DNA of 46,438 bases from positions 1 to 46,438 of the forward strand of contig CAMVLU010000001.1 of NCBI GenBank assembly GCA_947168405.1, given 5' to 3'. Each line of letters begins with the position of its first letter. The first letter of the stretch is position 1. A model generated the notes under the pieces. The model was not told the DNA's origin. It saw only the letters and a list, made by a program, of their open reading frames with translations, and searched no databases. Both the position numbers and the translations under genes were made by a program. The stretch is from an uncultured Clostridia bacterium. Lineage in GTDB: Bacteria; Bacillota_I; Bacilli_A; RF39; UBA660. Positions 1-46,438 of the stretch are shown here, piece after piece.

Positions 1-22
1 GCTATTTCTTATAACATTTACT

Positions 23-2140
23 TCAACTTTTGTTTCCACTTTTTGCTGTATTTTGTTCTATTAAATTAGATAGATTACTTTGTACCTTATCTAAATTATT
101 ATTAATATTTATTATGTTGTAATTAATACAATTTAATATATCAGATTTAGTTAATTTTGTTATAGTATCATCATCACACAAAACTATTTGACTTAATGAA
201 CATTCTATATATGGACGATACTCCTCACTATAACTTTGTCTAAATATTTTTTTTATTAATTTTTTTACCCATTCATTATTACTATATAAAAGATTATATA
301 ATAATTTAGAATTTTTAAAATCTTGAAATTCTATTTCTCGTATTTTTGAAAAGTTAAAGGAAAATTCTTCTATCTTTCCAATTGAAGATGGAAGAGATAT
401 TTTAGTAAAATCTTGAGTATCAAATACATCGTTTCCAATATACTTTAAACCTTCATTTAATACAATATCTTTTAATTTAGACATACCAAATAGGGGAGGA
501 CCACTACTTATAATTTCTAATGTTTGAGGAAATATCACAACTTTTCCATCTGTTTCACTACTAAATTTATTAGTTAACTCAGGAATTGAGGAAGAATCTA
601 ATTCTACTAATCCTGATGGTATATAATATCTATCACTGGTATTGACTTTTTGATATAATTTATATAAATCATAATACATTGGTTTATTCTTACCAGTTAC
701 TTCATATAATTTATATAGCATTTGAAGTGTAATACCATTCTTTAGTATATATTGATATGGAAAAACAACATGATTTATAATTGATTTATATTGGGTAAAA
801 AACTCTTCTAATCCGTTTTCTTTATGAAAAGCAAGCACTAAAGCAAGCAATTTTCTAGAGAACAATATTTTTTCCAAATCAAATTTCTTATTTTCTTTTA
901 AATATTCATTTAGTAATTTAAGAACTTTTCCCAATGAATTATTTTCTTCAAACTTCTTAGATTCAATGCTATTTCCTTGATAAATTTCATTTATAAGTTT
1001 AGATAATATATTTTTATAACAATCTAACTCATTGTATATATCTTTTGTTTGAAATTGAGAAAATTTACTATTTATATCTGTTTTATTATTAATATTATAT
1101 GTTAATAAATTAAATCTTAACTTATAAAAATAATCAATATCAGTTTTAGGTATATAATCTTTTAATACTTCTATATATACTTTATATTTTTCTGTATCCA
1201 TATATATTTCATTTATATTTTCACTTGTTATATTATTATCAACATATTCAGCAATATTTAATAGAAATTCTTGAACTTTTTCATCTTTATTTTTTTCAAC
1301 AAACTCCTCAAGTTCTAATTCCGTTATAGCAATTTTTTTAAGAATATCCTGTTCTTTTTCTGAATTTAATACTAATTTTAATAAATTTGTAATATTTTGT
1401 AATTCAGAAAAATTAACATTTAAATATTTTTTTACATCAACAAAATATTCTAGTTTTTCCACATATATTTTTCTTCTTAAATTATCTTTTGTTACATCAT
1501 TATTTAGTTTATTATAAGTATCCATTTTATCAGCTAATGTGTTGTTATTATTTATAGCATTAGTAATTGCTTTATATTGTTGTTCTATTGTTTTAATAGT
1601 TATTTTACTTCTAGTTCCTGCTTCATTTATACTTCTTAATTCCATATTTTTCTTTATTCTTGCAGCTCTTGAAAATATTTCAATAAATTTATTTTCTTTT
1701 TTCAAATAATCTTCTTTATATTTTTCAATAGCAAGGCTTCTTAAATAACTTTCATATAATAGCTTTTCTATTTTTTGTTTTAGGACAATTATTTTCATAT
1801 TTTTTATTAAAGTATTAATATTTATTTCTTGTAATTCCTTTTCATTTTTATCATCTTTTCTTATTTCTTCATTTAATTCATATAGAAATTTTATTAATTG
1901 TTTAGATATATTTTCTCCTTTTAAAGATATATCTTTATCATAATTTACTATGTTTTCTAATTTTTCTACATTTATATTTTTTTTATACTCTAATACTTTT
2001 TCTTTATCTTCATTTGATAAATTATTGTAGTCTGGTAGTATAATATCACTTACATCATATAAAGATAGAGTAGTGCTTGTCTCCTCAACTGCTTCTTGTT
2101 TATTTTTAAATAATTTTTTTAATCTATCTATAAAATTCAT
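23..2140 (-). CDS. Large hypothetical protein (about 705 aa): long K/E/N-rich helical region plus a C-terminal segment resembling BspA-type leucine-rich repeats
   Basis: Long uninterrupted ORF (track 23..2245). Start trimmed to ATG at 2140 because AAGGAG (rc of 2147-2152) lies 6 nt upstream. The C-terminal part (GLKYIGNDVFDTQDFTKISLPSSIGKIEEFSF) looks like LRR_5/BspA repeats. No signal peptide seen. Confidence 0.55.
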   Translation of the reverse strand: MNFIDRLKKLFKNKQEAVEETSTTLSLYDVSDIILPDYNNLSNEDKEKVLEYKKNINVEKLENIVNYDKDISLKGENISKQLIKFLYELNEEIRKDDKNEKELQEININTLIKNMKIIVLKQKIEKLLYESYLRSLAIEKYKEDYLKKENKFIEIFSRAARIKKNMELRSINEAGTRSKITIKTIEQQYKAITNAINNNNTLADKMDTYNKLNNDVTKDNLRRKIYVEKLEYFVDVKKYLNVNFSELQNITNLLKLVLNSEKEQDILKKIAITELELEEFVEKNKDEKVQEFLLNIAEYVDNNITSENINEIYMDTEKYKVYIEVLKDYIPKTDIDYFYKLRFNLLTYNINNKTDINSKFSQFQTKDIYNELDCYKNILSKLINEIYQGNSIESKKFEENNSLGKVLKLLNEYLKENKKFDLEKILFSRKLLALVLAFHKENGLEEFFTQYKSIINHVVFPYQYILKNGITLQMLYKLYEVTGKNKPMYYDLYKLYQKVNTSDRYYIPSGLVELDSSSIPELTNKFSSETDGKVVIFPQTLEIISSGPPLFGMSKLKDIVLNEGLKYIGNDVFDTQDFTKISLPSSIGKIEEFSFNFSKIREIEFQDFKNSKLLYNLLYSNNEWVKKLIKKIFRQSYSEEYRPYIECSLSQIVLCDDDTITKLTKSDILNCINYNIININNNLDKVQSNLSNLIEQNTAKSGNKS

Positions 2141-2211
2141 ATTAGACTCCTTATTTATCATTATTTTATCACAAATTATATAAATACGACAATAAATTAT
2201 TATTCTATTAT

Positions 2212-2240
2212 TTGATAGAGTTTTATTTATATGATAAAAT
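2212..2240 (+). promoter_or_regulatory. Sigma-A-like promoter for the radical SAM gene (TTGATA-17-TAAAAT with TGn extension)
   Basis: TTGATA at 2212-2217, 17-nt spacer ending in TGA, TAAAAT at 2235-2240, about 22 nt before ATG 2263. Confidence 0.5.
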
Positions 2241-2262
2241 AGCAAAGAAAAGAAGTGATTTT

Positions 2263-3192
2263 ATGTATTTAAATAATAAAAGATATTATACTTTAGATAG
2301 TTTTTATAAAGAAAAATTTGGATGTAAGATAGCTAAAGTTAGTTTAAATGCTGGGTTTACTTGTCCAAATAGAGATGGAACTAAAGGAGTAGGGGGATGT
2401 ATTTATTGTTCTAGTCTTAAAAGTGGAGAATATGCTGGAGAAAAAGAAAAAGATATTGTAGAACAATTTAATGATATAAAAGATGTTATGTTACATAAAT
2501 GGAAGGATGCTAAGTTTATTGGATATTTTCAAGCAGGAACAAATACATACGCAAGTGTTGAAAAGTTAAAAAAAGTATTTGAACCTATATTAACATTACC
2601 TAATGTTGTTGGAATTAATATAGCAACACGTCCTGATTCTATAACTGATGAATGTTTAGATTATTTAAAAGACTTAAATAAAAGAACCTATTTAACAATT
2701 GAACTTGGTCTTCAAACTATCCATGATTCAACAAGTGAATTAATTAATAGATGTCATAGTTTAAAAGAATTTCATGAAATGGTAATTAAACTTCGTAAAA
2801 ATAATATAAATGTTGTTGTCCATATTATAAATGGACTTCCATATGAAACAAAAGAAATGATGATAGAAACAGTTAAATATGTTAATAATTTAGATATACA
2901 AGGTATTAAAATACATATGTTACATATTTTAAAAAATACTAAATTAGCGGATTTATATGAAAAAGAACATTTTCATGTATTAACAAAAGATGAATATATA
3001 GATATTGTGGTATCAGAACTAGAATATATAAGACCAAATATTGTTGTACATAGAATTACAGGAGATCCTAAAGTAGATGATTTAATAGAACCAAATTGGT
3101 TAATAAAAAAATTTGTTGTTTTAAATGATATAGATAAAGAATTAAAAAGAAGAGATACTTATCAAGGTAAAATGTTAGAAAAAAAGAATTGA
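2263..3192 (+). CDS. Radical SAM protein, TIGR01212 (YhcC/YtqA-like) family
   Basis: N-terminal FTCPNRDGTKGVGGCIYCS cysteine cluster and overall family-like sequence. Start trimmed to ATG 2263 (MYLNNKRYYTL). Confidence 0.85.
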   Translation: MYLNNKRYYTLDSFYKEKFGCKIAKVSLNAGFTCPNRDGTKGVGGCIYCSSLKSGEYAGEKEKDIVEQFNDIKDVMLHKWKDAKFIGYFQAGTNTYASVEKLKKVFEPILTLPNVVGINIATRPDSITDECLDYLKDLNKRTYLTIELGLQTIHDSTSELINRCHSLKEFHEMVIKLRKNNINVVVHIINGLPYETKEMMIETVKYVNNLDIQGIKIHMLHILKNTKLADLYEKEHFHVLTKDEYIDIVVSELEYIRPNIVVHRITGDPKVDDLIEPNWLIKKFVVLNDIDKELKRRDTYQGKMLEKKN

Positions 3193-3207
3193 TTATTCAA
3201 TTCTTTT
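3182..3207. terminator. Bidirectional intrinsic terminator between convergent genes
   Basis: Perfect 11-bp stem AAAAGAATTGA / TCAATTCTTTT with loop TTAT. A-run on one side and T-run on the other. Overlaps both stop codons. Confidence 0.75.
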
Positions 3208-3904
3208 AGTTTACTTTCTTTCCACATTCAGGACAAAATTTTGCTTCTTTTGTTAATTTTGTTCCACATTCTGTACAAAACTTAGAAGTTGTTGATTCTT
3301 TTTTCGTTGCTTTCTTTGTCTCTTTCTTTTCTTCTTTTACTTCTTCTTTTTTTTCTTCTACAACATTAGCATCTTCAACTTTTTCTTCAGTTGGTTCTTT
3401 CATTAAGTAGATAAATAATCCTCCAAGAAGAGTTCCAGTTAAAGCAGTAAATACTGTATAAACTACTGAATTCTTTTCGTTTAAATTCTTAAAGATATTA
3501 TAGAATGCCCAACATTCAAAAAATAATAGAGCATATTTTACTAAAGTACCTATATCACCATCACTTGTACCTAATACAAAAGACGCTACTCCTAAACCAA
3601 AAGTTATCCACATAAATGTGGTATTATTTGAATTTTTCTTATCTCCATATTTTTCAAATCCTAATTTTCCTAAAATGTAACTTCTTCCAATTGGAACAAA
3701 TACCAACCATGGGTTAGGAATATTATTCTTTTTAGCTAAATTCATTAATCCAATACTTCCAAATACCCATAAGAAGACAAATGCTATTGATAATATTATA
3801 ATAAGGAATACTGCTAAAACTCCTAAAGATGCTAAAAATCCTCCAAGTGCACCATCTCCAAAATCCCCTAATTTGTCTAGTCCATCTACATTAAAATGTA
3901 CCAT
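3206..3904 (-). CDS. Multi-pass membrane protein with K/E-rich linker and C-terminal zinc-ribbon
   Basis: Several hydrophobic segments, then FCTECGTKL...FCPECGKK (CxxC-x10-CxxC) at the C-terminus. Confidence 0.7.
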   Translation of the reverse strand: MVHFNVDGLDKLGDFGDGALGGFLASLGVLAVFLIIILSIAFVFLWVFGSIGLMNLAKKNNIPNPWLVFVPIGRSYILGKLGFEKYGDKKNSNNTTFMWITFGLGVASFVLGTSDGDIGTLVKYALLFFECWAFYNIFKNLNEKNSVVYTVFTALTGTLLGGLFIYLMKEPTEEKVEDANVVEEKKEEVKEEKKETKKATKKESTTSKFCTECGTKLTKEAKFCPECGKKVN

Positions 3905-3920
3905 TTTTTTACACCTCTTT

Positions 3921-5018
3921 CTATTTATTAAAGCGGAAATGACAAATATCTCCGTCTTTCATTAAATAATCTTTTCCTTCTATACGAAGGCGTCCTGCTT
4001 CTTTTACTTTTAGTTCGCTTCCATATTTTACTAAATCATCATAACTCATTACCTCAGCTTTAATAAAGCCATCTCGAAAATCTGTATGTATTATTCCTGC
4101 ACAGTCTCTTGCATTCATCCCATCACGATATGTCCATGCTCTAACTTCATCTGATCCTACTGTAAAATAAGTTCTTAAACCAAGTAAAGAATAAGTTTCA
4201 TTAATAAGTTCATCTAAACCACTTGTTTCTATTCCTAACATTTCTAACATTTCTTCTTTTTCTTCAATCGATAATTCTGATAATTCACTTTCAACTTTAC
4301 AACAAGTTTTTATTACTCTAGTATCTTTATTTTTTACATACTCTTTTAAAGCTTTAACATATTCATTATCCTCATGACCTAAATCATCTTCAGATATATT
4401 CGCTAAATATAAAATTGGTTTATATGTTAAAAATTGATATGATTTAATCTTTTCTATTTCTTCATCAGTAAATTCTATTTCTCTTAAAGGAATAGCTTTT
4501 TCTAAAGCATCTTTAGCTTTTTTTAAAGCTGATACTTCAATTAAAGAATCTTCATCTTTGGTAGTCATGGCTTTTTTTTCAATTTTAGCAAGTCTATTTT
4601 CTACAATTTCTAAATCACTTATAGTAAGTTCTAAATTAATTATTTCAATATCACGGACTGGATCTGGTTTGCCCTCAACATGAATAATATTTGAATCTTC
4701 AAAACATCTTACTACCTCAACAATAGCATCAACTTCTCTTATATGAGATAAAAATTTATTACCTAGTCCTTCTCCTTTAGATGCTCCTTTAACAAGTCCT
4801 GCTATATCAGTAAATTCAAAACTTGCAAGAATTAACCTTTCAGGCATATACATATCATTTAAAACATTCATTCTCATATCAGGAACATTTACTATTCCGA
4901 CATTTGGATCTATAGTAGCAAAAGGATAATTTGCTGCTAATATATTTTGTTTAGTAATAGCATTAAATAATGTTGATTTTCCAACATTAGGTAATCCTAC
5001 TATCCCTGCTTTTAACAT
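3921..5018 (-). CDS. ychF: Ribosome-binding ATPase YchF
   Basis: GIVGLPNVGKSTLFNA P-loop, full-length YchF-like sequence with C-terminal TGS-like domain, conserved position near parB. Confidence 0.95.
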   Translation of the reverse strand: MLKAGIVGLPNVGKSTLFNAITKQNILAANYPFATIDPNVGIVNVPDMRMNVLNDMYMPERLILASFEFTDIAGLVKGASKGEGLGNKFLSHIREVDAIVEVVRCFEDSNIIHVEGKPDPVRDIEIINLELTISDLEIVENRLAKIEKKAMTTKDEDSLIEVSALKKAKDALEKAIPLREIEFTDEEIEKIKSYQFLTYKPILYLANISEDDLGHEDNEYVKALKEYVKNKDTRVIKTCCKVESELSELSIEEKEEMLEMLGIETSGLDELINETYSLLGLRTYFTVGSDEVRAWTYRDGMNARDCAGIIHTDFRDGFIKAEVMSYDDLVKYGSELKVKEAGRLRIEGKDYLMKDGDICHFRFNK

Positions 5019-5030
5019 TTTAATTCCTCC

Positions 5031-6632
5031 TTATACAATTGGATATACTCCTGGTCCAATAGGTAAACCTATTATATACCATCCTATTAAAATGAGCAAC
5101 CAAGTAATTGAAATAATTATAAAATAAGGCATTATATATTTAATTGCTTTAAATATTCCAATTGGATTTTCAGAGTCACGATTATATATATTCATATAGG
5201 CAAGGAATATTACAAAGAATGCTGATAGGGGAGTAATACCTTTTGTCATAGAATCACTAGCACGAAGTACAAATTGTAAAAATTGTGGTGAAATATTAGA
5301 TTGCATTAATGGAGGAACTATAACTGGGGCAAGAATCTCCCATTTTGCTCCAGGTGTTGTAATAAATAAGGATGCAAAAGCAATTAATATTATTGCAATA
5401 ATTAATAAAGGTACTCCTGAAAATTGTAAACTATCAATAACATTCGCAACTATTCCCGTTAATACAACTCCAATATTTGTTTTTTTAAATATTGAAATGA
5501 ACTGAGAAGCCAAAAATATCAATATTATAACTCCTCCTAAATCTCTTAAATTATCATGACATTTTACAAATATATCTCGATCATTTTTGTAATTTTTAGA
5601 TCCAATTCCATAAAATAAACCGGTTACAATAAATAATAAACTCATCATATATGTAAAACCATCTTGGAAATATGAATTATCTCCAAATATTTGTCTTAAA
5701 TAAGTTTTTTCATTCATATCTAAAAGTAACCCTGACAATGGTAAATTAGGTATAACAGAATATATAAAAATAGATATCATTACAATAAATGCTATAAATC
5801 CATATTTAAATCCTCTTTTTTCTAAATATTCCTTATTTATTCTTTCTTTTTCTTTTTCTAAATCTATTATTTCAACGTCATTTTCCTGTACTAAATCTTT
5901 CTTTTCTTTTTCTTCTTTAAACTTTCCAAATTTAGGTACTATTAATCTTTCTACAATAATTGTTCCAACAAGAGATAATATAATACTAGATACAATCATT
6001 ATATATAAATTAGATAATAAACTTACATGATAATTAGTATCTATTAATCTTGCAGCACTTGTTGTATATGGAATAAGTGAAACTTCGGCAGAACCAACAA
6101 ATATTGTTGTTCCAGCACCAAATACAACACCACAAAAAGCCGCCATTATTCCTGATAAAGGACTTCTTCCTTTTTTTTCATATATACTTGCCGCAATTGG
6201 AATTAATATAATATATCCAATATCATTTATTATTGTTGATATTGTTGCAATAAATATAATTAAAAATGTTATTACTTTATTATTTATTTTTTTTAATATT
6301 TTATCATTAAAATAATCCATACTACCACTTGATTCAAGAAATGCTATTCCTATTGATATCATTAAAAACATAGATAAAGGTGCAAAACTAATAAAATTTT
6401 TAGTAGTATTACTAATTATATATTTTAATCCTTCAAAACTGAATAAATTTTCAACACTAACTGTATTTTGAACTATTGATAAATCTACTGAACTGATTGT
6501 ACTATATGTTGTTTGAAAACCGATAGACGACAATATTCCGCTTATTACAACAGTAATAAATATCAACAACAAGTATATAAAAATAGGATGAAATTTAGCC
6601 TTTTTTAATCTTAATTTTTTCTTTTTATTCAT
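5031..6632 (-). CDS. AbgT family (p-aminobenzoyl-glutamate-type) transporter
   Basis: About 530-aa polytopic membrane protein with AbgT-like N-terminus (KKAKFHPIFIYLLL). Start set to ATG 6632, preceded by AAAGGTGA plus a 5-nt spacer. Confidence 0.7.
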   Translation of the reverse strand: MNKKKKLRLKKAKFHPIFIYLLLIFITVVISGILSSIGFQTTYSTISSVDLSIVQNTVSVENLFSFEGLKYIISNTTKNFISFAPLSMFLMISIGIAFLESSGSMDYFNDKILKKINNKVITFLIIFIATISTIINDIGYIILIPIAASIYEKKGRSPLSGIMAAFCGVVFGAGTTIFVGSAEVSLIPYTTSAARLIDTNYHVSLLSNLYIMIVSSIILSLVGTIIVERLIVPKFGKFKEEKEKKDLVQENDVEIIDLEKEKERINKEYLEKRGFKYGFIAFIVMISIFIYSVIPNLPLSGLLLDMNEKTYLRQIFGDNSYFQDGFTYMMSLLFIVTGLFYGIGSKNYKNDRDIFVKCHDNLRDLGGVIILIFLASQFISIFKKTNIGVVLTGIVANVIDSLQFSGVPLLIIAIILIAFASLFITTPGAKWEILAPVIVPPLMQSNISPQFLQFVLRASDSMTKGITPLSAFFVIFLAYMNIYNRDSENPIGIFKAIKYIMPYFIIISITWLLILIGWYIIGLPIGPGVYPIV

Positions 6633-6831
6633 TTTCATCACCTTTTAAAGATATAATCTTTTTTATCTTTTTGTTAAATTCAATACGTGGTAACATTACC
6701 ATATGTCCACAATTTAAACATTTTATTTTTATATCAGCACCCATTCTTACTACTTCCCATAAATTACCTCCGCATGGATGTTGTTTTTTCATAGTAAGAG
6801 TCGTGCCAATTTCATATTTTTTTTCTTCCAT
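6625..6831 (-). CDS. DUF951 (YyzM-like) small zinc-ribbon protein
   Basis: MKKQHPCGGNLWEVVRMGADIKIKCLNCGHMVMLPR is typical of DUF951. Canonical position next to parB. Confidence 0.8.
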   Translation of the reverse strand: MEEKKYEIGTTLTMKKQHPCGGNLWEVVRMGADIKIKCLNCGHMVMLPRIEFNKKIKKIISLKGDENE

Positions 6832-6840
6832 ATATTACTC

Positions 6841-7725
6841 TCATTCGTGAATATTTAATAATTCCATAATTCTATTAAAATCATTTAAATCTTGAAAATT
6901 TATCTCTATTTTACTTCCTCTAATACGAACTTTTGTTTCTAATCTATCACATAATAATTCTTGAATATATTTATATGTTTTATTTTCTTCCGTTTCTTTT
7001 CTAACTATTTTATTTCTTTTTTCAATTGTTTTATCTTGAGTTAACTCTTCTATTGCTGCTGTTGTTAAACCTTCATTTATAATTCTATCTGCCATTTCTT
7101 CTACTTTATTTACATCTTTTATTTTACTTAATGCTCTTGCATGTGTAGCAGATATTTTTTTATCAATTACTAGTTTTTTTACAGAATCAGGTAAATTCAT
7201 TAATCCTACCATATTAGTAACATAACTACGACTTTTTCCAATTCTTTCTGCAAGTTGTTCATGATTTAATCCTTTTGCATTCATTAAATTTTGATATGCC
7301 ATAGCTTCTTCTATAGGATTTAAATCTTCCCTTTGTAAATTCTCTAAAAGAGCTATTTCCATCATTTCTTCATCATTAAAATCACGTATAATTGCTGGAA
7401 TTGTATCACGTCCTGCTAAAGCACTTGCTTTAGCACGTCTTTCTCCAGCAACTATTTCATATCCTTTTATACTTCTTTTTACAATTATTGGTTGAAATAC
7501 CCCATGTTCTTTTATAGAACTTGCTAGTTCATTTAAAGCATTTTGATCAAATACTTTTCTTGGTTGATAAGGATTACTTCTTAATTCATTAATAGGTATT
7601 TGTTTAATTTCTTCTTTCGGAGTTTCATTTACTATTTTTTCTTCTAAAGTATCAAAATCTAATACTTCTTCTCCAAACAATTCTTCTAAACCTTTTCCTA
7701 ATGCTCTTCTTCTATTTGTTTCCAT
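6841..7725 (-). CDS. parB: Chromosome partitioning protein ParB/Spo0J
   Basis: ALGKGLEELF N-terminus, ParB box VAGERRAKAS, HTH (IGKSRSYVTNMVGL). Sits immediately downstream of soj. Confidence 0.9.
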   Translation of the reverse strand: METNRRRALGKGLEELFGEEVLDFDTLEEKIVNETPKEEIKQIPINELRSNPYQPRKVFDQNALNELASSIKEHGVFQPIIVKRSIKGYEIVAGERRAKASALAGRDTIPAIIRDFNDEEMMEIALLENLQREDLNPIEEAMAYQNLMNAKGLNHEQLAERIGKSRSYVTNMVGLMNLPDSVKKLVIDKKISATHARALSKIKDVNKVEEMADRIINEGLTTAAIEELTQDKTIEKRNKIVRKETEENKTYKYIQELLCDRLETKVRIRGSKIEINFQDLNDFNRIMELLNIHE

Positions 7726-8497
7726 TTCTCATAATCACTTCCTTTGCTAAATTTAAATATGCTTCTGATCCTTTACTCTTTGGATCATAGGCAATAATTG
7801 GTTTACCATGACTTGGTGCTTCTGCAAGTCTAATTAATCTAGGAATAATAGTATCATATACTTTATCCTTAAAATAACTTCTTATTTCTTCTATAACATC
7901 AAGTCCTAAATTAGACTTAGATAACATTGTAAGAAGTACTCCTTCTAAATCTAATGATGGATTTAAATTTTTTTGAGTTAACATAATTGTATTTAATAAT
8001 TGAGTAATTCCTTCTAAAGCAAAAAATTCACACTGAACAGGAATTAAACAAGAATTACTTGCTGTTAAAGCATTTGTTGTTATCATACCTAAACTTGGAG
8101 GACAATCGATTATAATATAATCATAATTATTTTTTATTTTTTCAAGTTTTTCTTTTAATTGAAATGCTTTTCTAAAACTTGTATCTTGTCTACTTCTATC
8201 CATAAATTCAATATCAATACCTGCAAGTTGAATAGTTGAAGGTAATATATCTAAATTACCAAATTCTGTTTTTATAATTGTTTCTTCTGGTTCACATACT
8301 CCTCTTAATAAATCGTATACACTTTTAGAAACATCACCTTTATTAATTCCAACACCTGTTGTTGCATTTCCTTGAGGATCTAAATCAATTAATAATATTT
8401 TTTTTCCAAGTCTTGCAAGGGATGCTGATAAATTTATACTAGTAGTTGTTTTTCCAACACCACCTTTTTGATTTACTAATGCAATTATTTTTCCCAT
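7712..8497 (-). CDS. soj: Chromosome partitioning ATPase ParA/Soj
   Basis: Deviant Walker A NQKGGVGKTTT. Start trimmed to ATG 8497 with AAAGGTGG upstream. Confidence 0.9.
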   Translation of the reverse strand: MGKIIALVNQKGGVGKTTTSINLSASLARLGKKILLIDLDPQGNATTGVGINKGDVSKSVYDLLRGVCEPEETIIKTEFGNLDILPSTIQLAGIDIEFMDRSRQDTSFRKAFQLKEKLEKIKNNYDYIIIDCPPSLGMITTNALTASNSCLIPVQCEFFALEGITQLLNTIMLTQKNLNPSLDLEGVLLTMLSKSNLGLDVIEEIRSYFKDKVYDTIIPRLIRLAEAPSHGKPIIAYDPKSKGSEAYLNLAKEVIMRNGNK

Positions 8498-8583
8498 GAT
8501 TACCACCTTTTCTAATACGTTGTCATATTTATTTTACCAAAAAATAAGAAAATATGGAAGAATTATTTAATCAAATAGAGCAA

Positions 8584-8607
8584 AAAACTGATTATAAAAT
8601 CAGTTTT
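8584..8607 (-). terminator. Intrinsic terminator of the noc-like gene
   Basis: On the minus strand: AAAACTGATT-TTAT-AATCAGTTTT followed by TT. The hairpin contains the TGA stop. Confidence 0.75.
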
Positions 8608-10837
8608 CTTCTTTTTTTATTTTTATAGTTATTTGATACATATCATCGAATTCGACTTCTTCTGTATCTATATCTATATGATTTTGTTTAATTCTATCAG
8701 TTGTTTTCTTTAATTCAAGAACTGCATCATGAACATTATGAATTGTAACTACTTCATCCAAACTTATATAATCTTGTTTTTCTTCCTCAGATTCAGTTGT
8801 TGAAATAGGTATTTCATTACTATCAATTACTTCAATATCAGGTATTGATGTGCTCTCATTTATTGGTGTTTCTATTTCTGTCTGAGGTACTTCTTCAACT
8901 GGCATATCTATTGACTTTTCAATTTGATTTTTTTCTTCAAGTGTTTGATTCAATTGAGTAGAATTTTCGATTGGTTGTGCAAAAATATTATTTTCATTTG
9001 GCATTTCTATTGGCTGTTCAAATTGATTTTTTTCTTCAATAGGTTGTTGATTTGGTGTTTCAATTGGTTGTGTATAATTATTATTTTCAACAGGCATTTC
9101 TACTGGTTTTTCAAATGAATTAACAGTTGTATCTATATGTTGCATTGCTTCTGGTTGATTCATTGGTTGATTATACATTGGAGGAGTCATTGGTGCAGGT
9201 TGAGCAGGCGTCATCTGATTTTCATTCATTTGAGGATTTCCATATTGACCAATTATATTTAAAGGTTGATTGAATAAATTTCCTCCATTTGGATTTTGGT
9301 AATAATTTGTTCCAGTTCCAAAATCAGGTATTCTATTGTCATTTTGTTTATTATAAGAGTTATAATTTTCAAAACTATTCATTGCATAATCATTATTAAC
9401 AGGTGGAACAAACGGTTGAGGTTGTTGAGCAGGCATTGGTTGTCCCATATCTAACGTATTGCCATACATGTTAGGTTGCTCCATTGACATTGATTGATTC
9501 ATATTTTGTTGATAATTTGAATTTTGATAAAAGCCATTCATTGGTTCTTGAGGCATATTATTTAATTCATTAAAATTACTCATTGGTTGATTCATTTGTG
9601 TTTGATAATTATTTATTCCATTATTCATTTCCATTGGTTGTTCATATAAATTTTGATTCAATGAATCAAAGTTCGATGAATAATTATTTGATGAAGTATT
9701 ATAATTAATTGGTTCGGGATTACTGTTTATTGGTGTTCCAAAATTCATTGAGTTAATGCTATTAAAATTATTATTTGAGATATTATTTTGTGAATTTAAA
9801 TTTATATCATCATCAAAGTTGGGAAGAAATTGATTTTCTTTTTTAGGAAGATTATCTTCTCTAATTTGACTTATAAATAAATTATTATCATCGTTATTAT
9901 TCATCATGTTATTCATATTATTGTTTGATTGATTCATTCCTCCATCAAACATAGATCCTAATGATCCATTATTAGCAATATTCATTCCATTATTACCATT
10001 ATCAGGAATTGATTGATTATTAAATGAATTATTATCGTTAAAATCTCCATAATCATAACTATTAGCTGGATCTTCTCCTATAGGAGATGGCATATTATTA
10101 AAATTATTAGGAATATTATTAAACATATTATTTCCTACACCACTTTGATAATCATTTAATCCCATTCCCCCAAAATTAGATCTATTATTCATATTACTCT
10201 CCTTATCCTCTTCTTCATTATTTTTTTCTTTTTCTTCCTTATATTTTTTTATTTCTTTATCAAGTTCTCTTACAGTTAATCTTTCTTTTTTAATTCTATC
10301 TAAAAACATTAACTGATCTTTCTTATCCTTTATTGTTAATAAACTTCTTGCATGTCTTTCTGATATTTGATTTTTTACTAATGCATCTTGAACTTCTTCA
10401 GGAAGACTTAATAACCTTAATTTATTTGCAACCATTGGTTGACTTCTACCCATTGTTTTAGCTAATTCATCTTGCGTAATATTATCAAGTTGTAAAATTC
10501 TTTTATATGTCTTTGCTTCTTCTATAGCTGTTAAATTTTTTCTTTGCAAATTCTCAAGTAATGATAATTTAGCACTTTCTTTATCATCTATATCCCTTAT
10601 TATTGCAGGGATTGTAGTTAATCCTGCAAGAGAAGAGGCTTTTGTTCTTCTTTCTCCAGCAATAAGCTCATACTTATCTCCAAGTTTTCTAACTATAATT
10701 GGTTGAATAACTCCGTGTTCTTTAATTGACTTTGCTAAATCTTCCAAGCTTTCTTCATCAAATCTTTCTCTTGGTTGAAAACGATTTGGGATAATATCTT
10801 CAATTTTAATTAATTGTATTCTATTTTCATCAATCAT
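8600..10837 (-). CDS. noc: Noc-type ParB-family protein with a giant N/Q/M/P-rich low-complexity insertion (745 aa)
   Basis: N-terminal 200 aa is ParB/Noc-like (IPNRFQPR, IAGERRTKAS, RSQPMVANKLRLLSLPEEVQ, ISERHARSLL). It occupies the rsmG-soj position where noc sits in Bacilli. The C-terminal end (EEVEFDDMYQITIKIKK) resembles the Noc C-terminus as I recall it. Confidence 0.75.
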   Translation of the reverse strand: MIDENRIQLIKIEDIIPNRFQPRERFDEESLEDLAKSIKEHGVIQPIIVRKLGDKYELIAGERRTKASSLAGLTTIPAIIRDIDDKESAKLSLLENLQRKNLTAIEEAKTYKRILQLDNITQDELAKTMGRSQPMVANKLRLLSLPEEVQDALVKNQISERHARSLLTIKDKKDQLMFLDRIKKERLTVRELDKEIKKYKEEKEKNNEEEDKESNMNNRSNFGGMGLNDYQSGVGNNMFNNIPNNFNNMPSPIGEDPANSYDYGDFNDNNSFNNQSIPDNGNNGMNIANNGSLGSMFDGGMNQSNNNMNNMMNNNDDNNLFISQIREDNLPKKENQFLPNFDDDINLNSQNNISNNNFNSINSMNFGTPINSNPEPINYNTSSNNYSSNFDSLNQNLYEQPMEMNNGINNYQTQMNQPMSNFNELNNMPQEPMNGFYQNSNYQQNMNQSMSMEQPNMYGNTLDMGQPMPAQQPQPFVPPVNNDYAMNSFENYNSYNKQNDNRIPDFGTGTNYYQNPNGGNLFNQPLNIIGQYGNPQMNENQMTPAQPAPMTPPMYNQPMNQPEAMQHIDTTVNSFEKPVEMPVENNNYTQPIETPNQQPIEEKNQFEQPIEMPNENNIFAQPIENSTQLNQTLEEKNQIEKSIDMPVEEVPQTEIETPINESTSIPDIEVIDSNEIPISTTESEEEKQDYISLDEVVTIHNVHDAVLELKKTTDRIKQNHIDIDTEEVEFDDMYQITIKIKKEEN
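8901..9118. repeat. Three tandem ~93-99-bp coding repeats inside the noc-like gene
   Basis: GGCAT(A/T)TCTA(T/C)TG...TTCAA(A/T)TGA units start at 8901, 9000 and 9093. They encode FE(K/Q)P(V/I)EMP(V/N)EN...QPIE...EEKNQ repeats. Confidence 0.8.
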
Positions 10838-10885
10838 ATTTATCCCACTTCCTTTTTATTTTATATTTCCCTTTATTATATTTAC

Positions 10886-10916
10886 ATTATATCACATTTT
10901 TTAAAAATACAAAGAT
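10886..10916 (-). promoter_or_regulatory. Candidate extended -10 promoter for the noc-like gene
   Basis: Minus strand reads TTGTAT-15 nt-TGATATAAT. TATAAT is the rc of 10886-10891 and the TG is the rc of 10893-10894. Confidence 0.45.
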
Positions 10917-10951
10917 TTTTTTTGTTTTTTGTTGAAAAATATAATTTCCCA

Positions 10952-10988
10952 CGAAAAAAAGAAGTTTTTATTTCTTAACTTCTTTCTT
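10952..10988 (-). terminator. Candidate intrinsic terminator after rsmG
   Basis: Minus strand AAGAAAGAAGTT-loop-AACTTCTTTTTT (11 of 12 pairs) running into a T tract. Overlaps the rsmG stop. Confidence 0.5.
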
Positions 10989-11675
10989 AATTTTACTATA
11001 TTCTCTTGGATATATATTTGGTGTTTTATTTATTTTTTTTATTATAATAATATTTCTTTGACTAAATTCAAATGGTAAATTAAAATTATAAATATTTTCT
11101 ATTTTTCCATTTAATTTACTAATAATATCTTTTGATTCTTCTAATTCAAAATCAATATTTCCCTTCATAGCAATTAAGTATCCATTTACTTTGACTGAAG
11201 AAAAAGTTATTTCTGATAAAATTCTTAAATGAGCAACTGCTCGAGATACAACTATATCATATTCTTCAGGGTGTTTTTTAGAATATTCTTCACTTCTAGA
11301 ACATATAGTTTCTATATCTTTTAATTCTAATTCTTTTATTACTTCATTTAAATAATTTATTCTTTTATTTAATGAATCGAGTAGGGTAATTTTTAAATTA
11401 GGAAATACTATTTTTAATACTATTCCAGGAAATCCTGCTCCTGTTCCTACATCTAATACTTTTAAATCTTTTGTTAAGTCAATCGCTTTTATTAAGGTTA
11501 AGCTATCATAAAAGTGTTTTAAAAATACATCTTCTTCTTTAACAATAGTAGTTAAATTAATTTTCTCATTCCAACTTATTAATAATTTATAAAATTTATC
11601 TAGTTGATTTAATTGTTTTTCTGTTAAATTAATATTTAATTTAGATAATTCTTCTAAAAATTCTTTTTTATTCAT
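10968..11675 (-). CDS. rsmG: 16S rRNA (guanine527-N7)-methyltransferase RsmG (GidB)
   Basis: SAM motif LDVGTGAGFPGIVLKI. Conserved position downstream of mnmG. Confidence 0.92.
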   Translation of the reverse strand: MNKKEFLEELSKLNINLTEKQLNQLDKFYKLLISWNEKINLTTIVKEEDVFLKHFYDSLTLIKAIDLTKDLKVLDVGTGAGFPGIVLKIVFPNLKITLLDSLNKRINYLNEVIKELELKDIETICSRSEEYSKKHPEEYDIVVSRAVAHLRILSEITFSSVKVNGYLIAMKGNIDFELEESKDIISKLNGKIENIYNFNLPFEFSQRNIIIIKKINKTPNIYPREYSKIKKEVKK

Positions 11676-13527
11676 GTTTTATCCTCTTTAAATAAACACT
11701 TAAAACAGCAATATCACTTGGATTAACTCCACTTATACGAGAGGCTTGTCCTAATGTAACTGGTTTTATAAGTTCAAACTTTTGTCTTGCTTCACTTGCT
11801 ATATTAGATACTTCATTATAATCAAAGTCATTTGGTATTTTTATACTTTCTAATTGCTTTAATTTATCAGCTTCCTTTAAAGCTTTTTTTATATAACCTT
11901 CATATTTAATACTTATTTCTACTTGTTCTTTTACATCATTTGAATAATTTAAATCCAAATTAAGAATATTTTCTAATTTTTCAATTGTAATATTAGGTCT
12001 TTTTAAAAGATCATAGTAAGTAATACCATCTAAAATAGGGGAGGTATCTAATTTTTCTATTAAATTATTTTCTTTCGTTGTTAATTTATTATTCTTAAAA
12101 TAATTAGTTAATTCTTCTATAGCTTTTAATTTATTTTTAAATTTTAAATATCTTTCTTCATCTATTAATCCTATTTTATATCCAAATTCTCTTAATCTAA
12201 TATCAGCATTGTCATGACGAAGAAGTAATCTATATTCTGCACGACTTGTTAACATACGATAAGGTTCTTTAGTTCCTTTAGTTACTAAATCATCTATTAA
12301 TACACCTATATAAGCTTCATTTCTTTTTAATATTAATGGTTCTTTATCCTGAAGTTTTAAACTTGCATTTATTCCTGCAATTAATCCTTGAGCAGCAGCT
12401 TCTTCATATCCACTTGTTCCATTTATTTGCCCAGCTGTAAATAAATTTTCTATTTTTTTATTTTCTAAACTAGCTTTCATTTCAAGTGGATCTATAGCAT
12501 CATATTCAATTGCATATGCATATTTTAATATTTTAGCATGTTCAAGTCCTTTTAAACTATGAACCATTTCTTCTTGAATATCATAAGGCATGCTTGTTGA
12601 AAAACCTTGTAGATAGATATCATCATAGTAAATACTTTCTGGTTCTAAAAATAATTGATGTCTTTCTTTATCAGCAAATTTAACTACTTTATCTTCAATA
12701 GATGGACAATATCTTGGACCTATTCCTGTAACATATCCTCCATACATACTGGATTTTTTTAAATTATTATTTATTATTTCATGAGTCTTTTCATTGGTAT
12801 ATGTAAGAAAACAAGGTACTTGATCTTCTAATTTATATAAAGGATCTATATCATATGAAAAAGTTCTTAAAACATTATCTCCATCTTCTCTTGCTAAAAC
12901 ATCAAAATCTATTGAATCTTTTGCTATTCTTGGAGGTGTACCTGTTTTTAATCTTTGAATAGTAAGACCAAGCTTTCTTAAATTATCACTTAAATTCTTG
13001 GCAGGTTTTTCTCCATGAGGACCTGATGGTTTTCTTTCACTTCCAACTAATACATCTGCTTTTAAATAAGTTCCAGTTGTAAGTATTACTATTTTACAAG
13101 ATATTTTTTCTCCAGTTTCTAAAACAATTCCTTTTATTTTATTATCTTTAACAATTAAATCATCAACGATTGCTTCTTTTATTTCTAAATTTTTCGTACT
13201 TTTTAATGTTTTTAACATTTCTTTAGGATAAGTTATTTTATCAGCTTGTGCTCTTAATGCTCTTACAGCAGGTCCTTTTTTGGTATTTAACATTTTAAGT
13301 TGAATATGACTTTTATCTGTATTAATTCCCATTTCACCACCTAAGGCATCTATTTCTCGAACTAATATCCCTTTAGCAGGACCTCCGACAGATGGATTAC
13401 ATGGCATATCCGCGATGTTCTTAATATTTCCAGTAATTAGTAAAGTTTTATTACCAAGACGACTTGAGGCTAAACTTGCTTCACACCCTGCATGTCCTCC
13501 TCCAACGACAATTATATCGTATTCCAT
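11668..13527 (-). CDS. mnmG: tRNA uridine 5-carboxymethylaminomethyl modification enzyme MnmG (GidA)
   Basis: FAD motif YDIIVVGGGHAGCEA and full-length GidA-like sequence. Confidence 0.95.
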   Translation of the reverse strand: MEYDIIVVGGGHAGCEASLASSRLGNKTLLITGNIKNIADMPCNPSVGGPAKGILVREIDALGGEMGINTDKSHIQLKMLNTKKGPAVRALRAQADKITYPKEMLKTLKSTKNLEIKEAIVDDLIVKDNKIKGIVLETGEKISCKIVILTTGTYLKADVLVGSERKPSGPHGEKPAKNLSDNLRKLGLTIQRLKTGTPPRIAKDSIDFDVLAREDGDNVLRTFSYDIDPLYKLEDQVPCFLTYTNEKTHEIINNNLKKSSMYGGYVTGIGPRYCPSIEDKVVKFADKERHQLFLEPESIYYDDIYLQGFSTSMPYDIQEEMVHSLKGLEHAKILKYAYAIEYDAIDPLEMKASLENKKIENLFTAGQINGTSGYEEAAAQGLIAGINASLKLQDKEPLILKRNEAYIGVLIDDLVTKGTKEPYRMLTSRAEYRLLLRHDNADIRLREFGYKIGLIDEERYLKFKNKLKAIEELTNYFKNNKLTTKENNLIEKLDTSPILDGITYYDLLKRPNITIEKLENILNLDLNYSNDVKEQVEISIKYEGYIKKALKEADKLKQLESIKIPNDFDYNEVSNIASEARQKFELIKPVTLGQASRISGVNPSDIAVLSVYLKRIKHE

Positions 13528-13531
13528 AACT

Positions 13532-13969
13532 TCACTTCCTTTTGTTTTTATTATCTTTTTCTTTAATCTTCTTTAAATATTTAAAGCATTTTGTTCGGTA
13601 ATCATTTAATATTAAATCTACTTTTATTTCTTCTAATTCATCTCTTGTTCCAATTCTTCTTATACTTTCAATTATTCTTTCTCTTTCTGTTATTAAATAT
13701 TCAATAGTTTTTTCTAATTCAAATAAATTTAAATTAATTACTTCCTCTTCATTAACCATCCAATGTTGATTAGTTATAAACTCAAATGACAAATTATCAG
13801 AAATATTATAAAATTTTTCTAAATCTTTTTTTTCTCCTAAATTCACTAATTCTTTCATATTATCAGGCATAGGTATTTCTAATTTTTTTATTGCTTCTAA
13901 TTCTATTCCTTGAATTTGGTAACTTCTTTCTATTTTTCCTTCTTTTTCTCTTGAATCTAATATTCTCAT
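13532..13969 (-). CDS. Hypothetical charged 145-aa protein inserted between mnmE and mnmG
   Basis: ORF track 13532..13987. ATG at 13969 lies 4 nt after the mnmE TGA and is preceded by GGAAGTGA. The mnmG ATG follows 4 nt after its stop. No recognisable motif. Confidence 0.6.
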   Translation of the reverse strand: MRILDSREKEGKIERSYQIQGIELEAIKKLEIPMPDNMKELVNLGEKKDLEKFYNISDNLSFEFITNQHWMVNEEEVINLNLFELEKTIEYLITERERIIESIRRIGTRDELEEIKVDLILNDYRTKCFKYLKKIKEKDNKNKRK

Positions 13970-13973
13970 ACAA

Positions 13974-15338
13974 TCACTTCCCAACACAAAAATTCTTAAA
14001 TAAATTATCTAATAATTCTTCTTCATATGATTCTCCAATTATTAGACCTAATGTATTCCATATTTCTTTTAAATCTATTTCTAACATATCAAGTTCATTA
14101 TTATCATCCAATTCTTTTTCTAATTCTAATAATAAATTGTAACTTTTCTTTATTTCATTTATTTGTCTTAAATTAGTTATATATGTAAAGTCACTATTAA
14201 GTATTTTATCAAAATGAAATAACTCTTTTATTTTATTTTTAACTTTATCTATTTCTTTATTATCAACAGTATTAATTGATATTATATTATTTTTATCTAT
14301 ATTATCAAAAAAATCTTCTATATTTAATTTTGTTTCTAAATCATTTTTATTAATGATAAAAATTGTCGGTTTAGAACACTTTTTTATCAATTCTTTATCT
14401 TCTTCTGTTAATTCTTCATTGTTATTTAAAACCATTAATATTAAATTAGCATTATTCATAGCTTCAATACTTTTATTAACACCAATTTTTTCTACAATAT
14501 CTTCTGTTTCTCTTATTCCCGCTGTATCTATTAAATTAATTTTAATTCCATCTATTATAATTGTTCCTTCAACGATATCTCTTGTTGTTCCTGGAATATT
14601 TGTAACAATAGCTTTTTCATTATCTAATAATTTATTAAGTAAACTACTTTTACCAACATTTGGTCTTCCAACGATAGCAACATTTATTCCTTGATATAAA
14701 ATATGTGTATTTTCATAATCATCTATTATTTTTTTTAATTCTTCTTTTATGATTGGAACATTATTTTTTATATCATCAATAGTTACTTCATATATGTCCA
14801 AGTACTCTGGATAATCTATATTTACTTCAATATTACTAATTATTTTAATAATTTTTTCTCTTAACTCTTTTATTAAATTACTTAAATTACCATTTATTCC
14901 ATTTATAGCAACTTTTCTTTCTAGTTCTGTTTCTGAATTTATTAAATCTGATACAGCTTCTGCTTCTACTAAATCTATTCTTCCATTTAAAAAAGCTCTT
15001 TTTGTAAATTCTCCAGGTTCTGCAATTCGACAACCATTTTGTATTAATAATTCTAATACTTTATTAGTAGTAGCAATTCCTCCATGACAATTAATTTCTA
15101 CAACATCTTCAACTGTATATGTTTTAGGACTTTTCATAATACTTACTAATACTTCATCTATTATTTCTGAATTATTAATAATATGTCCATAATGAATTGT
15201 ATGACTAGGAACATTTTCTAAATTACATCCTTTAAATATTTTATTAACAATAGAAATACTATCTTTACCACTTACTCTTATAATAGAAATTGCTCCAACT
15301 CCTAAAGCAGTTGCAATACTAACTATAGTATCATCCAT
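13974..15338 (-). CDS. mnmE: tRNA modification GTPase MnmE (TrmE)
   Basis: G-domain GRPNVGKSSLLN and DTAGIR. C-terminal FCVGK motif directly before the TGA stop. Confidence 0.95.
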   Translation of the reverse strand: MDDTIVSIATALGVGAISIIRVSGKDSISIVNKIFKGCNLENVPSHTIHYGHIINNSEIIDEVLVSIMKSPKTYTVEDVVEINCHGGIATTNKVLELLIQNGCRIAEPGEFTKRAFLNGRIDLVEAEAVSDLINSETELERKVAINGINGNLSNLIKELREKIIKIISNIEVNIDYPEYLDIYEVTIDDIKNNVPIIKEELKKIIDDYENTHILYQGINVAIVGRPNVGKSSLLNKLLDNEKAIVTNIPGTTRDIVEGTIIIDGIKINLIDTAGIRETEDIVEKIGVNKSIEAMNNANLILMVLNNNEELTEEDKELIKKCSKPTIFIINKNDLETKLNIEDFFDNIDKNNIISINTVDNKEIDKVKNKIKELFHFDKILNSDFTYITNLRQINEIKKSYNLLLELEKELDDNNELDMLEIDLKEIWNTLGLIIGESYEEELLDNLFKNFCVGK

Positions 15339-15376
15339 AAGATCACCCCTTAAAGTTCGGGATTATTATAACACAA

Positions 15377-15415
15377 AAATATAACTATGTCACATTTTTT
15401 AACATAGTTATATTT
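15377..15415 (-). terminator. Intrinsic terminator after the nucleotidyltransferase-like gene
   Basis: Perfect 14-bp stem AAATATAACTATGT / ACATAGTTATATTT with 11-nt loop, followed on the minus strand by TTGTGTT. A TGTTATAAT extended -10 for mnmE lies at 15364-15372 (rc). Confidence 0.75.
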
Positions 15416-16307
15416 TCATTAATTTTTTTTCTTCTTTTTTAGGAAATAAATTATCTAAATGATTTATATATAGTTTAAATAATTCAAGTAAACTAAGTGT
15501 TTCTTTTAAAGGATTAGCAAATATTGCTTTTAACATAGATTCACTTCTAGTAAATAATCCTTGTAATAAAAATAAAGTATTTTCATTTATATTTGCTTGT
15601 CCTAATAATCTAATACAAAAAATTACTTTATCTTCAGGAATATCATAATTATTCATTTTACAATAATCCATTAAATTATCAATAAACTTATTAACTAAAG
15701 AAAAACATATTTCTATTTTTTCATACTCTTTTAAAGGAATAATATAATACTTAAGCTCACTTTCTTCTCTTAAAATACTCCATGCTAAATATCTTTTTTC
15801 TTGATTTCTTAACATATCAATACAATAATTTAGTCCTTCATATCCATTTACAATATCATCTATTTCAAAATCTATATCTTTATATTGTTTTAAGGTATCT
15901 TTACCATATATTATTCTATATCTATTTCCATATTGATATTTATGGGTTAAAGGTAAATTATCCATTAAATTTTTATCATATAAAATTGCATGTATTAAGA
16001 TATTTTTTTTAGTATGTGATATTTTATTATTAATAGGCCCAATTAAACTAGAACAGCCTACTTCTATATTTTCATTTGTTAGATTTTTAGATAAATTTTC
16101 TAAAAACTTTTCAAAGTTAATTATTTTTATAGCATTTACTTCTTTACATATTATCCTGATATCATATTCATTATCCATATTATCTTGATAATCATCTTTA
16201 GCCATTGATCCTACAACAAATATAGTTTCCATATCCATGTCTGATAAAAAATACTTTAAAAATTCATTATCAATTCTTTTTGTTATTTGTTTTAATTCAT
16301 TTGTCAT
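15408..16307 (-). CDS. Pol-beta-superfamily nucleotidyltransferase-like protein (motif reminiscent of ANT(6)/AadK-type adenylyltransferases)
   Basis: VVGS-x12-EYDIRI fits hG[GS]-x9-13-[DE]h[DE]h. From memory it resembles LEGS...DNFQDYDISY of AadK, and the ~300 aa length is similar. Start set to ATG 16307, with GGAGG 7 nt upstream. Confidence 0.4.
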   Translation of the reverse strand: MTNELKQITKRIDNEFLKYFLSDMDMETIFVVGSMAKDDYQDNMDNEYDIRIICKEVNAIKIINFEKFLENLSKNLTNENIEVGCSSLIGPINNKISHTKKNILIHAILYDKNLMDNLPLTHKYQYGNRYRIIYGKDTLKQYKDIDFEIDDIVNGYEGLNYCIDMLRNQEKRYLAWSILREESELKYYIIPLKEYEKIEICFSLVNKFIDNLMDYCKMNNYDIPEDKVIFCIRLLGQANINENTLFLLQGLFTRSESMLKAIFANPLKETLSLLELFKLYINHLDNLFPKKEEKKLMKI

Positions 16308-16373
16308 TTTTTGTGCCTCCAAAAGACATTATAGATAATAAATTTGTCGAAATATGTCGATTTTTGTAAAAGA

Positions 16374-16405
16374 AAAGTAATTAATCTTTTTTGATTAATT
16401 ACTTT
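16374..16405 (-). terminator. Intrinsic terminator after the 243-aa membrane protein gene
   Basis: Perfect 13-bp stem AAAGTAATTAATC / GATTAATTACTTT with a 6-nt loop, followed on the minus strand by TCTTTT. Confidence 0.8.
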
Positions 16406-17135
16406 AATTAGTTTTTTCTTCTACGCATAAATTACTATATTCATTTATAAAATCTTTTACTTTATAAATACTGTTTAGATACTCATATATTACTTTGTCT
16501 TTTTCTAACTTTATTTCATATCTACTTTGAATATCTTCATTTTCGTGTGCCTGTATTTGTTCTTTATATTTATCTATTGAAGTTGTAAAACCTTCGGGCC
16601 CTCCACATGTTGCAATAGCTAAATTATCCAATCGAATAAAATCTGCATTATGTTCATATTTTGAATTATATCCAGATGCATATAATCTACCACCACTCAT
16701 TTCTAAATATGAGTACGACATGTTAGGATCATTTTCTGAATTTATTTCTTTTCCTTCTAAATTATAAAAATTATATTTAAATCCATATTGTCCGCCTGTA
16801 TGTGCAATAATTATTAAATTATTTGTACTATAAAGAGTAACTAAAGATTTATCTATTTCCTTTTCATTTAAATAATATTTATTATGTTCTCTTTTTATCT
16901 TATTTCCTTTTACTTCTTTTTCTTCTCCTTCTTGTAATTCATATTTGATTAATTCTGTAAATATTCCTTGAGTTGTTTCTGTAGTTTCAGCATTATTATT
17001 TTCATTAGATTGAGATTTCTTTTCTCCTACATATGTCATTTTAAACATAAAGTAAAATATTGCTACTAAACATATTATTAAAAATATTATTATTCCAACC
17101 ATTAATCCCTTATTATTCTTTTTTTCTTCTTCCAT
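16404..17135 (-). CDS. Hypothetical N-terminally membrane-anchored protein (243 aa)
   Basis: Single N-terminal TM (LMVGIIIFLIICLVAIFYFMF), then a soluble domain with no motif I recognise. Has its own TGATATAAT extended -10 (rc of 17157-17165) and its own terminator. Confidence 0.6.
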   Translation of the reverse strand: MEEEKKNNKGLMVGIIIFLIICLVAIFYFMFKMTYVGEKKSQSNENNNAETTETTQGIFTELIKYELQEGEEKEVKGNKIKREHNKYYLNEKEIDKSLVTLYSTNNLIIIAHTGGQYGFKYNFYNLEGKEINSENDPNMSYSYLEMSGGRLYASGYNSKYEHNADFIRLDNLAIATCGGPEGFTTSIDKYKEQIQAHENEDIQSRYEIKLEKDKVIYEYLNSIYKVKDFINEYSNLCVEEKTN

Positions 17136-17167
17136 AAATCCTACCTTTCATAAAAATTATATCATAT

Positions 17168-17204
17168 ATAAAAATAAAAAACTACTTATTTTCTTCAGTA
17201 GTTT
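17168..17204 (-). terminator. Intrinsic terminator after jag
   Basis: Minus strand AAACTACT-10 nt loop-AGTAGTTT followed by TTTATTTTT. Overlaps the jag stop. Confidence 0.65.
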
Positions 17205-17817
17205 CTTCCTTTTTTTCTTTTAATTTAATAACAACACATCTATTTGGTTCTTCACCAGTTGACTCTGTATAAACTTTTTTATTATTTCCTAATGTGTTAT
17301 GAATTATTCTTCTTTCATAGGAATTCATTGGTTCTAGAGTTGCTTCAACACCAGTTCTTGCAACTTCTCTTGCTATTTGTTTAGCCATTCTTTCTAAATT
17401 CCATTCACGTTTTTGTTTATATTCACCAACATCTAAAACAAATTTATAGTTTTCTCCAATTTCTTTATAAATACTTTGTTTAATAATTGTTGTTAATGCT
17501 TTTAATGTATCTCCATTTTTTCCAATTAAGATAGCATTGTTATCAGCATAGATAGTAATATTTAAAGATTCTTCTTTTTTCTTAACTTCCATATTAATTG
17601 CAAGTCCCATATCACTTGTAATACCTTTAATTATTTCTTTAATATGTTCTATTACATCATCTTTTTTTATTACTTCAATTACACTTTTTTTATTAAATAG
17701 TTTTGTAGAACTTTCTATTTCTTTAATATATAAATTATTTTCTGTTTCCATTAAAGAAGCAAGTGCTTCATTTTTGGCTTCTTCAAATGTTTTGGCTTGA
17801 TATGTATACTTCTTCAT
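17182..17817 (-). CDS. jag: RNA-binding protein Jag/KhpB (KH + R3H domains)
   Basis: Jag_N-like start, KH region, R3H motif YERRIIHNTL. Directly downstream of yidC. Confidence 0.9.
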   Translation of the reverse strand: MKKYTYQAKTFEEAKNEALASLMETENNLYIKEIESSTKLFNKKSVIEVIKKDDVIEHIKEIIKGITSDMGLAINMEVKKKEESLNITIYADNNAILIGKNGDTLKALTTIIKQSIYKEIGENYKFVLDVGEYKQKREWNLERMAKQIAREVARTGVEATLEPMNSYERRIIHNTLGNNKKVYTESTGEEPNRCVVIKLKEKKEETTEENK

Positions 17818-17821
17818 CTTT

Positions 17822-18838
17822 TTATTTTACCTTTCTTCTTACTATAATATTTTGTACTATTGTAAATAAATTAGTTGTTATCCAATAAATATCTAATGCT
17901 GTTGTCATGAATATACTCATTACAATAATCATAATTGTAAACATATTCATCATCATCTTAGATTGTTTTTGCATATCACTACCTGTTGTTGGTTGATCTT
18001 TCATTGTTGCTCTAAATGAGAAGAATGTAGATGCTGCAACAATTAATACAACTAATATATATAAATAATTACCATTACTTACTCCAACACTTGGTGTAGT
18101 TCCTAAATGAAGGGTTAAAAATTTTTCTTCAAATATAGCAGGAATACGATTTATTGCTTCAAGAAATGCTATAAATAAAGGTAATTGTAAGAAACTAAAT
18201 AAACATCCTCCAATTGGACTTACATTATATTTCTTATAAACCATCATCATTTCTTGGCTCTTTTGCATCATAACTTCTTTATCATTTTGATCTTTATTTG
18301 CATATTTCTTTTCAATTTTTTCCATTTCTGGTTGAACTTTTTTCATATATTCAGATTGCATTGCTGTTTTTCTAGTAATTGGATATGCAATTAATCTAAT
18401 AATTAAACTTGTAATAATTAATCCTAAACCATAATTTTTAGTTAAATTACCAAAAAATAAAATAACATATGCAAGAGGTTTAACAAAAATACTTGTCCAT
18501 AAACCTTCATATCCACCTGATGAGATATTAAAACTTTCACAATCAACTTCTTTTGTTTCAACAACTTCTTCACCATTTTCGTTTTTTGTTTTTTCTTCAA
18601 CTTTTACTTTATCTGTTGTACAAGAACAATAAGGTAAAGAATCAATATCTACACCATTTTTTTTATATAATTCTATAGATTTTTCATCTGTTGGCTTACA
18701 TAAAATATTCTCTGTTAAATTTTGCCCAGTTACCTCATTGATTACTACCTTGTTATCTTTATCTTTTAATGTTTTAGTACATCCTGTTAAAAGTAAAAAT
18801 AACATTAAAACTAATACTATTTTTTTCTTATTGTTCAT
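17822..18838 (-). CDS. yidC: Membrane protein insertase YidC/SpoIIIJ (lipoprotein form)
   Basis: Lipobox LLLTGC, conserved YidC core (PITRKTAMQSEYMKKVQPEM, GGCLFSFLQLPLF). Overlaps the rnpA stop. Confidence 0.92.
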   Translation of the reverse strand: MNNKKKIVLVLMLFLLLTGCTKTLKDKDNKVVINEVTGQNLTENILCKPTDEKSIELYKKNGVDIDSLPYCSCTTDKVKVEEKTKNENGEEVVETKEVDCESFNISSGGYEGLWTSIFVKPLAYVILFFGNLTKNYGLGLIITSLIIRLIAYPITRKTAMQSEYMKKVQPEMEKIEKKYANKDQNDKEVMMQKSQEMMMVYKKYNVSPIGGCLFSFLQLPLFIAFLEAINRIPAIFEEKFLTLHLGTTPSVGVSNGNYLYILVVLIVAASTFFSFRATMKDQPTTGSDMQKQSKMMMNMFTIMIIVMSIFMTTALDIYWITTNLFTIVQNIIVRRKVK

Positions 18839-19169
18839 TTTCTCTCTCCAATTTCTCTAATATTTTTACTAAGTTCTCTTCTAGAATTGAATAATCTTCT
18901 CCTAAAGAACTTCTCCTAATTATTATAATATAATCTTGTCCTTTTGAATAGAGGTTTTTATGATAATCTAAAATATTTCTTACTTGTCTTTTTAATTTAT
19001 TACGACCAACAGCATTTGTTACTTTTTTTCCAACTGAAATACCAAATCGATATTTATCTAAATTATTTTTCATATTATATATAACATAATATTTATTTTT
19101 AAAACACTTACCTTTATTCATAACAAGATTAAATTCATCATTGCTTTTTACAACGTTTATTTTTTTCAT
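18828..19169 (-). CDS. rnpA: Ribonuclease P protein component
   Basis: 113-aa basic protein with VGKKVTNAVGRNKLKRQVR motif, downstream of rpmH. Confidence 0.92.
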   Translation of the reverse strand: MKKINVVKSNDEFNLVMNKGKCFKNKYYVIYNMKNNLDKYRFGISVGKKVTNAVGRNKLKRQVRNILDYHKNLYSKGQDYIIIIRRSSLGEDYSILEENLVKILEKLERENEQ

Positions 19170-19206
19170 AAAATCACTCCAAAAAAAACCACGATAAAAA
19201 TGTGGC

Positions 19207-19332
19207 TTATTTTTTGATAATTTCCTTACGACCTTTTCTTCTTCTTGAATTTACAACTTTTGTTTTCATTCTTGCAAAGAATCCGTGTTTTTTAGCTCTT
19301 CTTCTATTATTTGGTTGATAAGTTCTTTTCAT
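19207..19332 (-). CDS. rpmH: 50S ribosomal protein L34 (not in the ORF track)
   Basis: My translation of the minus strand gives [41 protein letters not shown]-stop. GGAGGTG lies upstream of ATG 19332. Confidence 0.95.
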
Positions 19333-19363
19333 TATTTCACACCTCCAAATCGAAATCTACACT

Positions 19364-19393
19364 ATTATAATAGGAAAGTAGGGGAAAAGTCAA
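19364..19393 (-). promoter_or_regulatory. rpmH promoter (TTGACT-18-TATAAT)
   Basis: TTGACT is the rc of 19388-19393 and TATAAT the rc of 19364-19369. Overlaps the stop of the upstream membrane protein gene. Confidence 0.6.
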
Positions 19394-20409
19394 TTAATTT
19401 TTGATTTATTTTTCCCATCCTTTATGATTTCTTTTACTTTTTTCTTATTTTCTTTACTATATCCTATTAATACTTCTTCATTTTTTTCTTTAATTTTATT
19501 TTCTATTTCTTCTAATATTTCATCTTTATTATCTTCAAGTGATCTTGTTTTAGCAACAGCATAAACTTTATTATTAATTGTTGTTACTTTTAAATATTTA
19601 TTAACAAGTAATCCATTATATGTTCTATCATATGGATATATCCATAAAATATCTGAATAAGGAACTATTACAATATTATCATCAAAATCTACTAAATAGT
19701 CTTTTAACAAATAAAACTTCATATCTTGATATTCACTTTCAACTATTTGAGATAATTCTGTATCTATTTTTATTAATAATTCAGGATTTAATTCATTCAT
19801 TGTTTTTTTATTTTTTATTACCTTTATTATATATATAACTATAAATAATAGAGATAATATTCCTAATATTAATGTTCCAATACAATATAATGTTGAATCA
19901 TTTATTTTTGTTTTCATATCTAAATAATATTCTCCAACATTTTCTTTAAAATTATCTTTTGTTAAATATTCATATTTCATAAATTCATTATAAGAATCTA
20001 TTGCTTGTTTTTTTAAATCATATGTTATAGGACGAGATATTCCTGTTATTCTAATTGGAGTTTCATTTATACTATCTATATTTAATTTTTTATAAGTATC
20101 ATTATTCATATAAACTATATATAAATGATTATCTTTATCCATAACTAGATAATATTTAACATCTTCTTCTTTACCATTTACCTCATATACTGCAAATAAA
20201 TGTGGTTTAATACTTACATCTATATATGAATAAGTATTTTCATTTTTTGCTTCTAATATATTTATAGGGTCAGGTATTTTCTTTTTACTATTCTCTAAAC
20301 CTAAATATAATAACACTAAACTCCCTAATAAAAAAATTATTCCTATTACTAATAATATATTAATTTTTCTTTTATTCTTTTTAAATACTTCTGCATTTGT
20401 ACTAATCAT
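19390..20409 (-). CDS. Hypothetical two-TM membrane protein located between oriC and rpmH
   Basis: TM1 ILLVIGIIFLLGSLVLLYLGL, a ~130-aa loop, TM2 LYCIGTLILGILSLLFIVIYII, then a C-terminal beta-rich domain. Start set to ATG 20409, with AAGGAAG upstream. Confidence 0.6.
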   Translation of the reverse strand: MISTNAEVFKKNKRKINILLVIGIIFLLGSLVLLYLGLENSKKKIPDPINILEAKNENTYSYIDVSIKPHLFAVYEVNGKEEDVKYYLVMDKDNHLYIVYMNNDTYKKLNIDSINETPIRITGISRPITYDLKKQAIDSYNEFMKYEYLTKDNFKENVGEYYLDMKTKINDSTLYCIGTLILGILSLLFIVIYIIKVIKNKKTMNELNPELLIKIDTELSQIVESEYQDMKFYLLKDYLVDFDDNIVIVPYSDILWIYPYDRTYNGLLVNKYLKVTTINNKVYAVAKTRSLEDNKDEILEEIENKIKEKNEEVLIGYSKENKKKVKEIIKDGKNKSKIN

Positions 20410-20502
20410 AATTATACTTCCTTTGTTTATAAATATTATCATATTTATTAATTATTGTAAAATTTAATCTTGTTTACACTTTAAAAAAAATTTTTTTATA
20501 AG

Positions 20503-20709
20503 TTTTCCACATTTTTTCTTATAATAGTTATCAACATGTGGAAATACAAATTGTGGAAAGTTGTGGAAAACTAATATACTCCTTGATATTATTAAAGAAC
20601 ATATGTGGATAACTTTGTGGATAAGTTGTGGAAAACGAATTTTATTTATTTTTTTTCCACATAGTTTTCCACCAAAAAAACATACTTTTCCACATATTGT
20701 TGTGGAAAA
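20503..20709. promoter_or_regulatory. oriC part 1: cluster of 11 DnaA boxes upstream of dnaA
   Basis: TTATCCACA-like 9-mers (2 or fewer mismatches) start at 20503, 20537, 20552, 20562, 20604, 20616, 20627, 20653, 20665, 20686 and 20701. Those at 20604 and 20616 are perfect TGTGGATAA. Confidence 0.9.
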
Positions 20710-20784
20710 CTTTTAATGTAAAGTTATTGAAATTTTAAAAAGAAAAAGATAGAATAAAATTACAAAACGGATAGGAGGTGTATA

Positions 20785-22146
20785 ATGAGCAATGACCAAT
20801 TATGGAGCAAGTTCTTAGAAAATATTCAAAGTAATGTCAATTCTATGGTTTATACAACATGGTTTAGTAAAATAAAATTACTATCTATAGAAGAAAATAA
20901 AATTACTTTAGTCGTTCCTTTAGAAATTCATCGAAAAAGAATTCAAGAGACTTATCATAATTTGATAATAAATGTTTTAGAAAAAATTACTAATAAAATG
21001 TATGAAATAGATGTTTTGTTAGAAGAAGAATTAAAGAAAAAAGAAGAACCAAAAATTGTTCAAGAACAATTATTTGTTGAAACAACACCAAAGTTTAATC
21101 ACAAATCTAACTTAAATCCTAATTATACATTTGAAACATTTATTGTAGGAAATAGTAATAAACTTGCACATGCTGCGGCTTTTGCAGTCGCAGAGTCACC
21201 AGGTTTAACATATAATCCATTATTTATATATGGAAATTCAGGACTTGGGAAAACACATTTAATGCAAGCAATTGGTAATTATATTGAAAAAAATAGTCAA
21301 AAACGAGTTTTATATGTTACCAGTGAACAATTTATATCTGATTTTTCAGGAATTGGAAGAAAAGATGAGAATGATTCATCATATAGCTATGTTGATTATT
21401 TTAAAGATAAGTATCGTAATATAGATGTATTAATAATTGATGATATTCAATTTCTTGCTGGACCTAAAACTCAACAAGAATTCTTTCATACTTTTAATAC
21501 TTTATATGACGATAAAAAACAGATTATTATTTCATCAGATAGATCACCAAACGACTTAAAGTTATTAGAAGATAGACTTAGAACTAGATTTTGTTGGGGA
21601 TTAACAGTTGATATATATCCACCTGACATGGAATTAAGAATTAATATTTTAAAGAAAAAAATTGAGGGAAATAAAATTAATAAAGATATTCCAGAAGAAG
21701 TACTCGAATATATAGCATCTAATATGGCAAGTGATGTTAGACAACTTGAAGGAGCAATTACTAGACTTCTTGCATATTCAACAATTATGGGAGGAGCTGA
21801 TATAACTTTATCATTGGCTGTCGACGCTTTAAAAGACTTTATTAATAAAGGAACAAGTGAAAAAACAAATATATCAAGAGTTCAAAAGGTTGTTGCTGAT
21901 TATTTCCAAATATCTGTTGATGATTTAAAAGGAAAGAAAAGAAGTGCAAGTGTTGCTTTTCCAAGGCAAATAGCTATGTACTTATCTAGAGAAATATTAA
22001 ATGAGTCTTATCAAAGAATAGGATTAGAATTTGGAGGACGTGATCATTCAACCGTAATGAGTTCATGTGATAAAATAAGTGATAATATTAAAACAACACA
22101 AAGTTTAAGAGATACCGTGGAAAAAATAAAAGCAAACTTAACTTAA
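20785..22146 (+). CDS. dnaA: Chromosomal replication initiator protein DnaA
   Basis: AAA+ Walker A GNSGLGKTHLMQA and C-terminal DNA-binding helix (GGRDHSTVMSSCDKI). Flanked by DnaA boxes. Confidence 0.97.
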   Translation: MSNDQLWSKFLENIQSNVNSMVYTTWFSKIKLLSIEENKITLVVPLEIHRKRIQETYHNLIINVLEKITNKMYEIDVLLEEELKKKEEPKIVQEQLFVETTPKFNHKSNLNPNYTFETFIVGNSNKLAHAAAFAVAESPGLTYNPLFIYGNSGLGKTHLMQAIGNYIEKNSQKRVLYVTSEQFISDFSGIGRKDENDSSYSYVDYFKDKYRNIDVLIIDDIQFLAGPKTQQEFFHTFNTLYDDKKQIIISSDRSPNDLKLLEDRLRTRFCWGLTVDIYPPDMELRINILKKKIEGNKINKDIPEEVLEYIASNMASDVRQLEGAITRLLAYSTIMGGADITLSLAVDALKDFINKGTSEKTNISRVQKVVADYFQISVDDLKGKKRSASVAFPRQIAMYLSREILNESYQRIGLEFGGRDHSTVMSSCDKISDNIKTTQSLRDTVEKIKANLT

Positions 22147-22151
22147 CAAAG

Positions 22152-22319
22152 TTATCCACAATTATATGTGGAAAACTTTATTTATAAAATATTTTAAATT
22201 ATAAGAAAAAAAGTTGAATGTGGAAAAGTCATAGTTATCCACAAAGTTATCCACATTAATATTTATTTCTAATCCCTTATAAAATAAGAAAATATAATAG
22301 TTATCCACATCTTTCCACA
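22152..22319. promoter_or_regulatory. oriC part 2: 7 DnaA boxes between dnaA and dnaN
   Basis: Perfect TTATCCACA at 22152, 22235, 22247 and 22301. Near-consensus boxes at 22167, 22219 and 22311. Confidence 0.9.
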
Positions 22320-22350
22320 CTATTATTATTATTATATAAATATAAATAAA
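22320..22350. promoter_or_regulatory. Candidate DNA-unwinding element with (TAT)5 trinucleotide run next to the last DnaA boxes
   Basis: TATTATTATTATTAT at 22321-22335, then ATAAATATAAATAAAAG. It is 100 percent A/T and starts 1 nt after the last box. Confidence 0.55.
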
Positions 22351-22367
22351 AGAAAAAGGAGAAAAAA

Positions 22368-23489
22368 ATGAAATTAAAAATTAAAAGAGATGTATTATTA
22401 GAAAATTTAAATAAAGTTTCAAAAGCTTTATCTACTAAAAATTTAGTACCTGCTTTAGCAGGAATAAAATTTGAATTAAATCAAGAAGGATTAACTTTAA
22501 CTGCAAGTGATAATGATATTACTATTAGATCTTTTATAGAAAATAGTGAAGATATGAATATAGAAGATGAAGGTAGTATTATTATAATAGGAAGATATAT
22601 TTTAGATATTGTAAGAAAATTACCAGATAAATTTATTAATATTGAAGTATTTGATGAACTAAAAGTTATTATTTCTACTGAAAATAGTGAATATAATTTA
22701 AATGGTATAAATAAGTCTGAATATCCTAATATAAATTTAGAAGAAAGTAAAACACCTATTAAATTAAATGCTAAAATATTTAAAGATTTAATTAATCAAA
22801 CTGCATTTGCTGCATCAACTGATGAGTCACGTCCTGCATTAACAGGATTAAACTTTAAAATAATGGGTGATACTTTAGAATGTAATTGTACAGATTCTTA
22901 TCGATTAGCAAGAAAAGTATTAACTTTAAAAGATTTAAGTGAATCAGATTATAATATTGTTATTCCTAGTAAAAATATTATAGAAGTATCTAAATTATTA
23001 AATGATGATGAAAAAGATATAGAACTTCATATCTTTAATAATAAGATATTATTTAAATATGATAATATTTTGTTTCAAAGTCGTTTAATAAATGGAACTT
23101 TCCCAAATACAGCTAATTTATTACCTAAAGAAAGTATGTTAAAAATAACTGTTAATGTAAGTGATTTATATAATGTTATAGATCGTGTTAGTATTTTAAC
23201 AAGTGATAAAGAAAAGAATGTTGTAACTTTAGAAACTGTTGGAGACACATTAATTATGAAATCTTCAAGTGTTGAAATAGGTAGAGTAGAAGAAAAAATG
23301 AATATTAAGAAAGAACAAGAAGAAAATATTACAATTTCTTTCAGTGCTCGTTATGTAATGGAAGCTTTAAAAGTATTTGATTCAGAAGAATGTGAAATAT
23401 CTTTTGTTGGAGAAGTAAATCCTATAATTTTCAAAGAAAAAGATAAAGAAGATTTAATTCAATTGGTTTTACCAATAAGAACTTATTAA
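22368..23489 (+). CDS. dnaN: DNA polymerase III beta sliding clamp
   Basis: Three-domain ~373-aa protein with a typical DnaN N-terminus (LLENLNKVSKALSTKNLVPALAGIKF), downstream of dnaA. Confidence 0.95.
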   Translation: MKLKIKRDVLLENLNKVSKALSTKNLVPALAGIKFELNQEGLTLTASDNDITIRSFIENSEDMNIEDEGSIIIIGRYILDIVRKLPDKFINIEVFDELKVIISTENSEYNLNGINKSEYPNINLEESKTPIKLNAKIFKDLINQTAFAASTDESRPALTGLNFKIMGDTLECNCTDSYRLARKVLTLKDLSESDYNIVIPSKNIIEVSKLLNDDEKDIELHIFNNKILFKYDNILFQSRLINGTFPNTANLLPKESMLKITVNVSDLYNVIDRVSILTSDKEKNVVTLETVGDTLIMKSSSVEIGRVEEKMNIKKEQEENITISFSARYVMEALKVFDSEECEISFVGEVNPIIFKEKDKEDLIQLVLPIRTY

Positions 23490-23580
23490 AAAATGAGAGA
23501 AATCTCTTTTTTTTCTTTATTCGACAGAAATCAACAAAATTCTACAAAATCATTTGTTATTTTATAAAGCAAATTTAAAG

Positions 23581-23602
23581 TTTTCCACCACTTTGTGGAT
23601 AA
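23581..23602. promoter_or_regulatory. Inverted pair of DnaA boxes upstream of the comK-like gene
   Basis: TTTTCCACC (23581-23589) and TGTGGATAA (23594-23602, perfect). A third box-like TGTGGAAAT (23632-23640) overlaps the GTG start. Confidence 0.6.
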
Positions 23603-23632
23603 ATTTTTAAATTTTAGAGTGGGGGTGATTTT

Positions 23633-24088
23633 GTGGAAATCGATAGCTATGAAATTAATAAAAATACATGTGCTGTATTAAATATTAATAATCAAGTATC
23701 TAAAATTATTGAAAAAGATAACGACTATTTATTAGAAAAAAAATCTTTTGAAGTAATGGAAGATAGTTGTGCATACTATGGAAGTACTTTTGAAGGAAGA
23801 ATTAAAGGAACGAAAAAAATGCTTGGTAGTAATTATAAATTACCAATTATAATTGAAGAAACAAATGATATTATCTTTTTTCCAACTAATGGAGCTAGTA
23901 ATGAATCATGTTCTTGGATTTCTTTAAATCAAGTTGATAAGTATGAAAACTATAAAGGTTATACTAAAGTTACTTTTATAGGAGGTAAAAGCATAATATT
24001 AAAAATGCCATATTCTTCTTTTGAAATGCAGTTATTAAGAGCATCTAGATTACAAATTTTATTATCTAAAAGAGTAGATATGGAATAA
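23633..24088 (+). CDS. comK: ComK-family competence transcription factor homologue
   Basis: From memory, alignable along its length with B. subtilis ComK: SYEINKNTCAVL vs SYEVNGATIAVL, KIIEKD identical, DSCAYYGSTFEGRIKGT vs RSCRFFGSSYAGRKAGT, IIFFPT vs IFLFPT, CSWIS vs CGWIS, YSSFEMQ vs YNSFENQ. GTG start with GGGGGTGA upstream. Confidence 0.75.
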   Translation: MEIDSYEINKNTCAVLNINNQVSKIIEKDNDYLLEKKSFEVMEDSCAYYGSTFEGRIKGTKKMLGSNYKLPIIIEETNDIIFFPTNGASNESCSWISLNQVDKYENYKGYTKVTFIGGKSIILKMPYSSFEMQLLRASRLQILLSKRVDME

Positions 24089-24110
24089 TTATCTACTCTT
24101 TTAATTTTTT
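24068..24110 (+). terminator. Intrinsic terminator after the comK-like gene
   Basis: Perfect 12-bp stem AAAAGAGTAGAT / ATCTACTCTTTT with 11-nt loop, followed by TTAATTTTTT. Confidence 0.8.
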
Positions 24111-24144
24111 GTAATAAAAAAATGTCTAAAAATGTTATTTTGGG

Positions 24145-24172
24145 TTGTTTTAGGTTAATTTTGTGATATAAT
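24145..24172 (+). promoter_or_regulatory. recF promoter (TTGTTT-16-TGTGATATAAT extended -10)
   Basis: TTGTTT at 24145-24150 and TATAAT at 24167-24172, preceded by TGTGA. Confidence 0.55.
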
Positions 24173-24237
24173 ATATTAGCAAGTATAGGTATATTAACTA
24201 CCAAAATATTTGAAATAAGGGGCATTTGTGAGATTAT

Positions 24238-25374
24238 ATGAAATTAAAAGAGTTAAAAATTAAAAATTTTCGTAATTATTCAGAAGCAAATTTATTACTA
24301 TCTCCAAGTATTAATATATTTATAGGTGATAATGGAGTAGGTAAAACTAATATTTTGGAAGCAATATACGTACTTTCATTAACTAAATCAGCTAGATACG
24401 GAACAGATACTGATTTAATTAAATTAGGTGAAAATAATTTATCTATTGAAGGAATAGTTGATTATGATGATTATCAAAAAGAATATAAGATAAATATAGA
24501 TAAGTTTTCTAAAAGAGTATATCGAAATAATATTCAAATAAAAAAAATATCAGAATATTTATCAGAATTTTGTATAACATCATTTCTTCCTAATGATATA
24601 GAAATAATTAAAGGATCTCCTAGTTTAAGAAGAAATACTTTAAATATTGAAATAGGTATTCTTTATAATCAATATTTAGATTATGTAAATGAATATAATA
24701 GATTATTAAAGATGAGAAATGAATATTTAAAGAGATTGAATTTAAATGGTTATTCTGATTCTAAATACCTTGATGTTATTAATCTAAAAATGATTGATTT
24801 AAGTGTTAAAATATATAAATTTAGATTTAATTATTTAGAAGAAATTAATAATATTCTGCCTAGTATTTATAAAAAATTAACAGGTATAAGTAATATTAAA
24901 ATATTGTATGATTGTTCTTTAGGTATAAAAGAATACGATGAAGAATTAATAAAAGATACTATGTTAAAGAAATATAAAAGTAATTTATATAAGGAAATGC
25001 TTCAAGGAATGACAATTACAGGATTACATCGAGATGATTTAATATTTTTAGTTAATAACAATGATGCTAAAATATATGCTTCTCAAGGACAACAAAGATT
25101 AATTGTTATAGCCTATAAAATTGCTGAGTTATTAGTATTTAAAAAGATTAAGAAAGAATATCCAATTCTTTTACTTGATGATGTGTTCTCAGAAATAGAT
25201 ATTAAAAAGAGAAATAATATTGTTAAGTATTTAAAAAGTGATATTCAAGTTATTATAACAACAACTGATTTAGAAGATATACAAGAAGATTTAGTAAAAA
25301 GTGCTAAAATATTTAAAATTAAAAATGGAGAAATAAAAATAAAAGGTGGTGCAAAATGCAAGAAGAAAAAGTAG
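24238..25374 (+). CDS. recF: DNA replication and repair protein RecF
   Basis: Walker [14 protein letters not shown], signature SQGQQR and Walker B LLLDDV. Lies between dnaN and gyrB. Confidence 0.93.
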
Positions 25375-27290
25375 TTGAAAATTATGATTCATCAACAATA
25401 CAAGTATTAGAAGGATTAGAAGCTGTTAGAAAAAGACCTGGTATGTATATAGGAACAACGGATGTTAAAGGTCTTCATCATTTAGTATGGGAAATAGTTG
25501 ATAACTCAATAGATGAAGCTTTAGCAGGATATTGTCATAATATTGAAATAGTTATTAATAAAGATAATTCAATAACTGTTAAAGATGATGGTCGTGGAAT
25601 TCCAGTTGATATTCATCCAAAGACTCATTTATCAACGGTAGAAACAGTTTATACAGTTTTACATGCTGGAGGAAAATTTGGTGGAGGAGGATACAAAGTA
25701 TCTGGAGGTCTTCATGGAGTAGGTGCCAGTGTTGTTAATGCCTTATCTAAATGGGTAGAGGTAATGGTTTATAAAGATGGAAAAATTCATAAAATAAGAT
25801 TTGAAAACGGTGGAAAAACTGTAGAACCATTACATGTAATAGGAGAATGTGATAAGAATAGAACCGGAACAACTGTAACATTTAAGCCTGATGCAGATAT
25901 CTTTGATTCAGAAATATATGATTATGAAACTTTAAAGACAAGAGTTAGAGAGTTGGCTTTCTTAAACAAAGGATTATCAATTAATATAAGAGATGATAGA
26001 GATTTAGAAGATACAACTGGTGAGACGTTTATGTATGAAGGTGGTATAAGTGAATATGTAAGATTCATTAATAAAGAAAAAACACCTATACATGAAGATA
26101 TTATCCACTTAACTGGGGAAAAAGATGGCGTTATATTTGAAGTAGCTATGCAATATAATACGTCATATAATTCAAATATTTATTCCTTTGTTAATAATAT
26201 TAATACTCATGATGGAGGAACTCATGAAGATGGAGTTAAACGTGCTTTAACAAGAGTAATTAATAGTTATGCAAGAAAGAATAATATTTTAAAAGAAAAA
26301 GATGAAAATTTAAGAGAAGATGATGTTAAAGAAGGATTAACAATGATTATTTCTTGTAAACATCCAAATCCTCAATTTGAAGGACAAACGAAAGGAAGAC
26401 TTGGAAATTCTGAAGTTAAAAATTTAGCTGATAATGTTTTTGCTGACGGATTCGAGAACTTCCTACTTGAAAATCCTGAAGAAGCAAGAGTAATAATTAA
26501 TAAAGCAATATTAGCAAGAAATGCTCGAATGGCAGCTAAGAAAGCCCGTGAAGCAACACGTAAAAGTGATTTAGCAACAACCAACTTTTTTGGGAAATTA
26601 TCCGATTGTAAGAGTAAAGATCCAACTATATCTGAGATATTTATCGTCGAAGGAGATTCCGCTGGAGGAAGTGCTAAAAAGGGAAGAGATTCTATGACTC
26701 AAGCAATACTTCCTTTACGTGGAAAAATATTAAATGTTGAAAAAGCAAGACTTGATAGAGCTTTAGGAAATGAAGAAATTAAAACAATTATTACAGCCTT
26801 TGGAACCGGAATAGGAGATTACTTTGATTTAACTAAATTAAGATATGATAAGATTATTATCATGACCGATGCCGATGTTGATGGATCACATATAAGAGTT
26901 CTTCTATTAACTTTATTTTATAGATTCTTTAAACCAATTGTTGAAGCAGGACATGTATATGCAGCTCAACCACCATTATTTAGAATAATGCATGGTAAAA
27001 CAAGAAAATATGTTCTTGATGAAAAAGAAAAAGAAGATTATTTAGCATCTCTTCCTGAAAATATTAGAAATAGAGCTGAAATTGCTCGAATGAAAGGTTT
27101 AGGAGAAATGGATGCTGAAGAATTAAATGAAACAACTATGGATATTAATAAAAGAATTCTTCGTAAAATAACAGTAGAAGATTGTATAGCTGCTGATGCT
27201 ATATTTGAAAAATTAATGGGTGATGAAGTAGAACCTCGTCGAACATTTATAGAAGAAAACGCTGAATTCGTTAAGAATTTGGATATATAG
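25356..27290 (+). CDS. gyrB: DNA gyrase subunit B
   Basis: [28 protein letters not shown] ATPase domain, Toprim [17 protein letters not shown]. Confidence 0.97.
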
Positions 27291-27300
27291 GAGGTGACTT

Positions 27301-29922
27301 ATGGAAAACGATGATATTAAAGAATTAGTAGATAGAGCAAATGATGATGCAAATAACATTGAAGAAACTAAAACAGATGAAGTAAAGGAAGTTACAAATG
27401 AAACAACTGATGAATTTGGTGGAAGTTTTCATGAATATGATAGTCATGCTCAAAACGATATTGTAAAAGAAGTTAGAGATTCATTTTTGGATTATTCCAT
27501 GAGTGTTATAACATCTCGTGCAATTCCAGATCTTCGAGATGGATTAAAACCAGTTCACAGAAGAATTTTATGGTCAATGTATGAGGAAGGAAATACTCCT
27601 GATAAACCACATAGAAAATCAGCAACAACTGTTGGTTATGTTATGGGACATTATCATCCACATGGAGACACTTCTATATATGACGCTTTAGTAAGACTTG
27701 CTCAAGACTTTAATCAAAGATATATGTTAGTTGATGGACATGGTAACTTTGGTAATATTGAAGGTGATGGAGCAGCAGCTTATCGTTATACAGAAGCACG
27801 TCTTGCTAAAATATCTTTAGAGTTACTTCGTGATATTGGAAAAGATACTGTTGATATGGATTTAAACTTTGATGAAACTCAAAAAGAACCCAAAGTATTA
27901 CCTTCAAGATTTCCAAATATCTTAGTAAATGGATCAATGGGAATAGCCGTTGGAATGGCAACCAATATTCCTCCACATAACTTAGGAGAAGTAATAGATG
28001 GATGTGTTGCTTATATAGATAATCCAGATATAGATACCTTAGGATTAATGCAATATATTAAAGGTCCGGATTTTCCAACAGGAGGTATAATTTTAGGTAA
28101 TTCTGGTATTAGACAAGCATATGAAACAGGGCGTGGAAGTATTACTATTAGAAGTAAAGCGGAAATAGAAGAACATGGAAGCCATAGTAATATTGTAGTT
28201 ACGGAAGTACCATATGGTGTTAATACAATGGAATTAAAGAACAAAGTTGCTGAACTTGTTCATAATAAAGTAATTGAAGGTATAAGTGATTACCATACTG
28301 ATTTAAAAGATGGTGTTAAGATTACAATTACGTTAAAAAGAGATGCTAATCCTCAAGTAGTATTAAATAATTTATATAAGCATACTAATTTTCAAGTTAA
28401 TTATGGAATAATCTTATTAATGCTTGATGGATTAACACCTAAAACATTAGGTCTTAAAGATATAATATCTAAATATATAGATCATCAAAGAAGTGTAATT
28501 GTAAGAAGAACAAAATATGATTTACAAAAAGCAGAAGAAAGAGTTCATATTTTAGAAGGATTAAAGATTGCACTTGATAATATAGATGAAGTTGTTCATA
28601 TAATTAGAAATGCTGAAAGCGATGATGAAGCAAGAGAAAAATTAATGAGTAGATTTAATCTAGATGATATTCAAGCAAATAACATTTTAGAAATGAGACT
28701 ACGTCGTTTAACAGGACTAGAAAGAGGAAAAGTTGAAGCAGAACTTGCTGACTTAGAAATAAAAATTGCCGATTATAAAGATATTCTTGCTAAACCTGAA
28801 AGAGTTGATGGAATTATTAAAGATGAAATGCTTGAAATTAAAAAGAAATATGCTGATGAAAGAAGAACTCATATTGATATGACAGCTATTTCTTCAATAG
28901 AAGATGAAGCTTTAATACCTGTTGAAAATATTTTAGTTACTTTAACTAATAAAGGTTATATTAAACGTGTTAATGTATCTGAATATAGAACTCAAAATAG
29001 AGGTGGAGTTGGTATAAAAGGAATGTCTACTGCAGAAGAAGACTTTGCTACTAAGATGATTAATATGCAAACACATGATTACATATTGTTCTTCTCTAAT
29101 CGTGGTAAAGTATATCGTATGAAGGGATATGAAGTTCCAGAATATGCAAGAACAGGTAAAGGACTTCCAATTATTAATTTATTACCAATAGATAAAGAAG
29201 AACAAATTACTTCAATTATATCTGTTAAACCAACAGACGAAGAAGCTAAATATTTATTCTTTGTAACTAAAAAAGGAACAGTTAAGAGAACAAACATAGA
29301 AGAATTTGATAACCTTCGTAGTAGTGGTAAGATTGCTATTACTTTACGAGAAGACGATGAATTAATTGCAGTTCGTAAAACAATTGGTGAAAACGAAATC
29401 ATTATTGGTTCAAGTGATGGACGCATGGTAAGATTTAATGAAACAGATGTTCGTGTCATGGGAAGAAGTGCAGCTGGAGTTCGTGGAATAGTTTTAGACG
29501 AAACACAAACAGTTGTTGGAGGAGATGTAATTAATCTTGGACAACAAGTAATGGTTGTAACTGAGAAAGGATATGGTAAAAAAACTCCTATTGAAGAATA
29601 TCGTTTAACAAAACGTGGATCTAAAGGAGTAAAAGCATTAAAAGTTACTGATAAAAATGGAGCCTTAGTTGCATTTAGTACCGTAAATGGTGATGAGGAT
29701 GCCATCATGATAACTGAGTCAGGAATTATAATTAGAATTTCTCTAAATCAAGTTAATAGTTTAGGAAGAGCTACACAAGGAGTAAAATTAATTAATACTA
29801 AAGGTGAACATAAAGTAGCAACCGTAACAATTGTTCAAAAAGAAGATGAAGAAAAAGTAGAAAGCAATGAAAGTGTTTCTTTAGAAAATAATGATTCAAA
29901 TGAAACAAAAGAAGCTGAATAG
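27301..29922 (+). CDS. gyrA: DNA gyrase subunit A (with acidic N- and C-terminal extensions)
   Basis: DGLKPVHRRIL, active-site region AAAYRYTEARL, and C-terminal beta-pinwheel repeats. Confidence 0.97.
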   Translation: MENDDIKELVDRANDDANNIEETKTDEVKEVTNETTDEFGGSFHEYDSHAQNDIVKEVRDSFLDYSMSVITSRAIPDLRDGLKPVHRRILWSMYEEGNTPDKPHRKSATTVGYVMGHYHPHGDTSIYDALVRLAQDFNQRYMLVDGHGNFGNIEGDGAAAYRYTEARLAKISLELLRDIGKDTVDMDLNFDETQKEPKVLPSRFPNILVNGSMGIAVGMATNIPPHNLGEVIDGCVAYIDNPDIDTLGLMQYIKGPDFPTGGIILGNSGIRQAYETGRGSITIRSKAEIEEHGSHSNIVVTEVPYGVNTMELKNKVAELVHNKVIEGISDYHTDLKDGVKITITLKRDANPQVVLNNLYKHTNFQVNYGIILLMLDGLTPKTLGLKDIISKYIDHQRSVIVRRTKYDLQKAEERVHILEGLKIALDNIDEVVHIIRNAESDDEAREKLMSRFNLDDIQANNILEMRLRRLTGLERGKVEAELADLEIKIADYKDILAKPERVDGIIKDEMLEIKKKYADERRTHIDMTAISSIEDEALIPVENILVTLTNKGYIKRVNVSEYRTQNRGGVGIKGMSTAEEDFATKMINMQTHDYILFFSNRGKVYRMKGYEVPEYARTGKGLPIINLLPIDKEEQITSIISVKPTDEEAKYLFFVTKKGTVKRTNIEEFDNLRSSGKIAITLREDDELIAVRKTIGENEIIIGSSDGRMVRFNETDVRVMGRSAAGVRGIVLDETQTVVGGDVINLGQQVMVVTEKGYGKKTPIEEYRLTKRGSKGVKALKVTDKNGALVAFSTVNGDEDAIMITESGIIIRISLNQVNSLGRATQGVKLINTKGEHKVATVTIVQKEDEEKVESNESVSLENNDSNETKEAE

Positions 29923-29942
29923 TTAAATTCAACTTCTTTTTT
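29907..29942 (+). terminator. Intrinsic terminator after gyrA
   Basis: AAAAGAAGCTGAAT / ATTCAACTTCTTTT (13 of 14 pairs), 6-nt loop, running into TTTTTTG. Contains the TAG stop. Confidence 0.7.
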
Positions 29943-30137
29943 GTTTAATCAAAACCTTTATAAATCAATAAAATCAAAGTAAAAACAAGTAATTTTGTTT
30001 TTCAAGAAACTAACGTTGAAACAAGCAAGCCTTTAAAAGAAAGATTGTTTTTCTTTAAATGTAGTATATCATGAATTTATAAATTTTTGTCAATAGAATT
30101 TACATAAATTTTACATTAAAATTTGTTTTAAAAATAC

Positions 30138-30166
30138 TTGCTTTAATTAATAATTTATAGTATTAT
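30138..30166 (+). promoter_or_regulatory. Promoter of the small SRP RNA (TTGCTT-17-TATTAT)
   Basis: TTGCTT at 30138-30143 and TATTAT at 30161-30166. The predicted start is about 6-7 nt downstream, at the base of the SRP hairpin. Confidence 0.6.
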
Positions 30167-30171
30167 ATTAA

Positions 30172-30250
30172 CGTGCAATGAAAGAGATGGAACCAGGTCA
30201 GGACAGGAATGTAGCAGCCTTAACATTTACCTTTCATGTGCACATTTTTA
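30172..30250 (+). ncRNA. ffs: Small (4.5S-type, about 80 nt) signal recognition particle RNA
   Basis: ACCAGGTCAGGACAGGAATGTAGCAGCC (30192-30219) matches the conserved domain IV of E. coli 4.5S RNA (ACCAGGUCAGGUCCGGAAGGAAGCAGCC), including the GGAA tetraloop. The closing stem GTGCAATGAAAG / CTTTCATGTGCAC is followed by ATTTTTATTT. Confidence 0.8.
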
Positions 30251-30265
30251 TTTGGATGTGATTAT

Positions 30266-30718
30266 ATGGATGATAATTATTATATGAATATAGCACTTGA
30301 TGAGGCTAGAAAGGCCTATTTAAAGGACGAAGTACCTGTTGGATGTGTAATTGTATTAAATGATAAAATAATTGCTAAAGGACACAATTTAAAAGAATCA
30401 ACTAATAATATATTTAATCATGCGGAATTAATCGCTATAGAGGAAGCTTGTAAAAAAGTTAATAATTGGAGACTTGATAATGCTGTTATTTATGTAACAT
30501 TGTTTCCTTGTTCTATGTGTGCAAGTGCTATAGTAAGTTCAAGAATAAAAAAAATTGTAGTAGGTGCACCAACAACTGATTTAAAAGTAAATAGAATAGT
30601 TAATATGATATTTGATGGTAATAATACTAATCCTAAAATTCAAATAAAAGAAAATGTATTAAAAGATGAATGTATTAAATTATTAAGTGATTTTTTTAAA
30701 GATAGAAGAAAAAAGTAA
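30266..30718 (+). CDS. tadA: tRNA adenosine(34) deaminase TadA
   Basis: CDA motifs HAELIAIEEA and FPCSMCASAI. Start trimmed to ATG 30266 (MDDNYYMNIALDEARKAY) because the track start at 30236 lies inside the SRP RNA. Confidence 0.9.
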   Translation: MDDNYYMNIALDEARKAYLKDEVPVGCVIVLNDKIIAKGHNLKESTNNIFNHAELIAIEEACKKVNNWRLDNAVIYVTLFPCSMCASAIVSSRIKKIVVGAPTTDLKVNRIVNMIFDGNNTNPKIQIKENVLKDECIKLLSDFFKDRRKK

Positions 30719-30752
30719 TATCTTTTTTTTTATAAAAAGATACAAAAATGCA

Positions 30753-30781
30753 TTGACACAAATTTGTATATGTGATACATT
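30753..30781 (+). promoter_or_regulatory. Candidate promoter of the dinD-like cassette
   Basis: TTGACA at 30753-30758, 17-nt spacer, TACATT at 30776-30781. A strong RBS AAAGGAGGTG lies at 30811-30820. Confidence 0.45.
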
Positions 30782-30829
30782 TGGTTTGTGGTTAATTATT
30801 TGTAAAATTAAAAGGAGGTGTTTAATTAA

Positions 30830-31590
30830 ATGAATGAAATAAAAGTTAGTAATAATATGTTTGAGGATATAAAGAATGGAGATATTTTTCAGTAGTTATA
30901 GAGAAAGCCCAAATCGCTTGTTCACAAAGTAATAACAATATAAGTTCCCATTTTGGTGTAAACACCAAAATCGTAAAAGCTGGAGTAGCTAGTAAACCTA
31001 TACTTGATTATAAATTAAGTAGATATGCATGTTATTTAATAGTTCAAAATGCTAATCCTAAGTTTAAAACAGTTGCTTTAGGACAAACTTATTTTGCAAT
31101 TCAAACTAGAAAAAAGGAATTAAGCGAGAAAGAATATAATAAGTTATCAGAAGATGAAAAAAGATTATATAGAAGAAGACAAACTAAAGATGGTAATAAA
31201 GTTTTATATAAAATTGCAAAAGAAAAAGGTGTAACAAATTTTGATAAATTTACAAATGCAGGATATAAAGGATTATATAATGGTGAAACAGCAGATGATA
31301 TTGCTAAAAGAAAGGGGTTAAGGTATAGAGAAGATATTCTTGATAATATGGGAAGTGCAGAACTTGGTGCTAATGTATTTAGAATAACACAAACTGAGTC
31401 ATTATTAGAAAAACAAAAGGAGAAAAGTGAATATAAGGCAACAAATACTCATTATAGAGTTGGAAAAGCAATTAGAAAAACAATTGAAGAATTAGGAGGA
31501 ACAATGCCGGAAGAGTTACCAACGCCAGATAAAAGTTTAAAAGTGATAGAAAAAAATAATAAATTATTAGAAAAGAAAGAGGTAATTTAA
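30830..31590 (+). pseudogene. dinD: Disrupted DNA-damage-inducible protein D (DinD) homologue
   Basis: ATG 30830 with a good RBS gives MNEIKVSNNMFEDIKNGDIFQ-stop (TAG 30893). A shifted frame is open from 30865 to 31590 with no start codon until 31348. It encodes ...RYFSVVIEKAQIACSQS...SRYACYLIVQN...GQTYFAIQTR...DEKRLY...GSAELGANVFRITQTE...LGGTMPEELPTP, which closely matches E. coli DinD as I recall it. Confidence 0.75.
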
Positions 31591-32222
31591 TGGGAAGATA
31601 TTTAGGAGTAGCTTTAGCATCTAAAATATATATTACTAAACGAAAAGAAAGTAGTTATAATATTAAGGAAAATTATGATATTATTTTAAAAAAAATAGGG
31701 GAAACTCTGGATTTAGATATATATGATGCTAAGTATGAAGATGACGTAATTCAACTAATGATAAAAGAAGATTTTGTGAATGACAACTTAAAAGATTTGA
31801 TATTAGAACTTGATAAAGTAGTACCTGTTGTTGATGATTTAAAATATTGTGTTTATAATGATGAATATAATGAAAAAACAATAGATGATGTAAATATAAA
31901 ACTTTATAAATATGATGATAAATATCCTTATGAATACGAAAATCAAAGAAAACAACTGATTGATAGTTTTTATTTTAAAATTAATAATGTTGATTATGAG
32001 TATTATGATGTCCCTTGCCGAACTAGTACTTTTTTCTTCTTTAGAGAATATCAAATGATAAATAATTTAGAGGTATATGCTGAAGTTAATTCTTTATGGG
32101 AAGAGCAATTTAAATTTCTTTCTGAAACAGAGTATTATGTCCTTCATGCATTTAATTCTTTAAAAATGATGGGAATAAAAAACAAATTAAAAGGTGGAAT
32201 AATATTTACAATATTTGGGTAA
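31590..32222 (+). CDS. Hypothetical 210-aa acidic, Tyr-rich protein translationally coupled to the dinD remnant
   Basis: Intact ORF. Its ATG overlaps the dinD-frame TAA (TAATG at 31588-31592), with AAGAGG upstream. No motif recognised. Confidence 0.6.
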   Translation: MGRYLGVALASKIYITKRKESSYNIKENYDIILKKIGETLDLDIYDAKYEDDVIQLMIKEDFVNDNLKDLILELDKVVPVVDDLKYCVYNDEYNEKTIDDVNIKLYKYDDKYPYEYENQRKQLIDSFYFKINNVDYEYYDVPCRTSTFFFFREYQMINNLEVYAEVNSLWEEQFKFLSETEYYVLHAFNSLKMMGIKNKLKGGIIFTIFG

Positions 32223-32246
32223 CAAAAATATATGTTAAATTAAAGT

Positions 32247-32273
32247 AAATTCTTTTTAAAGAATTTATTTTTT
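32247..32273 (+). terminator. Intrinsic terminator closing the dinD-like cassette
   Basis: AAATTCT-TTTTAA-AGAATTT hairpin followed by ATTTTTT. A TGATAAAAT extended -10 for dnaX follows immediately. Confidence 0.65.
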
Positions 32274-32302
32274 ATGATAAAATATCTATAGGAGGAAAAA
32301 TC

Positions 32303-33958
32303 ATGGAATATCAAGCTTTATATAGAAAATATAGACCAACTAAGTTTTCTGATGTTGTTGATCAAGAAAGTATTTTAAAAATATTAACTAATTCTATAAA
32401 AGAAGGACATATTTCTCATGCATATTTATTTTCAGGACCAAGAGGTACTGGTAAAACAACCATTGCTAAATTGGTTGCTAAAACAGTTAATTGTTTAAAT
32501 TTAAAAGATGATTGTTCTGTCTGTATGGAATGTGAAAATTGTTTAGATATAAAAAATAATAGCCCTGATATTATAGAAATAGATGCTGCTAGTAACAATG
32601 GTGTTGATGAAATAAGAGATTTAAAAAGTAAAATAAATCTTGTTCCTAGTAAATTAAAATATAAAGTATATATTATAGATGAAGTACATATGTTATCAAT
32701 AAGTGCATTTAATGCTTTACTTAAAACCTTAGAAGAACCTCCTAGTCATGTTATCTTTATTTTAGCAACAACAGAGTTTTATAAAGTTCCTGAAACAATA
32801 GTATCAAGGTGCCAATGTTTAAATTTTTCAAGAATTAAAACAAGTAGTATTGAAAAAAGATTAAAAGAAATATCTAAAATAGAAAATATTAATATAGATG
32901 ATTCAGCACTTCATGCAATAGCAGAATATTCTAATGGAGGAATGCGTGATGCTTTAGGAATGTTAGATAAATTATCATCTTATAATTTAGATAAAATAAC
33001 AGAAGAAGATTTCTTACAAATCAATGGATTAATTTCTAAAAAAGATATAGATAATTTTTTAGAGTCTATTTTAAATAATGATAATAAGACGGTTATAGAA
33101 ACCATTAATATTTTTGAAGAAAAAGGCTATGACTTTTCTAAACTACTTGAAAAGATGATGATAGAATGTCGAGATTTAATGACAGATTATTTCTTGGGAA
33201 ATATGTATAAAGACATTGATGTAAAAAAAATATACTCTTTAATAATGTGTTTTAATGAAACTTATAATTTATTAAAAGAAGCATCTAATAGAAAAATAAT
33301 AGTTGAAGTAAATCTTCTTAAATTTATGAATTTTAAAGAAAATGATGAAACAAAATTACAAATTAAAGAAGAAAAACAAATTAACAAAGAAGATACAAAG
33401 CAAAAAGAAGAAATTTCCAGGGAAATAAAAAAAGAAGAAGATGTTCCTAAAAATGAAATTAAATATCAAGTAGATTTGGATGTTAAAAAAATAAGAATAG
33501 ATAATACATTTGCAATGGCTAGTAAAGTATTAAAAAATATGACAATGGAAAAATGGCAGAAGTTAGATGATTATTTAATTTCAAGTGATTATTCATATGT
33601 TGCAGGTATTTTAAAAGATTTAAATATAGGAGTAGTTAGCAATAAGAACATGATTTTAACATCTAAACATTTATCTATAATTGAAAAATGTTATCAAGAA
33701 TTTATAAAGATTGAAAAACTAATTAGTTTAATTATGGAGAATGATTATCAAGTTGTAATACTATCAGATGATGAATTTAAAGAAGAAGTAAAAAAATATA
33801 AAGAACATATGAATGATAGTAATTATTATGAATATAAAGAAGATAATAGACCTTTAGTAATATTTAATAACATTGAAAAAAAAGAAGAAGTAGGTTATAC
33901 TAGTTTAGTACAAAAAGCAATAGATGTTTTTGGACAAGAAAATATAGAAATAGAATAG
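32303..33958 (+). CDS. dnaX: DNA polymerase III subunit gamma/tau
   Basis: YRKYRPTKFSDVVDQ, Walker A GPRGTGKTT, zinc module CSVCMECENC, Walker B IIDEVHML, SRC motif. Confidence 0.95.
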   Translation: MEYQALYRKYRPTKFSDVVDQESILKILTNSIKEGHISHAYLFSGPRGTGKTTIAKLVAKTVNCLNLKDDCSVCMECENCLDIKNNSPDIIEIDAASNNGVDEIRDLKSKINLVPSKLKYKVYIIDEVHMLSISAFNALLKTLEEPPSHVIFILATTEFYKVPETIVSRCQCLNFSRIKTSSIEKRLKEISKIENINIDDSALHAIAEYSNGGMRDALGMLDKLSSYNLDKITEEDFLQINGLISKKDIDNFLESILNNDNKTVIETINIFEEKGYDFSKLLEKMMIECRDLMTDYFLGNMYKDIDVKKIYSLIMCFNETYNLLKEASNRKIIVEVNLLKFMNFKENDETKLQIKEEKQINKEDTKQKEEISREIKKEEDVPKNEIKYQVDLDVKKIRIDNTFAMASKVLKNMTMEKWQKLDDYLISSDYSYVAGILKDLNIGVVSNKNMILTSKHLSIIEKCYQEFIKIEKLISLIMENDYQVVILSDDEFKEEVKKYKEHMNDSNYYEYKEDNRPLVIFNNIEKKEEVGYTSLVQKAIDVFGQENIEIE

Positions 33959-33970
33959 GAGAGATGAAAT

Positions 33971-34270
33971 ATGAATATGCAAGCTTTGATGAGACAAGCT
34001 CAAAATTTACAAAAAGATATGTTAAAAACAAAAGAAGAATTAGATAAGATGGAATTTACTAGTACAAGTTCCTTTGTAACTGTTATAGTTAATGGTAAAA
34101 AGGATGTTTTAAGTGTTAAGATTACACCAGATGCTGATTTTGAAGTAAGTGATATGGAAATATTAGAAGAAATGATTCAAGTTGCAATTAATGATGCTTT
34201 TAAACAAGTAGATAAAGAAACAGAAAAGAAAATGGGTAAATACTCTAGTATGATGCCTGGATTGTTTTAA
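33971..34270 (+). CDS. ybaB: Nucleoid-associated protein YbaB/EbfC
   Basis: MNMQALMRQAQNLQKDM start, ~100 aa, lies between dnaX and recR. Confidence 0.92.
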   Translation: MNMQALMRQAQNLQKDMLKTKEELDKMEFTSTSSFVTVIVNGKKDVLSVKITPDADFEVSDMEILEEMIQVAINDAFKQVDKETEKKMGKYSSMMPGLF

Positions 34271-34272
34271 TT

Positions 34273-34869
34273 ATGTATCCTAAGAGTATAAATAATTTAA
34301 TTGAAGCATTTAAATATTTTCCAGGAATAGGTGAAAAAAGTGCTGAAAGAATGGCTTTTCATGTTTTAGGACTTGAAGAAGTTCAAACAAATTTTTTAGC
34401 AGATTCAATTAAAAATGCTAAAAAGAATATTAAACATTGTAAGATATGTAATCATATAACAGAAAATGAAGTATGTTCAATATGTGAAGATACATTAAGA
34501 AATAAAGATTATATATGTGTTGTAGATGATCCTAAAACAGTAATATCTATTGAAAAACTTGGAACCTATCATGGATACTATCATGTTTTAAATGGTTTAA
34601 TAGAAACATTAGATGGAATAAACCCTGAAGATATAAGACTGGATAAATTAATTAAGAGAATTGAAGAAGGTAATTTTAAAGAAGTTATAATTGCGGTTAA
34701 ACCTTGTTTAGAAGGAGAAATGACAGCTTTATATATTGATAATGTTTTATCAGGAATGAATATAGAAGTTACAAGACTTGCATCTGGTATACCAATGGGT
34801 GCTGATATGGAATATGTTGATGCTATAACATTAGAAAAAGCCTTTGATAATCGTAAAAAATTATCGTAA
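34273..34869 (+). CDS. recR: Recombination protein RecR
   Basis: HhH N-terminus, C4 zinc finger CKICNHITENEVCSIC, Toprim domain. Confidence 0.95.
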   Translation: MYPKSINNLIEAFKYFPGIGEKSAERMAFHVLGLEEVQTNFLADSIKNAKKNIKHCKICNHITENEVCSICEDTLRNKDYICVVDDPKTVISIEKLGTYHGYYHVLNGLIETLDGINPEDIRLDKLIKRIEEGNFKEVIIAVKPCLEGEMTALYIDNVLSGMNIEVTRLASGIPMGADMEYVDAITLEKAFDNRKKLS

Positions 34870-34908
34870 AAAGATAAGTTCACTCATAGATTTTTTATGG
34901 GTGAACTT

Positions 34909-35094
34909 ATGAAATTATTTATAAAATATTTAAAAAGATTTGTTTTAGGTGGATTTATGTTATATACCTATAATTTAATTGCAACAACATTTAATATTAC
35001 TATTCCAATTAATTTCATAACAATTATTATGGTAGGATTATTTGATATAGTTGGACTAATAACACTTATAATAGTTAAATTAATAGGATTTTGA
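34909..35094 (+). CDS. bofA: BofA-family small membrane protein
   Basis: Two-TM 61-aa protein (GGFMLYTYNLIATTFNITIPINFITIIMVGLFDIVGLITLII) that is BofA-like and sits downstream of recR, as in Bacillus. The start is ambiguous between 34897 and 34909. Confidence 0.6.
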   Translation: MKLFIKYLKRFVLGGFMLYTYNLIATTFNITIPINFITIIMVGLFDIVGLITLIIVKLIGF

Positions 35095-35102
35095 GGTGAG
35101 TT

Positions 35103-35975
35103 ATGTTAGAAGATTTTAAAGATAATTCTTTTTATTTATATGCAAAAAATATTGATAAGTATTTTCATGCTTATTTATTTGAAGTTAATGATATAAATGA
35201 TAGTTTTCCAATTATTTTAGCCTTTGCTAAAACTATTCTTTGTAAACATCATTATAAAAATTTAAATAATTGTAAAGATTGTAACAAATGTCATTTAATA
35301 GATGAAGGATACTTTGAAGATTTAAAAATTATAGAACCAGATGGATCAATGATAAAAAAAGAACAAATATTAGAATTAAAAAAGAATTTTAGTTTAAAGT
35401 CTTCTAATGATAATAATCGTGTATATATTATTAAAAATGCTGATTGTATGAATCCAAGTTCTGCTAACTCATTACTTAAATTTATTGAAGAACCTGAAAG
35501 TGGTATATATGGTATTTTAATTACAACTAATAAAAAACAAATACTACCAACTATTCTTTCTCGATGTGTATTAATATCTTTAAAAACAAAAGAAAAAAAT
35601 GATATAAATATAGATGAAGTAAAAAATCTATCTTTATTTATGAAAAATATTTATCATAAAAAAGAAGAAATGATACCTTATTTAAAACAAGATTTCTTTT
35701 CTTTATATGAAAATAGAGAACAAATACTAAATGCTTTTCATAATATGGAATTAATTTTAGATATAGCAATTAATTTAGAATATAAAAAAGATAATATAAA
35801 TTCTCAAGATATATGTGATATAATAATAAACGAATTAGGTGATATTGACTTAAATAAAAAAATATTATTATTAGAAAAAATAGTTAAATATCGTGCTAAA
35901 TTAATAAATGTTATCAACTTAAATTTAAATTTATTTATGGATAGATTTATTATAGAAATAAGTGAGGTTTTATAA
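35103..35975 (+). CDS. holB: DNA polymerase III delta-prime subunit
   Basis: HAYLF start, zinc-module-like CKDCNKCHLI, degenerate P-loop, SRC motif (LSRCVLI). Upstream of yaaT. Confidence 0.85.
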   Translation: MLEDFKDNSFYLYAKNIDKYFHAYLFEVNDINDSFPIILAFAKTILCKHHYKNLNNCKDCNKCHLIDEGYFEDLKIIEPDGSMIKKEQILELKKNFSLKSSNDNNRVYIIKNADCMNPSSANSLLKFIEEPESGIYGILITTNKKQILPTILSRCVLISLKTKEKNDINIDEVKNLSLFMKNIYHKKEEMIPYLKQDFFSLYENREQILNAFHNMELILDIAINLEYKKDNINSQDICDIIINELGDIDLNKKILLLEKIVKYRAKLINVINLNLNLFMDRFIIEISEVL

Positions 35976-36751
35976 TGGTAAAAGTATGTGGTGTTAAATT
36001 TACAGATAAAGGAAGAATGTATTACTTTAAAAAAAATGGAATAGATTTTGATATAGATACAAAAGTTGTTGTTGAAACAGAAAGAGGATTACAAATAGGA
36101 ACAATTGTAAGACCTTCTAAAGATATTGAAGAAAGTAGTCTAGTTTCTCCTTTAAAAGATGTTGTAAGAATAGCTTCTAAGTATGATTTAAAACAACATA
36201 AAGGAAATGAAAATGAGTGTAAAAAAGCTTTAAAAATTGCTGAAGATTTAGTAAAAGAATTAGGTCTTAAAATGAAATTTTTAGATGCTAGTTATACATT
36301 AGATAGAACTCAATTATTATTTAATTTTATATCAGATGAAAGAGTGGACTTTCGTGAACTTGCTAAAAGATTAGCAGCTATTTATAAAACAAGAATAGAA
36401 CTTAGACAAATTGGTATTAGAGATAAAGCACGAGATGTAGGAGGCATTGGTCCTTGTGGAAGATTTTTATGTTGTAATACTTTTTTAACCGATCTTAACA
36501 GTGTTACCATTAATATGGCAAAGAATCAGAACTTAGCTTTAAATCCAACTAAAATAAATGGTGTATGTGGAAGACTTTTATGCTGTCTTGGATATGAAGA
36601 TTCTATTTATACAGAACTTCGTGAAGGACTTCCAGAAGTAGGAGATACTTATGAATATAATGATAAAGATTATAAAGTAATTGATGTTGATGTATTTAAA
36701 AGAAAAATAACATTAGAAAAAGATAATACTAAGGAAGAAGTATATTTATAA
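35975..36751 (+). CDS. ricT: PSP1-domain protein YaaT/RicT
   Basis: PSP1 C-terminal region with cysteine cluster GPCGRFLCCNTFL...GVCGRLLCCLGYE. Follows holB. Confidence 0.88.
   Translation: MVKVCGVKFTDKGRMYYFKKNGIDFDIDTKVVVETERGLQIGTIVRPSKDIEESSLVSPLKDVVRIASKYDLKQHKGNENECKKALKIAEDLVKELGLKMKFLDASYTLDRTQLLFNFISDERVDFRELAKRLAAIYKTRIELRQIGIRDKARDVGGIGPCGRFLCCNTFLTDLNSVTINMAKNQNLALNPTKINGVCGRLLCCLGYEDSIYTELREGLPEVGDTYEYNDKDYKVIDVDVFKRKITLEKDNTKEEVYL

Positions 36752-46438: not shown

Follow-up and report, generated by a model that had tools for sequence, protein, structure and literature searches.

A predicted Noc orthologue of uncultured gut Bacilli with a long, motif-bearing disordered linker and no N-terminal membrane helix

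The window, by which we mean the whole stretch of 46,438 nucleotides that was analysed, encodes a 745-residue protein of the ParB family (8600..10837, minus strand; stop codon at 8600-8602 in the list of open reading frames) that, judged by its sequence, is orthologous to Noc and comes from an uncultured gut and rumen Bacilli lineage with a G+C content of about 25 %. Its folded parts are joined by about 480 disordered residues, in which four or five short, near-invariant motifs follow one another in fixed order, embedded in hypervariable acidic sequence rich in N/Q and aromatic residues. The presence of such ordered motifs inside the linker of a Noc orthologue that lacks the membrane-targeting helix (MTS) is the new finding of this work. 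The giant-linker architecture is not unique to the genome of the window; it is the defining trait of a clade of uncultured gut Bacilli. Since the membrane anchor is missing and a disordered, motif-bearing tether of about 480 residues is present, the protein probably works unlike any Noc studied so far.

Assignment to the Noc lineage

The gene is flanked upstream by rsmG (10968..11675, minus strand; Pfam GidB, TIGR00138) and downstream by soj/parA (7712..8506, minus strand; Pfam AAA_31/CbiA). The paralogue spo0J/parB (6841..7725, minus strand) encodes 294 residues with a short linker and an N-terminal RRRALGKGLEELF peptide. The gene order mnmG-rsmG-noc-soj-spo0J is kept in the window, in 22 related loci from metagenome-assembled genomes (MAGs) and in 26 Bacillaceae loci. 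A neighbour-joining tree of the core domain separates Noc from Spo0J in 100 of 100 bootstraps, with the protein on the Noc side. The top matches among solved structures are those of Geobacillus Noc (7NG0/7NFU, 202 bits). The best NCBIfam match is the nucleoid_noc model TIGR04285, at 282.5 bits, which does not reach the curated cut-off of 315 bits; without the linker the score is 291.7 bits, still below this value.

The N-domain and the helix-turn-helix (HTH) together make up residues 1-208. The ParB N-terminal, CTP-binding domain spans residues 6-98 (10544..10822, minus strand; Pfam PF02195 ParB_N, E 6.7e-35), and its CTP motifs FQPR, GERR and ENLQR are invariant in an alignment of 63 family sequences. 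It is followed by the ParB HTH DNA-binding domain at residues 100-200 (10238..10540, minus strand; Pfam PF17762 HTH_ParB, E 3.6e-31). Specificity for NBS is set by Q173, K179, K184 and R201 in Caulobacter numbering, with Q-K-K-R as the Noc type and R-x-x-G as the ParB type, and one permissive lysine at position 179 or 184 is enough (PMC7383237). The corresponding residues here are Q133, K139, S144 and R161, a Q-K-S-R combination that matches the Noc type at three of four positions. The pattern Q-K-x-R is invariant in the residue columns of the family alignment, and serine at position 184 also occurs in some MTS-bearing Bacillaceae Noc.

Because NBS-like sites are few, we infer retention of NBS binding from the specificity residues only: two NBS-like palindromes lie in the window (0.1 expected) and one in related loci totalling 307 kb, too few to describe a distribution. 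Canonical parS, with up to two mismatches allowed, is absent from the window and from these 307 kb. When perfect palindromes shared among the loci were sought de novo, only A+T-only chance words came up, from which no clade-specific parS or NBS is definable.

The C-terminal domain (residues 690-745; 8603..8770, minus strand) reads YISL…DAVLELKKTTDRIKQN…TEEVEFDDMYQITIKIKK and is, by several comparisons, homologous to the C-terminal dimerisation domain of Noc. AlphaFold2 (AF2) models its 55 residues with a helix at 702-718 and strands at 723-729 and 734-740, at a pLDDT of about 85. The resemblance of this terminus to that of Noc, which an earlier note on this DNA had pointed out, is real and not spurious: the last 42 residues align with the 284-residue Noc of Jeotgalibacillus soli at 43 % identity (BLASTP, E 7e-9; hhalign 96.8 %), and the domain matches positions 206-255 of the Noc model TIGR04285 (E 7.6e-4). 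With tblastn it finds matches in 25 Bacillaceae noc loci; in L026 and L046 these read through to the Noc C-terminus.

It could be argued that the protein is not Noc at all: it might be another chromosomal partition protein of the ParB type, or a ParB from a plasmid or phage, and lie beside soj-spo0J by chance. The missed TIGR04285 cut-off would fit such a protein, as would the about equal scores of 174.8 bits against Noc and 173.7 bits against Spo0J of B. subtilis and the NCBI label of the relatives, which reads only "ParB/RepB/Spo0J family partition protein". However, the grouping with Noc in every bootstrap, the specificity residues, the Noc-type C-terminal domain and the position in the conserved noc slot make this very improbable, and the protein lacks the N-terminal basic, ParA-stimulating peptide that the adjacent Spo0J carries. 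Synteny, tree, specificity residues and C-terminal homology to genuine Noc thus all point to a Noc orthologue, and the proposal of the earlier note that a Noc homologue fills the noc slot between rsmG and soj is borne out.

Gene start and the missing membrane-targeting helix

The first methionine lies 15 residues ahead of IPNRFQPR. This start is supported by the ribosome-binding site AGGAAGTGGG at 10844-10853, ahead of the ATG, and by the lack of an alternative: three-frame translation gives six sense codons and no start codon between the ATG and the nearest in-frame stop upstream. The intergenic leader, 3' of rsmG (10838..10967, minus strand), also contains a promoter-like TTAAAA-18-TATAAT at 10904-10875, identified by a consensus scan of the sequence. 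As promoter-like matches are no commoner than in shuffled sequence, a promoter here is only plausible; the match is consistent with one and is not proof of it. In one bovine gut metatranscriptome sample, small contigs map to 9336-9444 and 10234-10508, a weak hint of transcription of the gene, with carry-over of DNA a possible source. An alternative genetic code for the window was considered and dropped, the long open reading frames (ORFs) being intact under table 11.

The protein begins at strand β1 (AF2 strand at residues 7-11), so the N-terminal membrane-targeting helix is absent, and both α1 (the MTS) and α2 of Noc are missing. This agrees with what the earlier note had read from the ORF start, with one correction. 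The residues that precede PNRFQPR number 34-44 in canonical Noc and 16 in the window protein, which puts the missing piece at about 20-26 residues (α1 and α2) rather than about 40. The MTS signature, an N-terminal F/L-[SNT]-[RK]-[ILF]-F motif such as PFSRIFG or LSRLFG, occurs in 27 of 27 Bacillaceae Noc; none of 25 full-length clade proteins (a count that leaves out the fragment L024) and none of 52 shorter relatives has it at the N-terminus. The MTS has been found to be needed for nucleoid occlusion (PMC8429893, PMC4331003).

A relocation of the membrane helix into the linker is unsupported, as AF2 shows no helix in residues 216-694. The protein may be linked to the membrane indirectly, or a membrane-binding element may be hidden in the disordered region. 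A second, MTS-bearing Noc may also be encoded elsewhere in these genomes; the analysis covered the 46-kb window and, for each related genome, a neighbourhood of about 16 kb.

A disordered linker with conserved motifs

The intrinsically disordered region covers residues 209-694, about 480 residues (8756..10213, minus strand), as defined by AF2 and composition. AlphaFold2, supplied with the 63-sequence alignment, models residues 216-694 without secondary structure and at a pLDDT below 50. Residues 205-690 contain 22 % N, 9 % P, 9 % Q, 8 % E, 7 % S and 7 % M and only 2.7 % K+R, with a net charge of -51. Two parts can be told apart: residues 211-560 are of low charge, 35 % N/Q and 10 % aromatic, with 35 aromatic residues spaced about 10 apart on average, and the last 130 or so (561-690) are acidic and P/E/I-rich. 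The N/Q content peaks at 42 per 100 residues; no other ORF of the window exceeds 21. The composition is kept across 49 relatives despite sequence divergence, with net charges of -27 to -86, and linker length among relatives ranges from 278 to 559 residues.

By the Michelitsch-Weissman criterion, a Q/N-rich prion-like domain contains at least 30 Q/N in 80 consecutive residues. The highest count in any 80 residues of the window protein is 33, and 47 of 49 relatives reach at least 30. The earlier note had described an N/Q-rich linker of about 480 residues as prion-like. Its length, N/Q-richness and disorder stand; the idea of plain filler does not, given the fixed order of the motifs and the acidic, P/E/I-rich end. 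The linker between the DNA-binding domain (DBD) and the C-terminal domain (CTD) of Bacillaceae Noc is, as read here, about 30 residues long and basic, and that of ParB is invariably about 20 residues long, Lys-rich, and bounds the DNA compartment (PMC8367383).

Intact orthologues of 567-782 residues occur in 22 species-level gut and rumen MAGs, with no frameshifts, and shorter family relatives of 332-511 residues, likewise without a membrane helix, are widespread. In genome contigs, a profile of the C-terminal domain found relatives; a scan with the single protein as query found none. An assembly artefact or a decaying gene has to be weighed for an insert of this kind, as low-complexity DNA is prone to misassembly and short Logan contigs end inside the linker region. 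However, two metagenome runs from the same study each yield nearly identical contigs that cover most of the gene, with only 9674-9739 uncovered in one run (X1) and 8890-8999 and 9597-9644 in the other (X2). Variant alleles in two further metagenome studies differ only by in-frame indels, of 30 and 60 nt and so multiples of three, and the 22 independent species-level assemblies carry intact ORFs with identical domain and motif order. The C-terminal domain is highly conserved, so translation must pass through the linker. As far as sequence data allow, artefact and decay are already refuted, and we give them practically no weight; the insert that the earlier note had flagged for such scrutiny is real.

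The first motif, M1 (NFGGMGLNDYQ; residues 221-231; 10145..10177, minus strand), contains MGL.DY, which is invariant in 53 of 53 non-redundant relatives. It is followed by M1b (NNMFNNIPNNFNN; residues 236-248; 10094..10132, minus strand) and by M2 (SLGSMFDG; residues 292-299; 9941..9964, minus strand), whose columns read S49 L50 G48 S48 M49 F44 D50 among the 51 relatives, of 53 examined, that match the M2 pattern. F.S.I…ENQFLPNF is nearly invariant in M3 (NLFISQIREDNLPKKENQFLPNFD; residues 319-342; 9812..9883, minus strand), and the last motif, M4 (NGGNLFNQPLNIIG; residues 517-530; 9248..9289, minus strand), has the family consensus NQG.LFNQPLNIVxVP. The cores, which include MGLNDY, SLGSMFD, F.S.IRE…ENQFLPNFD and QG.LFNQPLNIV, are among the few linker residues that reach a pLDDT of at least 50 in AF2. 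The order M1-M4 is identical in 22 of 22 genomes and 53 non-redundant proteins. None of the motifs occurs outside the Noc-lineage gene in other frames or genes of the window and 26 loci. Residues 215-536 matched, among 1.84e9 representative proteins, family members and their fragments and nothing else, so that no second protein class hints at a partner. Taken together, the intact ORFs, in-frame alleles, kept composition and ordered motifs indicate that the disordered region is under selection.

M4 reads QG.LF in 41 of 53 relatives; the window protein and those closest to it have GG.LF or SG.LF. Clients of DnaN, the β-clamp, carry the clamp-binding motif QxxLF (PMC12309361). The resemblance is only a lead to putative DnaN binding.

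In the acidic part of the linker, TRF identifies an in-frame tandem repeat of 93 bp (31 codons) in 2.3 copies (8894..9116, minus strand). It looks like a recent local expansion, because the repeat stretch is missing from most relatives (gap fraction 0.46-0.91 at residues 601-660 in their alignment). Repeats of this type, found also in L023 (a 32-residue unit in five copies), raise the possibility of neutral expansion, in which an AT-rich genome that evolves fast acquired, by replication slippage or duplication in tandem, a tolerated low-complexity linker, a passive and flexible tether on an ordinary ParB/Noc clamp. The wide range of linker lengths and mostly hypervariable sequence among relatives, the metagenome alleles 30 and 60 nt apart and the A+T-rich codons for N, Q, M, F and Y are in line with such an origin. 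We nevertheless consider it unlikely: the N/Q peak far exceeds that of the other window ORFs, the near-invariant motifs keep their order over 53 non-redundant proteins, charge and aromatic content stay within narrow bounds, throughout the group, the long linker goes with a missing MTS, and ParB-family linkers elsewhere do not vary from about 20 residues (PMC8367383).

Possible working modes and comparison with known systems

With the CTP-binding N-domain, the NBS-type HTH and the Noc dimerisation domain kept, the protein would be expected to load on NBS-like sites and to close as a CTP-dependent clamp around DNA, the tether between DNA-binding and C-terminal domains lining the DNA-entrapping compartment. 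The disordered region could then act as a multivalent adaptor whose conserved motifs dock one or more partner proteins, with division, replication or membrane-associated factors as candidates, and the sticky N/Q/aromatic spacers would promote clustering or condensation of the DNA-bound clamps. Chromosomal DNA would be coupled to its targets indirectly and not through the protein's own helix in the membrane; the linker may in this sense have come to stand in place of the membrane anchor, as the earlier note supposed. With modest confidence, we lean towards this reading, in which the tether in the DNA compartment of a Noc-lineage CTP clamp has turned into a multivalent adaptor or a domain for condensation. 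The motifs could also serve in-cis regulation or self-association and not partner docking.

A more far-reaching version is tentative and, to us, doubtful. The whole lineage would have rebuilt Noc as a membrane-independent, CTP-gated clamp with a motif scaffold of about 300-560 residues that recruits partners to NBS-marked regions, the spacers condensing the complex. Partners might include the sliding clamp via QG.LF and divisome or membrane proteins via MGLNDY and FLPNFD. If true, such a scaffold would represent a new coupling of chromosome state to division or replication.

The earlier note held that a Noc with a condensate- or prion-like domain instead of its membrane anchor would be mechanistically novel. 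Condensation alone is not new, since canonical B. subtilis Noc already phase-separates under CTP control, and Noc with CTP condenses and recruits FtsZ in vitro (PMC9606368). The linker might do no more than this, excluding the division machinery by homotypic phase separation or as an acidic polymer brush on DNA, with no partner or membrane contact. The N/Q density of at least 30 within 80 residues in 47 of 49 relatives, the regularly spaced aromatics of residues 211-560 and the CTP-regulated phase separation of canonical Noc and ParB (PMC9606368) would all suit such a mechanism, and the chain, with its net charge of -27 to -86, would be held off DNA. We find it rather unlikely, as generic stickers do not need near-invariant, ordered motifs of 10-25 residues, and a chain of such high negative charge would not readily coacervate with itself unless a counter-ion partner is present.

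The adaptor reading can be set against several known systems. Noc of Bacillus subtilis and Geobacillus thermoleovorans (PDB 7OL9, 7NFU, 7NG0, 6Y93) shares with the window protein the slot between rsmG and soj-spo0J, the motifs of the CTP-binding N-domain, Q, K and R at three of the four NBS-specificity positions of the HTH, and a homologous C-terminal domain. In contrast, the window protein lacks helices α1 (MTS) and α2, falls below the TIGR04285 cut-off, and has about 480 residues of acidic, N/Q-rich, motif-bearing disorder where these Noc proteins have a basic linker of about 30 residues. Chromosomal ParB/Spo0J clamps have the same order NTD-DBD-linker-CTD and hold DNA in the DBD-CTD compartment (PMC8367383). 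The linker of the window protein is about 25 times longer than theirs and of opposite charge, and the protein differs from them further in its Noc-type specificity residues and in lacking the N-terminal ParA-stimulating peptide.

Looser parallels exist outside the family. FtsZ has a folded nucleotide-binding core and a short conserved docking peptide at its C-terminus, joined by a disordered linker that varies in length and keeps its composition. It is unrelated to the window protein, in which the linker lies between two folded domains and contains several internal motifs. SlmA of Escherichia coli achieves nucleoid occlusion without a membrane anchor, its DNA-bound clusters contacting FtsZ directly. 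It belongs to the TetR family, is not homologous to Noc and is hence a functional analogue only; the FtsZ contact is a feature of SlmA, not one seen for the window protein. Eukaryotic Q/N-rich prion-like domains and cohesive FG-type nucleoporin domains are N/Q-rich, with few basic residues and regularly spaced aromatics, a composition shared by the linker. Unlike these domains, the linker is bacterial, strongly acidic, carries long near-invariant motifs and, as part of a DNA clamp, is anchored at both of its ends.

Noc serves as a model for CTP-switched membrane binding, with the helix considered essential; a helix-less clade shows that there is at least one other working mode. The family, whose tethers span 100 to 560 residues with reversed charge, also offers a natural experiment on the ParB-family tether, the functional significance of which, in its Lys-rich form of about 20 residues, is explicitly described as unknown (PMC8367383). 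The motifs in the disordered region provide handles for mutation and pull-downs towards new partners of the chromosome-organising machinery. The gene belongs to Bacilli that are common in rumen and gut; for some of the uncultured orders related to them, a lack of peptidoglycan has been predicted (PMC10868615). Cluster names of the relatives are "Bacilli bacterium" and, in one case, Candidatus (Allo)scybalousia (Bacilli incertae sedis).

Orthology and the N-terminus

The Noc-like gene (8600-10837, minus strand) encodes 745 residues, with Pfam ParB_N and HTH_ParB domains at residues 6-98 and 100-200, and its product is a Noc orthologue. The top NCBIfam model is nucleoid_noc TIGR04285, which scores 282.5 bits over model positions 2-211 for the native protein and 291.7 bits over the full model (2-255) once the linker is removed in silico, both below the curated cut-off of 315 bits. 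The final 66 residues alone match positions 206-255 (E 7.6e-4). The closest solved structures are those of Geobacillus Noc (7NG0/7NFU; 202 bits), and B. subtilis Noc (174.8 bits) and B. subtilis Spo0J (173.7 bits) are nearly tied. A profile built from the last 62 residues matches true Noc C-termini from Jeotgalibacillus, Oceanobacillus, Pontibacillus and other Bacillaceae. In J. soli the matching segment closes a 284-aa Noc, which is encoded between rsmG and soj and carries the N-terminal amphipathic membrane-targeting helix (MTS; MMKTPFSRIFGLGEKD); its C-terminus aligns to that of the window protein with 43 % identity over 42 residues in BLASTP (E 7e-9) and at 96.8 % in hhalign (E 2.5e-10), bearing out the likeness proposed in the earlier note.

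The order mnmG-rsmG-noc-soj-spo0J is common to the window, 22 related MAG loci and 26 Bacillaceae loci, and the sole difference across the noc loci compared is the spacing of the N- and C-terminal matches. In a neighbour-joining tree built on the ~195-residue core, the clade of long-linker orthologues groups with Bacillaceae Noc, and Noc and Spo0J are split in 100/100 bootstraps; synteny and tree together confirm a Noc homologue in the noc slot. Specificity for the Noc-type site (NBS) rather than the ParB site parS is switched by four residues, Q173, K179, K184 and R201, of which a single permissive lysine is sufficient (PMC7383237). The window protein has Q-K-S-R at these positions, with Q, K and R unchanged across 63 family members; S at the third position also occurs in some Bacillaceae Noc proteins that carry the MTS. 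The CTP motifs FQPR, GERR and ENLQR are invariant in the family alignment. The top-scoring model, C-terminal homology, synteny, bootstraps and Q-K-S-R signature argue against a ParB outside the Noc lineage; homology shows the window protein to be a predicted CTP-binding, NBS-type, dimeric ParB-family clamp.

An N-terminal F/L-[SNT]-[RK]-[ILF]-F motif (e.g. PFSRIFG, LSRLFG) occurs in 27/27 Bacillaceae Noc proteins compared and in 0/25 full-length clade proteins (the 5'-truncated fragment L024 was left out). Disregarding over-long first start codons, 34-44 residues precede PNRFQPR in Bacillaceae Noc, where it is recognisable, and 14-20 in the 25 clade proteins. AlphaFold2 places strand β1 at residues 7-11. 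A longer N-terminus is impossible, because only six sense codons, none of them a start codon, separate the ATG at 10837 from the next upstream in-frame stop. The short N-terminus, missing motif and position of β1 therefore identify the window protein as Noc minus helices α1 (MTS) and α2, closely resembling the NΔ26 Noc construct of PMC8429893. Judged from sequence, the MTS is absent throughout the group. The membrane helix is missing as the earlier note had it, and the protein belongs to the Noc lineage while failing one defining Noc feature. AGGAAGTGGG precedes the ATG. A promoter-like TTAAAA-18-TATAAT stands at 10904-10875 (minus strand), although a consensus scan found no enrichment of such matches in the A+T-rich window DNA. 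Small contigs matching the gene in one metatranscriptome are a weak hint of expression.

The linker and its conserved motifs

A misassembled linker or a decaying gene is refuted by several lines of evidence. Intact ORFs of 567-782 aa are present in 22 species-level representative genomes (G+C 23-28 %) from sheep rumen, cattle, roe deer, rabbit, chicken and Hadza human gut, and >100 clusters of 541-824 aa from a homologue search share this architecture, with striking conservation at the C-terminus. Logan contigs from two bovine gut runs, both of the same study, cover most of the gene with near identity; the gaps are 9674-9739 only (X1) and 8890-8999 and 9597-9644 (X2). Other studies contribute alleles from one sheep run and one further bovine run, with 60 and 30 nt differences or compensating small indels, all in frame.

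Residues 205-690 comprise N 22 %, P 9 %, Q 9 %, E 8 %, S 7 % and M 7 %, with just 2.7 % K+R and a net charge of -51, which confirms the expanded linker first noted. N/Q content peaks at 42 per 100 residues, against <=21 in every other window ORF; since this is twice any other peak, N/Q richness is not a proteome-wide habit. The linker is bipartite, with a low-charge, N/Q/aromatic-rich segment (211-560) and an acidic, P/E/I-rich segment (561-690) that partly consists of a recent, in-frame 93-bp tandem duplication, absent from most relatives. Over 49 relatives composition is steady (N+Q 23-38 %, aromatic 7-13 %, K+R 2-7 %, D+E 10-19 %; net charge -27 to -86), and 47 of them have >=30 N/Q in 80 residues. 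AlphaFold2, given a 63-sequence family alignment, folds residues 1-208 (pLDDT about 85-95) and predicts one helix and two strands at 700-742 (about 85); residues 216-694 have pLDDT <50 and no secondary structure.

Among 53 non-redundant long relatives the linker is mostly hypervariable and gappy, with several near-invariant islands in constant order: M1, N-F-G-x-M-G-L-N-D-Y-Q (MGL.DY in 53/53); M1b, NNMFNNIP…NNFNN (identity to the window protein 0.64-0.75); M2, S-L-G-S-M-F-D (44-50 of 51 relatives matching the pattern); M3, N-x-F-x-S-x-I-R-E-D … E-N-Q-F-L-P-N-F-D (F, P and N in 53/53); and M4, N-Q-G-x-L-F-N-Q-P-L-N-I-V-x-V-P (G, F and L in 53/53; Q in 41/53). Very few residues of the linker reach pLDDT >=50, and the motif cores are among them. 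The motifs were found nowhere else in the window or fetched loci, and residues 215-536 matched nothing beyond family members and fragments among 1.84 billion representative proteins. These motifs, the steady composition and its uniqueness within the window argue against neutral expansion. M4 agrees with QxxLF, the consensus for clamp binding (PMC12309361), in 41/53 relatives but not in the window protein (GGNLF); a clamp-binding role is a lead, not a result.

Possible mechanism and the wider group

The compartment that entraps DNA is bounded by the linker between the DNA-binding and C-terminal domains; the ParB linker is always lysine-rich and about 20 aa long, for reasons unknown (PMC8367383). 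Canonical Noc undergoes phase separation with CTP and recruits FtsZ in vitro (PMC9606368). Two acidic ~480-residue chains per dimer would create a very large compartment and repulsion from DNA. Most likely, the conserved motifs would dock partners, N/Q/aromatic spacers would favour clustering, and NBS-marked DNA would be coupled to the protein's targets indirectly, not via a helix of its own. A mechanism based purely on a condensate or brush may apply, but would leave the long invariant motifs and high net charge unexplained. Of the earlier reading, a prion-like domain replacing the membrane anchor, the Noc lineage without an MTS stands; the tether is instead a motif-bearing disordered domain.

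Relatives of 332-511 aa likewise come from uncultured Bacilli, one being Candidatus (Allo)scybalousia intestinigallinarum (Bacilli incertae sedis per NCBI). They have no MTS, linkers of about 100-280 aa and motifs that differ from those of the long clade. In locus L023, from a more distant MAG, the 511-aa Noc-like protein contains a 32-aa unit repeated five times in tandem. FMNFLNNYD, present in each copy, shows a short apparent resemblance to FLPNFD of M3; these units are a second, independent route to expansion of the same linker. At 7400-7900 of this locus, and in L024, the units read …DFMNFLNNYDATHPVNNPQPVETPNNNSNNN…, with an FL.N[FY]D-type motif repeated. Other shorter relatives carry TPNFD[TI]DSS at the N-terminus, or NFGLPGLE directly after the HTH, the latter with a short apparent resemblance to M1. 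Within a broader group of Noc proteins that have long linkers and no MTS, the window clade forms the N/Q-rich extreme. A literature search aimed at the family found no paper on such proteins, NCBI names relatives only as generic ParB/RepB/Spo0J proteins, and the family appears to be undescribed so far.

Candidate DNA sites and other features of the window

Two NBS-like palindromes, tATTTCTTGGGAAATa (33189-33202) and aATTTCCAGGGAAATa (33413-33426), lie 224 bp apart and have 2 and 1 mismatches, respectively, to ATTTCCCGGGAAAT. By chance 0.10 would be expected, and two were reached in 0/100 shuffles; they are possible binding sites of the Noc-like protein. Both fall in ORF 32303-33958, probably dnaX from its position. 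Canonical parS (GTTTCACGTGAAAC, <=2 mismatches) was found neither in the window nor in 307 kb of origin-proximal DNA from the 22 related genomes, compared with 52 sites in 405 kb of Bacillaceae loci. The four specificity positions of clade Spo0J (window gene 6841-7725) read R-M-N-T, the T replacing the usual ParB G201, and its centromere sequence has probably diverged.

The cumulative GC skew minimum (about 20.4-20.8 kb) lies between a DUF6709 gene (19390-20442, minus strand) and an ORF at 20785 (plus strand), which we take from its position to be dnaA; gene orientation flips there, and this is the likely replication origin. In this origin region of a small low-GC gut bacterium, a ComK-family competence regulator (23633-24088, plus strand; PF06338, E 2.9e-39) sits between what we take to be dnaN and recF, both assigned by position after the putative dnaA. 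Three minus-strand ORFs without Pfam match (13532-13987, 15408-16322 and 16404-17135; 151, 304 and 243 aa) are interleaved with the conserved jag-mnmE-mnmG, the first wedged between mnmE and mnmG and overlapping the end of mnmE. Between mfd and metG, a KilA-N domain protein (42248-43120, plus strand) precedes a pair of small ORFs, of which the one compared with Pfam has no match; this stretch (42248-44446, plus strand) includes the window G+C minimum (0.16 at 43-44 kb) and may be a mobile-element remnant. At the window edge, a 740-aa BspA-type leucine-rich repeat protein (23-2245, minus strand; PF13306) is likely a surface or host-interaction protein.
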